The notes beneath the pieces are model-generated. The model saw nothing but the letters and a program-made list of their open reading frames with translations. It made no database searches and was not told the DNA's origin. From NCBI GenBank assembly GCA_903813345.2, contig CAIIXF020000001.1, positions 3,348,001 to 3,412,000 on the forward strand: a stretch of DNA of 64,000 nucleotides, given 5' to 3'. Origin of the DNA: Owenia fusiformis (lineage: Eukaryota). How positions within the stretch are numbered: the first letter of the stretch is position 1; each line of letters begins with the position of its first letter. This document shows positions 1 to 64,000 of this stretch, piece by piece. The position numbers and the translations under genes are program-made.

Positions 1-283
1 TGGAAATCAAAAGATAACAATTATTTGAAGTTACATGGGGGGTGGGTAAAAATCATTTCACTACTCTAAATCTGAAATTATCATACACATGCATATGCAT
101 GTATTTTCAAGATTGATCATTCATATTTATCCATTACTCAATTTCAATACATGTACATGTGTATAGATGCACTTTGTTAATGTAAGTGGAATCATGCCAT
201 TGCCTTCATAATGTCACAATGTACTCAATGAGGTTTTATTATATGTTAAAATATTGAAAAGAAAATCTACATGCTATTTAATA

Positions 284-1145
284 TACAATAGAACCTGTGT
301 AAGTGGAACACCCTCCGTTCTGCCAAAAAGCGTTCCACTTAGGAGGTGTTCCACTTACGGAGGTTTTGGGTTTGCGGGGATTTAACGAACATACAAGATT
401 AAATATAGAGTTGATATGTATCACTGAAAATAAGATTCTCCGATCATTGCAAGGCAGCTATATAGCATTAATTATCCATTTGTTTTACTCAAAAAGGTAT
501 CTGACATTCTAAATCCTCCTCATTCTGCCAAAAATGTTTTCTGACATTCTCAATCCTCCTCATTCTGCCAGTCTCAGACACTAAGATAAGGCAATTAAGT
601 TTTAAAGACTCGTTCCTAATGCTAATAATTCTTTTGTTTTTTAACTGACATTCTTAAGCTTACTTATTAAGTATGAAACAAACAGCAAGAGGTAAGAGGC
701 AAGAGCACCACATGTCCATCTCTTAATCCAATTTGCTGAATGATAATCTTATGAAATTCTAATTTGCTAATTATCAAATTAATTAGTGGTAGCATCACAT
801 GTTGATCTCTACAGGAGGTTAATCCAATTGACTATATGGTAATCCATTAAAATCCTAATTTGCCAATTATCACGTTATTACCTGTTTTTATACCCAGGTA
901 TCACTGTTGGAGGTTAATTTTGTTTACATAAGTATCACTATTGAAATTTATGGAAAATTGACTGTTCCACTTAGCAGGTTAATTTGTCAATATGGGGTGT
1001 TCACTGTTCAAGTTTGGAGGTGTTCCACTTACAGAGGTTCAATTAACATTAAGTCAATGGGTTTTTAAAACGGGACTTTGAAAAAGGGTTCCACTTGCGA
1101 GGTGTTCCACTTACGGAGATGTTCCACTTAGCAGGTTCTACTGTA
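284..1145. mobile_element. Non-autonomous Tc1/mariner/pogo-like MITE
   Basis: TA-flanked inverted ends tacaatagaacctg / caggttctactgta, with multiple subterminal GGTGTTCCACTTA motifs. Shorter relatives lie at about 30671-30839 and 39284-39452. Confidence 0.7.
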
Positions 1146-1155
1146 CTATGATTAC

Positions 1156-4100
1156 CTTCTTTCACAAGGTCAGCAAGCAGACCAGACCACTCCTGGCGAA
1201 ACATGTTAGCTCCTGTGAGACTTCCATCTCCACCAATCACAACAAGGTTTGTAATGTTCTTCTGGATGAGATTATACGCTGCCTTCTTGCGACCTTCACG
1301 TTCGCGAAATTCCTTACAACGAGCACTACCAATGATTGTGCCTCCCTGGAATCATGATAATATTTTGTTTTATATGAGGAAATATGAGGAAGTTTTAGTT
1401 TTCAGGATTAGAAATTTCTAATTTAGAGGGAACATTTCCCTAGCTCTATACCTCAATGCACAAAGCAGTATGCTGTTTATATATTTAAATGAAATGCTCT
1501 ACAATTACTAGCTTATGACAGCTTGGGCTTACCCTTTGAATAATATCCGAGACACTTTTCCAATGAGCTTCAACAATATTGTCTCCTCCATCAACCATGC
1601 CTTGGTAGCCCTACAATATCATTAAGATTAAGTACATCATGATGTATAAGAATTCATACAGGAACAGTCTACCATTTATCAAGTCTCTTTGAATGGGATC
1701 ATGAACACATACATGTATTATTTAATTTATTTACAGAATTAACTTTATACAGAAAGAAATCTAATTATGGTTAAAGAGGTAAAATTGATACAATTAGTAT
1801 AATAAGAACTTCATATAAAAGTTTTAACAGTAGATAGTCTTGCATAAAGCCTTTGTTATACCCCCCCCCGCCCCCCTACATATTTTGAGGTGGCAGGTAA
1901 ATGGGGTGGTACAAAGACTTGATGCAAGGGTAATCTTTACAATTACCAAATTAGCAAAATATCACAATATTCAATTTTTAGGATTTGTAATTAGTGATTT
2001 ACTAGACTTAGATTTACTAGACTACATGTGACTACTATAGAAAACAGAACATAAAGAACAATGTGCCATGCATTCACACTACTGATTAGTATAAATAAAT
2101 AAATTACCTATTTTATATATCTAAAACATGCAAGAGCTAGAGGAGAAGAAGTTTTAATTAAGTAAAATCAAAATTCAAAAAATTATATAACAAAACAGTA
2201 AGACAGATTAACAAAAAAAAAAAAAAATTATGATTAACAGATTAACTTATACAGTTGTACTGGCCAGCACACTGGTTTGAATTAAAGAAATACAAGGTTC
2301 TTAATTTGCCTAAAATGGATAGAAGAGGTACATGTACTGCATTACTAAAGCAGGCAAATGATTAATAATGGCAAAAGATTAATAATGAAGAATCAAAATA
2401 GGGTGTTGATAAATGATAAATGCAGAATCAAATCATACATAACTCATCTTAAGGGTTTATCCCCACAATAAAATCATTATGATTTCTTGGTAATAAAATA
2501 TCCAAACGAGACCATTCATTAACCTACATGTTCCTGACATGTTTCGATATCACTTCAAATACTGCAAATTATTTTGACATCATTTATGATGGGTACATAT
2601 CCAGAATTGCTTATGAGAACTATGATTATCAATATGATAATTAAAGATGCATTGTCCCATTCAAGAAAATAATGCATACAGAACAAACAGAAGATTGAAT
2701 ATGTCTATTGGCTTCCTGGTCATCTCAACCCCAAGTCAACTCAACCCAGTAAAACTCAACCCCAAGTCAACTCAACCCCAAGTCAAGTCAACCCCAGTAA
2801 AACTCAACCCCAAGTCAACTCAACCCTGTAAAACTCAACCCCAGTAAAACTCAACCCCTATATTTCTATATATTGATAAACTTACAAGAAAGTTTATTTC
2901 ATAAAAATAATTTTGATTATTCAGTTTGTGATTTTCATTATTAGACCACTGCCTTTTTAGATTATAGTTAATAATGAGTTTATCTCCAAAATCTCAACAT
3001 GGTACTAATAGGATTAAAATATGGGTCATTTTATTAATCTTGCTAATACATTTGTTTTGTTGTAATCCCTATGAGGTTGACACTCGTGATTATTTGGAAA
3101 ACTGGAACATGACCATTGCTTTCCAGGGGCATAGCCAGCTTTCAGTCAGGAGGGATGCGATCGCCCAAAAAATCAGGTTTTCAGTCAGAGGGTGCCGATC
3201 GTGGCATAAGCCAGCCAAAAAATATGTTTTGACAAAAAATGATGCAACTTCCTTCAAAATTGGGAGAGGGTGTGTGCACACCCCTCCTGGCTACGCCTAT
3301 ATGCTTTCAGGCTATTAATTAGTAAATGTTAATGGTTTTGTTAATGCATGTTCATATAAATGAAAAGTTATATTACATTGTTAATTATTTCTAAATTATC
3401 TGAAATTTGATTTCAAAAGATGTCTTAAATTAAATAATCGTGACAACTTGATGAATTATCCTTGAGCTTAACCGTTTTTTGGAATACTTTTACAACTTTC
3501 TATTCAAATTATCATGCAAAATGCTAGATTTTCAGAAATGAATGACTTAAATTATTCATCATAAAAAATTAAATTAGACATTGCACAAATGAATAGGGTT
3601 GAGTTTTACTGGGGTTGAGTTTTACAGGGTTGAGTTGACTTGGGGTTGAGTTTTACTGGGGTTGACTTGACTTGGGGTCGAGTTGACTTGGGGTTGAGTT
3701 GGACTGGGTTGAGATGACTTGGGGTTGAGATGACCTGTCACCGTCTATTGTGTCTATATACAGGGTAAGTCAAAAAACACTCATGTATTTGTTTTTGAAA
3801 AGCAATCAACTGAGTTCATAAAAACATTTCCACTGAAAAATAAACATCAATTTGAATTTTTCCAAAATAGCAAAAATATGTCCTCAGGTATTTTCAATGG
3901 AAATGGTTGAAATAAACTAGGGGTTCTTTTTGTCCCACCCTGTATATGTAACAATTTTGGTAAATATATTTATGGGACTTTCTATTCTCAACGCTTCTCC
4001 ACTAGTTTTGATAAAGAAATGTGAATGGCTATATCAGATATTTTTTGACAGCCAGATTCAGCCCTAAAAAATTATGTCAACATAATAGACTGATCTGAAC

Positions 4101-7100
4101 TGGCACTGTCAAAAACACGACAGAAACATGTAGTTATAACAATTAAGTTGATTGGATATCATATCACTAAAATAGCATTGATGTGTGCTCCACAAAAATG
4201 CAAGCACCCTATTAGCCCCTAAAGCAATATTTCCATCACCATACCTCTTTGATGAAGTAAGCCTTACAGCCTAAATACACTGCCATTCTTACAGCAGCTC
4301 GCACAGCTCCATTCATGCCTAGAATATACATGAAAGGGCTGGGGATGAGTGAAGCATACAGTATAGTGCAAGGTAAAGACAGGTTGTGCCACAAGACATT
4401 AATGATCATGTGTATGTGTAATCTACCACCACCCACTGGGAATTTAACAGGCTTATATATACAAGTGAAAGGAGGACAGGTCCAGAGCCCATGGTCAAAG
4501 CTCCTTTCAAAATCATGGAGATTTTCACCATTTTGAGCACTTTTCAATTGATTTCAAGCCACTGTCATATGAGAACCCCCCTCGGAGTATTTCCTTATCC
4601 TGATGATGTTTTTTCTAATATATTTACATTCTCCATCTCCCATTTGCTTGTCACCATGTCTATGTGAGGCTGATGAATATTTCTAAGTGATAATCCCATG
4701 ATACAGTGAAGGATGTATGGATTTTTGATGTTCATTCCATAAATATTGCTCACTAACAACATCTAACATTTGCAATACATCTTATGCTGGTATTACAGTA
4801 CAATACAATACAGTACAGTACAGTACAGTACAGTACAGTACAGTACAGTACAGTACAGTACAGTACAGTACCGTACAGCAAAGTACAGTATACCATGTCA
4901 TAGAATGCAAATATCTAAGTCAAATAACAAGGATTAAAGTTTGTAATACAAAGCAGCTAGTTCTCCCTACCTCCTTTACTAGAAAGACCTTGTACTTATT
5001 GAAAATTGCCATTCTGACCACAGATCGTATTGCAGAGTTCATGCCTTGTGGCGAAAAGATGAAGAAAGAAAATTAAATTAAAATGCATATACAGTTTCAC
5101 AGTACCTGTTATAAGGAAAGGTTTAGCAATATTATAGACTATATAGTATGGTGTAAAATCTCAATAAGCAATCCAATAACATTTGTTAATTTAGTTACTT
5201 TGTAATTTTCATGTGTATCTTATTGTAATTTTGGGGCAAAAATATGAAACACTAAGTTGATTTCTTGAATCTTGTTATATCTTCATCCTCAAAGGAAATT
5301 TCGATAAAAATGTACCTGACATTTGTAAGTCAAAGATACTGTAACTTCTTAACTAACAAATGTTATTGCAAATAGCGGTATACACAGTGTAATATATATT
5401 TGCACTTTAGTTCATACTGCACATATCAATAAGAGATGTACATATATGTGTGTATGTAAACACCAAGCAGCTGTACCAGATCCAAAAGAATCTACACGAA
5501 GGGGTTGTATCAGAATATCAAATACATGCACGATGAATAATGACTGGATCTAAATACCAATATTTGAAAGGTTAACAACATATCAATTTATTTAATATAC
5601 AACTTCCAAAGTTTCCATATATGGTACATGTATACTGCTAGAGGAGGAATGTATACATGTATTTGATATTTTGACAAGACTGTTTCCCTCATCCTTGACA
5701 CTTGACTAGCAAATATGAAATAACCATATCCTGAAAAATACCTCTCTTATAAGGAAGGCTTTTGCACCAACATAAATAGCAAATCGTACAACAGCACGAA
5801 CTGCAGGGTTCATACCTGAAAACCAAAAAGTGATTTAAGAACATGACTTTGCAGTGTCAGTGTGTCACTACCTGCCATTTGTTACAGGTACAGACTGTCA
5901 AAACCATTTGTAACAGACACTGAACATCAACTGTCAAACACCATCGACAAAAGTTGGAGATTTGAAAATATTTAAAACATGGCTCTCAAACTTTTACCAA
6001 AAATTTTGCCATAAAAATGGGTCATATTTAGATGATTTTGAAAAAATAAAACAACGCGATTTAGCTTTGGTGTTTGTAACAGTGTAGTTAAAATATGTGT
6101 GTACCTGTGACATGGCACAATCAAATTGTACCTCAAGGCATCAGTTGCTCTCTGGCATCATTTGACAAGTGTAGACACACTCCTCAGAAATCTCAGAAGG
6201 AATCTCCAGGAAGTAAAGTCATTGTAGCATTACAGCAAATTATTTTTTGAGTGTAATGATCTTTGTATCTTTACACAGTGCTTTTTGCATATTAGCTAAT
6301 TCAGATGAATTAAGAAAATAAAGCGATAATAAATCTCTGATGTCAGATGACTACACTTCTGGTAAAAAATTGTGAAACCGCACCCCTCTCTGGGAAAGGT
6401 ATCTGACAGTCCTGGTAGTCAACAAAAATAATATATTTTCTTCTACCCTAGACAGAAAATGAAGACATTAAACAATCTTTTCTATATTCTTTCTACTAAG
6501 CTACTAGGTAGGGTATTTGATAGGGATGTCATGATATCCTGATATTGTCCCGTATCTCAAAACTTTGGTCTCGGGATGGGATGGGACAACCCCAATGTAC
6601 CCAAGATTTTGGTCAATGTTCAGGATATACTAATTATCCTTCACATATTGACCATAAAACTTCCGAATTACACGATGAATTATGATATAGACCAATATTT
6701 TTCTTTCCTATCTCATCTATGCCATCTAGTGGCAATTACTAAAAGTGATTATATTAAACGAAAATTTAGGAAAGAACATGTAGAGTAGTGGATAAAGGTT
6801 TATCGATAATAGAGTTTCCCTTTGAAATATGCATTAATTTAACCAGCGAGAAAAGTAGCAACTTAAAATTAATCTCAGATAACAATTTTTGTGCAACATG
6901 CACAGCCCTCTTGTAACATTCAAAAGATCCAAATGTAAGCTTACATGAGTATAACCAGAAGTAGACAAAAAATGTAAGTTGTTAAAGGTTCAATAAAGAC
7001 CATACATGTAGAAGAAATTTGGGAATCATTTTACCTTTCCCAAGCTATTAGTGCAACGTTTGGCCTAATGTCTTATTTGCCATACCTATTTTCTTAAAAT

Positions 7101-10100
7101 GTATGCACTTATCGACGAATACCACCAATCAGACTTGCAAATAGACTTCTAAATAAGCAATGGAAAGGATGGACGTCCCACATTTTGTTTTTTGAAACAT
7201 TTCTGAATCTCCGCCATTTAAGATTCTTATTGCAGCTGTGATTAGGTAAGACGGCGTGTCAGTATGTTTACAGTATAACCGCAGTTGTCTGATATAACTG
7301 TATGCATGGTACACGATATGACCGCCATTGACGGTCTATTACCGGTGACTCTTGCAGTTAGACTGGTCCACTGACGAAGAAGAATCAAAATAAATTGAAG
7401 ACTAAAACACCTCAAATCTACCCATATTCAAGGTTTTCTTGACACACGCATGGTATAAAGGAAGCAGAATGTTGGATAGAACGTTAGGTGAAAACGGGGC
7501 TGGAATCCAATGACAATATCACTGGGAAATCATTTAAAGGTACATGTACGTGAGCATTTTTTCTGTTGATGTCGGGAGAAGATTCCCGAGGATTTAGGAT
7601 GCCAGTTATTGTGAATATCGGCAGAAATTATGTACGTTCGAGGGTTTTCTTTGTAGCTAATGAAAATAGATGTTAGCCTTGATGAACTATCCAAACTTCG
7701 ATATATTTTGACACCAGGTCCATGATCGTTGGATACATGTACATCTCTGCATTCAACCTTTAACTGTTATGCTATTAACTATTTTATTGGTTATGTCATA
7801 TCCCATCCTGAATGTCCTGCCCGAAATGCCTAATTCCCATCCCCTCCCGAAATATTTTTGTCCCATGACGTCCCTGGTATTGGAATTGATCGATCCAGGG
7901 TACTACACCAAGTTCAACAGTGTCAAGATATAGGGACAGAAAATATTGACATTTTAAAAGTACCGTTTTTTTCGTTTTGTTATTATGGAAAGTCAAACAT
8001 GACTATAGATGATGTTTTATGTAGGCATTTATGTATGATACTTAACCATACTCTACGAAGAATGGATGATTTTTGTAGGCATTTATGTAGGCATTCTTAA
8101 AACACGTTACTTTGCCTTAAAAACGTTACTTTATTGGACTTTAACTTTTCTCCTCGAAGAATGGATGATTTTATATTAGCATTTTCAAAACACAGTACTT
8201 TGCCAATAAAACGTTACTTTATTGGACTTTAACTTTTCCCCACAAAGAATGTATGATTTTTTATGTAGGCATTCTTAAAACACGTTACTTTGCCTTAAAA
8301 ACGTTACTTTATAGTCGAACTTTTCTCCTCGAAGAATGGATGATTTTTAGGTAAGCATTTTCAAAACACAGTACTTTGCCAATAAAACGTTACTTTATCG
8401 GACTTTAACTTCTCCCCACAAAGAATGTATGATTTTTTATGTAGGCATTCTTAAAACACGTTACTTTGCCTTAAAAACGTTACTTTATTGGACTTTAACT
8501 TTTCTCCTCGAAGAATGGATGATTTTTAGGTAGGCATTTTCAAAACACAGTACTTTGCCGATAAAACGTTACTTTCGTGGACTCTAACTTTTCTCCTCTA
8601 AGAATGGATGATTTTTTAGGTAGGCATTTTCAAAACACAGTACTTTGCCGATAAAACGTTACTTTCGTTGACTCGCGTGGACTCTAACTGTTTCCATGCC
8701 AAGTTGTTAAAACACGTTACTTGGCCAGTTTATTCCTTCAAGTGTCGAACATTTTAGCCTTGCATTTTTAAAAAGCGTAACTTTGGCCGATTTCCGTAAC
8801 TTTCTTGTACTCTTAAGTTTTCCTCCATCGAGCGTTGGTAAATTTTAGGTAGGCATTTTCAAAAAGCGTTACTTTGGCCCTTTTCCGTTAGGCCGCGCCT
8901 GGAGAGCCTTAAAATTTAAGGCTCTCTAGCCAAAATGCTAAAGAGCCTTAAATTTTAAGGTTCTTTAGCATTTGGGGTAAAGAGCCTTAAAATTTAAGGC
9001 TCTTTAGCATTTTGATAGCCAATTCTGCTAGAGAGCCTTAAAGGAATTCCAGGCGACAGAAATGACGAAATATTGCTTCTGGGACAAGATCAAACGACTT
9101 TGACATATTCTATACCCAACCTATTTTGTAATTTAACAATCAGCACAAATATACATACCATATTAGCAGATATCGGACAAATTCAAAAAGAAATTTTTTT
9201 GCTCGATAAAATCACTGATTATTAAACCGGAAGTGACTTCTCTGAGGTCCGCGAAGATGAAGAAGAACATATAAAGATTTCAGTCATTTCAACTATTAAA
9301 CTTTGCCGTCGATTTGAATGGTTTTAAATGATCTTCTAATGCTTACTATGACTTCTATTAGTACTGTTTTGACTTCCCCACTTCATAAAAAAACATTATC
9401 ACTTTTTGCTCGACTCATAAATTTACTTCCGGTCTACCGAGAGAAATAAAAGAACCTTTTCAATCCCCAGTCTAAATTTGGCTTTTTAAAGGTTCAAACA
9501 TCTATTTTGAAAAGTTAATGTTTGTTAATTGTTTGATATTCATGCATATATATCCAAAATATATGTCTCTGGTTCACCAGAGAAGGTGTAAGACCAGGCA
9601 ATCACGTATAGCCAGAAAAATGTTATTTTTACCATTTTATCCACTATAAATCGCAACGTCCGTTTCGTAAAGATTTTGATGTACTATAGAGTCATTTATT
9701 GATGGATTGGAGGCTAGGATAAAAATGTTGTTGTTGTGTTGCATAAGCCGCTGTTTCCTCGACATTTCACCTCTTTTGTACTGTAAATTTTCTTTGTGCT
9801 GTCTCATGTGCTTAAATTCTGAGGAAGATGTAAAAATATCTTGATCGTCAAGTGAAAAATTCTAAAATCAGCATTGAAATCTAATGGGCAATAGATTTGG
9901 AAGTGTATTCTGTGATGTCCCTGCATTCACGATAAACTGCGTCAAGATGTGCTGATCTAGAAGAAACAAGATCCTTTCATCCCCAGGTCTTCATCATACT
10001 TTTTGCCATCTTAAAATGGGATTCCCTTAATTCTCGTGACTATAGCAAAGCCGATACAAGTGATTAATTTCATTAAACATTGATGATTGAGCGATGGAGC

Positions 10101-13100
10101 AAGCCCAAGAATTCTAGAAAAAATTGTGTACATAATTTCCGGACATCAGAGAACCGGGCGGACAACAAACTTCCGGCTTGTTATTCAAAATAAAAAGTGC
10201 TCCGTCGGGGAATCGAACCCACGCCGCAGAAGTGGAAAGCGAGTACCCTAACAACTATACCAGAGTGTTTTTCCATGGTGGGGCTAAATTTTTTACAACT
10301 CTATAGTGATATACATGTGTGAAATTTTTAAGTGGCATTCTTGGTTGAAAAACTTTCGAGAGTGTTGTTTTATTGTTTAGATGACGAAAACTTCAATAAA
10401 AAACAATATAAACACGGATTATAAACACAAAGGCTCTCTAGCCAAAACACTATGTTCACAGCTAAATAGCCTTAAATTTTAAGGCTCTTTAGCATTTTGG
10501 CTAAAGAGCCTTAAATTTTAAGGTACTCCAGACATTTCGTTTCCGTTACTTTCTTGGACTTAAACTTTTTTCGATGTGTAACTTGAAAATCTTGTCAGTG
10601 AGTGGTATTACTAATTATTGTAAAATATAAGATGGACCATAGTGTAAAGAGAGGCTAGTAGTGTTTTTCCATCTATTAATTCACTTATTCCACCTTGAAA
10701 ATCTTAAATTCTTGCAGAAACTTTTGTACAATGCCTAACTTTTGTTTTGGTTTGTTTTGTAGTTCGATGATCTTCCATGTTATTTTCGAAATAATAACAT
10801 GGATGAAACTCCCTAAATAGGTACAGCTTTACTGCACGTTATACCTAACTATCTGTAATATACAATAGTTACGTCTTGTACGTATGTTTATATTTTTTTC
10901 ATTTTCTGTTGCAATATGTTGGTTGCTTATTTAACGTTCAATGTACTCAATTAGGCGGTTAAAAGACCAAAGTGGATCCTTTTTCATGAATGTACGTTAA
11001 TTTATAGATTAGTTTAGCCGATAACAGTGTTGAATGACTTCAGAGTTGCAATTTTAGCGATTCATACGATAAAAGATCGATTCATCCCAAACACCCACTT
11101 TACCGGAAGGCGCTCTCTGACGTCCGCGCCATTTAGGTCACTTATAACATGGCATTATTTTTCACTTCCCTTTATTAGTACGTTTGAATGCAACCATCTT
11201 AGACATTGATGCAGCAATTTTGATCATGATCATGAAATGAAATGATCATGAACGAATAACAGATTGACAGATTGATATGTGAAAATTTGGAAGGTGTATT
11301 TTCTGATACTGAGCGACATCTTTATAAAACACAGTTTTCAATCCGACTATAAGTATGAGTAATTCATAAAGATGTCGTTCGCTTCAACTACATCTCATAA
11401 ACGTCGAACTAAATCACTAGTTTTCAAGAATTATATACACATTGTATTATTCAAAACACGAGCTAACAAACAATACAATCGTTTGCATCAGAATATCAAT
11501 GTATTTTTCCATTTAATATTGCACTGTTGTCTTTTGATTGCTTTTTATCGACTGACGGAGACAAAACTGAAGTTCGTCAAAATGCGATTCAAAATCATCT
11601 ATTGAGTACTTTGAATTTCAAAAATAAGCAATCAAATGACCATATTGCAACAATATTTGGAGAAATAGAAACCTCTGTACAAGGCCTAACTTTAGTATTT
11701 CAGATAGTTACAGCAAACGTTTGGCATTCAGTAATTTATTGAGTTTCATCCATGTTAATTTTTCGTGTCGAAAATGTCATGGCAGAGAAGCATCGAAATA
11801 TAAGAGGCCACACATATGATAGCTAACTACAAAACAAACCAAAATATACAAAAGTTAGGCCTCGTACAATTGTTTCTACTTTTACAAAATACTGTTCAAT
11901 ATCGTCCTTTGATTCCTTATTTTTTACATTCAAAATACTCAATCGGGCAAAAAAGTTTAAGTCCAAGAAAGTAACGGAAAAGGGCCAAAGTAACGCTTTT
12001 TGAAAATGCCTACCTAAATTTCACCAACGCTCGATGGAGGAAAACTAAGAGTACAAGAAAGTTACGGAAATCGGCCAAAGTAACGCTTTTTAAAAACACC
12101 AGGCTAAAATGTTCGACACTTGAAGGAATAAAGTTAAAAGTAACGTTTTACTTGCAAAGTACTGTGTTTTTAGAATGCCTACATAAAAAATCACCCATTA
12201 TTCGAGGAGAAAAGTTAAATCCACGAAAGTAACGTTTTATCGGCAAAGTACTGTGTTTTGAAAATGCCTACCTAAAAAGCATCCATTCTTCGAGGAGAAA
12301 AGTTAAAATCCAATAAAGTAACGTTTTTAAGGCAAAGTACTGTGTTTTGAAAGTGCGTGCATAAAAATCATCCATTCTTCGTGGAGATCAGTTAAAGTAC
12401 AATAAAGTAACGTTTTAAGGCAAAGTAACGTGTTTTGAAAATACCTGCATAAAAAATTATTCATTCTTCGTGGAGATCAGTTAAAGTCCAATAAAGTAAC
12501 GATTTTAAGGCAAAGTAACGTGTTTTAAAAAGGCCCTACATAAAAAACCATCCATTCTTCGTGGAGTATGGTTAAAGTCGAATAAAGTAACGTTTTACTG
12601 ACAAAGTACTGTGTTTTGAAAATGCCTAATATAAAATCATCCATTCTTCGTGGAGATCAGTTAAAGTCCAATAAAGTAACGTTTTTAAGGCAAAGTAACG
12701 TGTTTTAAGAAGGCCCTACATAAAAAACCATCCATTCTTGGTGGAGTATGGTTAAAGTCGAATAAAGTAACGTTTTACTGACAAAGTACTGTGTTTTGAA
12801 AATGCCTAATATAAAATCATCCATTCTTCGTGTAGATCAGTTAAAGTCCAATAAAGTAACGTTTTTAAGGCAAAGTAACGTGTTTTGAAAAGACTACACA
12901 AAAATTCATCCATTCTTCGTGGAGAAAAGTTAAAGTCTAATAAAGTAACGTTTTTAAGGCAAAGTACTGTGTTTTGAAAATGCCTAATATAAAATCATCC
13001 ATTCTTCGTGGAGATCAGTTAAAGTCCAATAAAGTAACGTTTTTAAGGCAAAGTAACGTGTTTTGAACAGACTACACAAAAATTCATCCATTCTTCGTGG

Positions 13101-14112
13101 AGAAAAGTTAAAGTCTAATAAAGTAACGTTTTTAAGGCAAAGTACTGTGTTTTGAAAATGCCTGCATAAAAAGCCATCAGTTCTTCGTGGAGTATGGTTA
13201 AAATCGAATAAAGTAACGTTTTACTGTCAAAATACTGTGTTTTGAAATTGCCTACATATAAAAATCATCCATTCTTCGTGGAGATAAGTTAAAGTCCAAT
13301 AAAGTAACGTTTTTAAGGCAAAGCACCGTGTTTTGAAAATGCTTACATAAAATCATCCATTCTTCGTGGAGTATTGTTAAAGTCGAATAAAGTAACGTTT
13401 TACTGACAAAGTACTTTGTTTTGAAAATGGCCTACATAAAAAATCATCCATTCGTAGAGATCAGTTAAAGTCCACTAAAGTAACGTTTTTAAGGCAAAGT
13501 AACGTGTTTTAAGAATGCGTACATAAAAAGCATCCACTCTTATTAGAGAAAACTTAAAGTCTATTAAGGTAACGTTATAAAGGCAAAGTAACGTGTTTTA
13601 GAAATGGCTACATAAAAAATCATCCATTGACAATGAACGAACGTTTTAAAGGCAAAGTAACGTGTTTTAAAATGCCTGCATAAAACATAATCTATTCTTC
13701 GTAAAGATAATGATTATATCACCAGGTTTCAACAGCCAAGGTAGCCAACGTTCCTTAATTACTTTTCATAATAACAAAACGAAAAAAACGGTACTTTTAA
13801 AATGTCAATATTTTTTGTCCCTATAGATCTATCGTGACATGTATAACCAAGTTGGAGTCCAACTTTAGACTGATTCATAAAACACATAACAATGCGATCC
13901 ATAATGGATCTAAATGACATACCCTGTGCATCACCACCACTTGTGAAGACTGCAATTGATTTGCCAGCATAGGAATTTTTTTCAACTTTGTGACCCTCTC
14001 TCCCAGCAGCAGCAATTATTGACATCCCTTTACTCAGATGCCTCCTCCTTTCTTGAGTTGCACAAACCCCGTCTGTGACAGTAGCGTCAGAAAATGACAC
14101 CGAAGCATCCAT
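1156..14112 (-). CDS. PFK: ATP-dependent 6-phosphofructokinase, 5' part (continues beyond the window start)
   Basis: Exons: E1 14112-13923 (MDASV...[13 protein letters not shown]), one of three E2 variants (74 nt), E3 1610-1533 ([26 protein letters not shown]), E4 1345-1156 ([53 protein letters not shown]). All introns are GT-AG with consistent phases. Hallmark PFK motifs TSGGD, GSARC and GGDGSLTGA are present. Confidence 0.97.
2711..3742. mobile_element. Foldback-type element with inverted minisatellite arms
   Basis: Array of (tcaaccccaag/tcaaccccagtaaaac) at 2718-2858 and its reverse complement at 3596-3735. Flanked by direct repeat gtctattg (2703-2710, 3743-3750). A small GGCGTAGCCAG-type MITE is nested at about 3123-3298. 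Confidence 0.8.
3761..3942. mobile_element. Tc1/mariner-like MITE
   Basis: ta|cagggt...accctg|ta ends. A better-preserved relative lies at 48054-48526. Confidence 0.6.
4245..4318 (-). CDS. PFK: PFK alternative exon 2c (74 nt)
   Basis: tctag|GC ATG AAT GGA...AAA GAG|gtatgg; encodes [25 protein letters not shown]. Confidence 0.9.
4796..4890. repeat. (CAGTA)n pentanucleotide microsatellite between PFK exons 2b and 2c
   Basis: Direct reading of tandem cagta/caata units. Confidence 0.95.
4971..5044 (-). CDS. PFK: PFK alternative exon 2b (74 nt)
   Basis: acaag|GC ATG AAC TCT...AAG GAG|gtaggg; encodes [25 protein letters not shown]. Confidence 0.85.
5742..5815 (-). CDS. PFK: PFK alternative exon 2a (74 nt)
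   Basis: ttcag|GT ATG AAC CCT...AGA GAG|gtattt; encodes [25 protein letters not shown]. Confidence 0.9.
8891..10539. mobile_element. Nested non-autonomous element with 9-bp TSD (Mutator/foldback-like)
   Basis: TSD tttccgtta at 8882-8890 and 10540-10548. Ends are built from palindromic gagccttaaaatttaaggctc units. The uninterrupted target site is seen on the host's opposite arm (about 11961-11996). Confidence 0.85.
10198..10266 (-). pseudogene. Degenerate tRNA-like sequence (Gly TCC-like) inside the nested transposon
   Basis: Minus strand reads actctggtatagttgttagggtactcgctttccacttctgcggcgtgggttcgattccccgacggagca. A- and B-box-like motifs are present, but the anticodon stem is broken. Confidence 0.55.
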
Positions 14113-14542
14113 GGTGTTAGGAGGATACTTCGTCTTCTCTAATTTTCAAATAATTTAGCAGATATTACAAGCTAAATTATATATTTTGAAAAAATGACCT
14201 TCAACAGCAGACAAGGTGATTAGTTCTTATTCCAATCACCAGGTTTAACTAAATTTGTCCACTAGGTGGCGTCCATAATTATTGAACCCCGAATGAGGGG
14301 CCCTCTCGGTAAGAATAGCACTATTTTGATATAGATATTAATACGCACCGATAAACTTTGATTGTGATATATCATTATTGGAAAAAATATTGATTGTGTA
14401 ATATAATAATCAAGGTATGATATGTAAATATAACATATTTTCAAGAATTTTGCCATTTTTGTTCGAACTATTTTTTACTGCCCATTTACTCAACAGGTGC
14501 GCTTAGGTCTCCCTCTTTCACATCGTGGTAAAATTCGCTACC
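14113..14542. promoter_or_regulatory. Compact head-to-head PFK/RPL19 promoter interval
   Basis: The divergent ATGs are 430 nt apart. Polypyrimidine TCT/5'TOP-like tract ctccctctttc at about 14509-14519 upstream of RPL19. CTCF-like CCACTAGGTGGCG at 14259-14271. Confidence 0.65.
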
Positions 14543-17230
14543 ATGAGGTAAAATTCTCCCATTACTTTCCCTTTTACAGATATATTCAAATTGATATCAA
14601 TTTTTATTTTGGTTCACTTTCAACATGAATGTTTCAACCTACCATTGAGATATATTTGAAATAATTGTGCTGCTCACACACTATAGAATCTTGAAATGTA
14701 AAATGGGTGATAATTTTGAAGTTGAAAAAAATGGCTGCCATGTTTTAATTTTGTATAAATAAGTCTAAGGAAAACTACATCTATAGTACTTGCAATTACA
14801 TTGTAAACTCACTACAAAGGTTATATCTCTCTCTAATGTATGTGTATTATTTCAGTACACTGCGTCTGCAGAAGCGTCTGGCATCTGCTGTGCTCAAATG
14901 CGGCAAAAATAAAGTTTGGTTGGACCCCAACGAAACAAATGAAATAGCAAATGCTAACTCACGTAAGTACATTTTGAATTAGTTCTGACTAAAGTGTTTA
15001 TTAACATAATCATAAACCTCATCTGATGATAATCACCAGATCATTGTCGAAATGGCAGCATTATATGCCTGATGGCTGATACGTATCATCTCTTCTCTGC
15101 TTTTGCAAATTATGTAACAAAGTCATTTCACTTAAATCTGATCTGCAGTAGAATTTCTGGATTTTGGAACATAAATGAATTGTCCTCGCATGTATCTGAC
15201 AGAACTCAGTCACTTGAACAGAATAGAATTGACCGAAATGAAAATCAACACACTCTGCTCATATTATTTGTCCCTGTCCTTGTCCCTTTAGAAGTTGTGT
15301 TTATTGCGATTCCAAAAAATCAGGGGTTATTTGCAAAATCCCAAATCTCATTCCAAACAATGCAAAAAGCAAGAAATTTTAAATTAAACTGGAGTTGATG
15401 CATAGTTCACCACCTTCTCGAATGCTGTTCACTCCAGAGAGATATCGGAGATCCATTTATATTTGTTTCGGTAAAATTTAGCGTGATTCCTCCAAGTATT
15501 GGTAGGTATTTTCGTAAGAAATAGATAAAAATATTGTATACAGATGACTGATTGGGGTGTTCTGCGGAACCATCGATTCCAAGTTGAATTTATTATTATT
15601 GTTTCGATTTGCAAGTGATCCGCTATCTGCTATCTGTTCCATTGGCTGTGAGACGAGATGTGTGTTCAAATACACTGTTTAGTTCATAGATTATCTTAGC
15701 AAGTATAAATGTTGCATTGTAAATATAAATATCTAATTTGTACTGTTGTATTTTTCTCAGGTCAGAATATCAGGAAACTGATTAAAGATGGTCTGATCAT
15801 CAGAAAACCTGTAGCAGTTCACTCCAGGGCTCGTGTGCGCAAAAATGCCATTGCACGAAGGAAGGGTCGTCACTCTGGCACTGGAAAGAGAAAGGGTACA
15901 GCCAATGCTCGTATGCCACAAAAAATTATCTGGATGAGGAGAATGCGTGTGCTTAGGAGACTTCTGAAAAAATACAGAGAAGCCAAAAAGATTGACAGAC
16001 ACATGTTAGTATACTTGGTTCTTTAGGAGTACCCATTTTAGTCTTTATAAGGACTTGCAACACATGACTGCATACATGCATCTTTTCATCATTTCAAAAT
16101 TACTCAGTTTTTTCATTGTAGACATCAAGTATCAAATTAGCCTCCCATAAGTAAATTGTTTAGAGCATAGGTTTTCCTTTTTGGGTAATCATGTAATGGT
16201 GTCTTCTCATATCAATACCATTATTTAACACTGACTGAATCTTAGTCCTTCTGAAATCATATTGATCTTGAGGCATCAACGCCTCTAAGTTAAGCTGAAG
16301 AAAATGAGCTTCCTGGCAAATTTAAAACAAAAGAAATAAATTCGAGGTTAAGTATTGATGTCTTTCAAATAATGTAGTATTCTTTGGTGTCTCAAACGGA
16401 CAGGCCAGTCAGCCAAATTAATGAATTAAACTAAAAATATGATTTAGTATTTACTTTATGTATAATTGCATTGTATTCCACAAAAATCAGGAAATTCCTG
16501 TATGTGTTTCAACAAAGATAAAGTATTCTTCTTTCTGATTTCCAGGTACCATCAGTTATACTTGCAATGCAAGGGTAACACATTTAAAAACAAGAGAGTC
16601 CTCATGGAACACATTCACAAAGAAAAGGCTAAGAAACTCCGAAGCAAACAGCTCAGGTTGGTTGATAGAAAACAATTGGTTATTGCAACCTTATTGCGAC
16701 AGCTCACATCACAGTTACTAGAATTACGTGTTTACTCAGACATTTAATTTCGCATAATTTTGCATTTCTGGAAATGCCACATAATTCATTCACCACTCGG
16801 AGCATAATTGTTTGTATAATTTACATTTTTCTGAAAGAATGTAGTCGAATTTATCTTACTGCAATACTTAACATTTTCACTAAACCAAAGCAAGTCAAAT
16901 TCCTATATGAAATGATCATTTCATTTAGGGCCAATGCTCTGGGACATAAACGAGAATGAACCAGTGAGCTGTAAATGTATCATATTTGCTGTCAATGAGT
17001 TCTACCTCGACATTTCAACTCTACCAAAATTCTCTTGATTACCATTTTGATCAGTTACAATAAATATATCACCTGTCACCTAAATTGTTCTCTTTTCTTC
17101 CAGTGACCAAGCTGAAGCCCGCAGGACGAAGACTCGTGAAGCTCGCAAGAGACGTGAGGACCGTATCGCACTCAAAAAGCAGGAGCTTCTCAAAACTTAT
17201 GCCAAGGAAGATGAGGCCGCCAAGAAATAG
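14543..17230 (+). CDS. RPL19: 60S ribosomal protein L19 (eL19), 197 aa
   Basis: Exons 14543-14547, 14856-14962, 15761-16004, 16546-16656, 17104-17230 (594 nt). Translation [51 protein letters not shown]...[12 protein letters not shown]...AAKK*. ATTAAA at 17255 and 17268. Confidence 0.98.
16884..17015 (+). ncRNA. Intronic box H/ACA snoRNA, predicted 18S rRNA pseudouridylation guide
   Basis: Hairpin 1 (ccaaagca/tgctctgg lower stem, tccta/taggg upper stem), H box ACATAA 16944-16949, hairpin 2 (cgag...ctcg), then ACA at 17010-17012 plus 3 nt. About 132 nt in total. The pocket agtcaaatt + gcc is complementary to the conserved 18S sequence GGC-UU-AAUUUGACU. Confidence 0.75.
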
Positions 17231-17588
17231 ACTGATTCAATTTGTACATTGTAAATTAAAAGATCTAATTAAAGGCGATAAGTGGAAACAAGAATTACAT
17301 ATTTGTTGTTGATTGATAGATATCACTGACAAGGAATGTCATGCAGCTGAAGTAATTATATGGCCATTGAGAAGTGGCGACATATTGTCCAGAAATGGGC
17401 GTGACATGGATTGAGAAGCAAAAACTTACTATTTATCTCCCCTTAGGCTTTTTTATCGCTCCCTTGGGTGCTATATTCTGATCAGTTTTGCAGGAACGTT
17501 TGTCACTTACTTTTGTCTACTCATTTACAGGTCAACTTTTCAGGGGTGTTTCATTGTATGATAATCTCAGTTGATCAATTTTTGGGGG

Positions 17589-18122
17589 TTTTATGTCACC
17601 ACCAAAAAGTGGTGTCATATTGTCGTGGTCTCTGTTTTTTGTGACAGCGGTTGGCATTCGGCAGTTTGTGTCTGTAAATTCTTATGCAATAACTTTTTTT
17701 TCAAAATCATCCATAAGTTCTCAGAAATTCAAATCTGACGAATGGTTTTAGATCCGACCTTCAATGACCTTCTCGGGGGAAAAGACATGCTATAAATTGA
17801 CCAAATCTTTGTTCAAATGTGACTTTAGACTGAGATTTGACCTTCTCAATGTCTTTTTTCAACTTGCTTCAAATTGACCAAATTTTTTTCAAAATCTACA
17901 ATTTCTCGAGATTTAACCTTTTTCAACTTGCTTTAAATTGATCTTCTTTTTTTAAATCATCAAGTTCTCAGAAATTCAAATCTGATGATTTTTAGATTTA
18001 AGACTTGAGCTTCAATGACCTTCTTAGGTAGGTATTTTTTCAACTTGCCTCAAATTGAACACGTTTTCAGGAAAATGATGTGAGCATCTAGGTGGTGACA
18101 TTTTGTCATGTAATGCCTTGTT
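17589..18122. mobile_element. Helentron-associated (HINE/pearl-like) non-autonomous element
   Basis: Terminal hairpin tatgtcaccaccaaaaagtggtgtcata, degenerate internal tandem repeats and a ggtgacattttg...tgccttgtt end. A short relative lies at about 36135-36279. Confidence 0.55.
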
Positions 18123-20667
18123 TTCATATTTATGTTGTTATAAAGTTCATCATATTTCTGATTCTCTATTAGTATTAGAACTATAAAAATGACGTTTTTC
18201 CTCATCATTCTGGTATAAGGCATCTACTTAATTTACCACAAAACCTATACACTCTACTATACCTAACCCCTAGAAATGCATAAGATACTCTGGTTGCCTA
18301 ATTGTATTGTTTAGTATATTTTAAGTACCTTATTAACATCTAACAGTCATCTGATAAGCCATAATAAGGAACAGACAAATAAAAACAAATAACGCAATCA
18401 TTACAAATGGGTTGCTCATGAACACCAAATGCAAGGTATGGTAGAGTGATAGTGAACCCACCAATTACTTAATACAGAGCTTAAAGAGAGAATCAGATAT
18501 AGCGAGAAGGCTAAACAAAAAATTGTTTCAATTTTAGAATACTTTTGGCTCATGTCATTCCTTGTCATGTCTATTTTCTAAAAATCACAAAAGTGCATAC
18601 TTTATTCCAGGAAAACTAAAGATTTTTACAATAATGTATTATTTTTCTATAAGAATGGTTACCATTCTTATTATTTGGGAGAATTTAAACATTTTTCACC
18701 CATTTTTGCACTTTGAATCATTAATAACTTCACCAATTTATAACATATTGTGAATCTTTTGGGAGATATTGTATTTGATATTGTAAGGAATAGATTGGTA
18801 GGTCAATTATACATGTTGCTTGTAATTTTGTCACCCCCTATAGATCAGATTCTTCCTTTAATACATCCAAAGATTTAGCGACAATAAAATCCCATGAAAT
18901 TAGGACAGAGTGATAAGAGTTGGATTGATGGTTACAGTATGTCCGCCATTTGTGACCAAGGTGTGAGTACTAAAGTGAACCTACTGACTGACTGTAGATT
19001 AAGGTTTACTATTGACCATAACCTGAAGTGAATCTTATACAGTTAAATATATCGGAAGGTTCATTTAGATCATTCAAGTAAATGAAACCTGAGACCTAAT
19101 AAGTTGCACACAAAGCAGACCTGTCAATACTAGTAGCAAGGTATTATAAGGTAGCCCCTGGAAGGTAGCTACCAGGATCACAATCAGGTTGCCTATTCGG
19201 TCCAGATCAGTGGATCTACTTTCATATGAACGTTTAGTGAATTAGATGACTAAAAGATACAGATGTACTGTAAACAAAATTATCTGCTTGGTATCTCAGG
19301 ATCTATCTAACCTCGAAATCAAATCCAGGAAAAAAGTCATGTCGCTGATAAACAAATTCAAAACTTCATTTTTAAATTTAGATTTCAAATATAATACACT
19401 TTGACTATTTTGAATATTAAAAAATCAAGATTACTATAGTCTTTGGAGAAGAGGAGGGAAAGCCCCATAGTTTTAGACGTGACAGACATAATTACATCTC
19501 TTGCTTACCACCTTTGTTTTTCACTGGCTAGTTTACGAATACAACACGTCAGTTTGATGCTTTAAGTAATATTTCCATATTCCTTACATCTTTTTTTATC
19601 TTGGTGTTATTGTTTATAAAATATTAATCACCGTGCCAGCGGGGGTGCCAGAAATTAACATAATACTATTGGAAGCCTGTTTAGAAATTTTGAAACTGCC
19701 ATTGAATGATGTCATTTGCCTTTCGATTAGACCAATCAGTGACGATGTCTCCTCAATACAGATTTACATTATACATGTATCTCATACTTGAGAATGAGTG
19801 GGTTTGGGGTAGATATCACCCGGGAATATATATCATATCTGAGGAGCGGGCAGGATATATTATATATGTCCCGCTCCAGGGCAAATGTGGGCAGATATAA
19901 TATATCCATCCCGCTCCCGGGAATTTTTTAAAAGTTTTAACAATTTTTTAAAAATTAACATTTGAAAGTTTAAAATTTGTTAAAAAGTTTAAATGTTACA
20001 ATTTCATTGTACATGTATTGAACTAAAGGAATATTACGAAAATGTTAAATCCAAATTCTGCTTTACAGTATAGGCCTATCTTGTCATTTGAAAAGGTTGG
20101 AACCCCATACCCACTTAAGTATGAGATACACCAGTTATGTACGATCGGTTTTGGATATAGGGTATATCCCTCTGGAAATATTTATATCTCCCCTTGGTCC
20201 CTTCTTCCTCGGGATGATAAAAATATATTCCTCAGGATATAACCTATATCCAAAACCTCCCAGTACATAACCCTTATATGTCTTCTCTGAACCCTGGAGT
20301 TATTCCCCTCTTTCTTTAGAGGTAGCAAATAGTGAAACTCATCTCTCCTAATCATAAACCACTGCTGCCACCTTTATATCGGCCTAAAACTTCTGGAACA
20401 TTTATAAATCTCTCAGGCGCTGGTCATTTATAGATGTCAGACTTGTATGATTTTTAGGGGTCGTATCAAGAAAGTTTCCTCAAATTTTAAGTTATGTTTA
20501 CTGATTATTTGGACTATATTGCTGTAAAGATCATTAGTCGATGTCAGTAATCTGTAATGTAAAATGTATTTTACGTGTTCAAACACGACAGCGCTGAAAT
20601 GTACTGCAGATAAATGCCAAACAATAAAAACCAATAATCGTTGTTTATACGATCCCCTTCAACTGTG

Positions 20668-20679
20668 GCCGCCATTTTG
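20668..20679 (+). promoter_or_regulatory. YY1-like motif near the probable Argonaute transcription start
   Basis: GCCGCCATTTTG about 100 nt upstream of the predicted ATG. The motif is also common in local repeats, so evidence is modest. Confidence 0.4.
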
Positions 20680-20768
20680 ATTCATAATCTCAACATCATT
20701 CCAGTGAAATCTATCGGTGCTCTAAAAACGATGTTTTCTCTTCTCATTGAAGACAAAAGTATGATATA

Positions 20769-23700
20769 ATGCTTCCAATTAACCCTATAGGACCTGGTAA
20801 GTCTTTATATCTAGTTTCTATTTAGGTTCTAACTAGCAGGACGGAGAAAAGGCTGTTACAAATTGAATATTTGAGAAATTTATGAATCACTCAAATCAGA
20901 ATGAGGAGATCAGAAAATTGAAAAATGTGGAATATATTCTAAACATTAGATGTATTTAAGATATTTTGAGTTTTTTTATTTTGCCAATAGTCCACGACTC
21001 TCAAATGAGATGGTTTTGATATATATTTTCGCCTCTGCTTCTCTAACAAGCATATATTGTCTGGCATGTTTCACAAACAAAGGCTGAACAAAAAGTGAGA
21101 AACACAAAACATCAATGTGTTACACTGAACCAGTGTAGACATTATTCAGAGGTCGCATGAAGTGCTTTAATGGAATAGCCTTTAGAATGTTCATGCTTTA
21201 TCTGGAATTTGATTTTAGAGGCACGGGGGGTTGTTTGCTGAAATTTTTTATGCTCTGTATCGAAATATGGTGTTAAAAACTTGTTGTCCAAAAATTAAGA
21301 ACCTTAGGAACATGTCGGGTAAATGGTCTTCTTATTTTCGTACAATCATCCTTTGTAGAGACTCATCTTTACAACTATGATTGAACATTTGATTTTAAAT
21401 AATGAAGAAAACATTTCTTTACAAAATGTTAGCAAAACAATAGAGAAATTCATAAAACATTTTCCCCTGATAATTAGGACAGTCTTTGCTTTGAGCATTT
21501 TTATTATCAAAGTCTCTTCGATGTTGTCTTTCAACTTTTGATATTTGATGATTTTAACTATAAGTTTACATCTAAAGAAAACTGTCCTCTCAGATTTTAT
21601 TAAAAAATGTTCATGTCCCTTTGGTAAAATGAAAGACATTTTCACATCAATATCAAAAGTCTGCCAGTGCCATCAATTTCTTTTATCAAGTTTAATTGTA
21701 TCATTAATAGATTATGTAAATCTAATATTCAGTTCAATTTGTCATAATACCCTTTGTCCTGAGTTGATTTAGAGTTCACCTGTATGAACAGTTTTGGTAT
21801 GATGTTCTCACAAGTTATCTATTCTCTAAAAAGCCAATTTAGCCTTATCCGCACTGGAGTGTTCAGGTGAATTTAAAAATCTAAGAAGTTATAGAAATTC
21901 AAAAATTCAAAGAACTTTCAACTTATTATAAGATGACCTTTTACAGTTAAAATAACCCATAATATATAAAATTTTCCTCATGTTAACAAGAAATACAAAC
22001 TTTCAAGACAATCAAGGATTCTAATTTATTTCTTACTTATTTCGTACACAGCGAATGGTTTTATACCAAGCTTGTCACCACCAGACTTTAACCAAAACAA
22101 CAAGGACTCTTTACGTACAATGCTGCCAGGTAAATATAACACTAAGCAGCAACGTTACCTCTAAATTGAACAGAATACAAAATATATATTCAGAAGTACA
22201 ATAGTAGGGGATATTCAACCCTGCGCTGTCTGTAATATAACGTTATTCATTGCATGCAATGTTAGAGGCAACAAACTGTACCATGTACAGGGGCAATGAA
22301 ATGCAGATCAGTCAAGCCCCCAAGGACGTAACATATGGGTATACTGTAATTAAAGCTTTTACCCATATACTGGGGTGATAAAAATGATTTCAGTACCCCT
22401 GATAATTTACCTATCATTTTACATGTTTGTAGTCACCTGTCTATAGATTACTTTTAAACTCAGTCTGTCTACCTATATGTATCTAGAATAAAATCTATAG
22501 TTAGTTTCTTTAGACATTCATCTTCATAGTGTGTAACTATCCATACTTTGTATAGGTAGGATTCTATTCCATCCAAGAACAGTATAAACTCTTCACTTAA
22601 TTGATACTAATTTCTCATATATTATTACCTGGAAATGATTTTTTATTTGGCTATATCCATGTCTGGAAAACAGTTCTAAAGAAGGCCACGGGTCATTTGT
22701 TATTTAGGGAATACTCATGAATATTAAGTATCGAAACCTGCTTCTTATATCACTTCAAATGGTCTCCAACCTTTTTTATGACATTTGGCAGACGGGTTGG
22801 TGTATGGCATCTATAATAGTTTGCAATAACTTACAAAGTTGTGACATGTTGTGTTAATGCCTTGTTTATAATATAAAATTATCAAGATGTCTTGAGTTGA
22901 TATCAGTGCAATTCTTTTATCAAAAATTGTTTTGATTCTTGAATATAGGCCTACCCTGTGAACTTCATGACTTTCTTCCTGGTTATTAGTTTTTTTCAAT
23001 GATCCGTGTCTAATTTAATTCATTTTTCTTTCAATTGCTATCCTATCTTGTTACTTTTTCAAATAAAGAATAAGTGAAAGTTGCATTATATTGCAGGGGC
23101 AAATCAGGAAGTTATCAAAGGGGATCCGAAAATGCATTTTGAAAATATTTTGTTGGAGACACATTTGAAAATTTTGCCCCATTTTTCAAATAAAATTACC
23201 TTATTTTCCAAAAAACAAATTAGGCATTATTTGAAAACGAGGCCCAAATTATATAGTCTCATCCATATGACAATTGGCCCATGTTCTTTTTATATCCTTT
23301 TGTTTTGTTGGTGTTTATTATAATTTGGGGAATCCCCATATGACTAATTTGAAACTAAGTCACAAGATTTGTAGTGGTACTGACATATATTTCTGTACAC
23401 ACTTCCTTACCTATCTTCCTCCACCCCTAGCCCCACCCATGCATAGCAGATGAATTCCTAAATTCCTTACTTGGGAAGTATTCTTTCATGTTTCCCCAGC
23501 TAATCACTCAGTACTCAACTACCTACTGAACCCCTGATGTACTGTCTTGTTTAGTTGTGAAAAAAGAAAAAATTTTTGTGAAATACCATGTAATATCATC
23601 ATGGGAAGATCTTAAGTAATATCACAATGGGTTACAATTTACTCTTAACAGTGAATTGATATTGGTATTTCTTGGGCCAACTAGTCCAAGCCATGATGAC

Positions 23701-26700
23701 ATATTAAAATTTGAAAGCGTTTTCCTTACTTTCCTGGTGCGTCGTAAGCTTTGACCCAGAGGCTCGATGCCAGTTGAATGATTTGGGCCTGCTAATTTTT
23801 TCATCTGATAATGTTTTGATTTGGCCCCTACATCCCAAATCCTTATGACGCATCCTACTTCCTCTTTTCCTAGTTTAATCAACTTTGTACGTGTCATTAA
23901 TACAATGCACTGTGTGTAATTACATCACAATAGAAGTGAAGTTAGATTAAATTCACAATTTGCAAAATATTTTATCTTTCTTACTAGTACTTTGGAAAAT
24001 TGCCTGATGAATTGGAGTTTAAACAAAATGATAATCAGTTGTTTATTTTTGAAATATTATTTGCAGTCTGTTTTGCACAAAAACAAAATTATTATGTTCC
24101 TCCACCGATATTATCAAAAATAGCTTGCATTTATCAGCATGTTAAACATTGAGAAAGCACCAATCTATCAGGCACATTTTATAGTCTGGTGGTCGATGGT
24201 ATTACCCATTTTATTTCACAATCACAATTACACATCCATTTTATGTTAATTGTAATTTTATGTGTAATGGCTTGTAATTGTGAATAAACTACTGTCCAGG
24301 GCTAAAGCTGAAATGAGTTAGAATTGGTTGCTGGTTTGCATCAATATTTTTAGGTGAAAGGGTACTTTTACATTTTGAAATTTTGTATTTGTTTTACTGC
24401 ATAAATGTCTGGCTCATATGCCAAAATGATCTTTTCAGCATGTTTCTCCAAAACAAATGTTTTATCATCTTTGATATTCTTCAGTATCAATGGATGTTTA
24501 TATGAGACACATTCTACCAGCATTATTAATATTTATTTCATTAATAATTAGTTGGTCTTAATAAGTCATTAAAATTATGAAAAAATGTTATTTTATTTTA
24601 GGTCAACCTGGCCTAGGGGGACAGCAGGTTGGTCCCCCAAGAGGAATGCCCCCAGTTGGGATGCCACCGGGCCCACCTGGGGGACTCCCCCCAGTAGGTA
24701 TGCCACCGGGAGCTATGCCTCCAGTAGGTATGCCCCCTGTTGGAATGCCCCCTGCCCAACCGCCTCAAGTGCCCCAACAACAAGGAATAGAAGGAGGAAG
24801 ATCGGAGGGCAGTCCCATCTCAGGCTTCCAATGTCCAGCAAGACCTAACCATGGTGTTGATGGTAGACCCATCATGCTGCGTGCCAACCATTTCCAAGTG
24901 CGTATGCCACAGGGCTTCATACATCACTACGATATTCAAATCACACCAGATAAATGTCCAAGAAGAGTTAACCGGTAAGTACAATATTAATGCATTTGAA
25001 AGATCTAAGTAATTATTATATCACTGTCATATTCCCCACTCTCTTATTGGTCTATACCATACACTTGACTAAAAATAAGAAGGCTTATTCATCGCCCAAG
25101 CACTGAAATTAAAAGAATGAAAGATGCACAAGTATTCACCTCCATAGTATGAAATATTTTTGGATTATCATCCCTTTTGCTGGTATGCTCTGGCTCTGGC
25201 TTTTAAATTCTTCATATATCTTGAAAAATGTTATTCTCTGGCACTTTACGAAAATAAGATGTTCCCCTTCTGTGTATAACATGAGTGTATTTGTTGAAAA
25301 CAGGAAACATATTTTTCCCAACAGGTGCTTATATTTGCCATCTGCTGTTTTCTAATAAAAGAGCTGATTATATGATCTTGACAGTTGACAAGCACCTTCA
25401 TCATTAATATTGGGTTGCTTAATGATTTCTATTTATTTATTTTCTTCCTCGAATGTTATTCATCATTCTTACTAGCCTATATCTTGTTTTGTAATGCATG
25501 TGAAATTATTGATGGTGCAGTAGAATAAACTATGAGTTAACATTTTGACAGTCAACTTCCACCCCTTCCTTGCCAGGTTCACAAAACTGCAAATTTTATT
25601 CTATTATGTTATCTAATGTCCCCTTGTGCCTGCTTTTTAATTAAATAATTTAGTCATTATTTATTTTTATTTTAGTGAAATCATAGAAACAATGGTGCAA
25701 GCCTACAGAAACCAAATATTCAATGGCCAGAAACCAGTATTCGATGGAAGGAAAAATCTGTACAGTCGAGATCCTCTACCAATAGGGCGAGATAAGGCAA
25801 GTGAAATATGTAACCTAGAAACTTTAAGCCATAAAGTCTATATGTCAGTACCCTGCGTGCAGAGTCTAGTTAAACTACACTCTGCCTAGGAGAGACTATA
25901 TTGCAGTTTAGTAGCCCCGCCCCCACGACGGGTACCGGTGACAGTTTGGGTAATAAATCACTTTTGACCTACGCGCTGACCTTTCTTCCACCAATCAGCG
26001 AGCTTGAAAAAACATACGCCAAATGCGTTCTTATTAAATATGCGCATGTCATTGGTCAATTCCGGGCTCAACAATGACGTCAGAAGGAATGACCATATAT
26101 AGAACGTCGGTCAAATTTGGCCGACGAACACTGATTGGCGCGGTGAGTTCACAGGTTTATTTTAGTTTGAAAGAGTGAAGACGAAGCTCTCTTTTAAGAA
26201 GTGAAGTCAAACGAATGCAAAGGGTAATATGTCAGAATTAGAAAATGTTCATACATTCACAAATTGTGTCAACTTTTACTTTGTTTCATAAGTAGTGTAC
26301 TACTGTAAGACATGTGCATATTGAATGCCTATGGAGCTACAAAAACTAGGGAAGTGTCCACTACAGAATTGTTTTCAGTTGAAACATGTGTTCAGTAAAA
26401 TGGAGTGTAGCATGTTTTACTGCACAATACTTCCTATATGTCTGGCTTCAACGTAAATAATATGAATTGAAACCAAACAAACACTTTTATTTTAGATTGA
26501 AGTTGAGGTAACTTTGCCTGGAGAGGGTAAAGATCGTGTATTTAAAGTTGCAATCCGCTGGGTCGCCCAAGTCAACCTATATGCTTTGGAAGAGGCACTT
26601 GAAGGACGAAGCCATGCAATGCCATTTGAAGCAATCCAGGCACTGGATGTCGTCATGAGGCATTTGCCCAGTATGACGTAAGTCTTAATTATAACGAAAT

Positions 26701-29700
26701 AATTATAAGAATATATAATTAAGTGTATATACAGAATATGATTCGGTATGAAACGCTGAATTGGAGATTCTTAAACTAAATAAAATATTCGCTTTCAGGG
26801 TGAATGTTCAGCTTCAGTATTCAGGTTTTTAGGCAAATTGTTTTGTATTAATGTCAAATAATACACAGAAATTCTCATTTAATCTCCAGTGTGACTATTG
26901 GGATTGATTACATTGCTGAGATCAATTTTCTGCTGCCAGTCATGAAGGAAATAATGTTCTAGGCATGATTATGACGCACATGCACCAACATCCTGTAATA
27001 ATTATCCCATCGAATGAAGTTGGGAGGATATAGAGAACGCCTCTGTCCGTCTGTCTGGGCAATAGTTGGAATTCCATTGACCCAATGGCCAATATTGTTT
27101 ATATTTTATAACATATGACATATGCCCTATATGAGTAAAGTTGATTTTGGAAATGGCCACCAGTTTTAAAATAGCCACCATTTTAGTGTCAATTTTACAG
27201 TATTTTAGTTACAATATGTAATTCTGCATTACTTAAAGTAAAAACATGGCAGCCATGTTGAGTGATTTTTTGTTGAAATTTTACGCATGAATACTTGAAG
27301 CATATTACACTAATGACAGTGTAGTGGAGCGATTTTGGTGATATTTTTTATGTGAATTCTTATTAAAACTTTAAAGGCATGTATTACCTAATGACACTTT
27401 GGAAAATATTGGGAGCCATTTCCAGGAAATTATGGCCATTTTTGTTTGTGTTATTCTACATTTTTGCTATAATTGGAAAAGAAATAGAGCAATTTTGTTG
27501 ACACTGTTAAATTATATATCTGCTTTATATGGGCTTATTAGCCTATTGCAGATTATTGACATAGACATATCTTTTAGCAATACATCTATGGTTGCCATTT
27601 TGTGACATGATTTCTAGCAGTGTTGTCTGACACTCAATAGATGTTTGATAGGATCTTTCTCTTTGGCGTTGCTGTTATCTAGTTAGATATCCATTTTCAG
27701 GTCGTTATAGAGAAACCAAGCCTGGTGATTTTCATTACTTGAGTTTTCAATTTTGTGACATTCCTTTTCAGGTCCCTGGAGAGCAGATCAGATTTTCCAT
27801 TGATCTGTGAATAAATGTGCATCATATTAACTGCTTTGATTACTTACTAGGTATACCCCAGTAGGGCGTAGTTTTTTCTCACCCCCAGAGGGTAATTATG
27901 ACCACCCATTAGGCGGTGGGAGAGAAGTTTGGTTTGGGTTCCACCAGAGTGTACGTCCATCTTTGTGGAAGATGATGTTGAACATTGATGGTAAGACTGA
28001 ACTGTGTATATTTCCATGTATTGTTCTATGGTATGTGGCGGACCTGGCTAGCTGGCTTTTTCAATACAGGTGTAGGATGTGGCTACTTTGCATTTTTGAT
28101 AGCATGCATGGATGATCTGTTGTGCTGGTGTTTCTTTCATTATTACCCAAAGCATTCACATCAAGAATTTCTTGTGAAATACAATTCTTTCTGGCTTAAA
28201 CAACAACAATATCAACAATATGTTCACAATTTTTATATATAGTATATTCACATATTTATTTCACAAGATTCACACAGATTGATCTCTCATATTAATCTTG
28301 TGACATCATATATTGGGATGTTCAAAGTCAAATTGTATTTCACTAAGAAGGGAAATCTTGGTTCATACATGTTTGCTTGGTGTGTTTGTCTGCCTGCTTA
28401 TATATATTGGGATTCCATCCCCCAAGTGCACCTAATAAAAGAACTTTAAGGTACACCTTAGGGATGTTCCCTGGAGGTTTAAAAATAGTATTTTTGGTAC
28501 TTTTGTCATTCATAGTTTTCTGAGGTTCTAATTGGCAACAAAAGATATAAAACTTAAAAAATTATATTCTGTTAGTGTGCTTTTTTCCAAGAAATATTTG
28601 ACAAAATTGGGCGTGGCACTACCTCATTGAATCCCATGTAAACAATCAGATTTCACCCGAAACACAATTTGAAGTATTTAACTTTTCTTAAACTCACAGG
28701 AACACTTAGTTATGATATGTACATTACATTTGGAAGAAAGAAAATTTACCAATTAATGTTCATAATTTTCAACTTTGTCCAGGGTACATCCTTAATGGAT
28801 TTAAAAAACAGTGAATTCAAAACATTACAGGCTGGCATCTTGATAGAAATTGAGTTGTATGAATCCATGTTTTTTGGAGCTTGGTGATAGCTTAAGCTTG
28901 GGGATGGCTTTCTTAGTTATAATATAAGCAGGCAGATGCGTCATGTCACCGTTTTTGGTGTACTTTGTTTTAACTTCAATATTATGGTTACCTACAGCTT
29001 TAAAGAAACAATCAATTGAGTAGCCTAATTTGAAGTTTAGCAAAGTGCATATTCAATGACTGCCCCAGGTTCCCATGGTTTTTGTTGCTTGCTTTGAGTT
29101 TTCACCTTTACGTAGTCATGTGTTTAATTGCACAGATATACCCCAGTCGGCCGGTCTTTTTTCTCACAACCGGAAGGCTACAATCACCCCTTAGGTGGAG
29201 GCAGGGAGGTTTGGTTTGGATTCCACCAAAGTATCAGACCAACTCTATGGAAAATGATGCTTAACATAGACGGTAAACAAACGCAATGATATATTATTGT
29301 AATGGCCTTGTTAGTATAAATGCTTTCTTGGATTGGTGCTAGAATCTTAGACATTGTATTAAGTTGTTTTTATGTGTTACTTGGTCCGATGCATGTATAT
29401 AGTAAGATAAACTATTAAGAGGAAAATATTTAAATAATATGTGTTTTTTCGCTGCATATTTACTCTAGTATTCACATATTTCTTTGTTAGTTATGTTGAT
29501 TAATAAAAATACCTAGAGATATGCCTGCCAGTAAAAGAGCAAGATCTCTAGTAATAAAAATTAAAGTGATCAAATTTACTTTGTTTATGCTTATTTGAGG
29601 AAAGCCAGAAGGATGAGGCTGGTAGCATCTAATTTCACAATCTATTTTATTTAGTTTCTGCCACTGCCTTCTATCAGGCACAACCTGTGATAGAGTTCAT

Positions 29701-32700
29701 GTGTAAAGTCCTTGAAATGAGAGATGCCAGTGAACAACGTCGCCCACTTACTGATTCGCAACGAGTTAAATTCACCAGGGAAATCAGAGGTAAATGCTAC
29801 ATTCTGCTTTATTATTTTATTCAGTGTCCGCAACTGCGTTCTATAAAGCTCAGCCTGTCATCGAGTTCATGTGTGAGGTCCTTGACATGCGAGACGCCAG
29901 TGAACAACGACGTCCACTAACTGATTCTCAGAGAGTTAAATTCACCAAGGAGATCAGAGGTAAACAAATAAACAATATCTGTGAGTTGTGAAGCAAACAA
30001 ACAATGTTGTTGCGTGTTGGTGTTTGTAAACGTAGTACTCATAAGTCTTGTATCAAGCCATTGTGTACCCCCCCCCCCCACCTCAGCATTAAATGCTTTA
30101 TGAACCAGTGTAAGACCGATTTGGCAAATTAGAGCGCAGTAGTAGAGACAAGAGAGCAACCCCTTTGCTTTCAATAAAAATATACCACCAGTTATTATAT
30201 GCAGTTCATCTATCCATGTGTAATGCATTCATTTAGGCAATAAAGACGCTAACACCTGACACCTGGCTATTGCCTCATGAATAATTGGTTACACCCAAAG
30301 TACTTACAAATAATCCTCTATGAAAAGAGATATGATAATGGGGGAAATAACCTTGATGCAAGACTATAAACGCATGAAAGTTGATGTAAATATTATCTTT
30401 AATAAAGCTGGAAACTTGCTTGTAAATTTTACAGGTCTGAAAGTGGAGATCACACATTGCGGCACCATGAAACGAAAATACAGAGTTTGCAATGTTACAC
30501 GTCGTCCAGCGCAGACACAATCGTAAGTTAATTTATCAGTTTATCTTGTGGCTGTATTTTTGATGAGTGACTGGATTTGTTATCAAATAACTTGCGTGGT
30601 TAGCCATTTCCCACACTTGTAAGAGTATAGGCAACTTGGATTTAGTGAGTGAATCCATAAATTGGTACATGTACAATTATAACCTGTGAAGTGAACACCT
30701 CCATAACTGGAACACTTTTAAAGGTCACTTACCCATTAGCTTCATGTAAAATGAACTTCTGTACGTGGAATGCCTTCTAAGAGGACCATTTACTATTTAA
30801 AGGTACCAAATGTGTTCTACTTACACAGGTTTTACTGTATATCATAAAATCTACATGTGAAATATGTTTTTTCAGCTTCCCACTCCAGCTTGAATCTGGA
30901 CAAACCGTGGAGTGCACAGTGGCCAAATACTTCTTTGAACGATACAAAATGAAACTTCAGTAAGTATAAATGCAAATTTTTATTGGAACTGGTAGTGTTG
31001 GAATCCCCATGTTGTTGATTATACAGGGTCTTGATAGTTCATCCATGTTCCTCTACATTGAGAAAACGATACCTTCATCAAACTTACTTTGATGTTACTA
31101 TAACAAAATAAGAATAAACATTTAAACTTGTTCAGCATTTTCTTGTCAATGTCAAATGTTTTGATACGATAACATAAAAAAGTGATTTGATTTGTGAATC
31201 CATGTTAAAATTCTTATGTATATTACAGTGAGATGTTTCCTGTTATTTCAGATTTCCTCACCTGCCATGTTTACAAGTAGGTCAGGAACAGAAGCATACC
31301 TACCTTCCCTTAGAGGTATGGAGTTACCTTATCACGAATTAAACCTTATTTAAGAGGCAAATTAATCATTTATATACATACATATAAAATATGAGCTGAA
31401 TAACTTCAACGTCTATGATGAAAAAAAATTAAAAATTACCACGGTGTGTTTTGCTATTATTTGATTCATTGTCAAATGATTATGTGCTTATCTCAGTTCA
31501 CCTTATGATCACCTCAGTTATTCTATAGCTATCAATTCATTTTTCCATGACTATCACTTTATTGTACCACATCTTTCACCTTATTTATTCTGCAAATGTA
31601 CTCCAAATATTATGTTCCACTCAATAGTTTCCTTCCTGAAAAAATATTAGCCTGACTCATTAAAACTCACTCTTAAATTGTGGCCTCGGAGTTAATTTTA
31701 CTCCTAACCTATACTATGTGTATTACATCATGTGCATTATTACATCATGTGCATTATTACATCATGTGAATTAGGTGTGCAGGGTCATTGCTGGGCAGAG
31801 ATGTTTGAAGAAGTTGACTGACAACCAGACCTCCACTATGATCAAGGTAGTTATATTTTTACATGTTTATCTTGTAGGTTTGTGTTATAGTGGCTGGACA
31901 ACGCTGTATGAAGAAACTCACTGACATGCAAACATCAACCATGATCAGGGTATTCTTTTCATTCACATATTATACATGTGTTATATACCTGTTATTAGTA
32001 GCAAGCATGGTAAAGTTTGAACCTATGGACCATACATGCGTCATCGTGTGCTACTCTTAAAAGTGTCATAAATGGATACGTGGTGATTAGATTGCTGTTG
32101 TTAAACTCTGAAATGAGTCATACAGCAAAAGTAAATTTTCTGTATTCACATACAGATTTTTTTGTACATGGTGATGTATTCTTAGCCGCACTTTATTAGC
32201 TGAGAAATCTAATAGTTTAGCCTATTGTATGTAATTATCAAAGAGGTAATTACAAGTACCTATATGTAACCTGAAAAAAGTACAGGTTAAATGAATATGT
32301 TACTGTATGAATTTGTTCCTTCCGAAATTTCGGTTTTCTGAAAATTATGACATTGATATCTGGTAAAAGTTCAAAATCAATTCATGGAAGTGACCCGGGA
32401 ATATGTTGATAAAATGCAATCAACATCTTCATTGCAACCATGTATATCAAACTTCTACCATGCACTATTAGATAAAGTGTAATGTAGCATGCATGAGTAC
32501 ACATTCATCCCTTCTTATCCGCTATTGAAAATTGTGCAATGATACAACTTTTTTATTTAAATAGTGCAATGTTTAGGCAAGCAGAAATTTATTTTAGAAA
32601 GGCCTGCTTTAGTTCAGTTCATTGTTCTACGGAAGTTGTAGAATTTATGTATACTCATGTATTTCTATTAGTCATACTCAAGTAGATAATCGAAATGTGA

Positions 32701-35700
32701 TTATTAAATTTTTGTCTAACTAAGTTCTCTAATTTTTTTATTAAATGTATGAACTCGTATTTCATCAATGAAAATTTGGTCTAGAATCTAGACTGCATGT
32801 TGATTAGATGATTATTCCTATTTGCATGATTTGTTGTCTTTCTTTGAGAATATATCTTCAGAATATGATAAAGGATTCCTTTTCAATATGTAATTCAGAT
32901 TGAAAGTTCTATATACATGTTCATGTGTCAGGTGAGTTGATCTGGATGAATAATAAATATACACATGGATGTCTGGGATATGACAGACCATTGAATCCTC
33001 AAAGCACTAAATCCTTTAGTAGGATTATGAGCCATTTAGGTAGGCATCGGTATAGATTTTGGACATGGTACACATGTAAAAGGCCCAACAGCCAGTTTAA
33101 TCACTGTACACTGCCTACCTAAGTCTTTGTGACTCCTATTTGTGAAGAGTTATTTTATGTCTGACAATTAACATATATTGTATTGTTATATTGTAGGCAA
33201 CTGCCAGATCTGCACCAGATAGAGAGAAAGAGATCAATAGCTTGGTAAGTCAGCATTCCCCATTAAAGTAATTATTACCACTAGGAATACATTCAAGCTT
33301 AAGCAGTCTAAAGGCTCATTGAATTTCCCTGTCTTAATGTTAAATAAATGATATATAAAATGTTATCATATGGACTATCATTGTTGGTAAATGCTTAGAA
33401 GTGAATATACATTGTTCAACACATCAGTGACTGGTGCTTACAAATTGATTGCTTTATACATTAGATACATATCACTTTGTTTTCTCATATACATTTATTA
33501 TACATGTATGTGAAATTGATTATATGCTGGAGATAAAACATGGTAAGATACTCAGATACGCAGCTGTAATTTTGCCAAGCTAGAAATTTTTTGTCCAAAA
33601 TTAAGGTCGAGGATAAATATAAGTTAAATGATCAAACTAGCCTTTCCTTTAACCCTTATCCTCCCAAGACTAGATTGTTTCATGATTCTATACTTCTGCC
33701 ACCAGAAGTTGTGTCGATGCCAAAATTATTTCTCCCAACTTCTTTGTGACCAAAATATTGTTTAAAAATCAATGATACCAGAAACTTATTTGTAAGGTAA
33801 ATAAAGAAAATGTTGGAACATACATATCAGTACATTTTTAAGCATTATGAAATTCCTGACATTTTATTACTTGTCACTGGGAGATAAGGGTTACATAGGA
33901 ATGTTAGTTTTGCCTAAATGTTTAATTTCTTCATTGTACAGTATGCCAGAAGGAGGAATTTTTGTAAGAGTTTACTTGGTTATAATATAAAGCCAACAAG
34001 TTTGACCATTTCCATGTATTTCTATATTCATGTGTTTTTGTGATACACTTTTCGAAACACTCAAAGTTTTAGTTTTTAGAGAATTTTGTCTTTTGCCCAT
34101 TTTTATATCACTTTCTTTTCTTAAATCTTTATATCTAAAAAAAGAGATGATGAATTTTTTTGTCCATTTTTTATCAGTTTCTTTTCTTATAAATTAATAT
34201 CTAAAAAAGAGAAATTAACTTCCAATCTCCTTTCAGTCTACTTCTGTTGCCCTTGTATTACAAAAGTCATCCCCAAGTATCATTCTGCTGTGTTTCTCCT
34301 TTTGATTAAATCTCCTGTCATTAGAATTGTGTTGAAATGATTAGCATTATGTTGTATAACTCAAACAAGCTTAAAATTATATAGAGTGAGCTTGAAAATA
34401 TTTGCACTCCATTCAAATATGTCGGAGAAGTTGACCAGAGTTGACGGGAGGACAGTAATTGCACCCATTGATCTTATTTCTTGCCATGTGCCTAGGTACG
34501 CAAAGCTGACTTCAACAATGACCACTACCTACAAACATTTGGCATCAGCGTGGCGAACGCTATGACCGAAGTTCAGGGTCGTATCTTGCCCCCGCCTAAA
34601 CTACTCTATGGTGGAAGGGTAGGCATACATTATACAACCCCCGATCAAAGACCACAATAATACAGTCATACAGCATAATGAATCAAATTATTTAATTCGC
34701 ACAATAAAATTAATTCTCATCAATGAAGTCAGTTTATTATGCTCCATTCATGTATAGTTTGGGATTTTTCATATAAAGAAATGGTTGCATTTCTTTCAAA
34801 CCATATTATGCTGTGTGTTTAGAAATTATTGTGTCCTTTGATGTTTATTTTTCAGTCTGACTGGCAATAATAGGCTGAGAAACAATGCATATGACATTTC
34901 TGTCAATCCCAGCAGTTGATATGCATATATGGCCTAATATTGCATGTGATATGGTGAGAGGTGTGCAATGGCTGGTCACTCACACTTAACCAATCGGGTG
35001 CCTCTGTCTGTCTACTTATAAGCCGCCATTTCACACCTCATCACCATTGCTGTCTCAGTGAGAGGCATGTTTGTGATATGAAAGGTCCCGTCACTTCTGA
35101 GTGTTCGGAGTGCCCTCTGGTGATGTATGTTTGTGATATCGTGTTTTGCGACCCATTCTGTTGCCATTAGGTTCGTAAAGCTGATTTCAACTCGGATCCC
35201 CATCTACAACTGTTCGGAGTGAGTGTGTCCAACAGAATGGTAGAAGTCCAAGGCAGAGTTATCCCACCCCCCAAACTACTGTACGGAGGAAGGGTATGTT
35301 AAGAAGGACCACGCCTGTGATGCATGCGTTGTTTCAAAATACAGACAAGCTGAATGTTCTGAGCTGCCAATCATCATCTATCCCATAATGCACCTGGTGC
35401 TGTCTGCTCTTTCACTTCCAGATAATTCCCCATTCAAAAACTGTCAATTTTTGGTCTAAGAAGTATTGGAGAAAAAAAATGAAAAACAAGAAATAAAATC
35501 TGTTACATTTTGGGGAAATGTCTTGCAGATGAGAGAGTGGCAGGCATATTGTTATATGTATGTCTTGAGGAAGTGTAGATGTTTTATTCGAAAACCTACG
35601 TGTTTTGTCGAGATTTTCTCTTTGTTTAGTTTGTCTAATACTCTAACATCACTTCATAACCTCTGTACAAGTAATCATCAATCCAAGCACTGTTTTAGAC

Positions 35701-38700
35701 ATCAAACATGGTTTTTGAGAAACCGAAAACTTAAAGAAACTGGAAAATGATTATTACTTGTTTTGTTAGATCTAGTAGCTCAGATAATTTCAGTTTTGTT
35801 GTCTTTATAGTTTTAGTTTATTTTCTATTTTGGTTTCAGTATTTAGCCATAATATCCCAAAATTATCTTTTTAAAATATTTTTAATGCATGTTCATTATT
35901 ATTTAATTTTTGTATGCAAATTCTGAAATCACTTGTTTACACTGGACATGTATTATAGTGCAAATTATCCATTGCAATGTTGTTCCTTTAAATTAGTGCA
36001 GGTAGGTAGGTATTCACCATATTCACCTCATATATTGTTATCCCATATGTGCTTTTAGAATTCATTCCCAAGTGGCTGAACAGATTCTCATTCATATATT
36101 TAGTCCTAGATCATTTCCCAATTTTTTGTTTTGTTTTTATGTCACCACCAAAAGTGGTGACATATTATTAAAGTCTCCAACTCTTTGTGGACTGTGTTCA
36201 GCAGTTGATGTTCGGTGGTTGGTGTTCAGCATCTGTAATAAATGGCAGGTAGTGACATTTTGCATGCTGATGCCTTGTTAATAATTGAAATGAAATTGTT
36301 TAGTTTTGAATTATTATGATTTCATAGTAATTTTATTTTGACTTGAATGTAACCTATTCAATCATGATTAACCAAACGTGTGATGTGCTCGAGTGAAAGT
36401 GTGTGTGTTTGGATCAGTGTGATAAGAAAGAAAATAAAAAGTAATATCTGGAGTACATTTCATCAAGAAAGGTTTTAAACTCAATGATGTACAGGTGTGT
36501 AGATTTGAGTAAGCTTTGTATTTGGTAAATGCTCCAGATGTAACACTCCCATGTGATCGATGTATGAATGTGGCTTTATTCCCAACTGGCTTACATCTTG
36601 ATGAGAACATCTTTCATTTACATGTGCTTATGTAAAGCTCACATGTTCTTCACATGAAAACACATATTTTGCAATTATAAACAGAAGCACTATGAGATAC
36701 AAATTCGAACATTTTCTCATCACCAAATTTTGCACTTTGTCATTTCATCTTAGAAATCAGTATAAAATTTTTATGTTGAAAATATATTTACTATTAGTTT
36801 TATTATATCCATCACACTATTTGCAACTCAAGACAACACTAATAAAGTTTTTAAAGAATTACCAACTGAACATAAAATCTTGTTACCATGACAACGAGAA
36901 ATCAGATTTATACAAACATTGATTTTACTTGTAGACGAAAGCCCAGGCTATTCCCAACCAGGGAGTATGGGACATGAGAGGTAAACAGTTTTACAGTGGA
37001 ATAGAGATCAGAGTCTGGGCAATTGCATGTTTTGCACCTCAGCGTACAGTCAGAGAAGATGCTCTAAGGTAAAAACAATATAGCCCCCAAGAGTGCTTTA
37101 AATAATAATTATTCAATAATTGTATATATGAAATTATAAACAGTTTGTTGAGGGGAGAAGTACTCATGAAAATATAGAACAAATGAAGTAAGAATGATCC
37201 ATCCCCTGGACAAAGATCACATGACTGAGGTCAAGGTCACGAGGTAACTGAGACTTCAAACTGTTAGAATCGAAGAGTTTTACTTCTGAAATGCTAAGCA
37301 AATAAAGATAAATTCAACAAATAGTAAACTTAACTCAAGGGTACACAAGAACAAGTTAACTTGTGTTGCTTTGGGCACTTTAGAGAAACAATCATTTTCG
37401 ATAAATAGTAAATAAAAAATTTTCCAGTTTTATGATGAGAAAAAAGCCTTGCTATTTAATATTTATGAATTATTTTTCAGAAACTTCACATCCCAGTTAC
37501 AACGTATATCTAACGATGCAGGAATGCCTGTAGGGGGTCAACCATGTTTCTGTAAGTACGCCACAGGCCCTGACCAGGTAGAGCCCATGTTTAGATACCT
37601 GAAGAACACATACCAGGGCCTACAGCTCATCGTCGTTGTGCTTCCTGGAAAAACACCCGTATATGGTAAGTGTTGAAATTTTATTACAGTAAAGACATTT
37701 CAATTGAACAACTCTCTACAAAGAAGTTAGTCCCATTTACATGTAATATAAATGAACCCCCACTATCTATGAGGAACTATTTGGCCAATACTGAATGTGT
37801 TCTGTTGACACAGGTTTTATAATATGAAGTAAAACCTGTTTCTTTGAATACCAAAAGGGTTCCCTGGGGTTTGAAAAACAAAAATCCCTGGCCTGGAAAA
37901 GTTCATGAATTTCAGAATTTCCTTTAAAATGTCTAAAATTGATTTTATGCTGGTAGCATGTCTGTGATGTTCTTTTTTGTGTAATGCCAAGAATAACAGT
38001 TCCCTTTACTACATGGAAGTTTCTATGTATTTTAGCTGAGGTTAAGCGAGTGGGTGATATTCTATTTGGTTTGGCCACTCAGTGTGTTCAGGCAAAGAAC
38101 GTCATTAAAACATCCCCACAGACCCTCTCTAACCTATGCCTTAAGATCAACGTCAAACTAGGTGGCATCAACAGTATACTCATGCCTAGTGTTAGGTAAG
38201 TCATACATTTCTGCTATAGGTTCATTGTAAACAAAATTATATACTGTATTCTCTGTATTGGCTTGGGAGTTTATGAAATTCGAAATACATCCTTCAGACC
38301 ATTCAAATAAGCGCCCATAAATGAACGTTAAAAATCCCTGGTAGTTTCATATGTGGCAATTTTCTTGCCAAGAATGGCTTATTCTCATTTGAATTTATAT
38401 CTTAAATTTTTAATTGAATGACAGATCATCATTTTCAAGTTCACAGCCCTGAAGTGCGCAGAAGCTTTCTTGGTTACATGTTGAAACATTGTTCTTAAAC
38501 TTGAACATTTCCTTCATTCATATATCAGGCCAGCAATATTCCGAGAGCCTCTCATCTTCATTGGTGCCGACGTAACTCACCCGCCAGCAGGTGACGTGAC
38601 AAAACCCTCAATAGCAGCCGTTGTGGGCTCACAGGATGCCCATCCCAGTCGATACGCCAGCACTGTCAGAGTCCAGTCTCACCGGCAAGAAATTATCACC

Positions 38701-41700
38701 GATCTAGCCGCCATGGTCAAAGAACTGCTCGTCCATTTTTACAAGTCCACCAAGTTTAAGCCCACCAGAATCATCATGTACAGGGATGGTGTCAGTGAGG
38801 GCCAGTTCGCTGAGGTTAGTAGCTTGCTTGATTACTCATTGAAATCAAGAATCGCAACATTTTTAAATGTTATATTCAATATTGAATATAACATTTTTGT
38901 TAACTGACATTCAGTATCTTTAACAAATGGTACTTTTGTGACTGCAGTCATGTGATGACATTTTTTAAAGTTAAAATGGTGCTTTGTTGCTGTTGAAATG
39001 AGAAGAATATATACTATTAAGAGAATACTTTTACACTTGCTTGTGTTCTTCATTGAATTCAGGATTACTTTGTGCTTCCATCTGTTCTTTTTTCAATTAA
39101 ATTCAAATTGCTTCTGGTTTATAAGTAAAACATGATTGTTGAAAATCTAATTAGCCATGAAATGTATATGCCCCTGGCCTTTTTCTTTTTCGTGTATTGT
39201 ATGAAACATTGTTTGATTGACTTTTAATTTAATAAATTGAATTGAACTGAATTGAATTGAATTGAACTGAACTGAATAACAATTAGAGTAAAACCTGTAG
39301 AAATGAACACCTTTGGTACCTCAAATTTAGAAGGTGTTCCACTTGCAGAAGTTCATTTAGCAATATTCAGTTATTCAGTAATAGTTGAAAAGTGTTCCAT
39401 TTATGGGAGTGCTTCTCTTACAGAGGTCTTCCCCTTCACAGGTTTTACTTTAGATAACTTCAGTTGTTCTTGAAGTAAGTAGTATGTTAATGATTTTATA
39501 AAAAATTCTTGTTAGGTTTTGGTGCGTGAGCTACGTGCCTTACGTGAGGCCTGCATGAAGCTGGAAGTTGGTTATCAACCAGGAATCACATTCATTGTGG
39601 TCCAGAAGAGACATCACACAAGACTCTTCTGTGCAGACAGGAAGGACCAGGTAATATAATACAGAGTTTCATGTCATCATTGAAAAGTTAAGCTACATGT
39701 TTTTTAAGAAAACGTGTACATGAGTGTCTAATATTATGACCCCAGGGATTACAGAAAGGACCAGGTAATATAATACAGAGTTTCATGTCATCATTGGAAA
39801 GTTAAGCTACATGTTTTTTAAGAAAACGTGTACATGAGCGTCTAATATTATGACCCCAGGGATTACAGGAAGGACCAGGTAATATAATACATGATTCATG
39901 TCATCATTGGAAAGTTAAGCTACACGTTTTTTAAGAAAACGTGTACATGAGTGTCTAATATTATGACCCCAGGGATTACAGAAAGGACCAGGTAATATAA
40001 TACAGAGTTTGATGTCATCATTGGAAAGCTGAGTGTGTGATGTGTAATATTATGACCCCAGGGATAACCATCCTCATCTCACATGACTCTTCCAGGGACC
40101 TAATTACTACTATTTCCCTTATGCCTTTATTCTCAGTAAATACAATGAAAAGAAGAATTTATGTTAACTGAAAATGTCTAACTTCTGAAGTTTGTCCTGA
40201 TTGGTTAACAAATGGCTACATATTTTTGGGCATTGACCTAATTTCTACTCAGCTATAAACTGAACATAGACATAAGCTATTGTAGAATGAATCATCACCT
40301 TCTCTAGATTCTAAATTGATTTGTGTAAGAGTGCTAACATTTCTCATGTTTGTTGTTAGATTGGGCGCAGTGGTAACATTCCAGCAGGTACAACAGTGGA
40401 TGTAGGTATCACCCACCCCACAGAGTTTGATTTCTACCTATGCAGCCATGCTGGGATCCAAGGCACAAGTAGGCCTTCTCATTATCACGTCCTGTGGGAT
40501 GATAACCGATTCACAGCTGATGAGCTGCAGATGTTGACATATCAGCTGTGCCACACCTATGTACGTTGTACCAGAAGTGTCTCGATTCCTGCACCTGCTT
40601 ACTATGCACATCTTGTGGCATTCAGAGCCAGATATCACCTTGTAGAGAAAGATCATGATAGGTAAAGTAGCATATACCTATTTTATGTCTAGTCCTGTTT
40701 TACTAAGTACTTATTATTGTGAGTTCATTTTTATGTCCCCATCATATGTGATGGAGAGATTACTTTTTAACAACTGTCAGTCTCTCGGTCTATTACTAAA
40801 ATCTAGAAGTTTAGGGTATCAAATGAATTAGGGAAATTTTTTAGTCCTTAACATTCATTTTTACATTCACAGTAAATGAGCATTTCAAACTTTTTTGCAA
40901 AATCTATACACTTAATGATGACTGCATCAGGCTGACGTGTTTAACCATGTGTAAAGTAAAATTTTGATTCAATCACACAAGTAAATTCATAGAGGTAATA
41001 AGCAGTATAAGGGTTCACTGGGTAATACATGGTGCCCTTAAAAGAACTTTCTAAAGATTTTTTATCTCTCTTAACTCTAACTTCATTCTATGTATACTAT
41101 AGCCTGTCTAATCTGAACGCAATTTAGATCTGCCAAAAGTTTTCTGATCACCAGGTATTCTCCTTTTGAGGTCTTAAGATCAGAGCATATGAAATAATGG
41201 ACTAAAAAAGATTCACATTGAGAGGTGTTCAATCATATAATAGGTGTTTGGATATACATGTTTTACTGTAGTTTAACATGGGGACATTCTACACTCTTGT
41301 GCTTTATTATTTCAGCAGAAACAAAGCAAATATTACCCAACAGAAAATGTCATTAAAAGAAAATGCCTATTCCAATCCATAGTTCACTTGTTATAATTTT
41401 TATTTATTTACATTAATTTACATATTGTTTTGATATTAAGTACATTGAACCCCCTTTACATTGTATACTGGCTTTCCTCTCTCTGGGGGGTGGTAGTTTG
41501 CCTATAAACCCGTCTGTTAAGTTTGTGAAAGAAGTTTATAACTTTGCAGTCTGCATGATACTGCAACAAGAAAGATGTTCAACATGACATAAAACATTAA
41601 GTTCTCAACAAACTCCAGTACTACAGTAGTATTGGAGAATATGTAACAGTGTATCTTTGGTTCATAAACTTCTTACTCTAGTTCCATTTTATATAAATGA

Positions 41701-43743
41701 TTCAGTCATGTTGGTCATGCTTCTGTGCATTTGCTTTATGCATGTGTGTCTAATGCCCTTTAGTTCAATTACTAGTGTATTCGTCACTATGGTGATGCTC
41801 TTGAAATATTTAATGAAAGCCAAAGTTTCATCAGTTCCAGTTATAAAAATGGATGCTAAAAGGAATAACTGATACACATGACTAATAAAAACATGCATGT
41901 CCTCAGAGTTGATACTAAAGTTTCACTATGCTGCCAATGGGGTTTCTATTCAGGATATCTTAATCACACTTGCTAGTTTTCTGTGTTCCAAGGTGCAAAT
42001 TTCTGCAAATAAAAATAGCAAATCTGTAAAGATTCTGCATTTATTGCAGCTGTTTTTTGGGGTTTAATTTGAAGTGTAGAAAATGTGTGATTCAATGAAG
42101 TAATTTTCTTTAATGAACATATGACAATTTAATACATGTCGATGTATTATATTTCATTGCTTCTGTTGTGCACATATTGATCAACATTGTAGGAAATGTC
42201 TAGAAATATAAGGTTTATGTATCCTAGATGAGCCGTTTCTGTTTTGTTAATTTGCAGTATTGAAAAATTCTGTAAATGAAAATAGCATTTTTCTGTTGTG
42301 TGTAGAAAATGGAAAACTGTAAGTGTGATTAATAAATGACAATTATTGAAATACATGCATCATGTTTTTAATGTATATCAGAATTCACAAACTTAACCAG
42401 TCAGATTGATGGCAATTTTTCCCACCTTAATCTTGATTCATTTTTGAAACAAGTGCTTTAGATTTAACATTTAAAAGAGCAATTAAACGATTCATAAATT
42501 CTGATATTACAGTATACTTAGTGGTAGCGGGATGCCAGTCATCTAACACGAATTATAAGCTTGTGTTGTGCATATGTTTCTTTTATTTTATTCTGCACAG
42601 TGCTGACAATGGAAGTTCAGGGAATGGTCACAGTTTCCATGCTTACGGGTCAACATCTGTATACAGGTACAAAATATAAAACATTTATTTCATTTTTAAC
42701 TTTTTGTTGTTTTCTGTTATTGCTTGCATATAGGAAATAACATAAGACCCTGCCCAAGAGGCTTTGTACTCCCAGAGTTTTTCTTGATTTGTTTTTAAAA
42801 ATCTGAGTTAACTGTGAATTTCAAGGGCATCATTGTGTATTGTTAATATGTTGGTGTGCTGTGGCTGCTGTGTGTGTTGTGTGGCTATTAACCACTGCTA
42901 GCTTATAGTCTACTCTGTAACCTGCATTCACTTATACCTCCTGTCAATATGCAACAACCATATTATCAATCCAATACCACTTTTTATGTTGAGACACCTA
43001 ATCACTGTGTCCAATTTTAATTATATATTTTTGGGAAATATTGTCCTGTTTCTACTCACTACTAAGCGGGTAGCAAAAATTTCAACACAAAGGAGTGACA
43101 CCAGTAGGTTCCTGCCAAAATGATACATTATTGCTTGGAAATTTTGAATGTGCTTGTTTATAAACATAAAAACACAAAACCATGTCTCTTCTATCAAAGC
43201 AATCCAACATATATTATCAGATATTCAATAGACATAGATACAATTTTTGCTTTTTGAGAGACATTATAATTCAAGAAAAAAGATGGCAGTGTGGGTGGTC
43301 TTAAGGAAAGCATGGTGACCAGAAACAAGAATTACTTTTGCTTGGCCTAATTTATCTTCTGTGAAATTAGCTTTCATTATGCTTAACTGCAGTTTGTGCT
43401 TTTTATTTTTACAATTTACACATAATTTCCATGTATGCTTATTAGCATGATAACAGAATGCCCCTTTATAAAATTGGAATAAACCATTTAGATCAGTCAA
43501 AAGTCCTCTTACCTTACCTAAAAAATAGAAGGATTGGACTACCACTAGGGCTAACCCAAACTCTGATTCCTTCACATTTACCTTTATTTGAAGTAGACGT
43601 GTAATTAATTAATGATGTTGTTTGCTTTCAGTGGGGAGGGCAGCCAGTTGTCTGGAGATCCATCGACTGACCACAACCCCCAGGCTCTGGCGAGGGCCGT
43701 CTCAGTGCATCCTGATACATTCAAAGTCATGTATTTTGCCTAG
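20769..43743 (+). CDS. AGO: AGO-clade Argonaute (miRNA type, similar to vertebrate AGO1-4 and insect Ago1), about 922-971 aa depending on isoform, DEDH intact
   Basis: Exons E1 20769-20796, E2 22052-22129 (cassette), E3 24602-24974, E4 25676-25796 (GC donor), E5 26496-26677, E6a/b, E7a/b, E8 30435-30522, E9 30876-30959, E10 31252-31315, E11a/b, E12 33197-33244, E13a/b, E14 36935-37068, E15 37481-37665, E16 38036-38195, E17 38529-38814, E18 39516-39650, E19 40360-40661, E20 42601-42666 (cassette), E21 43632-43743. Motifs: [15 protein letters not shown] (PAZ), GKTPVYAEVKR (MID), [29 protein letters not shown], and C-terminal MYFA*. E1 and E2 are less certain than the rest. Confidence 0.97.
22052..22129 (+). 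CDS. AGO: Argonaute N-terminal cassette exon (78 nt, phase 1-1)
   Basis: Pyrimidine tract + acag|CG AAT...CCA G|gtaaat; open frame (A)[25 protein letters not shown]. Confidence 0.6.
27001..27676 (-). mobile_element. Degenerate HINE/pearl-like element in Argonaute intron 5
   Basis: Reverse-complement similarity to both ends of the element at 55321-56598 (attatcccatcgaa..gaagtt..., ...ctttggcgttgctgtt). Confidence 0.65.
27851..27990 (+). CDS. AGO: Argonaute exon 6a (L1 linker)
   Basis: 140 nt, [50 protein letters not shown]. Confidence 0.93.
28458..28795. mobile_element. Old MITE between Argonaute exons 6a and 6b
   Basis: Imperfect TIR ttagggatgttccctgga / tccagggtacatccttaa. Confidence 0.45.
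29136..29272 (+). CDS. AGO: Argonaute exon 6b (L1 linker)
   Basis: 137 nt, [49 protein letters not shown]. Confidence 0.93.
29655..29789 (+). CDS. AGO: Argonaute exon 7a (L1 end / PAZ start)
   Basis: 135 nt, [49 protein letters not shown]. Confidence 0.92.
29825..29959 (+). CDS. AGO: Argonaute exon 7b (L1 end / PAZ start)
   Basis: 135 nt, [49 protein letters not shown]. Confidence 0.93.
31775..31846 (+). CDS. AGO: Argonaute exon 11a (PAZ end / helix-7)
   Basis: 72 nt, [28 protein letters not shown]. Confidence 0.9.
31878..31949 (+). CDS. AGO: Argonaute exon 11b (PAZ end / helix-7)
   Basis: 72 nt, [28 protein letters not shown]. Confidence 0.9.
34496..34618 (+). CDS. AGO: Argonaute exon 13a (L2)
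   Basis: 123 nt, [45 protein letters not shown]. Confidence 0.92.
35171..35293 (+). CDS. AGO: Argonaute exon 13b (L2)
   Basis: 123 nt, [45 protein letters not shown]. Confidence 0.92.
39637..40064 (+). repeat. ~114-nt tandem repeat (about 3.7 copies) spanning the Argonaute E18 donor
   Basis: The unit starts acagRaaggaccag|gtaatataat; GT donors at 39651, 39765, 39879 and 39992. Confidence 0.95.
42601..42666 (+). CDS. AGO: Argonaute C-terminal cassette exon (66 nt, phase 2-2)
   Basis: Long pyrimidine tract + gcacag|T GCT GAC...TAC AG|gtacaa; open frame (S)[21 protein letters not shown](S). Phases match the E19/E21 junction. Confidence 0.65.
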
Positions 43744-46700
43744 ACATATCTTAAAGATGTGTGCTGGAGAAGGGTCACAAAATGAAAGCGCAAAGTAGAT
43801 TGGTCTAATCAAAGCTGTATTTATTAACTGAAAATCTCACCAGGAGTGCCGGGTATTTAGTACGCTCATTGGCTGATAGATGGCTGTTGGAAAAGGAGTA
43901 ATTAAAACATTTGAAGACAGGAGTTGTTTCTCCACTTGCACATTGTATGCATGAGTTTATATCTAAGGTTTCAGAATCGCCTATTTAGTAGCGAACGATA
44001 GTGCACATATCCAATCCATCAAATGTATATTTTAGGTATTTTATTACTGGTTTTTATTTTACTGTGGTTTTCATGGTCAGATATGAGCTTCACCAGAACT
44101 TCTCACCAAATGTATTGTCACCATGAGGGAATACCACCAAGTAGGTAACATTGTATATATAGTTAAACAAATCCATGAGGTTTTTAGTTAACTTGGTTTT
44201 TAACTACAGACATTGTCTGCTAAAATACAATGTGCAGCTATTAATTTGCTGTCAAAAGCATTGCAATATCCATGTATCTCAAAAAGACAGACACAAGAGG
44301 GTGTTTGACAGTACTGAATATAGTCTGAAAGATCTCGCATTAACCTGCTTTATTTATAACAATGCCATATCAGTCTTAATAGCATGTAGCGCATTAAAGT
44401 ACTAGTAAAAAAATCTATGTAGCAAAACTTGTTTCATTCTGGACTACGAAATAATTATTACGATTTTCTGTTACAAGAACGTGTGTCGTGTGTTTATTGA
44501 TTAAATGAGTGAACTGCTATCTCAAAAATGACAAATAGCTCAATTTAACAGTGCAAAGTTAAATAACAATATTCAATAAGGACTCGTACCATTTTGCAAT
44601 TGTTAGAGATTATCTATTTTTCACTTGAGATTAACTAGTTTATAAGCCAGTGCCTTGTGAAAGCCAAAGAAATCATAAAATAACTTTTGAAAAAGTCTTG
44701 AAAAGAGAAATGCAATTGTCAAATGATATGAGTTCAATATCTTCCAGTCAAAAGTATTATGAGAGATTGCAATATTGTGTAGCATATCACTGTGATCGGG
44801 CAGTCGTGTTATCTCCCTCAGGAGCAAGGGAGCTTATGCAATTTACTGACACAATTTACTGTTGTCAGTTTTTCCATTCAAAACAACACTGCGTTTTGCA
44901 TGCAATTGCAAATGGAACAAAACCACATGTATTATTATGTAACACCTTTGTAATATTGTCACCCACTAAGCCTAAGACAGCTATGATAAGCTACTTTTTC
45001 AGGTAACACAAAGGTTGTTCTCGATGTCGGATTTAGATCAATATTACTAACTAACATCTTATTGTCCAAAAACTGAGATAATTCCCTGTGGCTTAATGAA
45101 TAACTTTTACTTAATTGTTTCATCCACAGCCAATCTAGCTGAAAGTTGAGTTCAGTTCATCTTGCAATACATGGCCATGGTATTTATACTTAAGCTTGGT
45201 TATGCGGTCGGTTATTCCAATTAAATTATACTGTATCTGGTAGAGTGCAGTCATACACTTCCTTATACCAAGTGCATTATGTGAGTGATCTTGCAATCTA
45301 CCAATCTCACTAGTTCTTCGGTACTGTATCTATTTTGCAATAGGTGGTTTTTGTTAGGTAAGAAAACTGATCTCTTAAAGCCAAGTGTATGTGAACACAT
45401 GGTTGCAGTGGTGCCTCTTTCACTATGTATGCAGAATGCATTTACTCAAAAGACATTTTCACTTAGGTGGAGCTAATGACCAAATACATAAAACAAGTTT
45501 TAATGTGGAGTATTGCCCTTTGAGGGTGTTAAACCATTGAATACAACATGGCCATAGTTTGACATGTGTACCAATAGATTTCAATATTTGACACTGTCTT
45601 TGGGCAAAAACTATATGCAATAGCAATAGTAATATTAGAGTTAATTCTGACATTTAAAACACTATTTTGTAGTCATAAAATGATCAAAGTTTAATATACA
45701 TAAAGTTGCGCTAAAGGATGTTGTCATGTAATGGCTGTGAAATAATGTCATCTCTACTGTATCCATGTATACGGTATCAATTTATAGCCATATATGGTAT
45801 CCATGTGTACAATATCATATGTACTATATCCATGTATATGGTATGGATACTTTAAGTATCAATTAATACAGTATTGATCATTACAATATTTATGGATATA
45901 GTATCAATATATACAGTGTCCATCATACAGTATCAACATTTACAGTATCCATGGATACAGTTGAGATATGGAACCTCTTAAGGGAATATGTCAAGTGGAT
46001 AGATCCAATGCAAAATCATGTTATTATGAATTTTGTGTTGCTTTATTCCATATTTTATATTTTGTAACACATTAATTTCTGGATACCTTAAATAACCATC
46101 CCTATCCGTACCACAACTTGGTATCCAGGAATTAATGCGAAACATTGCCTCAAATATGCAGACTAGGTGATAACTCAACGTTTAATAAATCTAATAAGGT
46201 ATACATGTTAGATATATTATTATATATATATATAATGCATGGTGACTGTTTAAAGAAGTCATTATATGTAAAAGGGCTGCCGGTCTTAGTATGGACCTTT
46301 TGACAAGTGTCAGTTAGGTTGTGTGATCACTAGACTGATGTGATGCTAAAATTGCCTATGCCTTTTAATGTAAATGGTCAATTTTACTATCCAACAATTC
46401 AATTCAAGGGATTCAATTACAATAAAGTTCAGTGTTTTTGTTATAAGCATGTAGCCATAAAGCTTCCAAAGACAAAAGACAATGTATTGAAAAGAATGTT
46501 CAGTTTGCGATTTTGTAAATATAGAAATAATTCCATTTATTCAAACCAAATGAAGCTAATGGCTATTCGAATGATATTTTGTAGTTATTCGTGTATTTTA
46601 GTCCTCTGTAATATACTGGGTGGCCTAAAAGTAGTTTTCCAGTTATTCAACAATCTCTATGTGAACTGTAAACCTACTTTTAGACCACCCTGTTTTGTTT

Positions 46701-48053
46701 GAATGGCCCATTTATTAAAATGGTCATCAAGGTGAAGGGATAGGTAAAGGCTGTGACTAAGACATTATGATGATGATAAGCCTATTGTGTGCCGAATAGA
46801 AGTAATATTTAAAATGCTTGAGGATCTCATTATAAAAATTGGCTGCTCAATACATACATTGGTATGATTAGTTAATATTTCTAAAATTCTTCAATTTATA
46901 TTAAGAAAAGTTGTGATAAATTAAAATATATTTTTAGATTTTTATCTAATCATACCTTGTCTCAGTCAGGTTAATTTCTCGTTTTGGCTTTTTCAACATT
47001 TTCTGCTAAGAATTATGAAGCTGGGAGTGATTGTTTTACATTGTGGACACATAACCCATTTATTTATGTTGTGATTACTTCACACATTACAATGTTATTA
47101 CATATTTATTATGTTCACACCAATATTTTTGACAATTGAAAACTATGTATTATTCAATTAATACAACATTTTCCAGGAAAATACCATTTACATTGCTATT
47201 TAATTCAGTTATAAATAGATTAGCCTTTAGCTATTCTGGAGAGAATTTGGATTTTATACGAGGGTCAATATGATATTGACCCCAGAAAATATTAGATTGA
47301 CACACTAAATCGTATTGTCCCTCGAATAAAATCCATACCCTTCCCTCTTATATTAAGTAGCCTCTATCTCATTGTACCTTTTCATTGAATTAATAGCAGA
47401 AATTTGTTATTAATCTCATTGTAATTCCAAAATCTTTAATGTAAAGTGTTTTTCTCAAACGTGAAAAGTGTATTTTAAATTATTGCTGTTTTATATTGAT
47501 AAGGTATGATAAGGTTTTTAGATTTTGTTTGATTCCATTGAAAATGCAAATCCACATTTGTAATTGTATATATAAACCCAAGCCTGGAATTAAAAATAAG
47601 TCTTGATCATGTTAAGTTTGAAAAAGTAGATATTTTTAAATCAATTGCACTAATTTATGAGATCATCCTTATAATCGTTTTCATCATTGAGTGTGTGTCA
47701 GTTTCTTGTTCACCATAGAAGTGTGGTTTAAAGATGAATAAAATGATTTAGCATTATGTTATTCTATTGACAACATTGCTCCCACCCTTTGAACCACCCA
47801 CCCATTCATATCAACCAACGTACAAACAGAACTGTGAAACAATTAAATGAAATTAGCTAAACAATCCGGGTATCAGAGGTATGTGGTTTCTTATCATTTA
47901 CTACATAAATGAAACTTTCATGATCATGAACAATTTTGTAAAATTCTATGAGCTAATAAATTATGCTGTATATTATATGCCACCTATACAAATATGTGTT
48001 GTTGTTTCCTTTAAAGGGGAATTTATGAAGGCCCCATCTAAAGTTTGAAAATA

Positions 48054-48526
48054 CAGGGTGACACAAAAAATGCCACCCACCTTACGTTGCATAACTTGTT
48101 TGTCTATGAACATATAGACTCGTCCTTTAGCACATTTTAAGTGGTTCAAAGTGTGAAGTGGGTCAAATTTTATGAGCATCACAATATATGTTCCATATGA
48201 TGTCCACTCCTTTGCAGGCAAACTTGAATTCTATGGGCAAACTTGTTGATTACCCTTACACATTGAGATATGGCCCTGATTTATCTTGTAATTGCTCTCT
48301 TTAAGTCAGTTGGGGTTTGGGGATTTTTGTCTCACATGGTCCAGTGACCCCAGATGTAAAAGTCTCATCAGGCCCACTCAATCTCAGATCTGAGGTTAAC
48401 GAGGAAGTCTCCAGTGAGAATATATTGTAACACTCATATTTGACCGACTTGAGCTACATATCTGAAATATCTCAAGGTGCTCACTCATTATGTCTACTTA
48501 AAATGTGCCATTTTTGTGTCACCCTG
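48054..48526. mobile_element. Tc1/mariner-like MITE
   Basis: ta|cagggtgacacaaaaa ... tttttgtgtcaccctg|ta. Confidence 0.8.
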
Positions 48527-49289
48527 TATGTTCTTATCATTGTCTCAATTTTTTCAAACTATGCTAAACTTTCAAATTAAACTAATGTAAATTGTCTAAT
48601 AAGGTTGAAAAGAAGAATATATTGTGTTTTATTTAGATATTATTATTTCATTGGATTCTATGAGAACTAAAATTTTGAAATGCATTTTTCTTTGAACCCC
48701 TTTCATACTGATTCATTCATCCATTCTCGCTTATTTATCAACTGATTTTTTCAAATTTTTTCTACAAAAGACACCAGGACAAATGCTATTCATTGGTGTG
48801 AAATATGGCCCATTAAACCATTTGTGAGGTCTAAAATTTAGTATTAAATAAATTCACGATTTTTCTAACAAAGACTTCAAACCCACTTTTCAAAATTAAA
48901 AAACAAATGATGATTCTCTTGTCTTTTGAACTATTTGTTCGCAAATATTTAGATTTTCTTAAACAATTGAAATTCACACGTTTGTGATAAGAAATGTGGA
49001 AATTCTGCTTACAATTCGTTAAATAAGTGGAAAAAAAACGTATCTTTGGTTTCGCCATTTTGATACTAAAATAGATGGGTTTCAATAACTAGTTTGAAGA
49101 GTGCAGTACCAGTGTAGAAGAGTTTGAAAATAGAGTATTTTAAACAGGTATAATTAGTGTTTAATATAAAAACAAGAACCACCAAGAAACAATTTTAGTT
49201 TTATGAAACAAAGTTTACCAATGGGAGTTTTTTCCACCACTTAGAAATTGCAATTGCTAGGAACATGTCTTCTCTTATGATAAATCCGA

Positions 49290-50455
49290 GTCTCTCACAA
49301 GCTTCAGATAACTGGATAAAGAGACTTTGATAAATCAAAATGAGTGAAAATGGGACATGTTAATATGTGTAACCATTATTGAAACAAAACTGGTCTAAAG
49401 GTGAAAGTTATAGAAATATGTAGACAATGGATGATGTCGGATGGTGTGGCCTTCATCCCCTTTTACCTTCTGCATGGAGTACACAAAAGAGATTGGTCTA
49501 TAACATGAATATGAAAGATTTCATGCATATACAATAATATAACACAAGTACTATACATGTACAAAAACTTAACAAACAATAAATATTTATGATACTCATA
49601 TATTATTTATTTATTATTAATAAATATGAAAATTAGTAGGCTAATGCAAAAATTTTGAAAACCTGAACAAATATCAACTCTGTTATCTACATAAAACCTA
49701 AAACCAAATCTGAAATAAATATTACTGAATGTCATCTGATCAAGTTCTGTCCATTTGAGTTAATGTTTTTGCCTTCCAGTAATATAACAAAAGCAGATTA
49801 GATATGACTGTGTATGTGAAAGTCAGTACTGACTCTGACCCTATGTCAGTACCAAGTATCACATTTCACATTTAAGATAAAGTTGAAGTCCTTTTACTAG
49901 TATTGAGATGTTGTTTCAGTTCATGTCCGCTCGGAGGTTCTAAGTTCATTTTTGCTACACAAATGCTATGCAAAAATATTTCCTTGTATTTCATTATTCC
50001 CAAAATAACAATTTTTAAAATTAGATCATAAGTTATATTTTGTGCAGCAGAGTTCCACGATTCTATTCCCGATTCTGGATTTTATCTCCCCCACGCCCCC
50101 TGATAGATCTCAGGGATAGGTTGCTGTGGAATAGTTCCATCTGTCCAAAACTGTTTAATTTCACTGTGTTCAAAACACCATGGAGCAATGAGAATCTGAA
50201 ATAAGATCAAGTATGTATTTTTCATTTTGCCGTTCTTAAACATATAATATACCAATGTTATTTTCCTGTGCTCTCTGTTGGAATGTGTTGCCTTTTGGGG
50301 TCAAACAAATGCAGCAATTTCACTCTAATCTCTTGATCATAACTTCAATATTAGACAATAACGCATCATCTTGTCACATAAGCATCCTTATCAACATCAT
50401 CGATTATGTCTTTCATATGCCTCAGGGATTAAACATAAAGTCAATCATTGTGTTT
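49290..50455 (-). pseudogene. Internally deleted duplicate of the chitin-binding/LamG gene
   Basis: 49290-50230 matches 57890-58830 (3' flank, 3'UTR, last exon 50195-50082 ILIAPWC...QGAWGR*, intron end). 50254-50451 matches 63114-63311 (5'UTR/promoter). All internal exons are absent. Confidence 0.8.
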
Positions 50456-50950
50456 TCATTAAAGCAGATATGAAATGGTATTTTTAACCTAAAGGAATCA
50501 AAATAATGTTTTGATAGATGTATTTGGACATGTTTTCTCATCAGAAATGTGAAAACTATTTCACTCTAACGATTGTTATAGCTGCTTAATAAGCAATATT
50601 CGAATTGGTTGTGACGTTATTGGCCCCCACGTGATCTCTCACTGGTCCCCACGTGGCCCGTTTTGGTCCATTAGATCATGACGTCATAATGCCAAAATGC
50701 TTTGTTACTTGTTTACACAACAATCCTATGGTTGCCGTGACATTATGATTACTATGGAACCAATAAACCAAAGCTATATTTTGTATATGACGTTACTAAT
50801 CACGTGGGGGCCAATTTGATTTATCAGTTAGTTTTATTTCGTTATCTATGACCGTTAGCAGTTATCTAACATTTATTTTATAATGGCTATCGCAAGAACT
50901 CTACAGTGGGCTTACAATGGAGAAACCCGCATTTTTGTAGCTGCAAGTTG

Positions 50951-53900
50951 CAGAGCTGTCAAGTGTCCCGCGAATGGCGGGATTATCCCGCGAATTTGAC
51001 CAAAATTTGGCTTATTCGCGTGTCCCGCAATGTCCCGCGAATTCCCGCAAATGACGGCTTTGACCTCCGCGAATTTTCAAAATTGTAACAATCCCCGAGG
51101 CTAAATAATTGTGATTATATTGTGATATAAGAAGCTAAGCTTTTTGCACTTTTGAGGAGTCAAGTTTACCTAATTTGAAAAGTGCTGCCGAACTCCCAGT
51201 GCATCAGATCATCGAAGACTGCATTTGGAAGGAGCATATAGTACACTTATAAAACTATGATTTTGATCCAAATAACACCATAGTTGGCTTCTAGCATGCC
51301 GTTTGGTATCAAAATAAAGAGGAAGAGTGCAAATTTCATTTTAATTACGGAAAAAGGGATGTGTGTCACGATTAGTTCCAACGTTGGCCTTTTTACTACG
51401 CGTGTCACGGCCTTCATCTCAGAACTGAACAAATGTTAGCAAACGCGAGTTCCAATAAATGGACACTGATATCTCGAAAAGAAACCTGACTCCCCATGAT
51501 TTGATGTAGAATAATCGAACCCCTATACGAATAGGTACATTAAGATATATAACACTATGGGGGTAAATGTTTCATAGTTGGTCACGAACGCCATAAGTGC
51601 AAAGTATTCACAAGAATTTTTGAATTTCGTGTCGGATTACGGTACTCACACCTAAAGCGTGGTTTTTGATAGTTTAATAATAGTTCTATGCGTATTGTGT
51701 GGAATTGTGTGGAATTGTGTTGACGTTTACTTAAGTTAAGTGCATTATATTTGATAAATCAGTATCTGAAAGTTTGATTCAAGAGTACTTTATCATTAAA
51801 AATCCCTTGAATGTCCTGCGACATCCCGCAAAAGGTTGATGTCCCGCAAAATCCCGCGAATTTTGTCTTTGTCTAGAAAAATTATCCCTCTCTGAAGTCT
51901 TTGGTGGTTACCCTGTTAATTGTCCCGCAAGTAGCGTGTTTGTCCCTTGAATGGTCCCGCGAAATCCCGCGAATTTGATCAAAATTTGACCTTTTAGCGC
52001 AATCACGCAAATCCCTTAAATGTCCCGCGAAATCCCGCGAATTTAGGTGAATGTCCCGCAAAATCCCGCGAATTTTTGGAACTGGGTCTAAAAATCTGTC
52101 CCGCGAGAAAATCGGTTATAATGAAAACACGCGCTACGCGCTAACGCGCCACGCGCCAATGCGCTAGTAGAAAATGATCCTTCCCCACGATGTGTGCGCA
52201 TGTTTTAAGCGCATGTTTATGATTGGTCTATACCCTTGGCCCAGGGACATGTATAATTAGGGTTATGACTCCCTGGGAACTTGTCAAAACATTGACACTT
52301 CAAAGACTGTATAAATCACCGCTAACCTGTCAATCAGACTTTGATGTGAACTTTGCGGCCGCAGGAAATAAACAAAGCCTCTCGAAAATTACACTTTTCA
52401 AGTTACGATTTCTCTAAAAATATAAGACCAATTAAGATGTTCTTCACACCGTTAAAAAACAGAATTCAACTTTAATTTAGGAAATAATTCCAAAACTAAA
52501 TGAACGTGTACTTTTCTCTGTATTTGACCTGAAAGGACATGAGTAACTTAGAATTAATAAATATTTACGGCCAATTACTGGACAATGATAAAACACGCTG
52601 GTCAGGTTTACATTACTTTTTAATCGTCTCTTATTTAAAACTTTAATTCCAAATGAAATACAATCCTGTTTTCAACAATATTCCTGGTAAAATAGGTAAT
52701 ACAATTCACTGGGACTGACGTAATTCAAAATTTTTTAAATCTAAAATCAAATTGAGAAAAACGAAAGCAAACATGAAAGGGGGGTTTATAGGGGTCTTGG
52801 AAATCCATATTCACTATTTTTCACTAGCCCCTCAGTCTTATACCATTTACAGCATTTTTCACCCCTTTTACATGTATTTAACATACAGTGTGTGCAATAT
52901 TTTTCACATCTCCCTATAGTAACTATATTTTACAAAAAGCTCGGGTAAATAATATATCTGTACGATAATTTTGAAATTACCGTTGAGAAAAGTTTGGATG
53001 ATATTCAGAAGGAAATAACATAATGCAAGAATCCACGTAGTACCAAATGTATAATCATACGGCAAATAGGCAGTGCACAGGCCTGAAGCCAGGGGGGTTC
53101 GGAGGGTGACTTTGGAATTTTTGAAAAAGTGACCCCCCCTGGGAAATCCTGGTTACTGTCCTGGCATATGGCATATAGAGACTACTATATAGAGATCTGG
53201 ATTACCCCCATAAATGTGGGACTGGTTTTTCAAACCAACCCCCACAACCAGGCCCGTAGCCAGAGGGGGAGCTGGGGGAGCGGAGCTCCCCCTCTGGCCA
53301 GAGATTCTTTCAAAATCATGCAGTTTTTCACCATTCTGAGAATTTTTTGTATGATTATTAGCCAAAAGTGTAAAAAAGCTTCCCCTGGAAAAAAGGCTCC
53401 CCCTCCTGGTAAAAGCTGGCTACGGGCAAGTCCCCACAACTACTTGTGTATTGAAATCCCAAATTTATGGGGATAAGCTGGATCTGCAGTATTCGTTCAA
53501 ACTGCGAGTTTAAATTTCATAATAGGCTTCTTTAATTCTTTTAAAACATATGTTTATTTAACTTATACGATGCCATATACGATAAATGTTACCCCCTCTT
53601 ATGCAGTCATACAATAGATTTTCACCCTCCTCTTATACGATAACCCTATACACCCCCCCCCCATGAAAGCGAAAGAGGTGTAACCGGGCACGAAAAGAAA
53701 AATGGAAAAATATAAATGCGACGCCTGCAAATTATCCCACCGTTTGGTAAGTCTGAGAGATATAACTTCAAATACAAAGAGTAAAGATATATAAAACATC
53801 CATGACTTGATATTAAGAGGTAACATGCGACAAATAAACATTATATTAAGTCATTAGTCAAGTAGTCGGGCCCCCGGCTCAGATTTCGAAACGGGATTTT

Positions 53901-54245
53901 TCTCGCCGATGGATGGACCCAAATAATGCAATGAAATAGGGAGCGTATTCGCATATCTGCGACCATTCATCTTGTAAGGTGCTACTTTCTATTTATCTTC
54001 CTTTTCAATCAGATGAAACACACTGACAATCGATAATCTTTGCACAATTAACGATCAAACATTGGGCTTCTTCATACTTCTGCTTTCTGATGCGCCACCT
54101 AATCTCTTCACTCACTCGATTTTTATACATGTTCCTGGGCCTGTGGGAACGATCATTCTGAACAGTGCGTTAGTGCGCTAGCGCGTTAGCGCGTAGCGCG
54201 TGTTTTCATTATAACCGAGAAAATCTTTGGGGGTTGACAGTACTG
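50951..54245. mobile_element. Non-autonomous DNA transposon with TCCCGCGAA subterminal motifs
   Basis: Ends cagagctgtcaa / ttgacagtactg, flanked by direct repeat aagttg. Clusters of tcccgc(g/a)aa at 50965-51075 and 51815-52105. Confidence 0.65.
52114..54216. mobile_element. Nested element with 9-bp TSD (Mutator-like)
   Basis: Perfect TIR ggttataatgaaaacacgcgctacgcgctaacgcgc. TSD gagaaaatc at 52105-52113 and 54217-54225. It contains small GTAGCCAG-type MITEs at about 53078-53163 and 53249-53428. Confidence 0.85.
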
Positions 54246-54431
54246 AAGTTGAGAAAAGCTATTTCAGTTGTCCTTTAACCAACTCATTTGGGAGAATGGC
54301 CTGTGGGAAAGTCCATGTAACATCATGAATATAATAATGATTGATAGCCTGGAAAGACAGGTCACTTAAATATTAATATGGGGTTCAGAAAACTGGGCAT
54401 GTAAGACATGGCTTCAATTCTATATATGCAA

Positions 54432-54616
54432 TGTTGATGTGAAAAAGCCAGTCAGTCCTATAGCTCAGTGGTAGAGCAATCGCGCGTAAAGCGAGGTGTC
54501 GTGAGTTCAATCCCTACTGTCACTGTTGATGTGGAAAAATCAGTCTGTCCTATAGCCCAGTGGTAGAGCATTCACCCTGAAAGGGAGGGGTCGTATGTTT
54601 GATCTCCATTGGGAGA
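54432..54616 (+). pseudogene. Two tandem degenerate tRNA-derived (SINE-head-like) units
   Basis: gtcctatagc(t/c)cagtggtagagca A-box occurs twice, about 92 nt apart. B-boxes gagttcaatcc / atgtttgatct. Acceptor stems do not pair. Confidence 0.6.
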
Positions 54617-55217
54617 AAGAGTCGAAGGCATGCAAGGCGAATCCTGGAAACCTGGGTTCAGGAAAAACAAATGCACTCAAAATGTCACTCCATTTTGGGC
54701 ATTACATCATAACATCAAAACATTCGAGAAAAGGATTGAAATTGCTTTTTCACTCCATTTTAGGCATTATACCATAAAAGGGAAAAATTCAGGGCACAAT
54801 CAAATGACATTTACATGATCAGAAAATTGAATGGAGTGGGATGGGGTGGTTTCTTCATTAAATTCAACAGGAAAATTTACTATTGCATTGCAAAATAAAT
54901 AAGCACATGGTATGGTAAATTATATTAGGTTTTCTAGAATCTTTTTTGAATCAAAACGCTTCTAAGATACAAGATCTATTTAAAAAGTCGCCAAGCCACC
55001 AATGTGCACAAGTCAATATTTTTCTATATTTCAAGTAATGGGGGTCTACAAAATCTGTAATAAATATGTTTAAGTGACAATATCTTCACAAAATTAATGT
55101 CATTCCTATAGCTTTTTAAAAAAGGTTTGCATACATTAAATTAAAAAATAATTGAAAATAAACTGAACAGAGGGGGGGATTGTACGGGGGGATTCATGTG
55201 TCTATAAGGGTTATCTG

Positions 55218-57590
55218 TATTTTACAAGTGACCAAGAGACCAGAAAGAAATGTTATCTACCTTAATTTTCAGTAATTTTTTCCTCCAGTCTTTTAGGCAC
55301 CGCCACTGGTACTAACCAGAACAACGGCAACGCCAAAGCGTAGCGAATCCCATCGAACAGAAATGGCTGGCATTTTTACAAACGAATAGCAAATATCATA
55401 AACAACACACCAGAAAGGCCACCATTTTCAAAATGGTTGCTCACTAGCCAAGTTGTCATCAGAAGAAATAATATGCTTTTAAGTAGCCACCTCTAAAATT
55501 CTTGAAAAATCGCACACGTACTTGTAAAATAACACACATAAAATGGTGGCCATTTTTCAAAATGGCCTACTACTCCCCAAAGTTTTATTAGACAATGTGC
55601 CATGCTTAAAGTATTCACATACCAAATATGAACAAAATCGCTCCACTACTTTTCGAGTAAAATATGTTAAAATGGCGGCCATTTTTCAATGCCGCCTTCT
55701 ACCCAAAGTGTCATACGACAGTGTGCCATGATTCTAGTATTCACATACCAAATACGAACAAAATCGCTCCACTACTTTTCGAGTTATAGTAAAATACGTT
55801 TAAATGGCGGCCATTTTTCAAAATGTTTTTCAAAATGGCCGCCTTCTACCAAAAGTGTCATAGGACAGTGTGCCATGCTTCTAGTATTCACATACCAAAT
55901 ATGAACAAAATCACTCCACTATCGAGTTATAGTAAAATACGTTAAAATGGCGGTCTTTTCAAAAAAATTTCCAAAATGGCCGCCTTCTACCAAAAGTGTC
56001 ATAGGACAGTGTGCCATGCTTATAGTATTCACATACCAAATATGAACAAAATCGCTCCACTACTTTTCGAGTTATAGTAAAATACGTTAAAATGGTGGCC
56101 ATTTTTCAATTTTTTTTCAAAATGGCCGCCTTCTACCAAAAGTGTCTTTAGACAATGTGCAATGCTTATAGTATTCACATACCAAATATGAACAAAATCG
56201 CTCCACTATTTTTTGAGTTACAGCAAAAATCGTAAAATGACGAGTAAAGGCCGCCATTTTTCAAGATGGCTGCCATGTGCTTCTTCAATCTACATTTGTA
56301 GCATTATTAACGTCCTTTATAATTTTTTTACATTTAAAACATATTGCTATGACAGTTTTACATATTACACCTAAATTACTGTAAAATCGGCACTAAAATG
56401 GCCGCCATTTTGAAATGAGCGGCCATTTTGAAAATCGGCTTTCGAGCAGAACTTCTACTCTTATAGGGTATATGTGTACAAAATATGAACAAAATCGGGC
56501 CAACGGTATTTGAGTTATTGCCCCGACGGACGGACAGACGGACGGACGGACGGAGGCGTTCCCTATGTCCCTCCGAACTTCGTTCGATGGGATAATAATT
56601 ACTCTTCCCTTGGGCCTATCGGAGTTTCTCGTTAATAGGGCCATGGATGTTATATTTTGAGGACTTCTCAAGTAATTCCAAGTGGGTGAAAACATTCGAG
56701 AAAAGGATTGAAATTGCTTCAAAACAGTGATATAATGTGAGTGGGCGAAAACACTCAGAAAGGGAAAAAACATAAGTAGCAAACAGAACAGCGAACTGGG
56801 GTAAACTAGACATGATGTAGCAAAGATATGACAAAAAGTCACACATTGGATAACGTTCATGCCCATGTTCATGATACTATTGCATGAGTACTGCATATGT
56901 TTTGCCATACTCTGAAAAGTTCTCCACCGAATGGTAAATGCTATCATAATTATAGCAGACATAGGCTGGTGTATGTAGCTTATAGATAAACTTACCGCCA
57001 TTTCAAACTTCCTCAAAGTCGCCATTGTGTCTTAACCGCGTTGCAGCCTCGTTTTAGATAGATATGCTTGGCTGGAACGTGTTATCTCTGTCCATGGTGA
57101 TATTTATTAATCTTAAAGTGGACACATACCCTTCATACTCATGCAATAGTATCATGAATGCAGGAATGAACATTAACCACTTTTTTGCTACATCATGTCA
57201 AGTTAACCCCAATTCGCTGTTCTCTTTGCCACTTTTGTTTTTCCCCTTTTGCAATGTTTTCGCCAACTGATATTACAAAATAACTGTTCTAAAGCAATTT
57301 TAATCCTTTTCTCCAATGTTTTCACCCACTCATGGGCGTTATAAGAGAAGTCCTCAAAATGAATGCCCATGGGCCTTTGTAACAACTTTTTCATACACCC
57401 CTCTTTAAAATAAATGACCTTGGGCCTATCTGAGAGAAACTCCGGTAGACCCAGGGGAGGAGTAATATGAGTATTAGTGGTAGTGCCTAAAAAACTGGAC
57501 TAAAATTATTGAGAATTAAGCTAGAACACATTTCTTTCTGGTCACCCTGTACAAGAGGCCACCTAGGTCTCTTGGTCACTTGTAAAATAC
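55218..57590. mobile_element. Foldback element with long inverted arms, interrupted by a HINE insertion
   Basis: gtattttacaagtgaccaagagacc / ggtctcttggtcacttgtaaaatac ends. 56600-56890 is inverted relative to 57135-57465. Confidence 0.7.
55321..56598 (+). mobile_element. HINE/pearl(CvA)-like element with an internal ~141-146-nt tandem array
   Basis: About 5 copies of a ~141-146-nt unit at 55540-56240, a (GGAC/AGAC)n microsatellite at 56525-56553 and a 3' hairpin cgaacttcgttcg. Confidence 0.75.
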
Positions 57591-58681
57591 TTTTAACTGT
57601 CTATAAGACATGATAAGAGATGTTACTTGAGGTATTATAATTAGTCACTTATTAGTCTTCTGACCTATTTGTTTGTAAAGGTTTAGCTTTTCTTTGACAT
57701 ATGATATTGACACATGTTTGTGATAAAAATGTTGTGGAAATCCTATCTACAACTCAGGAAATAAGGAAAAAAGAAAAATCATAACTTTGTAGTTATCAAT
57801 GTACATTCTTAAGTGATAGTTTATATTCCACCACATGCATTGATTTACTTGGAGAATGCGCTGGCTAGGAACATTTTTTCTCTTATATAAATCAGAGTCT
57901 CTCACTAGCTGGATAAAGAGACTCTGATAAATCAAAAATGGGAAATGCTAAATCAATTAAATATGTAACCAATACAGAAAAAACTGATCCAAAAGTGAAA
58001 GTTGTTGAAATATGTAGAAAATAGATGATCTCAGTTATGATTGGCATTCAGTTTTAACATTTCATCAAAAGTCCAATTACAGTGACATTCCAACCCTTTT
58101 ACCTTCAGTATTGAGCAGACAAAACAGATTGGTCAATAACATGGATATGAAAGATTCTTTATGTATATATAACACAAGTACTATACATGTATAAAAACAA
58201 ACAATAAATATTGGCTATGCTCATATATCATTTATTAATACACATGAAAATTAGTAGGCTATTGAAAAATTTGGAAAAACCTAATACCAAATCTGAAATA
58301 ATTATATTACTGAATGTCATCTGATCAAGTCCTGTCCATTTGAGTTAATGTTTTTGCCTTCCAGTAATATAACAAAAGCAGATTAGATATGATTGTGTAT
58401 GTGAAAGTCAGTACTGACTCTGACCCTATGTCAGTACCAAGTATCACATTTCACATTTAAGATAAAGTTGAAGTCCTTTTACTAGTATTGAGATGTTGTT
58501 TCAGTTCATGTCCGCTCGGAGGTTCTAAGTTCACATTTGCTACACAAATGCTATGCAGAAATATTTCCTTATATATCATTATTCTCAAGATAACACTTTT
58601 GAAAATTAGTTCACAAGTTATATTTTGTGCGTAGTATTTGTTCAGCAAAGAGTTCCATGATTCTATTCCTGATTCTGGTGT

Positions 58682-61600
58682 TTATTTCCCCTGCGCCCCC
58701 TGATAGATCTCAGGGATAGGTTGCTGTGGAATAGTTCCATCTGACCAAAACTGTTTAATTTCACTGTGTTCGAAACACCATGGAGCAATGAGAATCTGAA
58801 ATAAGATCAAGTATGTAATTTTCATTTTGCATTTTCATATAATATGTTTAATGCATCCTAGCTGCCTAGTATATTACATATTGTTACCATGGTGACTAAA
58901 ATTACAACCCTTTTTGAAAACTTCGTCAAAACTGATGGAATCCTTTATATTTTTATAAATAGGCCTATTGTAGTGTTCAATGAAGCAAACAATATAGCAG
59001 TCATATAATATCAACCTAAAGTGTCATCATTTGAAGCATGTTTTATTATGAGAGCCAGGCCTTAAAATGAAGCACAATAAGCAACATTTGAAGAACATGA
59101 ATAGTCTTTGGCTATTCTTAAGTATAATTTACCTCATCCATATCTGCCTCAAATCCCTGTCCTCCAAAGTTCAGACCACTTTTTCCCAACTGAACATCAA
59201 CTAGAAATAGATGAGGAACAATTACAGAGGTTACCATTGTACTGATATGTTGATAAGAAATGTCACAACTGCCACCACCAAACTCTTTTAAATCTTCTTT
59301 TAATTATTCAAAGGATATGGTGATATCAATTTAAATGATTTTTAATATTTCTATCAATCATTTTACTCAGTTGTGCCACAGTGTTTTCAGATAAAAGGTC
59401 TATGGTCCTGCTAATCTGATATGACTTGTGACAGACATTGAAATATTGACATGGTCTCCTCCACTCACCATTGCTAAATGATGTAAAAGATCCAATAATT
59501 CTGTTATTTATGTAGACAGTACGCACGCCATCACACCATGTAACACCATACAGCTTCCATCTTGGACTCCCGCCAGCTAACGTTCGCAACGAGTCATCAT
59601 CGTCTTTCTGAAATTAGATACACGCATATTGAAATGATAGTGCTTTGACTAGAACAATGTTCTTTACATGTATCTTTAATTAATTTTCATAATGTAATTT
59701 TCACTCTCAAAAACCTGAATCACATATCAGGTGAAAATTGATATAGGCTTATACTTACAGTAGCAACAATGCTGCCATCCAAATCTGAAAAATCAAATTC
59801 TTCGTCCTCCTCTCCTCCTCCACCAAGAGCTAGAATATCAAATAACTTCAATTCTAATTTGATACATGATATCGCAATAACTAGAACAATTGAATTACTG
59901 GTCTATAATGGAGTATGTATGACTGCTAAATTTCATGAATGCAAATATTTGGTTTTCTTGGTTTATCATATTAGAATCGTAACAAAGACCTGGATTCTAT
60001 AATTTATGACAAATTTATAACCTCAGATTGGAAAATACCACTATCCTTATGCGATTTATGTTTTAACAATGGACAGAATAAAATGTTGGGTCATTTATTG
60101 CTATAGGATATGAGCAGGGCAGTTTTATATTTGCAGGTATGCACTTACGCTGAATACCACCTAATCCAAGCTGTCTTTTCCTTCTGCTGCCGATTCCTCT
60201 TCGTCTGCCATATAAGGCCCAGTCATCTGACCATACCCAGGGGCCAGAGTCGTAAAATCTCCCGAAGAATATCAAAGTCACCTTTGATCCAAGTGCACCA
60301 TTTACAAAAGCTGGAAGCTGGAGAATATAAGATGATCATCAAATGTTAATAATGCAGGTGGTAATTACCAGTTTTACCACAAGGTGTTTTTTTCAGGTCA
60401 GATAGCATGGCGGGTATAGTAGAAAGTTCCCTTTAATTCAAATCACATTGGTTTTAGTGGTTCAATTTTCATATAACCCTTATGTATCTAATAGTTATGC
60501 AAATTAAAATATGTCCAGTGAAAGAAAATGTTATATGTCCAATACAAGAAGGATATTTCACTTTTTGTGACTTTGTAACATGTGGTTGATGGGGAATCAA
60601 CTCGAACTAGAAAACACATTTTCAAAAGGAATTAAATTTTCAAAGTTGATGAACAATTTTCGAAAGCATATTCCTAGATATACCTTTACATGCAGATTTC
60701 AAATATGACATCACTTTGACTGAATTTTGAATATTTAATGATGTAAACCAAAACTATTTCTACTCACATCTAGTCTATTTGGAGATATCTAGATGTTCAC
60801 TTTACAACTTGGTGCATCCCACCAATAAAGCTCAAATATTCAAATGTATACTCACATCTATTCATACATCTTCACCAGTAAAGCTCACATATTAAATCAT
60901 ATACTCACATGTACTGGTACATCTCCGCAAGTAAAGGTCACATATTAACCATCTTCATAAGTAAAGCTCATATAGTAAATCATATACTCACATGTATTGG
61001 TGCCTCTCCACCAGTAAAGCTCACATATTCAATTGTATACTCACATGTATTGGTGCCTCTCCACCAGTAAAGCTCACATATTCAATTGTATACTCACATG
61101 TATTGGTGCCTCTCCACCAGTAAAGCTCACATATTCAATTGTATACTCACATGTATTGGTGCCTCTCCACCAGTAAAGCTCACATAGTCATCACGTTTTC
61201 CTGTTAGATTATTAAGGGCAGCACTACCTGAGTCTGTATACACGTTCTGATGCACTTCCACAAATCCATTTGAAAATGGCCAGTATAAAGTTGGTAATGT
61301 ACGTGCTGAAAAGAAAAAAAGTACATTTCACAAAAAAGGTTATTCAGATGGAACAATGTGACTGAGCCATTGAATTCAGTTTTACATTCAATCCCCCATA
61401 AAAACAGAAAATAGCTATTGCCATCTAATATATTAGTCAAGATGAACCACTAATATCAAAAGTATTTTTACACAACGGTATCTGACAAGTCATCACACGA
61501 GACTTGAAGTTAAATTAGATATTCCCTTAAGCACTCTCAATTACTAAAACAAAAAAATACTTACGTGCCCCCCATGGATATTCACAATAACAACCATCAA

Positions 61601-62679
61601 GAGTAAAAATTTGACCTGCAGCACATTCTTCAATCGGTTCACCGTCAACTTGATATGTATTGCTACCTATCTTAGTGTAGACAACCAAATTCTGGCAACA
61701 CTCTGTAAACAAATATTTAAGCTTCACACACCTACAGACTTAATATATCAATTTAGTGGGGTAGAACACAGCATAGTCATTATTTTAGGTGAATTTCCAC
61801 ACTCTTTTGACACCGTGTTAGGACAAATGCACTCGCTCACCTTCAATTTTTGCTTTGTATGACATTCTGTCCAACTCATGCTGAATTTCACCACATTGAA
61901 TCAACTATAATTTATTTCTTAAACATTTAATTTTCAACAAGTGTAACTAATTTATGAAGCCTAAATAGTTAGTACAACCCTAACTCTTTTACATTTTTTT
62001 TAACATAAAATACATGTAAATGTAATCCTTACGTTTGGTAGGATCTAAAGAATTAACCAAAGCATCTGGACACGTGGTGTTAATGAATTCTGAAATAAAA
62101 ATACTAAATTATTTTAATACAAGAATCAAAGCACATTTTAAAAATTATTTTTAGTTTTAACTATTCCAGAGCTGTAGAGTGGTAAATAATTATATTTATG
62201 ATCTGAGTTTCACTACGTTAACTTACCACCAGCCGCATAACATGCTGCATCATTTTGACATTCAGGTCTTACATTGTAATCCCAGTCACAAATCAACTCT
62301 TCCTGGTTCCATACAAGAGGTTCTGGACACACTTTTAATGTGGCAATGTTGAGAAATGCATCACAAACATAATACGAACAGCATGTTGGTCCTACTAGGT
62401 AGCCACAAGAATCGCATAGAGCTGTAACATATCATTTTTGTGGTATTTACAATTTACAACAGTATATAAAATATACCAATTTATTATTCTTTCCAATTGA
62501 AAGAACAAATTGAAACATGTTCTATGAGCATGTAGAGCATACTCCTTTTTGAAGAATTAATTGTTTTATCATTTTTTATTATCTTATATTAAAGGTATAC
62601 CTTTCTGTGAAGCATTTAGTTGGATGGTTACGGATGTTCCACCAACTATCAGGGCAGAAGCCACAAAAAGAAACAACAT
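58682..62679 (-). CDS. Secreted protein, 394 aa: signal peptide, two chitin-binding type-2-like Cys domains and a laminin-G/concanavalin-like domain (Pif/BMSP/LamG3 shell-matrix-type architecture)
   Basis: Exons 62679-62601 (MLFLFVASALIVGGTS), 62421-62227 (CCSYYVC...KVCPEPLVWNQEELICDWDYNV), 62089-62033, 61702-61565 (CAAGQIFTLDGCYC), 61305-61151 (LYWPFSNG), 60317-60149, 59829-59759, 59607-59469 (WKLYGVTWCDGVRTVYIN), 59200-59133 (FEADMDE), 58795-58682. All GT-AG with consistent phases, 1185 nt in total. A probable 5'UTR exon ends at 63091. Confidence 0.82.
60760..61185 (-). repeat. 53-nt tandem repeat spanning an exon end and splice donor
   Basis: actcac (minus-strand GTGAGT) at 61145, 61092, 61039 and 60986, with degenerate copies at 60903, 60850 and 60762. 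Confidence 0.92.
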
Positions 62680-64000
62680 CACAACCTAGAAAAAATTATA
62701 TAGTAAGCATATAGCTTCCTATACCTGTTGCTGTTAAAAACTGGACTAACAGAGACTGAATAAATGTGACGTCAAAAGATAGATGTCACCAAATTTAGAT
62801 TTTTAATTTTAATCTCTAGCTCTAAATAATATTGACCAGAAATCATTAAGTCAATGAAAGTAAATGAAGAAAATAGTTTTGGATTCACTATAATGGGACA
62901 TTTCACATGAATCCACCTGAAGGTTCCCAGTTTAAAAGAAATATATCTTCTCTACAAACAACCTGCCTCTATTTCTGGCTTGTGTGTTTGTGAAGTAAAC
63001 ATAATCTAAATGTTTTTTTAAATGATAATAATAAAAAATAATTGACACTCCCCATGAAATAAATCGAATTAATTAAAACTGATTACTTACCAAATGTAAG
63101 ATGCGCCAATATCAATGTTGTTTTCTTGTGCTCTCTGTTGGAATGTGTTGCCTTTTGGGGTCAGACAACAAATGCGGCAGTTTCACACTAATCTGTGGAT
63201 TATAACTTAAATATTTGTCAATGATGCGTCATGTTGCCACATCATCATCCCTATCAACACCATCGATTCTGTCTTTCATGTGCCTCAGGGATTGAACATA
63301 AAGTCAATCATTCGTTTACTACTCTTCATTAGATTAACATTTAATACCTTTGTTATTTACTTAAAATATGCATGCAAGCACATACTCGTTACCGCTTAAC
63401 ACCTTAAAATGTAGTTACTATCATTTTAAATAAGACTAAGCTTGATTGAATTCTCTTTAATCATATATTCTTATGTTAAAATAAACTGGATAAAATTTAA
63501 AAATTAAACTTTCTGAAATAGACAAAAATGGAAAATATTATTGTATTGTAGATCAAAGACTTAAAATATGGTTCAATCATGTCATTCCATTTTGGGCATT
63601 ATACAATAGTTAAGGGAGTGGACTCTAGTCTGGGCTATAAAGTGGATAACTTTTCACTCGGAATCTTCATTGAAAATGAGCAATCACTGAAGAAACATTT
63701 GATCATTTCCCAACTTAAACAATTAAATTAATCAAATGACATTTATTGTATTTTCAAAAAGCATTTATAACCTTTTTCATGTTAATCTCAGCTTATACTT
63801 CTGAACATGTTATGTGACTCAAGAAACAAGACAATACAATGTTTAGTATTATACATTGAACTTATTATAACGAGTCTTAACATTTGTTGAGGTATACAGG
63901 TATACAGTATACTATCTTAGTTTTCACATGATGTTCTACAATACAGCATTCTAATTGAGGTGAATTCCTCTCTTCTGAAAGGTGTGGGTGTTTCTGCATA

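Follow-up and report, generated by a model that had tools for sequence, protein, structure and literature searches.

Three tandem copies of exon 2 in the 6-phosphofructokinase gene of Owenia fusiformis probably form a mutually exclusive exon cluster

Analysis of a 64-kb stretch of Owenia fusiformis DNA (the window) revealed a 6-phosphofructokinase (PFK) gene in which exon 2 is present three times. We consider it highly probable that these copies, designated 2a, 2b and 2c, are a mutually exclusive exon cluster that arose by tandem duplication, with exactly one 74-nt copy taken into each mRNA. Under this model, the gene would give rise to at least two protein isoforms (containing 2a or 2c) and probably a rare third (containing 2b), with all differences confined to the first helix and the second strand of the catalytic half. 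The exchanged part would comprise the GMN end of the ATP loop, a helix bearing two arginines, and the strand that precedes the EGYQG segment. Exclusivity at the protein level would be secured by the reading frame, with mRNAs containing none, two or three copies presumably removed by nonsense-mediated decay. The choice of exon would be made by splicing factors and may vary between samples, and the resulting isoforms may be regulated differently, in their inhibition by ATP or their activation by nucleotides at the ancestral effector site, or may pack their domains differently.

The base composition of the window is that of AT-rich animal DNA (GC 0.30-0.39). The 63 codons of PFK exon 1, at 14112-13924 on the minus strand, are 100% identical to the start of the database protein P0001 (818 aa, 'unnamed protein product [Owenia fusiformis]'), an ATP-dependent 6-phosphofructokinase (Pfam PF00365). 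Residues 39-803 of P0001 align with human muscle PFK (PFKM, 4omt) with E = 0, and translation of exons 1, 2a, 3 and 4 of the window yielded residues of P0001, which was the only Owenia PFK protein among the database matches listed. Judged by these matches, the gene is an O. fusiformis ATP-dependent 6-phosphofructokinase of the eukaryotic two-half type (PF00365). The nucleotide loop is divided between exons, with TSGGDAQ closing exon 1 and GMN opening every copy of exon 2, and IGGDGS is found in exon 4. The columns of the nucleotide loop TSGGD.QGMN and of the GGDGS motif are invariant in the PFK alignment (A1).

The last base of exon 1 (13923) is the G that begins a split Gly codon, and is followed by the donor gtatga. 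At the other end of the sequenced part of the gene, exon 4 is supported by an RNA joint at 1344->1532 (cut +1) and by a contig covering 1156-1344 in the RNA contig run X9, the loose end of which reads on into the next residues of P0001; the PFK gene thus runs past the window start, beyond exon 4. The arrays of an 89/179-nt satellite unit in intron 1 occupy 8082-8665 and 12137-13628, and the element of roughly 1 kb between 2c and exon 3 is bounded by inverted arms of 140 nt that are 97% complementary (2718-2857 and 3596-3735). The coordinates of the PFK features are collected in Table 1. The same window also carries, on the plus strand at ~24.6-40.7 kb, an Argonaute gene in which exon pairs are duplicated in tandem; a reading made earlier from the letters of the window (the sequence-only reading) had placed the PFK cluster about 22 kb from Argonaute clusters.

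Table 1 Features of the PFK gene in the window and RNA joints between exon 2 copies and exon 3.
Feature	Position	Strand	Description
PFK exon 1, coding part	13923..14112	-	ATG at 14112; 63 codons ending ...TSGGDAQ; from ORF and P0001 identity
Intron 1	5816..13922	-	8107 nt; two arrays of 89/179-nt satellite
Exon 2a	5742..5815	-	74 nt; version present in deposited P0001
Exon 2b	4971..5044	-	74 nt; most divergent copy (N16 K17 Y18)
Exon 2c	4245..4318	-	74 nt; strongest RNA support; absent from P0001
Intron 2c-exon 3	1611..4244	-	2634 nt; holds roughly 1-kb inverted-arm element
Exon 3	1533..1610	-	78 nt; P0001 match and RNA joints
Exon 4	1156..1345	-	190 nt; ends ...LADLVKE plus 1 base
Joint 2c-exon 3	1609->4244		Reads: X11 2, X12 2, X13 5; X9 contig depth 30.2
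Joint 2a-exon 3	1609->5741		Reads: X11 1, X12 1, X13 0; X9 contig depth 24.4
Joint from 2b to exon 3			None among joints listed in X11, X12, X13 and X9

The sequence-only reading had described three intact 74-nt versions of exon 2, and these were borne out, as were the flanking junctions that it gave at 13923 (end of exon 1) and 1610 (start of exon 3). Each copy lies on the minus strand between AG and GT borders, and translation after the split Gly codon agreed letter for letter with the three peptides that it quoted. All three copies are in the same phase. Their acceptors read ttttcag, cacaag and ttctag, and their donors gtattt, gtaggg and gtatgg, for 2a, 2b and 2c, respectively. Introns of 697 and 652 nt separate the copies, and all sites are GT-AG. 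A repeat search recovered the copies as one three-copy family (D4) with spacings of 726 and 771 nt. In pairwise comparison, the copies are identical at 42-46 of their 74 nt and at 11-15 of 24 amino acids. A six-frame scan of all 64 kb for the pattern MN.A.R found the three copies and no other place. Local alignment against the masked introns gave no fourth copy or relic scoring above shuffled queries, the best score for the three exon queries being reached by 6, 16 and 31 of 60 shuffles.

As had been claimed, the frame is preserved only when exactly one copy is included; inclusion of 0, 2 or 3 copies shifts the frame in every case and runs into stop codons. A second copy in one mRNA opens with GCA-TGA, an immediate stop. 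Because of this in-frame TGA at the start of the second copy, such mRNAs should be directed to nonsense-mediated decay. The introns between the copies, given their lengths, are too long for steric exclusion, and the frame rule with its immediate stops is the only mechanism of exclusivity that is visible in the sequence.

The use of the copies was followed in RNA data over positions 1-6000 of the window, in three raw O. fusiformis RNA-seq runs (X11-X13) and the contig run X9. Because 6-12% of each raw run was read, the junction counts are small, amounting to 11 listed reads from exon 2 to exon 3 in X11-X13, of which nine come from 2c and two from 2a. In X9, two spliced pieces of 129 nt each were found, one containing 2c and the other 2a, both with 0 positions differing from the window. 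The other end of the 2c piece consists of 28 letters that exactly match 13924-13951, the end of exon 1, demonstrating that mRNAs with the order exon 1-2c-exon 3 exist. The 2a piece matches the 2c piece in length and layout; the exon 1 side of the 2a piece was not among the loose ends listed. All depth on the PFK exons falls into one orientation class. Among the joints listed at the low depth of X9 and X11-X13, none connects two copies of exon 2. The mutually exclusive use proposed from the sequence is therefore shown by spliced reads and contigs for 2a and 2c, and of the junctions named at that time as a check, those of the 1-2c-3 and 2a-3 forms were seen; for 2b, the sign of use is ~70 nt of depth, with no listed joint.

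The signal on 2b comes from X12 only of the four runs, where the two 200-nt bins that split the exon have depths of 0.16 and 0.19. This corresponds to ~70 nt, or roughly one spliced read, confined to the exon and in the PFK orientation, which is suggestive of 2b splicing. In X9, the contig depths of the 2a and 2c forms are close to parity, and the junction reads of X11-X13 stand at 2 versus 9; this hints that the 2a/2c ratio differs between samples, the two measures being not comparable and the counts small. The copy present in P0001 is 2a; the one with more junction reads in X11-X13 is 2c.

Comparison of the copies with each other gave synonymous differences of pS 0.71-0.86, which is saturated, and replacement differences of pN 0.24-0.33. 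By codon position, 13-16 of 24 third positions differ, and 5-9 differ at positions 1 and 2. Saturation of synonymous sites together with few replacements implies that the duplications are old and that the copies have been kept as coding sequence; by these measures, purifying selection acts on each of the three. The copies were further compared with the exon 2 segments of 119 other animal PFKs, of which 77 are distinct. Residues G1, M2, N3, R7, R11 and E25 are kept in all three copies and are invariant in 77 of 77 distinct segments, in agreement with the earlier observation that the two Arg residues of the R..VR motif (columns 7 and 11) are retained. Ala13 is common to all three copies and occurs in 4 of the 77 other segments. 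This shared rare residue suggests that the exon was duplicated within the Owenia lineage, or that sequence was exchanged between the copies.

Residues never seen in the 119 other animal PFKs number one each in 2a (P4) and 2c (A9), and 2b has three in succession, N16 K17 Y18, losing with them Gly17, which is invariant in the 77 distinct segments. Scored against the family columns, 2a reaches 72.4 bits, 2c 73.1 bits and 2b 45.6 bits, the family members scoring at least 82 bits. Copy 2b may thus be either specialised or under weaker constraint, and the data fit both. We regard as quite possible, though short of probable, a two-way switch with a relic, in which 2a and 2c are functional and 2b is decaying or cryptic, rarely spliced if at all and without a role. 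Such a relic would be consistent with the novel NKY residues and lost Gly17, with the lowest family score, and with the lack of a listed 2b joint in the four runs. It would also be consistent with the outcome of a protein search, in which none of the database proteins of 89-2000 aa shared three 5-residue words with the 50-aa stop-to-stop ORF around 2b, a weak line of evidence. Against decay, 2b is still exactly 74 nt long and open, with AG/GT borders and a good pyrimidine tract, and it keeps K19 in addition to the six family-invariant residues. Its divergence from 2a (pS 0.71, pN 0.29; dN/dS ~0.17) is unlike that of a sequence decaying freely since an old duplication, and the exon-confined depth in X12 lies in mRNA orientation.

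A model of P0001 was obtained with AlphaFold from a 36-sequence alignment (mean pLDDT 86.6). In this model, strand 52-57 and the GGDAQG loop precede exon 2, which forms helix 65-78 and strand 82-86 with a block pLDDT of 86-95. This fits the earlier assignment of the exon to the helix and strand that follow the TSGGD loop. The turn at 79-81 is the site of NKY in 2b. With the alignment offset that places query 51 on residue 2 of 3pfk, and provided that no gap intervenes, R70 and R74 are the counterparts of bacterial Arg21 and Arg25, which are among the ADP and PEP effector-site residues in the part of bioRxiv 10.1101/384198 that deals with this site. The sequence-only reading had associated R..VR with effector binding, and its two arginines are the ones aligned here. 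In the relevant passages of Lynch et al. 2024 (PMC11345425), the bacterial PEP/ADP site is equated with 'site 3' of human PFKL, which lies between the catalytic and regulatory halves and where bound ATP appears inhibitory. By homology, R70 and R74 of the Owenia enzyme would line an effector pocket that their variable neighbours may modulate. The two arginines themselves do not vary between 2a, 2b and 2c; the variable positions of the exon are 4, 6, 8, 9, 12, 14-18 and 20-24.

The isoforms might be biochemically equivalent, the copies persisting through divided expression under different splicing regulators in different cells, a reading that we find somewhat unlikely. It would account for the observation that the 2a/2c substitutions are mostly conservative and within the range seen between species, that each of these two copies has a single novel residue, and that all catalytic and effector-site residues are kept. 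Saturated synonymous sites alongside retained distinct proteins suggest instead that each version is held in its own form. In addition, the mutually exclusive exon pairs of PKM and PFKP are reported, in the part of PMC9741552 concerned with them, to differ at residues contacting allosteric ligands.

The sequence-only reading had itself proposed isozymes with distinct allosteric properties, for example according to tissue or under anoxia, in the manner of PKM1/PKM2. Such tuning is a plausible hypothesis. A more specific version, which we judge unlikely, holds that the gene would produce isozymes by swapping a helix of the ADP/PEP effector pocket (site 3), re-setting ATP inhibition or nucleotide activation by tissue, stage or oxygen, with 2b as a specialised enzyme of low abundance. 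In that reading, 2b breaks an otherwise invariant Gly turn. Vertebrates obtain their PFK isozymes from gene duplicates, whereas under this swapped-helix reading Owenia would obtain them by exon choice.

We also examined exon choice by competing RNA pairings between a docking site and selectors, as in Dscam or 14-3-3 zeta, which appears very unlikely here. One inverted pair (I20) of 30 nt with 77% complementarity joins 6014-6043, which lies upstream of 2a, to 4505-4534, which lies upstream of 2c; its formation would place 2a and 2b together in a loop. In contrast to what a docking site would require, no docking k-mer of 9 or 10 nt paired with both inter-variant introns in a search of exact Watson-Crick words, and at k = 8 the counts of 1, 1 and 3 equalled the shuffled means of 1.30, 0.86 and 2.88. 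The 5 kb of AT-rich DNA contain 89 inverted pairs, and I20 is therefore within chance. That a single exon was written three times through an assembly or haplotype artefact is next to impossible, as the copies share just 42-46 of 74 nt, the introns around them are unrelated, and the RNA contains 2a and 2c in two distinct spliced forms, each with 0 positions differing from the window.

Mutually exclusive exons have been described in other PFK genes. In the part of Ivanov and Pervouchine 2018 (PMC6071210) that concerns it, Drosophila melanogaster Pfk has an annotated cluster of three mutually exclusive exons, and so resembles Owenia PFK in having three alternatives within one gene for the same enzyme. 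We compared the isoforms of nine species that have same-species entries among the 120 best PFK matches. In Daktulosphaira, Copidosoma and Procambarus, the swapped block lies at approximately residues 220-255 (...SEAD.VFIPE.PP...), outside exon 2, and the Latimeria isoforms differ by substituted blocks at approximately residues 252-280 together with indels. In four of the nine species, the isoforms differ only by insertions, deletions or changed ends, and the differences between the two Babylonia entries extend over their whole length, as they would between two genes. No difference in exon 2 was found within these same-species sets of the nine species among the 120 best matches, and each of the dipteran PFK entries compared has one exon 2 form. 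Since the arthropod swaps lie at ~220-255 and the dipterans have one form of exon 2, the Owenia cluster would represent a separate duplication of another exon. It is most likely an independent duplication of an exon other than the one used in Drosophila Pfk, the position of the Drosophila exon not being given in the passage of PMC6071210. One entry, P0002 from Cyprideis torosa, gave an unusually high score in the PFK protein search and was considered as a case of alternative exons; it was rejected, because its N-terminal block including exon 2 is repeated exactly and looks like a gene-model artefact.

Human PFKP also has mutually exclusive exons, distinguishing PFKP-203 from PFKP-205 (bioRxiv 10.1101/292813, PMC9741552, in the parts that treat this gene). 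According to those passages, the human case resembles Owenia in being a swap of tandem-duplicated exons in an animal PFK that touches an allosteric-ligand residue. The human exons are two in number and belong to the regulatory C-terminal half, close to the sugar-bisphosphate site, with a V to I change at 539, whereas the Owenia cluster lies in the catalytic N-terminal half, at residues 64-88. The likeness to PKM1/PKM2, which arise from mutually exclusive exons 9 and 10 of pyruvate kinase M (the same two sources, in the passages on PKM), is that of an enzyme controlling glycolysis in which the choice among homologous exons determines the allosteric behaviour. The two cases differ in enzyme and fold, and the kinetic difference is established in PKM, whereas tuning in Owenia is hypothetical. 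Vertebrate PFKM, PFKL and PFKP are several isozymes with tissue-specific use, as summarised in the section of a review on them (PMC12203962), and derive from whole-gene duplication; the variation in Owenia is that of a 25-residue module within one gene. Searches of the literature for alternatives of PFK exon 2 or for Owenia PFK splicing found none.

In this respect, the Owenia gene adds an example to a widespread arrangement, in which exons duplicated in tandem are spliced exclusively, at a location, exon 2, that had not previously been noted. Glycolysis is controlled mainly at the PFK step, and the regulatory diversity of PFK in animals is mostly known from the vertebrate gene duplicates. To the extent that the sources cover them, exclusive exons in PFK were already known from Drosophila Pfk and human PFKP, at other exons where position could be compared. 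The annotation is corrected in that P0001 contains 2a, while 2c leads in the junction reads of three RNA runs. The cluster amounts to a natural three-way module swap of 25 residues around the ATP loop and the helix of the ancestral effector site, and the Owenia PFK locus would thus make a compact model for studying the role of this helix in the allostery of two-half PFKs.

The only Owenia fusiformis protein found in the database for the ATP-dependent 6-phosphofructokinase (PFK) gene, the 818-residue P0001, contains exon 2a, one of the three alternative 74-nt copies of exon 2. A database protein search revealed no copy of exon 2c (4245-4318) among deposited proteins that have PFK exon 1 in common; in three RNA runs, junction reads for 2c outnumber those for 2a. 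Another match in the PFK protein search, P0002 from Cyprideis torosa (893 aa), carries its N-terminal block, exon 2 included, twice as an exact repeat; exon 2 is matched at residue 70 and again at residue 254. The score of P0002 in this search is inflated because of the repeated block, which is probably an artefact of the gene model or the assembly.

Analysis of the neighbouring sequence revealed an ORF on the + strand (16466-16744) with a match at E = 3.6e-07 to PF25476, the L19e ribosomal protein C-terminal domain, which places a predicted gene with an L19e match between PFK and Argonaute. The Argonaute gene contains several tandem pairs of exon-sized ORFs that are alike in sequence, consistent with the putative Argonaute clusters named in the sequence-only reading. 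Coordinates of the pairs, and of the repeats in the PFK introns, are listed in the table.

Features of the Argonaute gene and repeats of the PFK introns
Feature	Position	Strand	Description
Argonaute gene	24565-40662	+	exons for ArgoN, ArgoL1, ArgoMid, Piwi
Argonaute ORF pair	27840-28112 vs 29128-29286	+	88% over 51 aa
Argonaute ORF pair	about 29642-29794 vs 29812-29964	+	90% over 51 aa
Argonaute ORF pair	31775-31921 vs 31878-32057	+	62% over 32 aa
Argonaute ORF pair	34496-34657 vs 35171-35299	+	76% over 42 aa
Element with inverted arms	2718-3735		~1 kb; within the cluster's last intron (2c-exon 3)
Satellite array, 89/179-nt unit	8082-8665		6.6 units; PFK intron 1
Satellite array, 89/179-nt unit	12137-13628		16.7 units; PFK intron 1
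Microsatellite (TACAG)19	4794-4890		intron separating 2b from 2c

High RNA depth on both strands was observed at 201-400 and 1001-1200, where numerous odd joints, back-joints and loose ends surround a 16/17-nt motif (GTTCCACTTACGGAGGT-like), and 79-85% of the mapped reads continue into unlike sequence. These motif sites look like a short, abundant dispersed repeat located in PFK introns. The element with inverted arms has arms of 140 nt that are 97% complementary, each made up of 16-nt repeats. Since RNA reads map to both of its strands, the element is probably a dispersed, transposon-like repeat. Pairing of the complementary arms in the pre-mRNA could shorten the intron between 2c and exon 3.

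Follow-up and report, generated by a model that had tools for sequence, protein, structure and literature searches.

Tandem duplicated exons in the single miRNA-class Argonaute gene of an annelid, Owenia fusiformis, and the alternative use of at least two of the four pairs

Drosophila Dscam1, a surface receptor gene, contains mutually exclusive clusters of tandem homologous exons, with dozens of copies. In alpha-tropomyosin the exclusivity of exons 2 and 3 is steric, the donor being too near the next branch site and acceptor, and in FGFR2 the choice between IIIb and IIIc is enforced by the reading frame. MicroRNA silencing has Argonaute at its core, and in animals the diversity of this protein is thought to arise by gene duplication. 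The Argonaute gene of Owenia fusiformis resembles Dscam1 in having several clusters of tandem homologous exons of equal phase and equal or near-equal length, of which one per cluster is probably chosen. It differs from Dscam1 in having two copies per cluster and in encoding an RNA-guided effector. As with vertebrate AGO1 to AGO4, the outcome would be a set of miRNA-class Argonautes that share a core but differ in regulatory residues. Unlike these vertebrate gene copies, the Owenia diversity comes from alternative exons within one gene, and only L1, PAZ, helix-7 and L2 vary.

The window, which is the whole stretch of O. fusiformis DNA analysed, is 64,000 nt long and all of the exons mapped within it are on the + strand. 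Its gene is the miRNA-class Argonaute of this annelid, which has one such gene. There is a 100% match between the window gene and the deposited Owenia protein P0006, in which ArgoN, ArgoL1, PAZ, ArgoL2, ArgoMid and Piwi are found in order, all six Pfam families being above their cut-offs. P0006 aligns over its full length to human AGO2 structures (1472.6 bits), and among solved structures it is matched best by human AGO2, AGO1, AGO3 and AGO4. Database matches of the window protein bear the names argonaute-1 or argonaute-2. The catalytic DEDH tetrad, which we take to be D597, E637, D669 and H807 in human AGO2 (hAGO2) numbering, aligns with four identical residues in Owenia, located in exons 17 and 19. 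These exons are single copy, in keeping with the constant slicer core proposed in the initial annotation, from which the exon numbers 3 to 19 are also taken.

Exons 6, 7, 11 and 13 had been described as each occurring twice in tandem, and all eight copies were located on the + strand. Intact splice signals, claimed for all of them, were present in 8 out of 8 (AG before and GT after), with equal phase within each pair and no stop codons. Each pair is made up of adjacent homologous exons of the same phase and near-equal length with intact splice sites, as in mutually exclusive clusters. A tblastn search with the deposited protein recovered two copies for every pair, with no third one; the copies that the deposited model does not use were found with E-values of 4e-21 (6a), 6e-22 (7b), 7e-7 (11b) and 4e-15 (13a). 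The Pfam locations of the pairs are ArgoL1 (pair 6), L1 and the start of PAZ (pair 7), the end of PAZ (pair 11) and ArgoL2 (pair 13), and the variable exons therefore cover L1, PAZ and L2 as had been stated.

Exon 6a (27851..27990, 140 nt) encodes ArgoL1 (hAGO2 174–219) and is canonical-like with one extra residue, and 6b (29136..29272, 137 nt), also ArgoL1, is dominant in RNA runs X13 to X15. This difference of one codon is a correction to the initial annotation. Exon 7a (29655..29789, 135 nt), encoding the end of L1 and the start of PAZ (hAGO2 219–264), is dominant and is the derived copy. It is separated by a 35 nt GT...AG spacer (29790..29824) from the canonical copy, 7b (29825..29959, 135 nt). 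Exon 11a (31775..31846, 72 nt), which is dominant, covers most of helix-7 together with the end of PAZ (hAGO2 343–366). After a spacer of 31 nt (31847..31877), also GT...AG, it is followed by the alternative helix-7 exon, 11b (31878..31949, 72 nt), which at hAGO2 359 has M in place of N and at 366 has R in place of K. Exons 13a (34496..34618) and 13b (35171..35293), both 123 nt, encode ArgoL2 (hAGO2 383–423), with Y and H respectively at the Y393 position, and 13b is dominant in X13 to X15. The spacers within pairs 6, 7, 11 and 13 are thus 1145, 35, 31 and 552 nt. The 35 nt and 31 nt gaps were missed in the initial annotation.

Nucleotide identity within pairs 6, 7, 11 and 13 is 74, 83, 67 and 67%, and amino acid identity is 41/46, 40/44, 18/24 and 31/41. 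In the same order, pS is 0.86, 0.62, 0.86 and 0.80 and pN is 0.08, 0.04, 0.19 and 0.19 (Fisher p from 3e-6 to 8e-16 across the four pairs), so that in all of the pairs synonymous sites are near saturation and amino acid change is low. These values (pS 0.62–0.86 against pN 0.04–0.19) agree with the earlier description of old duplicates under purifying selection. The accompanying claim that the flanking introns are unrelated holds for six of the eight 60 nt flanks; those upstream of pair 7 and downstream of pair 11 fall in the top 1% of a background of 287 random intron pairs. An open frame alone is weak evidence of constraint, since 15–43% of neutral simulations stayed open. Changes at invariant columns, defined over 44 other sequences (51 for exon 13), are 0/31 in 6a and 2/31 in 6b, 0/25 in 7b and 3/25 in 7a, 2/20 in 11b and 3/20 in 11a, and 0/10 in 13a and 1/10 in 13b. 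At near-invariant columns 7b has 0/34 changed, and at the 90% level 3/21 columns are changed in both copies of pair 11. Those copies that X13 to X15 show rarely or not at all are kept equally well or better than their partners, excepting 11b at the 90% level.

RNA data were available as reads from runs X13, X14 and X15 and as contigs from another study, X9, the RNA nature of which is a guess from its record; its contigs are spliced. Joint counts are those among the 15 of 93 joints listed and are given in the order X13, X14 and X15. The dominant isoform in these three runs is 6b-7a-11a-13b, as seen in the joints of exon 5 to 6b (26677 to 29136; 69, 62 and 186 reads), 6b to 7a (58, 56 and 179), 10 to 11a (63, 69 and 186), 11a to 12 (77, 89 and 155), 12 to 13b (61, 72 and 134) and 13b to 14 (77, 73 and 200). 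Exon 11a is also present in an X9 contig. Exon 13a has a sense depth of 37, 31 and 41x, with the neighbouring intron bins near 0. Its share by depth is 27, 21 and 15%, in agreement with the 21, 19 and 14% calculated from the shortfall of the 12 to 13b joints against those of 11a to 12. In X9, both copies are found in contigs, at 38.7x for 13a and 19.7x for 13b, which makes 13a about 66%. The alternative use of pair 13 is real. For pair 6, the depth of 6b in X9 is 0 and a spliced contig of 1469 nt requires an exon 6 of exactly 140 nt, therefore 6a replaces 6b in X9; from this contig arithmetic and the missing 6b coverage we infer that the alternative use of pair 6 is also real. At least two of the four pairs are really swapped between samples, and one gene produces several versions of Argonaute. 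The presence of 6a, the majority of 13a and the skipping of a cassette exon in X9 as against X13 to X15 indicate that exon choice depends on the sample. The search of transcripts for second copies recommended in the initial annotation thus found 13a and 13b directly in RNA and 6a indirectly.

No junction or read of 7b or 11b, and no junction joining both copies of a pair, is among the 15 of 93 joints listed. Joints into 7a reach 84–96% of the neighbouring junction counts and those into 11a about 92–100% or more. This near match suggests that neither 7b nor 11b is more than rare in X13 to X15. In a collection of 5.8 billion sequences, none of the 120 matches listed is a protein with 7b at 100% identity, the best short matches to 7b among them being 91–93%.

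The exons encoding N, MID and PIWI are single copy, giving single tblastn hits each, as had been claimed. Exon 3 (24601..24974), encoding a Gly/Pro-rich N-terminus and the start of ArgoN, exon 4 (25676..25796), encoding ArgoN and followed by a GC-AG intron, and exon 5 (26496..26677), the end of ArgoN, are supported by tblastn and RNA reads. RNA reads locate exons 8 (30435..30522), 9 (30876..30959) and 10 (31252..31315) of PAZ, exon 12 (33197..33244) at the start of L2 and exon 14 (36935..37068) at the start of MID. Exons 15 to 19, which span 37481..40661 (tblastn and RNA reads), encode MID and PIWI with the four catalytic residues and are at 37481–37665, 38036–38195, 38529–38814, 39516–39650 and 40360–40661. 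The coding part of the last coding exon is at 43632..43740 (tblastn). Of the two cassette exons that had been proposed, that of 66 nt in the C-terminal PIWI loop (42601..42666) is confirmed by RNA joints, being included in X13, X14 and X15 (76, 113 and 209 reads at one joint and 140, 149 and 236 at the other) and skipped in X9 contig record 2 (40659 to 43630). The second optional exon is likely to be an N-terminal coding segment found by tblastn at 22051..22134 (borders approximate), which encodes residues ~10–37 of the deposited protein. Among the X15 reads, 122 end at 24601 and have upstream letters, with 0.99 agreement, that read by eye as residues 1–9, therefore in these the segment is skipped.

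Different safeguards may keep the copies of each pair apart. The gene contains 18 real introns with lengths of 292–2458 nt. Spacers of 35 and 31 nt should be too short to remove as introns, so that 7a would never be joined to 7b, nor 11a to 11b. With the first copy's donor occupied, the second copy's branch site and acceptor could not be, and vice versa, which would be steric exclusion like that of alpha-tropomyosin exons 2 and 3, here deduced from sequence. Pair 6 would be guarded by the reading frame, as in FGFR2 IIIb/IIIc. At 140 and 137 nt its exons are not multiples of three, so an mRNA with both copies, or with neither, is shifted in frame and presumably decays. Pair 13, with copies of 123 nt lying 552 nt apart, has neither the spacing nor the frame safeguard, therefore the choice must fall to regulators. 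Intron-intron duplexes among the three exon-13 intron pairs were not significant against shuffles (z of -1.1, -0.2 and +0.8), and the 15 inverted repeats of the locus are short and unremarkable, with no motif among them to explain the choice in pair 13. Unlike in Dscam1, docking/selector RNA pairing was not found in these exon-13 intron duplexes and inverted repeats of the single species.

The four pairs are old tandem duplicates of which both copies are kept, and probably one per pair enters the mRNA. The initial annotation went further, proposing a Dscam-style system in which four independent choices give 16 Argonaute cores, or 64 with two optional exons. Four clusters with intact signals and constraint on both copies are in accordance with such a system running all combinations at useful levels, as are the Lineus RefSeq isoforms, in which at least five patterns of three variable exons occur. 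The RNA does not bear out this part of the proposal, as X13 to X15 contain essentially one combination plus its 13a variant, with no sign of independent choices, and 7b and 11b are not seen among the 15 of 93 joints listed. In X9, exon 6, exon 13 and the cassette all change at once, suggesting that the switches are linked. Exons as distant as 6 and 13 are beyond phasing by short reads or unitigs, and two-copy clusters have far less diversity than Dscam in any case. A fully combinatorial system is therefore improbable, and the joint differences between the studies suggest instead a regulated switch between a few isoforms, which fits better than 16–64 combinations.

A narrower alternative is that only pairs 6 and 13 are active, with 7b and 11b being silent relics or very recently silenced. 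The absence of these two exons from the listed RNA joints, and of 7b at 100% from the listed protein matches, is as expected for silence, and the proportion of neutral simulations that keep an open frame shows that their frames could have survived. However, a long-silent copy should drift in protein, whereas 7b, at a dS of about 1.3 from 7a, has no change at its 25 invariant and 34 near-invariant columns and is better kept than the expressed 7a, and 11b has no more invariant changes than 11a and both splice sites intact. Silence of these copies is thus unlikely. An assembly or annotation artefact, through uncollapsed haplotypes or a mis-joined duplication, is hardly credible for partners that are 67–83% identical with saturated synonymous sites, when 13a, 13b and, indirectly, 6a are in spliced RNA and the exon-13 arrangement recurs in independent genomes of several phyla.

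The exon-13 pair is also found in molluscs, nemerteans and a priapulid. Lineus, Pecten, Ylistrum, Aplysia, Babylonia and oysters have RefSeq isoforms with two equal-length versions of exon 13, the mollusc and nemertean sets being named "protein argonaute-2-like", and both copies are in series in the models of Batillaria, Physella and Priapulus. This survey of RefSeq isoforms gives a minimum, many isoforms being inside 90% clusters. Unlike these sets, Owenia also has duplication of exons 6, 7 and 11, which was seen in no other species among the annotated proteins fetched, with three other annelids represented (Ridgeia, Helobdella and a partial Paralvinella). Other alternating regions belong to single lineages: residues 201–261 in Ylistrum and Magallana, residues 161–200 and the last exon in Lineus, and residues 512–556 in Mytilus. 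In a tree of exon 13 (49 rows, 41 columns), the mollusc sequences form a strong bivalve D-type clade (98/91) and a weak gastropod N-type clade (80/82). Owenia 13a and 13b are not assigned by the tree either to these two mollusc types or to a separate origin. Six redundant or artefactual labels were dropped from it (Operophtera, Mytilus coruscus, M. trossulus, Pinctada imbricata, Crassostrea angulata and C. virginica). The doubled exon 13 of Operophtera is an artefact, its copies being identical over 33 residues.

In 12 of 17 flagged proteins the doubling affects several different exons. Many of these 12 are well over normal length, with six of 1,161–1,632 aa, and resemble gene fusions or segmental errors of the models.

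The alternation of exon 13 appears to be a conserved regulatory feature across phyla that is seemingly undescribed. The novelty claimed for the architecture is reduced by the prior presence of this exon-13 alternation in the mollusc and nemertean RefSeq isoform sets; no paper on exons that are duplicated or alternatively used in an Argonaute gene was found among hits judged mostly by listing or the start of the abstract, subscription journals being outside the scope.

Spiralians are reported to be without a dedicated siRNA Argonaute (PMC12479628). It is possible, tentatively, that they diversify the single miRNA Argonaute by exon modules, an ancient L2 exon and lineage-specific clusters, rather than by gene copies. 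Were this so, the ancient alternative L2 exon would be common to the annelid, mollusc, nemertean and priapulid genes and would hard-code a state of the regulatory patch that vertebrates set by phosphorylation. Lineage-specific clusters, such as the alternative helix-7 of Owenia, would adjust the pairing of the seed, and RISCs from the one locus would differ in partners and target search by tissue or stage. A supposedly single spiralian miRNA Argonaute is not a single protein, and isoform-blind measures of spiralian "AGO" expression or function could mislead. The isoforms are also natural matched sets for testing the roles of the modules.

Around a constant catalytic core, splicing would swap linker and PAZ modules, helix-7, on which the pairing of seed positions 6–7 depends, and the L2 patch, a site of phosphorylation in humans. 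Helix-7 corresponds to hAGO2 L356–T368, with K355, D358 and R366 contacting the target backbone (PMC8632932). S387 and Y393 are regulatory sites in human AGO2 L2, and AGO3 has glutamate where AGO2 has S387 (PMC5507773). The Owenia isoforms are predicted to vary in linker 1, in the start of PAZ, in the helix-7 that shapes seed pairing at g6–g7 and in the L2 patch that carries S387 and Y393 in human AGO2, and so also in the kinetics of target search and in partner binding, around the constant MID-PIWI slicer core. At the S387 position the mollusc exon-13 variants have D or N, and at the Y393 position Owenia has Y in 13a and H in 13b.

A miRNA-class Argonaute is encoded on the + strand at about 22.0–43.8 kb of the window. 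P0006, a 970 aa Argonaute protein deposited under the name Owenia fusiformis, is matched at 100% by one large PIWI exon of the window and has the Pfam domains ArgoN, ArgoL1, PAZ, ArgoL2, ArgoMid and Piwi. Its alignment to structures of human AGO2 (hAGO2) extends over the full length, with a constant 88-residue offset across the region of interest. The P0006 residues aligned to the hAGO2 catalytic tetrad, D597, E637, D669 and H807, are identical.

Frame translations, peptide look-up and boundary checks confirm four tandem exon pairs in this gene, with coordinates exactly as in the initial annotation. All are on the + strand: 6a (27851–27990, 140 nt) and 6b (29136–29272, 137 nt); 7a (29655–29789) and 7b (29825–29959), each of 135 nt; 11a (31775–31846) and 11b (31878–31949), each of 72 nt; and 13a (34496–34618) and 13b (35171–35293), each of 123 nt. 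AG/GT borders and open frames are present in all eight, as had been claimed, and tblastn with P0006 as query found exons 6, 7, 11 and 13 twice each and all others once. The placement of the variable exons on L1, PAZ and L2 also agrees with the Pfam coordinates, exon 6 falling in ArgoL1 and exon 13 in ArgoL2, exon 7 crossing from the end of L1 into the first part of PAZ, and exon 11 lying at the PAZ end. The flanking introns had been described as unrelated; this holds for six of eight sixty-nt flank comparisons, which are at chance against 287 random intron pairs, but not for the other two.

The duplicates are old and constrained. Within pairs 6, 7, 11 and 13, pS is 0.86, 0.62, 0.86 and 0.80, with synonymous sites near saturation, against pN of 0.08, 0.04, 0.19 and 0.19 (Fisher p 3e-6 to 8e-16). 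An open frame is by itself weak evidence of upkeep, because 15–43% of neutral simulations kept one. Each copy was scored against homologues from other animals (44, or 51 for exon 13). Exon 7b has none of 25 invariant and none of 34 near-invariant columns altered, compared with three and four in the dominant 7a. Invariant columns altered in the other pairs are 0 of 31 in 6a and two in the dominant 6b, 2 of 20 in 11b and three in 11a, and 0 of 10 in 13a and one in 13b.

Raw RNA-seq runs X13, X14 and X15, with the same species label as the window, and the contigs of X9, a run from another study presumed from its record to be RNA, were aligned to 24001–44000. Reads are almost all in one orientation, as a stranded library should give for a gene on the + strand. 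In X13, X14 and X15 the splice junctions with most support yield 6b-7a-11a-13b as the dominant isoform, the same as in the deposited model. Among the best 15 of 93 junctions, read counts in these three runs are respectively 69, 62 and 186 for 5 to 6b; 58, 56 and 179 for 6b to 7a; 63, 69 and 186 for 10 to 11a; 77, 89 and 155 for 11a to 12; 61, 72 and 134 for 12 to 13b; and 77, 73 and 200 for 13b to 14. Exon 13a is also expressed, its bin having a sense depth of 6.75, 5.68 and 7.58 where adjoining intron-only bins are near zero. Per-exon depth is 37, 31 and 41x for 13a versus 96, 114 and 238x for 13b, a 13a share of 27, 21 and 15%. The shortfall of 12 to 13b junctions relative to 11a to 12 gives a consistent 21, 19 and 14%.

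The pattern in X9 differs. Depth there is 38.7x for 13a and 19.7x for 13b, which add up to the 58.4x of exon 12 and make 13a the more abundant form. Exon 6b has a depth of 0, and a spliced contig of 1,469 nt stretches from exon 3 to within exon 12; after subtraction of the solved exon lengths (88, 84, 64 and 72, plus 26 nt of exon 12), its exon 6 is 140 nt long and is therefore 6a. The C-terminal PIWI loop contains a cassette exon of 66 nt (42601–42666), which is included in X13–X15 and skipped in the second X9 contig, so that exon 6, exon 13 and the cassette all differ between the studies. Aplysia isoforms differ at the same spot as this cassette.

Alternative splicing is thus real and sample-dependent at pairs 6 and 13. 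The second copies of pairs 7 and 11 are well kept but were unseen in RNA, with no support for 7b or 11b among the best 15 of 93 junctions; junction ratios in X13–X15 leave an unexplained remainder of at most about 4–16% for pair 7 and about 0–8% for pair 11. Judged from the sequence, a long-silent copy should show drift, given a dS of 1.3 or saturated, and the fact that 7b has kept all of its invariant residues is evidence, and not weak evidence, that it may be used. The invariant residues kept at such divergence suggest that 7b, and probably 11b, would be in use, and we infer that this is under conditions outside the sampled runs. A regulated switch between a few isoforms is more likely than the combinatorial output of 16 to 64 isoforms first proposed.

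Exclusive use of partners could be enforced in more than one way. The partners of pairs 7 and 11 are separated by spacers of only 35 nt and 31 nt, absent from the initial annotation, and each spacer is the entire intron between them. The 18 introns really removed from the gene are 292–2458 nt long; the spacers are far below the shortest of these, so that 7a with 7b, or 11a with 11b, would not be joined by splicing. Steric exclusion through a short spacer is a classical mechanism, as in alpha-tropomyosin. In pair 6, inclusion of both copies or of neither would shift the frame because of their lengths of 140 and 137 nt, a frame-based exclusion paralleled in FGFR2. Pair 13 has neither safeguard. 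For three pairs of introns around exon 13, competing pairings gave no excess of whole-intron duplex energy over dinucleotide shuffles (z -1.1, -0.2 and +0.8), and none of 15 inverted repeats of 14–25 nt was remarkable. The intron after exon 4 (25797–26495) is of the GC-AG type, starting AAG|gcaagt, with 65, 71 and 201 spliced reads.

Exon 11 corresponds to hAGO2 343–366 and includes K355 and 11 of the 13 helix-7 residues (L356–T368). According to sections of PMC8632932, helix-7 touches the target at g6–g7, with K355, D358 and R366 named as conserved contacts. Six positions distinguish exon 11a from 11b, among them hAGO2 359, with N in 11a and M in 11b, and hAGO2 366, with K in 11a and R in 11b. 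Exon 13 corresponds to hAGO2 383–423 and covers the positions of S387, which when phosphorylated brings in LIMD1 and TNRC6A, and of Y393, whose phosphorylation influences miRNA maturation (excerpts of PMC5507773). Both Owenia copies have D at position 387, and position 393 is Y in 13a and H in 13b. Mollusc versions of exon 13 differ at the S387 position, having D, which is phosphomimic-like, or N. These residue differences may have functional consequences for the isoforms.

Full-text search found no literature on alternative or duplicated exons inside an Argonaute gene. The portions seen of a 2025 survey of small-RNA pathways in molluscs (PMC12479628) do not mention Argonaute exon alternation; they report that a dedicated siRNA Argonaute is absent in molluscs and possibly all lophotrochozoans. 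The claim of novelty holds in part. Four clusters in a miRNA Argonaute core, one encoding helix-7, appear to be undescribed so far, but exon-13 alternation is already in database isoforms, without remark, and mutually exclusive exons with steric and frame-based exclusion are a well-known mechanism.

Among annotated proteins, RefSeq isoforms carry the exon-13 homologue in two equal-length versions in Lineus longissimus, Pecten, Ylistrum, Aplysia, Babylonia and oysters. Some exon is doubled in 17 of 184 proteins fetched and scanned, and in five of the 17 exon 13 is the only one. Clearly distinct serial copies are found in the Batillaria, Physella and Priapulus gene models; the doubled exon in Operophtera was rejected as an artefact, and the fifth protein is a snake fragment. 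In a tree of 41 exon-13 columns, a bivalve D-type clade is strong (98/91) and a gastropod N-type clade weak (80/82), and this tree leaves the orthology of the Owenia copies to these types undecided. Other segments also alternate in equal-length versions, each in single lineages: residues 201–261 in Ylistrum and Magallana, residues 161–200 and the last exon in Lineus, and residues 512–556 in Mytilus. Tandem exon duplication in the Argonaute gene seems to recur across spiralians. Pairs 6, 7 and 11 were not seen outside Owenia in the annotated proteins; two versions of these exons in Aplysia and Tubulanus differ in all exons and hence represent two genes.

Several minor features were also observed. 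In X15, 122 reads end at the start of exon 3 (24601), with upstream letters that by eye match codons 1 to 9 of the protein, so that the 26–28-residue segment of the deposited model at 22051–22134 is mostly skipped in this run. At 29156 in exon 6b an extra T follows a T run in 10 of 85, 6 of 80 and 24 of 252 reads, which may be a slippage error or a frameshifting allele. The intronic stretches 25849–26226 and 36134–36166 have very deep reads on both strands with many low-agreement loose ends, and look like dispersed transcribed repeat copies outside the Argonaute mRNA. Minus-strand frames at 39688–40078, in the intron that separates exons 18 and 19, contain three to four near-identical short tandem ORFs with the look of a tandem repeat. 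Some isoforms (P0061, P0063, P0065, P0118, P0039 and P0074), from Mytilus, Babylonia, Ostrea and a second Lineus gene, have a 3–6-residue insert between the homologues of exons 7 and 8, after about hAGO2 263, which resembles an optional PAZ micro-exon. In the short ORF P0187 (91 aa), a complete copy of the exon-7 homologue comes after a truncated piece of its beginning; this may be a decayed exon-7 duplicate from another species.

Follow-up and report, generated by a model that had tools for sequence, protein, structure and literature searches.

The window analyzed here, a 64,000-nt stretch of an Owenia fusiformis contig, carries on its forward strand an Argonaute gene with four clusters of duplicated exons (6, 7, 11, and 13) and one cassette exon (exon 20). 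The gene is an AGO1-class (miRNA-class, AGO-clade) Argonaute of an annelid. A gene model assembled in the window from exon choices 6b, 7a, 11a, and 13b translates exactly to residues 37 to 970 of P0123, which its public source names as an Owenia fusiformis protein. Six Pfam families (ArgoN, ArgoL1, PAZ, ArgoL2, ArgoMid, and Piwi) were all detected in P0123 above their cut-offs, and residues 107 to 970 aligned with human AGO2 at 1472 bits. RNA evidence was drawn from three raw-read runs (X13, X14, and X15) and a set of transcript contigs (X9) carrying the same species label; the junction evidence consists of 15 of 147 joints. The relevant features are as follows, in window coordinates.

27851-27990, + strand: exon 6a, 140 nt, in Argonaute linker 1, alternative to exon 6b
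29136-29272, + strand: exon 6b, 137 nt, alternative to exon 6a; found in X13 to X15 and in the annotated protein
29655-29789, + strand: exon 7a, 135 nt, phase 1; preceded by ...ttatttag and followed by gtaaat
29790-29824, + strand: spacer between exons 7a and 7b, 35 nt, with gt..ag ends, gtaaatgctacattctgctttattattttattcag
29825-29959, + strand: exon 7b, 135 nt, phase 1; followed by gtaaac
30435-30522, + strand: exon 8, 88 nt, constitutive acceptor for 7a or 7b; joint 30522 to 30876
31775-31846, + strand: exon 11a, 72 nt (a multiple of three), at the end of the PAZ profile, the dominant form
31847-31877, + strand: spacer between exons 11a and 11b, 31 nt, with gt..ag ends, the second sub-minimal spacer
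31878-31949, + strand: exon 11b, 72 nt, differing from 11a at 6 of 24 residues
34496-34618, + strand: exon 13a, 123 nt (a multiple of three), in Argonaute linker 2, alternative to exon 13b
35171-35293, + strand: exon 13b, 123 nt, 552 nt downstream of 13a, the major form
42601-42666, + strand: exon 20, a 66-nt cassette present in X13 to X15 but left out of the X9 contig

Exons 7a and 7b are tandem homologous exons of equal length and phase, each with an AG acceptor and a GT donor. The two 135-nt exons and the 35-nt spacer lie where the preliminary description had placed them, and the letters match. The pair is 83% identical at the nucleotide level (23 of 135 positions differ), and the translations differ at 4 of 44 residues, with Q, K, E, and R in 7a and K, E, D, and K in 7b. 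Counting by the Nei-Gojobori method over the 44 whole codons gave 18 synonymous and 4 non-synonymous differences, with the 23rd nucleotide difference located in the split first codon; the earlier observation of just four residue differences against many silent changes was therefore confirmed. An independent repeat finder recovered the same pair as a 152-nt direct repeat (family D1; 84% identical, 170 nt start to start) that continues past the exon by 12 nt on the upstream acceptor side and by 5 nt on the donor side, a similarity far above chance. Exon 7b has an open frame, an intact acceptor tract, and an intact gtaaac donor. According to Pfam, exon 7 bridges the end of Argonaute linker 1 (profile ending at residue 314) and the beginning of PAZ (residue 330), and the four variable residues correspond to positions 226, 236, 239, and 260 of human AGO2. 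The exons had been called PAZ variants: the start of PAZ is indeed included, but the exon covers the L1/PAZ junction rather than PAZ proper.

Among the 22 inter-exon gaps of the gene, the spacers of clusters 7 and 11 measure 35 and 31 nt, far shorter than the other 20, which range from 292 to 1939 nt. Table 3 of PMC12257675 gives a median intron of 1,091 nt for Owenia fusiformis. The spacer between 7a and 7b also contains the pyrimidine tract of 7b (80% Y over the 20 nt before cag), together with its only yUnAy branch candidates, which are 21 and 29 nt away from the 7a donor. Steric thresholds are available for other species, namely a minimal intron of ∼40 nt in C. elegans (PMC4165533) and, in human, a donor-to-branch distance of <50 bp (PMC5740500). 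Any branch site in the spacer would be separated from the 7a donor by at most 29 nt, and the claim that the spacer falls below the usual minimum holds against these C. elegans and human values, which may not be those of Owenia fusiformis. Because 7a and 7b are both multiples of three, reading frame cannot prevent their double inclusion, as had been pointed out. Both sub-minimal spacers lie in clusters of this kind (135 nt for exon 7; 72 nt for exon 11), and 5 of 10 such clusters in C. elegans have too-short introns, according to PMC4165533. In the third cluster with exons divisible by three, 13a/13b, the spacer measures 552 nt, so the gene does not rely on short spacers alone in dealing with such pairs.

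RNA evidence was consistent in its preference for 7a. The joint from 6b to 7a (29271 to 29654) was covered by 58, 56, and 180 reads in X13, X14, and X15, respectively. In the same order, the bin containing 78 nt of 7a and all of 7b had depths of 11.6, 9.9, and 32.8, versus 23.4, 21.9, and 70.2 for a comparison bin with 194 exonic nt. By bin arithmetic, residual 7b depth was ∼13%, 7%, and 9% of 7a depth in the three runs, or about 5 to 13% or less overall; this residue does not exceed the error of the method and might reflect pre-mRNA. The length of the X9 contig (1469 nt) is exactly that expected for exons 2-3-4-6a-7a-8-9-10-11a followed by 26 nt of exon 12. Its bin depths match 7a and not 7b, and its length leaves no space for a second 135-nt exon, which excludes double inclusion in that transcript. 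The sole annotated protein likewise has one copy of exon 7, with the 7a peptide 100% identical to P0123, and the 7a-only form is thus present in reads, contig, and annotated protein. Among the protein database matches listed, none carried the exact 7b peptide (best match, 93%). Joints from 7a to 8, 7a to 7b, 6 to 7b, and 7b to 8 were absent from the 15 of 147 joints listed, and among these no read of X13 to X15 or contig of X9 connected 7b with either exon 6 or exon 8. Exon 7a is the dominant choice in X9, X13, X14, and X15. Since 7b depth is low, joint inclusion of 7a and 7b is at most minor, on the order of a tenth of transcripts or less. The earlier expectation that 7a is not spliced to 7b stands insofar as the depths have 7a included and 7b mostly or wholly skipped.

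The other tiny-spacer cluster behaved similarly. Two joints that skip 11b were detected in X13, X14, and X15: 31313 to 31773 (63, 72, and 187+2 reads) and 31844 to 33195 (77, 90, and 157+2 reads, together with the X9 contig). The X9 bin depth is accounted for by 11a alone (2643 versus 36.7 × 72 = 2642). In cluster 6, where the spacer is 1145 nt, the joint into 6b (26677 to 29136) was covered by 69, 62 (+1), and 189 reads in X13, X14, and X15, with an X9 depth of 0. Exon 6a is the form in the X9 contig (bin depth 7.68 = 36.7 × 139 nt) and was almost unused in the three runs (bin depths of 0.34, 0, and 0.16). Exon 13a made up ∼16 to 30% of use by depth in X13 to X15, and the joint leaving 13b (35292 to 36934) was covered by 77, 73, and 200 reads. 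Both joints of exon 20 (40659 to 42599 and 42663 to 43629) were present in X13 to X15 with an X9 depth of 0; the second X9 record splices 40659 straight to 43630 without it. Exon 20 aligns to a gap in human AGO2. Rbfox-type control was considered separately for the window and dropped, as TGCATG was not enriched (52 occurrences versus 44 ± 6 expected).

Selection and ancestry were assessed from the two exon copies and from outgroup exons. Between 7a and 7b, dN was 0.040 and dS was 1.34, and third-position identity was 0.61. In 78 outgroup exons, the residues at the four variable sites were K-E-D-K (63 exons) or K-E-E-K (15 exons), and the Q-K-E-R combination of 7a did not occur. All four replacements were therefore assigned to the 7a side, leaving the 7b lineage with none despite near-saturated silent divergence. 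Judged by these outgroup residues, 7a is the derived, lineage-specific variant and 7b keeps ancestral-type residues; the substitution rates indicate that purifying selection acts on both. It is this selection from which we infer that 7b is used, probably in cells or stages outside those represented by X9 and X13 to X15. No second exon copy was found near this exon within the flanks covered at 80 metagenome loci (58 cDNA-like, 21 genomic, and 1 other), a result that tells us no more than that the duplication lacks a wide distribution.

Taking these data together, we favor, with a probability of roughly 0.65, the reading that 7a and 7b, products of a tandem duplication, exclude each other in splicing and are kept apart by the 35-nt spacer. 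The steric interpretation given in the preliminary description fits and is partly supported. We infer steric block, competition for occupancy, and use of 7b to operate as follows. Nonsense-mediated decay, like reading frame, is unable to police a transcript with both exons, each being a multiple of three. With so short a spacer, the 7a donor would overlap the 7b branch site and its pyrimidine tract, and the intron between them would hence not be removable. Binding of U1 at the 7a donor and of U2/U2AF at the 7b acceptor would be mutually exclusive, such that the first exon to be recognized would win and the other copy would be handled as intron. Such a model predicts a default to the upstream copy, matching the use of 7a and 11a in both tiny-spacer pairs.

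Three other explanations were weighed. According to the first, the duplication left 7b (as well as 11b) behind as a silent relic: 7a would be constitutive, with no regulated alternative, and 7b would never be recognized because its acceptor is buried beside a strong donor. The lack of a 7b junction among the joints listed for X13 to X15 and the X9 contigs agrees with this explanation, as do the 7a-bearing annotated protein, the missing exact 7b peptide among the listed database proteins, and the fact that the downstream copy is the unseen one in both tiny-spacer pairs. However, 7b is ancestral at all four differing sites although silent sites are near saturation (at the dS given above), and its frame, acceptor tract, and donor are intact; a neutral copy of such age should have accumulated many replacements, indels, or stops. 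The residual 7 to 13% depth is also compatible with low use of 7b. We therefore consider a silent relic unlikely.

The second explanation accepts exclusion as real and attributes it to splicing regulators or competing RNA structures rather than to spacer length, the short spacer being a mere footprint of a small (170-nt) duplication unit. Clusters 6 and 13 (spacers of 1145 and 552 nt, the latter between exons divisible by three) do appear to be handled without short spacers, and outside the exon the repeat unit continues for just 12 nt upstream and 5 nt downstream. Yet two independent sub-minimal spacers, both in clusters of exons divisible by three, are unlikely to have been kept through near-saturated silent divergence without constraint. 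Local RNA structure around the spacers was no better than in shuffled sequences (z = +0.91 for cluster 7 and −0.74 for cluster 11), and the long-range complements touching both spacers (I13 and I14) are short (19 nt, 84%), imperfect, and probably due to chance. We regard this explanation as quite improbable. The third, that the spacer behaves as an ordinary, if very short, intron and the mRNA carries 7a and 7b in tandem as a 45-residue internal repeat, can point to the gt..ag ends and to two in-frame exons but is close to refuted by a 7b depth of at most about a tenth of 7a depth in X13 to X15, by an X9 contig too short for both exons, and by the single copy in the annotated protein, whose sequence equals that of the window model.

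The mechanism of the favored reading, in which too short an intron makes two exons mutually exclusive, is textbook knowledge. The classic steric case is that of mammalian alpha-tropomyosin exons 2 and 3, where the upstream donor is too near the downstream branch point. The 7a/7b pair probably shares this arrangement, with a donor that would be too near the branch point for joint splicing; in contrast to alpha-tropomyosin, whose intron is longer and has a branch point that is unusually distant and close to the donor, the entire 7a/7b intron measures only 35 nt. Further parallels are the C. elegans clusters with too-short introns in PMC4165533: egl-15 5B/5A (14 nt), let-2 9/10 (30 nt), bet-2, gly-5, and gly-6. 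Like 7a and 7b, these are tandem homologous exons, often multiples of three; their intervening intron is below the ∼40-nt species minimum, double inclusion was not observed, as reported there, and the proposed steric logic is alike. The Owenia fusiformis pair differs in gene family and phylum, and here double inclusion and 7b-only forms were judged by depth, rather than counted. In human, 57 clusters of mutually exclusive exons (9% of all) have a donor-to-branch distance of <50 bp (available text of PMC5740500), the same criterion under which a distance of 29 nt or less falls here. The human set is a genome-wide prediction, and no Argonaute gene appears in that portion of PMC5740500.

Among the papers listed by literature searches, none, judged by title and abstract, dealt with mutually exclusive exons in an Argonaute gene, and no paper was returned on Owenia fusiformis and argonaute. 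The locus probably presents a known splicing mechanism in a gene family for which no earlier report was found. As a tentative and rather doubtful extension, splicing, in place of gene duplication, may be how this single gene diversifies its guide-handling L1-PAZ-L2 module, with four two-way clusters and a cassette allowing up to 32 combinations. The 31- to 35-nt spacers would hard-wire two either/or switches that default to the upstream, lineage-specific copy, and the ancestral-type 7b, perhaps also 11b, would come into use only in certain cells or stages to yield a RISC with different small-RNA or partner preferences. If the exons are regulated, this annelid, which evolves slowly, would serve as a natural experiment showing which L1, PAZ, and L2 surface residues tune an Argonaute, and a single transcript would supply two clean tests of the steric rule, each independent of the other. 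Argonautes are usually thought to diversify via paralogues rather than alternative homologous exons. The vertebrate AGO1-4 paralogues arose by gene duplication. Like these, the variants described here lie a few residues apart on a conserved scaffold; unlike them, they come from exon duplication inside one gene, are confined to L1-PAZ-L2, and can be combined by splicing. Solved vertebrate AGO structures match P0123.

A protein search with exon 7a of this AGO1-class Argonaute gene returned a 100% match to P0123, a 970-residue database protein of Owenia fusiformis with the source label "unnamed product / Protein argonaute-1"; the second-best identity was 84% among the best 120 of 1092 candidates (1087 with E≤0.001). 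P0123 was placed on the window by tblastn, and exon ends were set with the help of the sequence and RNA splice joints. The resulting model of exons 2 to 21 (with 6b, 7a, 11a, and 13b) was stop-free and identical to P0123 residues 37 to 970. The protein carries ArgoN, ArgoL1, PAZ, ArgoL2, ArgoMid, and Piwi domains, and its residues 107 to 970 align with human AGO2. Using tblastn with P0123 and with a bivalve orthologue, we detected four duplicated-exon clusters in the gene.

Duplicated exons and cassette exon of the Argonaute gene (window positions)
27851-27990 and 29136-29272: cluster 6, copies 6a and 6b, 140 and 137 nt, spacer 1145 nt, linker 1
29655-29789, + strand: cluster 7 (L1/PAZ junction), exon 7a, 135 nt, acceptor ...ttatttag just before it (read from the sequence)
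29790-29824, + strand: 35-nt spacer between 7a and 7b, gtaaatgctacattctgctttattattttattcag
29825-29959, + strand: cluster 7, exon 7b, 135 nt, followed by gtaaac
31775-31846 and 31878-31949: cluster 11, copies 11a and 11b, 72 nt each, spacer 31 nt (gt..ag), end of the PAZ profile
34496-34618 and 35171-35293: cluster 13, copies 13a and 13b, 123 nt each, spacer 552 nt, linker 2
42601-42666: exon 20, 66-nt cassette, present in runs X13 to X15 and left out of the X9 contig

Sequence reading over 29400-30200 and translation bore out what the preliminary description had assigned to the 7a/7b pair: its coordinates and lengths, the letters of its spacer, and the residues that differ. The 44-codon cores differ at four peptide positions (Q/K, K/E, E/D, and R/K), corresponding by alignment to human AGO2 residues 226, 236, 239, and 260. 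In a library of solved structures, the 7b peptide matched human AGO2 residues 220 to 263 and a fly Argonaute 1 PAZ construct. When flanks were included, the likeness reached ∼12 nt back into the acceptor region and 5 to 6 nt into the donor, and an independent repeat finder returned a single 152-nt direct repeat (D1; 84% identity, spacing 170). The copies had also been called PAZ variants. This is imprecise: exon 7 (P0123 residues 307 to 352) takes in the end of the ArgoL1 Pfam profile, which runs to 314, and the beginning of the PAZ profile, which opens at 330, and it therefore represents the L1/PAZ junction and not the 3'-end pocket.

As had been argued, reading frame cannot block inclusion of both 7a and 7b, since each is 135 nt, a multiple of three. 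Of the 22 gaps between consecutive exons, two measured 31 and 35 nt and the other 20 ranged from 292 to 1939 nt; both tiny spacers are therefore extreme outliers within the gene. Both occur in clusters (7 and 11) with exon lengths divisible by three, in which double-inclusion products cannot be purged by a frame shift. Exon lengths are likewise divisible by three in cluster 13, where the spacer is 552 nt and exclusion can be enforced by neither of these two means, frame or spacer length. Residues differ at 6 of 24 positions between 11a and 11b and at 10 of 41 between 13a and 13b.

Upstream of 7b, the spacer contains only two yUnAy branch candidates, at distances of 21 and 29 nt from the donor of 7a, and the 20 nt preceding the cag of the 7b acceptor are 80% pyrimidine. 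Given their footprint sizes, U1 bound at the 7a donor and U2/U2AF bound at the 7b acceptor would overlap within the 35-nt spacer, such that recognition of one exon would mask its partner and favor the first-transcribed copy. Such masking would account for the dominance of 7a and 11a. For human genes, the described criterion for steric interference is a donor-to-branch point distance of <50 bp, which applies to 57 clusters, or 9% (PMC5740500). In C. elegans, the minimal intron is given as ∼40 nt, and five clusters are described with too-short introns (e.g., 14 nt in egl-15 and 30 nt in let-2), excision of which is reported as never observed (PMC4165533). The median intron of Owenia fusiformis is reported as 1,091 nt (PMC12257675). 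We therefore read 7a/7b as a steric either/or switch. It would work in the same way as the C. elegans too-short-intron clusters and the tropomyosin exons, a further case of steric exclusion. The anatomy of the pair fits the steric-exclusion class, with double inclusion bounded by depth and not by junction count.

No outstanding local RNA structure was detected around the spacers. Stretches of 19 nt within each tiny spacer have 84% complements 1.2 to 2.7 kb downstream (29794-29812 with 32472-32490, I13; 31857-31875 with 33063-33081, I14), probably by chance. Three tandem units with 17-nt spacing (overlapping 19-nt copies; D5) abut the 11a acceptor at 31721-31773, and the last 60 nt before this acceptor contain no yUnAy branch candidate.

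RNA use was assessed over 24400-44300 in three raw-read runs with the same species label (X13, X14, and X15) and in a transcript contig set (X9); read counts follow the order X13/X14/X15. The splice joints reported, from the 15 listed of 147, include no 7a-8, 7a-7b, 6-7b, or 7b-8 joint, and 7b was bounded by depth. The 6b-7a joint (29271 to 29654) was supported by 58, 56, and 180 reads. Depth in bin 29048-29711, with 194 exonic nt (6b and 57 nt from the start of 7a), was 23.4/21.9/70.2, or ∼80/75/240 per exonic base; bin 29712-30375, with the remaining 78 nt of 7a and the whole of 7b, gave 11.6/9.9/32.8. Subtraction of 7a left ∼11/5/22 per base for 7b (∼13%, 7%, and 9% of 7a), a residue that still includes intron background and whose size is within the error of the bin arithmetic. 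Therefore, 7b, alone or joined with 7a, is present in at most about one-tenth of transcripts in X13 to X15. The X9 contig (1469 nt, depth 36.7) has 609 nt left past the piece that stops at 26677 (position 860 of the record), the same as the sum of 6a, 7a, 8, 9, 10, 11a, and 26 nt of exon 12. Its bin depths equal 36.7 times 139 nt (6a), 58 nt (the bin with the first 57 nt of 7a), and 85 nt (the next bin); the last agrees with 7a (78 nt there) and disagrees with 7b (135 nt). In this second, independent data set, the main transcript therefore splices 7a to exon 8 without 7b.

Elsewhere in the gene, joints were supported from exon 4 to 6b, bypassing 6a (26677 to 29136; 69, 62 [+1 on the other strand], and 189 reads), from exon 10 to 11a (31313 to 31773; 63, 72, and 187 [+2]), from 11a to exon 12, bypassing 11b (31844 to 33195; 77, 90, and 157 [+2], and also in an X9 contig), and from 13b to exon 14 (35292 to 36934; 77, 73, and 200). 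For clusters 7 and 11, the upstream copy alone was clearly visible. In contrast to X9, whose contig contains 6a and omits exon 20, X13 to X15 use 6b almost exclusively and include exon 20, which encodes an insertion absent from human AGO2. Both 13a and 13b are used, with 13a at ∼16 to 30% of depth in X13 to X15. Clusters 6 and 13 as well as exon 20 are therefore truly subject to regulated alternative splicing. A GC-donor intron (gcaagt; 25797-26495) was backed by 65/71/201 joint reads. Two intronic stretches (25849-26226 and 36134-36279) showed very high RNA depth from either strand, together with hundreds of loose ends and numerous variants, and probably represent members of an expressed repeat or transposon family.

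The contrast drawn earlier between few replacements and many silent changes was upheld: 7a and 7b differ by 4 nonsynonymous and 18 synonymous changes (dN 0.040, dS 1.34). For pairs 11 and 13, synonymous sites are saturated (pS 0.86 and 0.80), with dN of 0.22 and 0.21. Among 78 full-length exon copies from 80 metagenome loci, the four variable sites read K-E-D-K in 63, K-E-E-K in 15, and Q-K-E-R in none; the 7b residues are therefore ancestral at each of the four sites, and every replacement falls on the 7a branch. At third positions, 7a and 7b are 0.61 identical, the same value as for 7b and its best outgroup (0.61) and higher than the outgroup median (0.40); the duplication is therefore old. 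The zero replacements, open frame, and intact splice signals of 7b would not be expected of a long-dead exon and form the sole argument, an indirect one, that it is in use. A second exon 7 copy was detected in 0 of the 80 metagenome loci within the fetched flanks, and none of the best 120 of 1092 candidate proteins other than P0123 exceeded 84% identity to 7a; on present data, the 7a type is lineage-specific. In P0010, a 91-residue open frame from another organism, the complete exon is closely preceded by an additional, partial copy of its first eight residues, which may be a remnant of a similar duplication elsewhere.

In the titles and abstracts of the literature searched, no Argonaute gene was described as having mutually exclusive exons. 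The exclusion mode is itself already known, and the interest of 7a/7b lies in the Argonaute host and the surrounding four-cluster architecture. In the neighboring sequence, translations inspected by eye suggest open frames resembling phosphofructokinase (1049-14145, − strand) and ribosomal protein L19 (14749-17312, + strand).

What the first reader, a model, noticed from the sequence alone, without database searches (positions are those of the whole stretch)
31775..31949. Helix-7 itself is alternatively encoded (11a/11b, 31-nt spacer)
The 72-nt exons encode KKLTD(N/M)QTSTMI(K/R). In human AGO2 this is the helix-7 region (around M364/I365) that shapes the guide seed and contacts the seed duplex. 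11a has TDNQ...MIK and 11b has TDMQ...MIR. From recall, N is the vertebrate state, M the Drosophila Ago1 state, and K/R distinguishes human AGO1 from AGO2. The 31-nt spacer (31847-31877) is too short to splice. Inference: splicing could tune seed-pairing kinetics.
Basis: partly seen in the sequence, partly recalled or inferred. Interest (0 to 1): 0.8.

Follow-up and report, generated by a model that had tools for sequence, protein, structure and literature searches.

The report
Duplicated helix-7 exon in annelid Argonaute
The microRNA Argonaute gene of the annelid Owenia fusiformis carries two intact tandem copies of the small exon that encodes most of helix-7, but only the first copy appeared in the RNA data examined, so alternative use of the second copy is likely from its conservation but not shown.

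Summary
Exons 31775-31846 (11a) and 31878-31949 (11b) are each 72 nt, in phase 0, with AG/GT splice sites and a 31-nt spacer. They encode two versions of human AGO2 residues 343-366, which include 11 of the 13 helix-7 residues. The window is the miRNA-class Argonaute gene of Owenia fusiformis.

In three raw RNA-seq runs and one contig set, every listed junction uses 11a (320 upstream-exon-to-11a and 323 11a-to-downstream-exon reads). No 11b junction is listed. Depth arithmetic leaves about 0% for 11b in two runs and at most about 10% in the third.

Even so, 11b is not a decaying copy. Third codon positions are near saturation (15/24 differ), while only 9/48 first and second positions differ. 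P = 1.8e-4 if 11b had been neutral since the duplication.

Three other duplicated exon pairs in the same gene are used alternatively in the same reads. One has a 35-nt spacer, and one switches completely between sample types.

Best reading: a mutually exclusive exon pair with 11a as the default, and 11b used rarely or only in unsampled contexts (confidence 0.55).

The parts
22051..43740 (+). miRNA-class Argonaute gene of Owenia fusiformis (coding exons as mapped)
   Evidence: P0001 (970 aa, 'Protein argonaute-1 / unnamed protein product [Owenia fusiformis]') is 100% identical to the queried N-terminal exon (24598-24975); tblastn exon map. ArgoN, ArgoL1, PAZ, ArgoL2, ArgoMid and Piwi all above the Pfam cut-offs; 1472 bits to human AGO2.
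31252..31315 (+). constitutive exon upstream of the pair (ends ...HTYLPLE)
   Evidence: joints 30959>31252 and 31313>31773 (cut +2)..
31721..31773 (+). 17-nt tandem repeat (3.1 copies, TATTACATCATGTGCAT) ending 1 nt before the 11a acceptor AG
   Evidence: 97% matches, score 99. Its function is unknown; a possible regulator platform is inference only.
31775..31846 (+). exon 11a, helix-7 version [24 protein letters not shown]; the form seen in all RNA examined
   Evidence: 63/69/188 reads into it and 77/89/157 reads out of it in X13/X14/X15, plus one X9 contig. Acceptor pyrimidines 10/18, donor 6/9 to consensus.
31847..31877 (+). 31-nt spacer (GT...AG) holding the 11a donor and the 11b branch region, polypyrimidine tract and acceptor
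   Evidence: No 31846>31878 joint is listed. That 31 nt is too short to splice is established knowledge plus inference.
31878..31949 (+). exon 11b, helix-7 version [24 protein letters not shown]; intact and under coding constraint, not seen in RNA
   Evidence: Acceptor pyrimidines 13/18. Donor AGG|GTATTC matches 4/9, the weakest of the 13 exons tabulated. No listed joint and no depth attributable to it.
33197..33244 (+). constitutive exon downstream ([16 protein letters not shown]), carrying the last two helix-7 residues
   Evidence: joints 31844>33195 (cut +2) and 33243>34495/35170..
27851..27990 (+). duplicated pair A, copy 1 (ArgoL1; 140 nt)
   Evidence: the X9 contig joins 27851-27989 to 29654-29787. 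Depth is 0 in X13 and X14 and 0.31 in X15.
29136..29272 (+). duplicated pair A, copy 2 (137 nt)
   Evidence: bin depth 34.5/31.4/100.8 in X13-X15 and 0 in X9.
29655..29789 (+). duplicated pair B, copy 1 (L1/PAZ; 135 nt)
   Evidence: 58/56/179 reads enter it from pair A copy 2.
29790..29824 (+). 35-nt spacer of pair B
   Evidence: boundaries after cut shifts.
29825..29959 (+). duplicated pair B, copy 2 (135 nt)
   Evidence: 21/14/33 reads in and 17/12/30 reads out.
34496..34618 (+). duplicated pair D, copy 1 (ArgoL2; 123 nt)
   Evidence: 24/22/29 reads in. X9 contig depth 38.6.
35171..35293 (+). duplicated pair D, copy 2 (123 nt)
   Evidence: 61/72/134 reads in. X9 contig depth 19.7.

Best explanation
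An old tandem duplication of the 72-nt exon that encodes hAGO2-equivalent residues 343-366 produced 11a and 11b. This segment is the strand and loop leading into helix-7 plus 11 of its 13 residues. Only 31 nt separate the 11a donor from the 11b acceptor, so the two exons cannot be spliced to each other, and at most one should enter an mRNA. This exclusion by crowding of U1 at the 11a donor against U2/U2AF at the 11b branch site and acceptor is inferred. 11a is the default and supplied all, or nearly all, transcripts in the four runs examined (shown). 11b has the weakest donor of the exons tabulated, so it should need help, or repression of 11a, to be chosen (inferred). Its codons have been kept under protein-level selection since the duplication (shown statistically). 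It is therefore most likely translated somewhere: at a low level, or in a cell type, stage or condition not sampled here. That would match pair A of the same gene, which switches completely between sample types (shown). Choosing 11b would change six residues: R>V, V>I and I>V at positions 345-347, L>M at 353, N>M at 359 and K>R at 366. The last two lie on helix-7, and position 366 is one of the basic residues reported to touch the target t7 phosphate. The expected effect is a modest shift in how helix-7 docks and how fast seed pairs 6-8 form or break (inferred, untested).
For: Anatomy: equal length, equal phase, AG/GT on both copies, 31-nt spacer.

Coding constraint on 11b: differences by codon position are 6/3/15. 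pS is 0.86 (saturated) against pN 0.19. P(<=9 of 48 first and second position differences) = 1.8e-4 if 11b had been neutral since the duplication. In simulation, 0 of 20,000 neutral copies kept an open frame, <=6 aa changes and both splice dinucleotides.

11b is the more orthodox copy. Of 166 helix-7 segments from other organisms, 124 are closer to 11b, 32 tie and 10 are closer to 11a. One unnamed contig (L055) carries an exon 23/24 identical to 11b.

Precedent in the same gene and the same reads: pair B (35-nt spacer) splits 58:21, 56:14 and 179:33. Pair D splits 24:61, 22:72 and 29:134. Pair A uses only copy 2 in X13-X15 and only copy 1 in the X9 contig.

A weak hint in X15 only: summed depth in bin 31772-32102 equals 72 nt x 227, whereas depth at 31834 is 203. 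This is my arithmetic. The neighbouring intron bins are 0.
Against: No joint to or from 11b is among the 15 listed for X13, X14, X15 and X9. In X9 the bin depth of 7.98 is exactly 36.7 x 72/331, that is 11a alone. In X13 and X14 the bin totals equal 72 x 95 and 72 x 108, against measured 11a depths of 97 and 109, which leaves nothing for 11b.

The only database protein of this species uses 11a (P0001, cluster of 1). No protein holding 11b was found, though that database appears to hold no transcript-derived Owenia proteins, so this carries little weight.

None of 55 related loci from other organisms has a second helix-7 exon.

If 11b has been idle only for the most recent half of its history, the binomial test no longer rejects neutrality (P = 0.126). 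With 24 codons all these statistics are coarse.
Confidence: 0.55

Rival explanations
1. 11b is a retired exon. It was a working alternative for most of its history but is no longer spliced in, and it has not yet had time to decay.
For: No 11b junction is listed and no depth is attributable to it in 4 of 4 runs. Its donor is the weakest of the 13 tabulated (4/9). Neutrality over only the recent half of its history is not rejected by the binomial test (P = 0.126).
Against: The frame is open, both splice dinucleotides are intact and the polypyrimidine tract is good (13/18). The combined simulation for half-history neutrality gives 0.0024. Pair A copy 1 is equally invisible in X13-X15 yet is the only form in X9, so absence from a few runs is weak evidence in this gene.
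Confidence: 0.27
2. 11b is kept for an RNA-level role, for example as a decoy splice-site cluster that controls splicing of 11a or of the 1.35-kb intron, and not for its peptide.
For: It sits 31 nt from the 11a donor and has a strong acceptor but a poor donor, a layout that could trap or pace spliceosome assembly. No RNA shows it in mature mRNA.
Against: The substitution pattern is that of a translated sequence: third positions are near saturation while first and second positions are kept, and all residues invariant across 37 distinct orthologue sequences are retained. An RNA element would not preserve the reading frame in this way. The local fold is no better than shuffles (z = 0.95).
Confidence: 0.08
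3. 11b is a recent copy pasted in from another Argonaute gene of the same genome by gene conversion or insertion, so its divergence from 11a says nothing about how long it has been maintained here.
For: 11b resembles the general protostome sequence more than 11a does. Other copies could not be looked for because no whole genome is held.
Against: The copy sits exactly in exon register with its own acceptor and donor, one short spacer away. The 31 nt upstream of 11a and the spacer share a TTACAT...GT...TAG core in the alignment. That fits a local tandem duplication of exon plus flanking intron. Three more tandem pairs of the same style lie in the same gene.
Confidence: 0.05

Closest known systems
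Mutually exclusive exons from tandem exon duplication, with exclusion by a spacer too short to splice (steric hindrance; the alpha-tropomyosin exon 2/3 case is recalled, not checked here)
   Same: The exons are adjacent and homologous, with equal length and phase. Each has its own splice sites, and the donor-to-acceptor distance (31 nt) is below the usual minimum for an animal intron.
   Different: Use of the second exon is not shown here. Because 72 is a multiple of 3, double inclusion or double skipping would not be cleared by a frameshift, so exclusion would rest on the spacer alone.
Pairs A, B and D of the same Owenia gene (27851-27990/29136-29272; 29655-29789/29825-29959; 34496-34618/35171-35293)
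   Same: They have the same architecture and similar divergence. Pair D has 67% nt identity and pS 0.80, and pair 11 has 67% and 0.86. Pair B has a 35-nt spacer.
   Different: For A, B and D both copies are seen in RNA. For the helix-7 pair only the first copy is seen.
NCBI-annotated isoform sets of 'protein argonaute-2-like' in molluscs and a nemertean (Pecten, Ylistrum, Babylonia, Mytilus, Lineus)
   Same: Isoforms of a species differ by swapping a whole exon-sized homologous block in L2, and by other blocks elsewhere. The equivalent of Owenia pair D is swapped in Pecten, Ylistrum, Babylonia and Lineus.
   Different: None of the nine species sets compared varies in the helix-7 segment. The gene structures of those species were not seen, and some of the Lineus differences may reflect two genes.
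Vertebrate AGO1-4 paralogues
   Same: The 11a/11b difference at position 366 is the K/R difference between human AGO1 PAZ (1si2) and AGO2. Both systems offer more than one helix-7 flavour.
   Different: Vertebrates do this with separate genes, whereas Owenia would do it by exon choice within one gene. 11b's M at position 359 is the common protostome state, not a vertebrate one.

Membership tests
AGO-clade (miRNA-class) Argonaute protein | Full domain set ArgoN, ArgoL1, PAZ, ArgoL2, ArgoMid, Piwi | tested here: met
   all six Pfam families are above their curated cut-offs on P0001 (Piwi 384 bits, PAZ 101 bits).
AGO-clade (miRNA-class) Argonaute protein | Close full-length similarity to characterised miRNA Argonautes | tested here: met
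   1472.6 bits to human AGO2 over residues 107-970, and 1451 bits to AGO1. The [19 protein letters not shown] and AYYAHLVA blocks are identical. The slicer-residue numbering is recalled, not tested.
AGO-clade (miRNA-class) Argonaute protein | Binds miRNAs and represses targets | not testable with these tools
   No small-RNA or biochemical data were examined.
Mutually exclusive exon pair (tandem exon duplication) | Adjacent exons are homologous, with the same length and reading phase | tested here: met
   72 nt each, phase 0, 48/72 nt and 18/24 aa identical.
Mutually exclusive exon pair (tandem exon duplication) | Each exon has its own usable acceptor and donor | tested here: met
   AG and GT are present on both. 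11b has pyrimidines 13/18 but a donor matching only 4/9. Competence in vivo is not shown for 11b.
Mutually exclusive exon pair (tandem exon duplication) | A mechanism that prevents joint inclusion | tested here: inconclusive
   The spacer is 31 nt, and no 11a>11b joint is listed. That this length blocks splicing in this species is inferred, supported by either/or use of the 35-nt-spaced pair B.
Mutually exclusive exon pair (tandem exon duplication) | Both exons occur in mature mRNA, one at a time | tested here: inconclusive
   11a was seen in 4 of 4 runs. 11b appears in none of the 15 listed joints (8 weaker joints were not displayed). Depth allows about 0% in X13, X14 and X9 and at most about 10% in X15. 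Only four runs of unknown tissue or stage were laid, so it is filed as a candidate, not a proven member.
Mutually exclusive exon pair (tandem exon duplication) | Both copies are under purifying selection as coding sequence | tested here: met
   pS 0.86 against pN 0.19. Neutrality since the duplication is rejected at P = 1.8e-4. Recent relaxation is not excluded.

The most novel reading that the evidence does not exclude
Owenia diversifies its single miRNA-class Argonaute by exon choice instead of gene duplication. Four either/or exon pairs, all in the L1-PAZ-L2 half that handles the guide 3' end and opens the seed chamber, could give up to 16 proteins. One pair swaps helix-7 itself in particular cells or stages, giving those cells a miRISC with different seed-pairing kinetics.
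Probability: 0.3. Interest if true: 0.8.

Novelty: new member of a known kind. Interest (0 to 1): 0.5.

Why it matters
[quoted passage not shown] If an animal can exchange that helix by splicing, microRNA target selectivity could be tuned cell by cell without changing the microRNAs. This would be a natural experiment on a question so far addressed with engineered mutants.

Even without 11b, the reads show three working either/or exon pairs in L1, PAZ and L2 of one Argonaute gene. Annotated isoforms suggest that similar swaps occur in molluscs and a nemertean. My searches found no paper describing this. The lophotrochozoan RNAi survey PMC11114477 collapsed isoforms to the longest (passage).

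Two limits apply. Expression of 11b is unproven, and the helix-7 changes are conservative (K/R, plus a position that varies among orthologues).

Tried and rejected
- Run search: no RNA holder was listed. Three raw RNA runs were offered by species label and one contig set (X9) proved to be spliced.
- Protein database search for an 11b-containing product. One search (proteins of 71-2000 aa) gave 3 hits among 4 candidates, none with 11b; the best were [24 protein letters not shown] proteins of unnamed origin. One search (22-70 aa) gave no candidate. There was no positive control, and the P0001 cluster has a single member, so this says little.
- Whole-genome search for paralogues: no genome is held.
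- Metagenome scan. One search was too short. One search returned 55 loci. Of these, 49 carry one helix-7 motif, 6 carry none and 0 carry two. Relaxed tblastn found only spurious second hits, and the duplicate-HSP screen found only read-through artefacts. No locus is a close relative of Owenia: the longest alignments are <=80% identical.
- L055 begins 43 nt before its 11b-like exon. Those 43 nt hold no trace of an upstream copy.
- RNA structure. The fold of 31700-31990 is no better than shuffles (z = 0.95). The inverted repeat 31857-31875 / 33063-33081 (16/19) is about what chance gives in 1.9 kb of AT-rich intron (my estimate), so it was dropped.
- Reading the 17-nt repeat as a binding platform for a known splicing factor rests on recalled motifs only and was not pursued.
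- Literature: six searches found nothing on exon-swapping in Argonautes. The Klum et al. helix-7 paper is not held.
- Supplementary files were not consulted.

Full report
WHAT THE WINDOW IS

The N-terminal exon at 24598-24975 is 100% identical to one database protein, P0001. This is a 970-aa protein named 'unnamed protein product [Owenia fusiformis]' / 'Protein argonaute-1'. tblastn of P0001 on the window maps a plus-strand gene from 22051 to 43740, with most exons at 100% identity. P0001 carries ArgoN, ArgoL1, PAZ, ArgoL2, ArgoMid and Piwi above the Pfam cut-offs. It scores 1472.6 bits against human AGO2. The window therefore holds the miRNA-class Argonaute gene of the annelid Owenia fusiformis. 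A phosphofructokinase fragment (1052-1351, minus strand) and a ribosomal protein L19e exon (15709-16023, plus strand) lie upstream.

THE OBSERVATION

Searches confirm it to the base.
- 31775-31846 (11a) translates to [24 protein letters not shown].
- 31878-31949 (11b) translates to [24 protein letters not shown].
- Both are 72 nt, both are flanked by AG and GT, and the spacer is 31 nt.
- Identity is 48/72 nt and 18/24 aa.

In the ungapped block, P0001 residue n corresponds to hAGO2 residue n-88. The exon therefore encodes hAGO2 V343-R366. PMC8632932 gives helix-7 as L356-T368 (passages), so the exon holds 11 of its 13 residues, including M364 and I365.

The six differences fall at hAGO2 positions 345 (R/V), 346 (V/I), 347 (I/V), 353 (L/M), 359 (N/M) and 366 (K/R). 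Only 359 and 366 are in helix-7. The same paper lists R366 among the basic residues that contact the target t7 phosphate in its simulations.

The PDB sequence 1si2 (eIF2C1) reads [10 protein letters not shown], human AGO2 reads [10 protein letters not shown], and 1r4k ('Argonaute 1'; that it is the fly protein is my recall) reads [10 protein letters not shown].

IS 11b USED?

One run search offered three raw RNA-seq runs by species label (X13-X15) and several contig sets. I laid X13, X14, X15 and X9 on 27800-37700.

| Joint | X13 | X14 | X15 | X9 |
|---|---|---|---|---|
| Upstream exon to 11a | 63 | 69 | 188 | one contig, depth 36.7 |
| 11a to downstream exon | 77 | 89 | 157 | same contig |

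None of the 15 listed joints touches 11b. None joins 11a to 11b, and none skips both. Eight weaker joints were not displayed. All must have less support than the weakest one shown, which has 59 reads in total.

Depth gives a tighter bound (my arithmetic).
- In X9, the value for bin 31772-32102 (7.98) equals 36.7 x 72/331 exactly. That is 11a alone.
- In X13 and X14, the bin totals correspond to 72 nt at depths 95 and 108. The measured 11a depths at 31834 are 97 and 109, which leaves nothing for 11b.
- In X15, the bin total corresponds to depth 227 against 203 measured, and the neighbouring intron bins are 0. This leaves room for at most about 10% 11b. It is a hint, not a finding.

Caveats: the tissues and stages are unknown, contigs drop rare variants, and the tool silently removes human-like reads.

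IS 11b A DEAD COPY?

No. Differences by codon position are 6, 3 and 15 of 24. Nei-Gojobori gives pS 0.86 (saturated) and pN 0.19. This is the same level as pair D of this gene, both copies of which are expressed.

Suppose 11b had drifted neutrally since the duplication. Then the chance of seeing only 9 of 48 first and second position differences is 1.8e-4. None of 20,000 simulated neutral copies kept an open frame, <=6 residue changes and both splice dinucleotides.

Now suppose it had been idle only for the most recent half of its history. The binomial test is then not significant (0.126), and the combined simulation gives 0.0024. Long-term coding constraint is therefore shown, but recent retirement is not excluded.

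11b is also the more orthodox copy. Among 166 helix-7 segments from other organisms, 124 are closer to 11b, 32 tie and 10 are closer to 11a. 11a's I at position 347 and 11b's V at position 345 are each unique among 37 distinct sequences. One unnamed contig, L055, has an exon 23/24 identical to 11b with the same boundaries.

CONTEXT IN THE SAME GENE

tblastn found three more tandem exon pairs, and the reads fix their borders.

| Pair | Coordinates | Length | Domain | Use in reads |
|---|---|---|---|---|
| A | 27851-27990 / 29136-29272 | 140 / 137 nt | ArgoL1 | Only copy 2 in X13-X15; only copy 1 in the X9 contig |
| B | 29655-29789 / 29825-29959 | 135 nt each, 35-nt spacer | L1/PAZ | 58:21, 56:14, 179:33 |
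| D | 34496-34618 / 35171-35293 | 123 nt each | ArgoL2 | 24:61, 22:72, 29:134; both in X9 |

This shows three things. This gene really does practise either/or exon choice. A 35-nt spacer is compatible with either/or use. A copy can be invisible in some sample types and exclusive in others.

With the helix-7 pair, all four pairs lie in L1-PAZ-L2.

SPLICE SIGNALS

- 11a has the poorest acceptor tract of the 13 exons tabulated (10/18 pyrimidines, tied) and a 6/9 donor.
- 11b has a good acceptor tract (13/18) but the weakest donor (AGG|GTATTC, 4/9).
- A 17-nt unit repeated 3.1 times ends 1 nt before the 11a acceptor AG.
- The 31 nt upstream of 11a and the spacer share a TTACAT...GT...TAG core. This suggests the duplicated unit was the exon plus flanking intron.
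- No local RNA structure stands out (z = 0.95). The inverted repeats in the intron are at chance level.

ELSEWHERE

None of the 55 related loci from metagenome contigs has two helix-7 exons: 49 have one and 6 have none. None of them is a close relative of Owenia.

Among nine species with several annotated isoforms, none varies in helix-7. Pecten, Ylistrum, Babylonia and Lineus swap the block equivalent to pair D. Mytilus swaps the next exon, and Ylistrum swaps an N-domain block.

Six literature searches found no description of exon swapping in Argonautes. PMC11114477 kept only the longest isoform (passage). The Klum et al. helix-7 paper is not held. What I say about helix-7 function comes from passages of PMC8632932 and PMC10240194.

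VERDICT

The structure is real and old, and both copies have been kept as coding sequence. The layout fits mutually exclusive splicing enforced by a spacer too short to be an intron. The second exon is not seen in the RNA examined.

The most likely account (0.55) is a default 11a with 11b used rarely or only in unsampled contexts. The main rival (0.27) is a recently retired exon. The functional claim about seed kinetics is untested, and the residue changes are mild.

I file it as a candidate new member of a known kind. Its interest is moderate and would rise sharply if 11b junction reads are found.

Noticed in passing
window 27851-27990 / 29136-29272: This duplicated ArgoL1 exon pair behaves as a switch. 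The three raw RNA runs use only the second copy, and the X9 contig uses only the first. The lengths differ by one codon (140 against 137 nt).
   Followed up: partly
window 29655-29789 / 29825-29959 and 34496-34618 / 35171-35293: Two further duplicated exon pairs (L1/PAZ with a 35-nt spacer; ArgoL2) have both copies present in the same RNA runs, at roughly 3:1 and 1:3. With the other two pairs, up to 16 proteins are possible from one gene.
   Followed up: partly
proteins P0003-P0070: Annotated Argonaute isoforms of Pecten, Ylistrum, Babylonia and Lineus swap the block equivalent to Owenia pair D. Mytilus swaps the next exon. Exon swapping in this gene may therefore be widespread in spiralians. 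Orthology of the copies and the gene structures were not examined.
   Followed up: partly
window 31721-31773: A 17-nt unit (TATTACATCATGTGCAT) is repeated 3.1 times and ends 1 nt before the acceptor AG of exon 11a. It might be a binding platform that sets the 11a/11b choice. This was not tested.
   Followed up: no
L055 44-115: An unnamed metagenome contig carries a 72-nt exon encoding [24 protein letters not shown] (23/24 identical to 11b) with the same exon borders. The contig starts 43 nt upstream, and no second copy is visible.
   Followed up: partly
window 36075-36405: An intronic stretch has very high read depth on both strands, many variants, 'goes back 31' joints and hundreds of loose ends. 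It looks like a repeated element that is transcribed from many places in the genome.
   Followed up: no
window 42599-42664: A 66-nt exon encodes 22 residues ([22 protein letters not shown]) near the C-terminal end. These have no counterpart in human AGO2. Whether it is a cassette exon was not checked, because it lies outside the laid stretch.
   Followed up: no
window 30957: About a quarter to a half of junction reads, and the X9 contig, carry ACA in place of the last three exon letters TCA. This is a T>A polymorphism, synonymous by my reading (CTT to CTA), and not an alternative donor.
   Followed up: partly
window 31857-31875 and 33063-33081: A 19-nt stretch covering the 11b branch and acceptor region is 84% complementary to an intron site about 115 nt before the downstream exon. 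By my estimate this is about what chance gives in this AT-rich intron.
   Followed up: partly
window 1052-1351 (-) and 15709-16023 (+): The neighbouring genes are a phosphofructokinase exon (PF00365, 61.7 bits) and a ribosomal protein L19e exon (PF25476, 85.3 bits).
   Followed up: partly

Follow-up and report, generated by a model that had tools for sequence, protein, structure and literature searches.

Mutually exclusive exons in a predicted AGO-clade Argonaute gene of Owenia fusiformis, bracketed by intronic complementarities that are probably for the most part due to chance

A gene in the 64-kb window (the whole stretch of DNA analysed, 64,000 nucleotides) holds two tandem copies of one exon, 13a and 13b, which are real alternative, mutually exclusive exons. 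A first-pass annotation had proposed that competing RNA helices around 13a switch splicing between the two copies. We think it rather probable that the pair is regulated, that the helices are mostly a matter of chance, and that the choice is made mainly through splice sites and protein factors. What is firmly established is the production of alternative proteins from a core small-RNA effector gene through exchange of homologous exons, in this instance within the L2 linker; should the isoforms handle guides or targets differently, this would add a new level of small-RNA regulation.

Judged from its sequence, the host gene is an AGO-clade Argonaute. The ArgoL2 profile matched the 13a and 13b exons with 55.5 and 50.2 bits (curated Pfam cut-off 33.3), the Piwi profile matched the gene with 108.9 and 148.1 bits (curated cut-off 28.9), and by tblastn the gene was collinear with a 1488-aa Argonaute-1 protein. 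The exon 13 segment corresponds to the L2 linker, equivalent to residues 383-423 of human AGO2, of which 384-423 were covered by the alignment. Searched at the protein level against longer proteins, exon 13a had four matches only. The two copies are homologous, in frame and flanked by AG and GT, with 552 nt between them. They lie between two constitutive exons:

33197-33244, + strand: exon 12, constitutive, 16 aa, donor for both alternatives (tblastn and RNA joints 33243>34495 and 33243>35170)
34496-34618, + strand: exon 13a, 123 nt, 41 aa, ArgoL2, donor GTAGGC
35171-35293, + strand: exon 13b, 123 nt, 41 aa, 76% identical to 13a, donor GTATGT
36935-37068, + strand: exon 14, constitutive, acceptor for both alternatives (tblastn and RNA joints 34617>36934, 35292>36934 and 37066>37479)

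The same Argonaute gene has four pairs of homologous exons (8a/8b, 9a/9b, 11a/11b and 13a/13b), allowing up to 16 isoforms; pairs 9a/9b and 11a/11b are separated by 32 and 28 nt. The introns of the 8a/8b cluster showed no pairing above background, the best helices reaching -20.5 and -21.6 (energies here and below in kcal/mol).

Usage of the two exons was read from stranded RNA-seq runs X21 and X22 (about 6% of each run sampled; 15 of 99 joints listed). Junctions 12>13a>14 and 12>13b>14 gave a 13a:13b ratio of about 1:3. X21 contributed 24 reads for 12>13a and 61 for 12>13b, with 16 for 13a>14 and 77 for 13b>14; the corresponding counts from X22 were 22, 72, 21 and 73. No 13a>13b joint occurred among the 15 of 99 joints listed, within which this homologous cluster gave one exon per transcript; double inclusion at a low level may still occur. 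The spliced contigs of X4 held both forms, at depths of 930 v 490 and 1092 v 612, a bias opposite to that of X21 and X22, contig depth being a poor proxy for expression. The 13a:13b ratio appears to differ among samples. At the neighbouring pair, 8a was found with more 13a in X4, and 8b with more 13b in X21 and X22.

The first-pass annotation was right that neither frame nor steric exclusion applies to these in-frame exons lying 552 nt apart. Both measure 123 nt, which argues against frame or NMD as the cause of exclusivity, and a 552-nt intron with a 58-nt AG-free zone 5' of 13b (38 nt 5' of 13a) argues against steric hindrance. The U12 donor consensus served for comparison: no donor was U12-like and all borders were GT..AG. 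Thus frame, steric hindrance and U12 incompatibility all fail to explain the exclusivity, and none of the features examined gave a positive reason for the missing 13a-to-13b splicing.

The splice donors were compared with those of relatives, namely L002 and L003 (metagenomic, both exons present), L004 (first copy) and the single-copy L005 and L006; all are distant, their exon 13a DNA being about 71-74% identical to that of the window. GTAGG was the donor in all four first copies (window, L002, L003 and L004), GTAAG or GTATG in the three second copies, and GTAAGT or GTGAGT in L005 and L006. We infer that unequal splice sites, a conserved off-consensus donor in the first copy and a near-consensus donor in the second, would mainly set exon choice together with trans-acting splicing factors. 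One short motif provides a lead only:

35321-35326, + strand: TGCATG, 28 nt 3' of 13b

We take it to be a candidate Rbfox-type motif. L002 had no TGCATG 3' of 13b.

All five complementarities described by the first-pass annotation, four long-range helices (H1-H4) and a local hairpin, were present in the sequence at the positions it had given. Their elements are:

34404-34410, + strand: 5' arm of H1, GCACTCC, forming 7 Watson-Crick pairs with GGAGTGC at 35107-35113 (-11.4 kcal/mol)
34436-34449, + strand: 5' arm of H2, partner of 35086-35099, candidate upstream docking element
34450-34455, + strand: 5' arm of H3, GGACAG, partner of 35004-35009; its AG at 34454-34455 is the last one 5' of the 13a acceptor
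34460-34470, + strand: 5' arm of H4, the 11-mer TGCACCCATTG, within the 38-nt AG-free zone 5' of 13a; partner of 34991-35001
34951-35047, + strand: local hairpin, arms 34951-34972 and 35025-35047, 52-nt loop
34991-35009, + strand: 3' partners within the loop of the hairpin, 34991-35001 for H4 and 35004-35009 for H3
35086-35099, + strand: 3' arm of H2, candidate selector, 72-85 nt 5' of 13b
35107-35113, + strand: 3' arm of H1, GGAGTGC; its AG at 35109-35110 is the last one ahead of the 58-nt AG-free zone 5' of 13b

H2 had been given as 13 pairs in 14 with one G-U, and it indeed comprised 12 Watson-Crick pairs, one G-U and one mismatch, at -18.8 kcal/mol alone and -27.4 with an extension to 34457:35047-35055. 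With this extension it was the top contact of all 1251 nt of intron 12 with the inter-exon intron, and the runners-up fell in the same 70 × 160 nt patch. H3 (5 Watson-Crick pairs and one G-U, -6.3) and H4 (34461-34470 with 34991-35001, 10 pairs and one bulge, -12.6) were weaker. The hairpin arms formed 21 pairs, with a mismatch and a bulge, at -32.9 (z -3.0; 2 of 200 shuffles were as good). We rejected the idea that the hairpin came from a high-copy mobile element, as its DNA depth of 134-186 (60-95 elsewhere) is near single copy, true repeats reaching 10^3-10^5.

H1 and H2 enclose the hairpin. They are nested and compatible with it, so loop-out of 13a by H1/H2 needs no competition. H3 and H4 cross the hairpin, their partners lying in its loop; the crossing of hairpin and long-range helix that had been proposed therefore holds for H3/H4 but not for H1/H2. 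The two supposedly competing folds were lopsided. Under the nested-fold model the hairpin had a pairing probability of 0.92-0.95 in three sequence contexts, v ~0 for H3/H4 in all three, and RNAfold cannot represent coexistence of H3/H4 with the hairpin as a pseudoknot. Opening would cost 9.9 kcal/mol and the H3+H4 duplex is worth -19.7, so a loop-to-strand pseudoknot might form. H1/H2 appeared in both the MFE and the centroid folds, with a probability of ~0.6-0.7 when the context was 775 or 1001 nt long, falling to 0.03 at 1601 nt. The 775-nt fold had a z of -3.46, none of 20 shuffles being equally stable.

Mutually exclusive pairings, two or more of which would be expected of a docking/selector system, were not seen: H3/H4 had a probability of ~0, and the motif ACCCATT, which recurs 20 nt 5' of 13b, paired with the same inter-exon site at only -9.0 kcal/mol. 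The best candidate for a second stem (stem II), in the 1641-nt intron, reached -23.2, which is background level. No second selector rose above background, a single pairing partner standing out.

The comparison with shuffled controls, suggested by the first-pass annotation, gave marginal results. When 34396-34480 was paired with the whole intron by RNAduplex, the energy was -52.3, v two sets of shuffles (-44.7 ± 3.8, reached by 16 of 500; -42.2 ± 3.9, reached by 6 of 500). Against only the 185 nt 5' of 13b it gave -47.7, reached by 30 of 300 shuffles (-41.6 ± 4.6), and the best compact helix, at -27.4, had its equal in 4 of 96 genomic placements chosen arbitrarily. When one side was locally aligned to its partner's reverse complement, the score was 10.0 (shuffles 9.3 ± 1.8, 181 of 500 reaching it); at shuffle level, this score led us to reject an inverted-duplication origin of the arms. 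The 775-nt fold had 18.6 expected long-range pairs, v 20.1 ± 12.0 in 40 random placements, 23 of which reached that value. The presence of H2 in the MFE fold is thus nothing special, end-to-end pairing being equalled by 23 of 40 random segments. The excess of complementarity over shuffles and genomic background is marginal, and the complementarities appear to be mostly the chance product of an intron of such composition.

Conservation of the helices, named by the first-pass annotation as a test, was not found in these distant relatives. Pairing comparable to H1/H2 occurred in neither of the two relatives with both exons: L002 and L003 gave z values of +1.37 and +0.13 against shuffles, their best compact helices reached -22.4 and -20.8, and neither had an enclosing helix with P>0.3. 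The introns of the window, L002, L003 and L004 could not be aligned with one another, because the relatives are so distant, and the 5' arms of H1/H2 were not conserved in L004. The conservation of elements or pairing expected under docking/selector control was accordingly not observed at these distances (~71-74% identity). The 5' arm of H4 recurred in one of three relatives: the 11-mer was identical in L004, ending 26 nt before the exon there and 25 nt before it in the window, and was absent from L003 and L002, even though the L003 exon is closer to L004 (83% DNA identity) than the window exon is (71%). The 201 nt 3' of the L004 exon held no good partner for it. A tree built from 41 columns of the exon copies had support for none of its 8 inner branches, and 13b may be orthologous to the second L002 exon, judged only by the DPHLQLFG residues common to both. 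None of the 62 and 51 pattern matches to relatives in bacterial/archaeal and viral contigs, respectively, was confirmed. Among the 40 of 190 variant entries listed, those within 34404-35113 were 34694, 34702 and, at 34791, the loss of 3 nt, all of them outside the helices.

Several of these results count against a reading of chance helices with control by splice sites and factors. H2 with its extension is the top intron 12 contact, is placed like stem I of Drosophila srp and ranks among the best ~4% of the genomic background; the 775-nt fold is more stable than all 20 shuffles (z -3.46); the 11-mer of the H4 5' arm is kept in L004, its spacing from the 3' splice site almost unchanged (25 v 26 nt); none of the features examined accounts positively for the missing 13a>13b splicing; and the TGCATG 3' of 13b is not in L002. 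A stem-I-type loop-out is one rival. Pairing of H1+H2 (34404-34449 with 35086-35113) would loop out 13a along with the hairpin, bring exon 12 near the 13b acceptor and favour 13b, with 13a used when the stem is not formed. Consistent with this, H1/H2 is the strongest contact of intron 12 with the inter-exon intron, is present in the MFE and centroid folds and at 0.6-0.7 in the two shorter contexts, is nested with the hairpin so that competition is unnecessary, and has 3' arms that stop exactly where the AG-free zone of 58 nt 5' of 13b starts. Also consistent are the predominance of 13b in X21 and X22 and the matching arrangement in srp, which serves as precedent (PMC4691838). We nevertheless regard this loop-out as unlikely, given the marginal statistical excess, the drop to 0.03 at 1601 nt, long-range pairing so generic that 23 of 40 random segments reach it, the lack of an analogue in both relatives with two exons, 5' arms unconserved in L004, and a stem II no better than background (-23.2 in the 1641-nt intron). 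That H1/H2 is a lineage-specific, srp-stem-I-like pairing biasing the Argonaute pre-mRNA to 13b is, to a similar degree, doubtful; if true, the L2-linker variant that a tissue makes of this miRNA-class Argonaute would depend in part on RNA structure.

The full switch, in which an H3/H4 extension competes with the hairpin, whose opening or closing decides whether the branch-point region of 13a is masked, seems to us very improbable. The 5' arm of H4 does lie in the AG-free branch-point zone of 13a, with its 11-mer common to L004; the second ACCCATT, 20 nt 5' of 13b, recalls duplicated selector arms (PMC6071210); and the duplex energy exceeds the opening cost, permitting a loop-to-strand pseudoknot. 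Against these stand the probabilities in three contexts (~0 v 0.92-0.95), hairpin arms far stronger than H3 or H4 (-32.9 v -6.3 and -12.6), the weak pairing on the 13b side (-9.0), the lack of the 11-mer in L002 and in L003, the nearer relative of L004, and the want of a good partner in the 201 nt beyond the L004 exon. The premises of the splicing switch hold, in that the alternative exons are real and H2 is the best contact; competition, conservation and a second selector do not. On the grounds for refutation that the first-pass annotation itself had named, lack of conservation or covariation among them, the idea is close to refuted, although relatives this distant leave room for a lineage-specific structure. 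A function for the hairpin as an RNA in its own right (e.g. an intronic small-RNA precursor), or its origin as a mobile-element remnant, is more improbable still. Its fold is very stable and independent of context, but an Rfam scan of 33000-37000 found two weak unrelated matches (E 0.66 and 0.7) and none over the hairpin at E<=1, a 52-nt loop is atypical for animal miRNA precursors, and its depth is far under that of true repeats. Short inverted repeats of this kind (15 nt or longer, spaced within 120 nt) number 42 in the window, and the hairpin is an ordinary example of a kind frequent in this genome. Under control mainly by splice sites and factors, which we prefer, H1/H2 may contribute a modest loop-out bias to 13b, and we do not regard it as a switch.

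Several selectors competing for one docking site are the defining feature of the Dscam1, 14-3-3zeta and Mhc clusters. These were not found here, where there is a single partner. The likeness to these clusters claimed by the first-pass annotation extends to the complementarity of flanking and internal introns (PMC6071210), H1/H2 providing such elements able to loop out an exon, and does not extend to competing selectors. If the switch were real it would be a further docking/selector-type case beyond the classic insect ones; at present it is a candidate only. The closest parallel is srp exons 4.1/4.2 of Drosophila, where, according to Yue et al. 2016, bidirectional long-range RNA pairing operates and the upstream pairing favours 4.2 (PMC4691838). 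As in srp, the cluster has two mutually exclusive exons, and an element 3' of the upstream constitutive exon is complementary to an inter-exon element, such that the proximal exon would be looped out and the distal one favoured. All four srp elements are intronic islands of high conservation, pairing was present in all species surveyed, a second stem lies downstream, and disruption and compensation experiments were performed (PMC4691838); unlike these, H1/H2 has no conserved island, no stem II above background and no counterpart pairing in two relatives.

In the model of Ivanov & Pervouchine 2018, a stem-loop arm duplicated with its exon produces competing selectors (PMC6071210). The ACCCATT motif 5' of both copies, with a partly complementary site between them, resembles this, although pairing on the 13b side is weak (-9.0 kcal/mol), and ordinary splice-signal conservation explains ACCCATT equally well because the motif lies in the branch-point zone. 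OGDH exons 4a/4b likewise show an exclusivity unexplained by frame, reportedly enforced there by distant branch points (PMC7969005); unlike in OGDH, a 58-nt AG-free zone in a 552-nt intron does not indicate a branch point near the 13a donor. Our search of open-access papers and preprints found no literature on mutually exclusive exons in an Argonaute gene. The pair is of the same kind as the tandem-duplicated exon substitution events described in PMC9741552, in which homologous neighbours of equal length and the same phase are swapped; particular to the present case are the Argonaute host and the four pairs in one gene.

The window is AT-rich eukaryotic DNA (G+C approximately 30–39% in 2-kb windows). 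A tblastn search with P0003, a 1488-aa Argonaute-1 obtained by protein search, placed a multi-exon, collinear Argonaute gene on the forward strand from approximately 24808 to 43740. Two other open frames, judged by eye from their translations, look like phosphofructokinase (1052–1351, reverse strand) and ribosomal protein L19 (15709–16023, forward strand). Between exons 12 and 14 of the Argonaute gene stand two homologous exons:

34496–34618, forward strand, exon 13a, 123 nt (41 codons), AG/GT borders
35171–35293, forward strand, exon 13b, 123 nt (41 codons), AG/GT borders

The two are 76% identical in protein, both exceed the Pfam cut-off for ArgoL2, and both align with residues 384–423 of human AGO2. 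The first-pass annotation's description of two frame-preserving exons 552 nt apart was confirmed, and every border was GT..AG. Its view that neither frame nor steric exclusion applies also held: exclusivity through frame or NMD is ruled out by the equal lengths, and the length of the 552-nt intron, with an AG-free zone of 58 nt upstream of 13b, gives no indication of a branch point close to the 13a donor.

13a and 13b are a genuine pair of exons that are used alternatively. We counted splice joints across 27500–37500 in two stranded raw RNA-seq runs carrying the same species label, X21 and X22. Exon 12 was joined to 13a by 24 reads and to 13b by 61 in X21 (22 and 72 in X22), and 13a and 13b were joined to exon 14 by 16 and 77 reads (21 and 73 in X22); 13a therefore accounts for roughly a fifth to a quarter of the transcripts there. 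No 13a-to-13b joint was found among the 15 joints listed of 99 in these runs, which leaves room for rare double inclusion or double skipping. In X4, a run that we guessed to be RNA, both forms occurred as spliced contigs and the bias was reversed (word depth 930 v 490 and 1092 v 612); because contig depth is a poor measure, this is only a hint that the 13a:13b ratio is regulated. A full-text search of open-access papers and preprints found no published description of an Argonaute pair of this type.

The same gene carries three further homologous tandem exon pairs, and four pairs would permit up to 16 isoforms:

27852–27989 and 29137–29272, forward strand, exons 8a and 8b
29654–29791 and 29824–29961, forward strand, exons 9a and 9b
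31775–31849 and 31878–31949, forward strand, exons 11a and 11b

Reads in X21 and X22, respectively, joined 8b to 9a (58 and 56), 8b to 9b (21 and 14), 9a to 10 (40 and 39) and 9b to 10 (17 and 12). Exon 8a had a depth of zero in both runs, its joint to 9a being confined to contigs of X4, and 11b had a depth of approximately 1 in X21/X22 and 20 in X4. The gaps between 9a and 9b (32 nt, 29792–29823) and between 11a and 11b (28 nt, 31850–31877) are too short for an intron, so the exclusivity of these pairs, unlike that of 13a/13b, is a matter of steric hindrance. Just upstream of 11a, a CAC insertion at 31741, within a 17-nt tandem repeat (31721–31773), was carried by most RNA reads (12/15 and 10/16) and also by contigs. 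Very high-copy repeats occupy introns at 35850–36517 (summed contig word depth approximately 10^5) and 27500–27833 (approximately 8 × 10^4), as well as at 30506–30839 (approximately 10^4) and 28502–28835 (approximately 10^3), against approximately 80 elsewhere; reads on both strands and hundreds of loose ends at these repeats point to mobile elements.

Helices between intron 12 and the inter-exon intron had been proposed to loop out 13a and mask its branch-point region, in competition with a local hairpin. All of the complementarities are present and pair as described:

34404–34410 with 35107–35113, forward strand, helix H1, 7 Watson-Crick pairs, −11.4 kcal/mol
34436–34449 with 35086–35099, forward strand, helix H2, 12 Watson-Crick pairs, one G-U and one mismatch, −18.8 kcal/mol
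34450–34455 with 35004–35009, forward strand, helix H3, 5 Watson-Crick pairs and one G-U, −6.3 kcal/mol
34461–34470 with 34991–35001, forward strand, helix H4, 10 pairs and one bulged C, −12.6 kcal/mol
34951–34972 with 35025–35047, forward strand, local hairpin arms, 21 pairs, one mismatch and one bulge, −32.9 kcal/mol

The claim that the hairpin crosses the long-range helix was borne out for H3/H4 only; H1 and H2 surround the hairpin, and the MFE fold and the centroid fold of 34396–35170 each contain all three. Pairing probabilities were computed with RNAfold, whose model excludes pseudoknots, in 775-, 1001- and 1601-nt contexts. The hairpin had a probability of 0.92–0.95 and H3/H4 approximately 0 in all three, so the two folds do not compete on near-equal terms; H1/H2 reached approximately 0.6–0.7 at 775 and 1001 nt and 0.03 at 1601 nt. 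The H3/H4 partner sits in the hairpin's 52-nt loop, and the joint H3+H4 duplex (−19.7 kcal/mol) exceeds the joint opening cost of 9.9. By this energy model, a loop-to-strand contact coexisting with the hairpin could form, though only marginally when a penalty for closure is counted in.

The excess of pairing over chance varies by test and is nowhere strong. For the 775-nt fold, z was −3.46 (20 shuffles) and the hairpin alone −3.0, with 2 of 200 shuffles equally good. RNAduplex gave −52.3 between the 85 nt upstream of 13a and the whole inter-exon intron, an energy reached by 16/500 A-side shuffles (−44.7 ± 3.8) and 6/500 B-side shuffles (−42.2 ± 3.9). With the intron restricted to the 185 nt upstream of 13b, the energy was −47.7 (shuffles −41.6 ± 4.6; 30/300 reach it). 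When either side was locally aligned to its partner's reverse complement, the score was at shuffle level (10.0 v 9.3 ± 1.8; 181/500). When the whole of intron 12 was compared with the inter-exon intron in an unbiased scan, H2 with its extension (34436–34457 with 35047–35100) ranked first at −27.4, and the next-best contacts lay within the same patch; 4 of 96 arbitrary window placements matched this compact helix (mean −21.1 ± 3.9; one further placement overlapped the target). Expected pairs joining the first 100 nt to the last 552 numbered 18.6, compared with 20.1 ± 12.0 in 40 random 775-nt segments. Because 23 of those 40 segments pair as much, it is uninformative that the fold contains H1/H2. 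Short inverted repeats are common in the 64-kb window (42 of at least 15 nt within 120 nt); the 25 longest are all at least 16 nt, and the ungapped core of the 34951–35047 hairpin is 15 nt.

A metagenome-contig scan with both exon translations returned 18 loci, including:

L002, 1638–1760 and 2493–2615, two tandem exon-13 copies
L003, 1390–1512 and 1992–2114, two tandem exon-13 copies
L004, exons 11, 12 and the first copy, the contig ending 201 nt later

In eight of the other 15, exon 12 ran straight on into a single copy (six without any introns, cDNA-like; L005 and L006 with introns elsewhere), and seven formed a more distant group. The motif DPHLQLFG, common to window 13b and the second exon of L002, suggests that the copies go back to an old common duplication; the exon-copy tree was unresolved (41 columns). 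The introns of the window, L002, L003 and L004 showed no mutual alignment past the exon borders, and since unalignable introns give no covariation score, an equivalent pairing was sought instead. Neither relative with both exons had one: duplexes stood at z +1.37 in L002 (274/300 shuffles reach) and +0.13 in L003 (154/300), the best compact helices (−22.4 and −20.8) were at background level, and no helix with P > 0.3 enclosed the first copy in either (expected enclosing pairs 4.8 and 6.3). As these relatives are distant (approximately 71–74% DNA identity to window exon 13a), this lack of conservation argues against an ancestral structure, not a young one. Downstream of the second L002 copy, a run of approximately 17 G (2809–2831), which may be an assembly artefact, gave spurious strong duplex scores of −31.2.

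Closer to the splice sites, the 5' arm of H4, TGCACCCATTG (34460–34470), recurs as an identical 11-mer in L004 (1868–1878), leaving 25 nt (window) or 26 nt (L004) up to the exon, in introns that are otherwise unalignable. It lies inside the 38-nt AG-free zone preceding the 13a acceptor and has no other occurrence in the window or the remaining 17 loci; ACCCATT appears again 20 nt before 13b. L002 resembles the same stretch with the motif deleted, and L003 lacks it, though its exon is nearer to that of L004 than the window exon is (83% v 71%). The one-bulge complement at 34991–35001 scores −14.9 with the motif and only −9.0 with the 13b-side copy; the available L004 flank holds no good partner. 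We read the motif as a putative remnant of ancestral branch-point-proximal sequence. The donor GTAGG is found on all four first copies (window 34619–34624, L002, L003 and L004; GTAGGCA in three). The three second-copy donors (window 35294–35299) are GTAAG or GTATG, and the single-copy L005 and L006 have GTAAGT or GTGAGT, near-consensus like the second copies. From what is established about U1 pairing, GTAGG would be a weaker donor than the consensus. TGCATG occurs 28 nt past 13b, and GCATG and TGCATG at 72 and 114 nt in L003, with none in L002; this is a lead only.

Most likely, then, 13a and 13b are an ordinary pair of tandem-duplicated exons, the complementarity in the surrounding introns is at chance level, and the choice between the two is one that splice-site strength and protein factors would regulate; judged from sequence, the conserved off-consensus proximal donor fits such control. 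The competing-helix switch is not supported. A simple loop-out of 13a by H1/H2 is a candidate that we consider rather improbable. According to Ivanov and Pervouchine, the introns that flank such clusters tend to pair with those inside them, and competing selectors are proposed to arise from stem arms that were duplicated (PMC6071210); this trend raises the prior for pairing here and does not single out this helix. The resemblance to docking/selector control drawn in the first-pass annotation survives in the H1/H2 layout, but no downstream "stem II" rose above background (the strongest candidates were −21.1 over the first 560 nt and −23.2 over the full 1641-nt intron), and neither relative with both exons has a comparable pairing. 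That layout is the one of the upstream pairing in Drosophila serpent, which directs the distal exon 4.2; there the elements form conserved islands, a second stem is present and the pairing was probed by mutation (PMC4691838).
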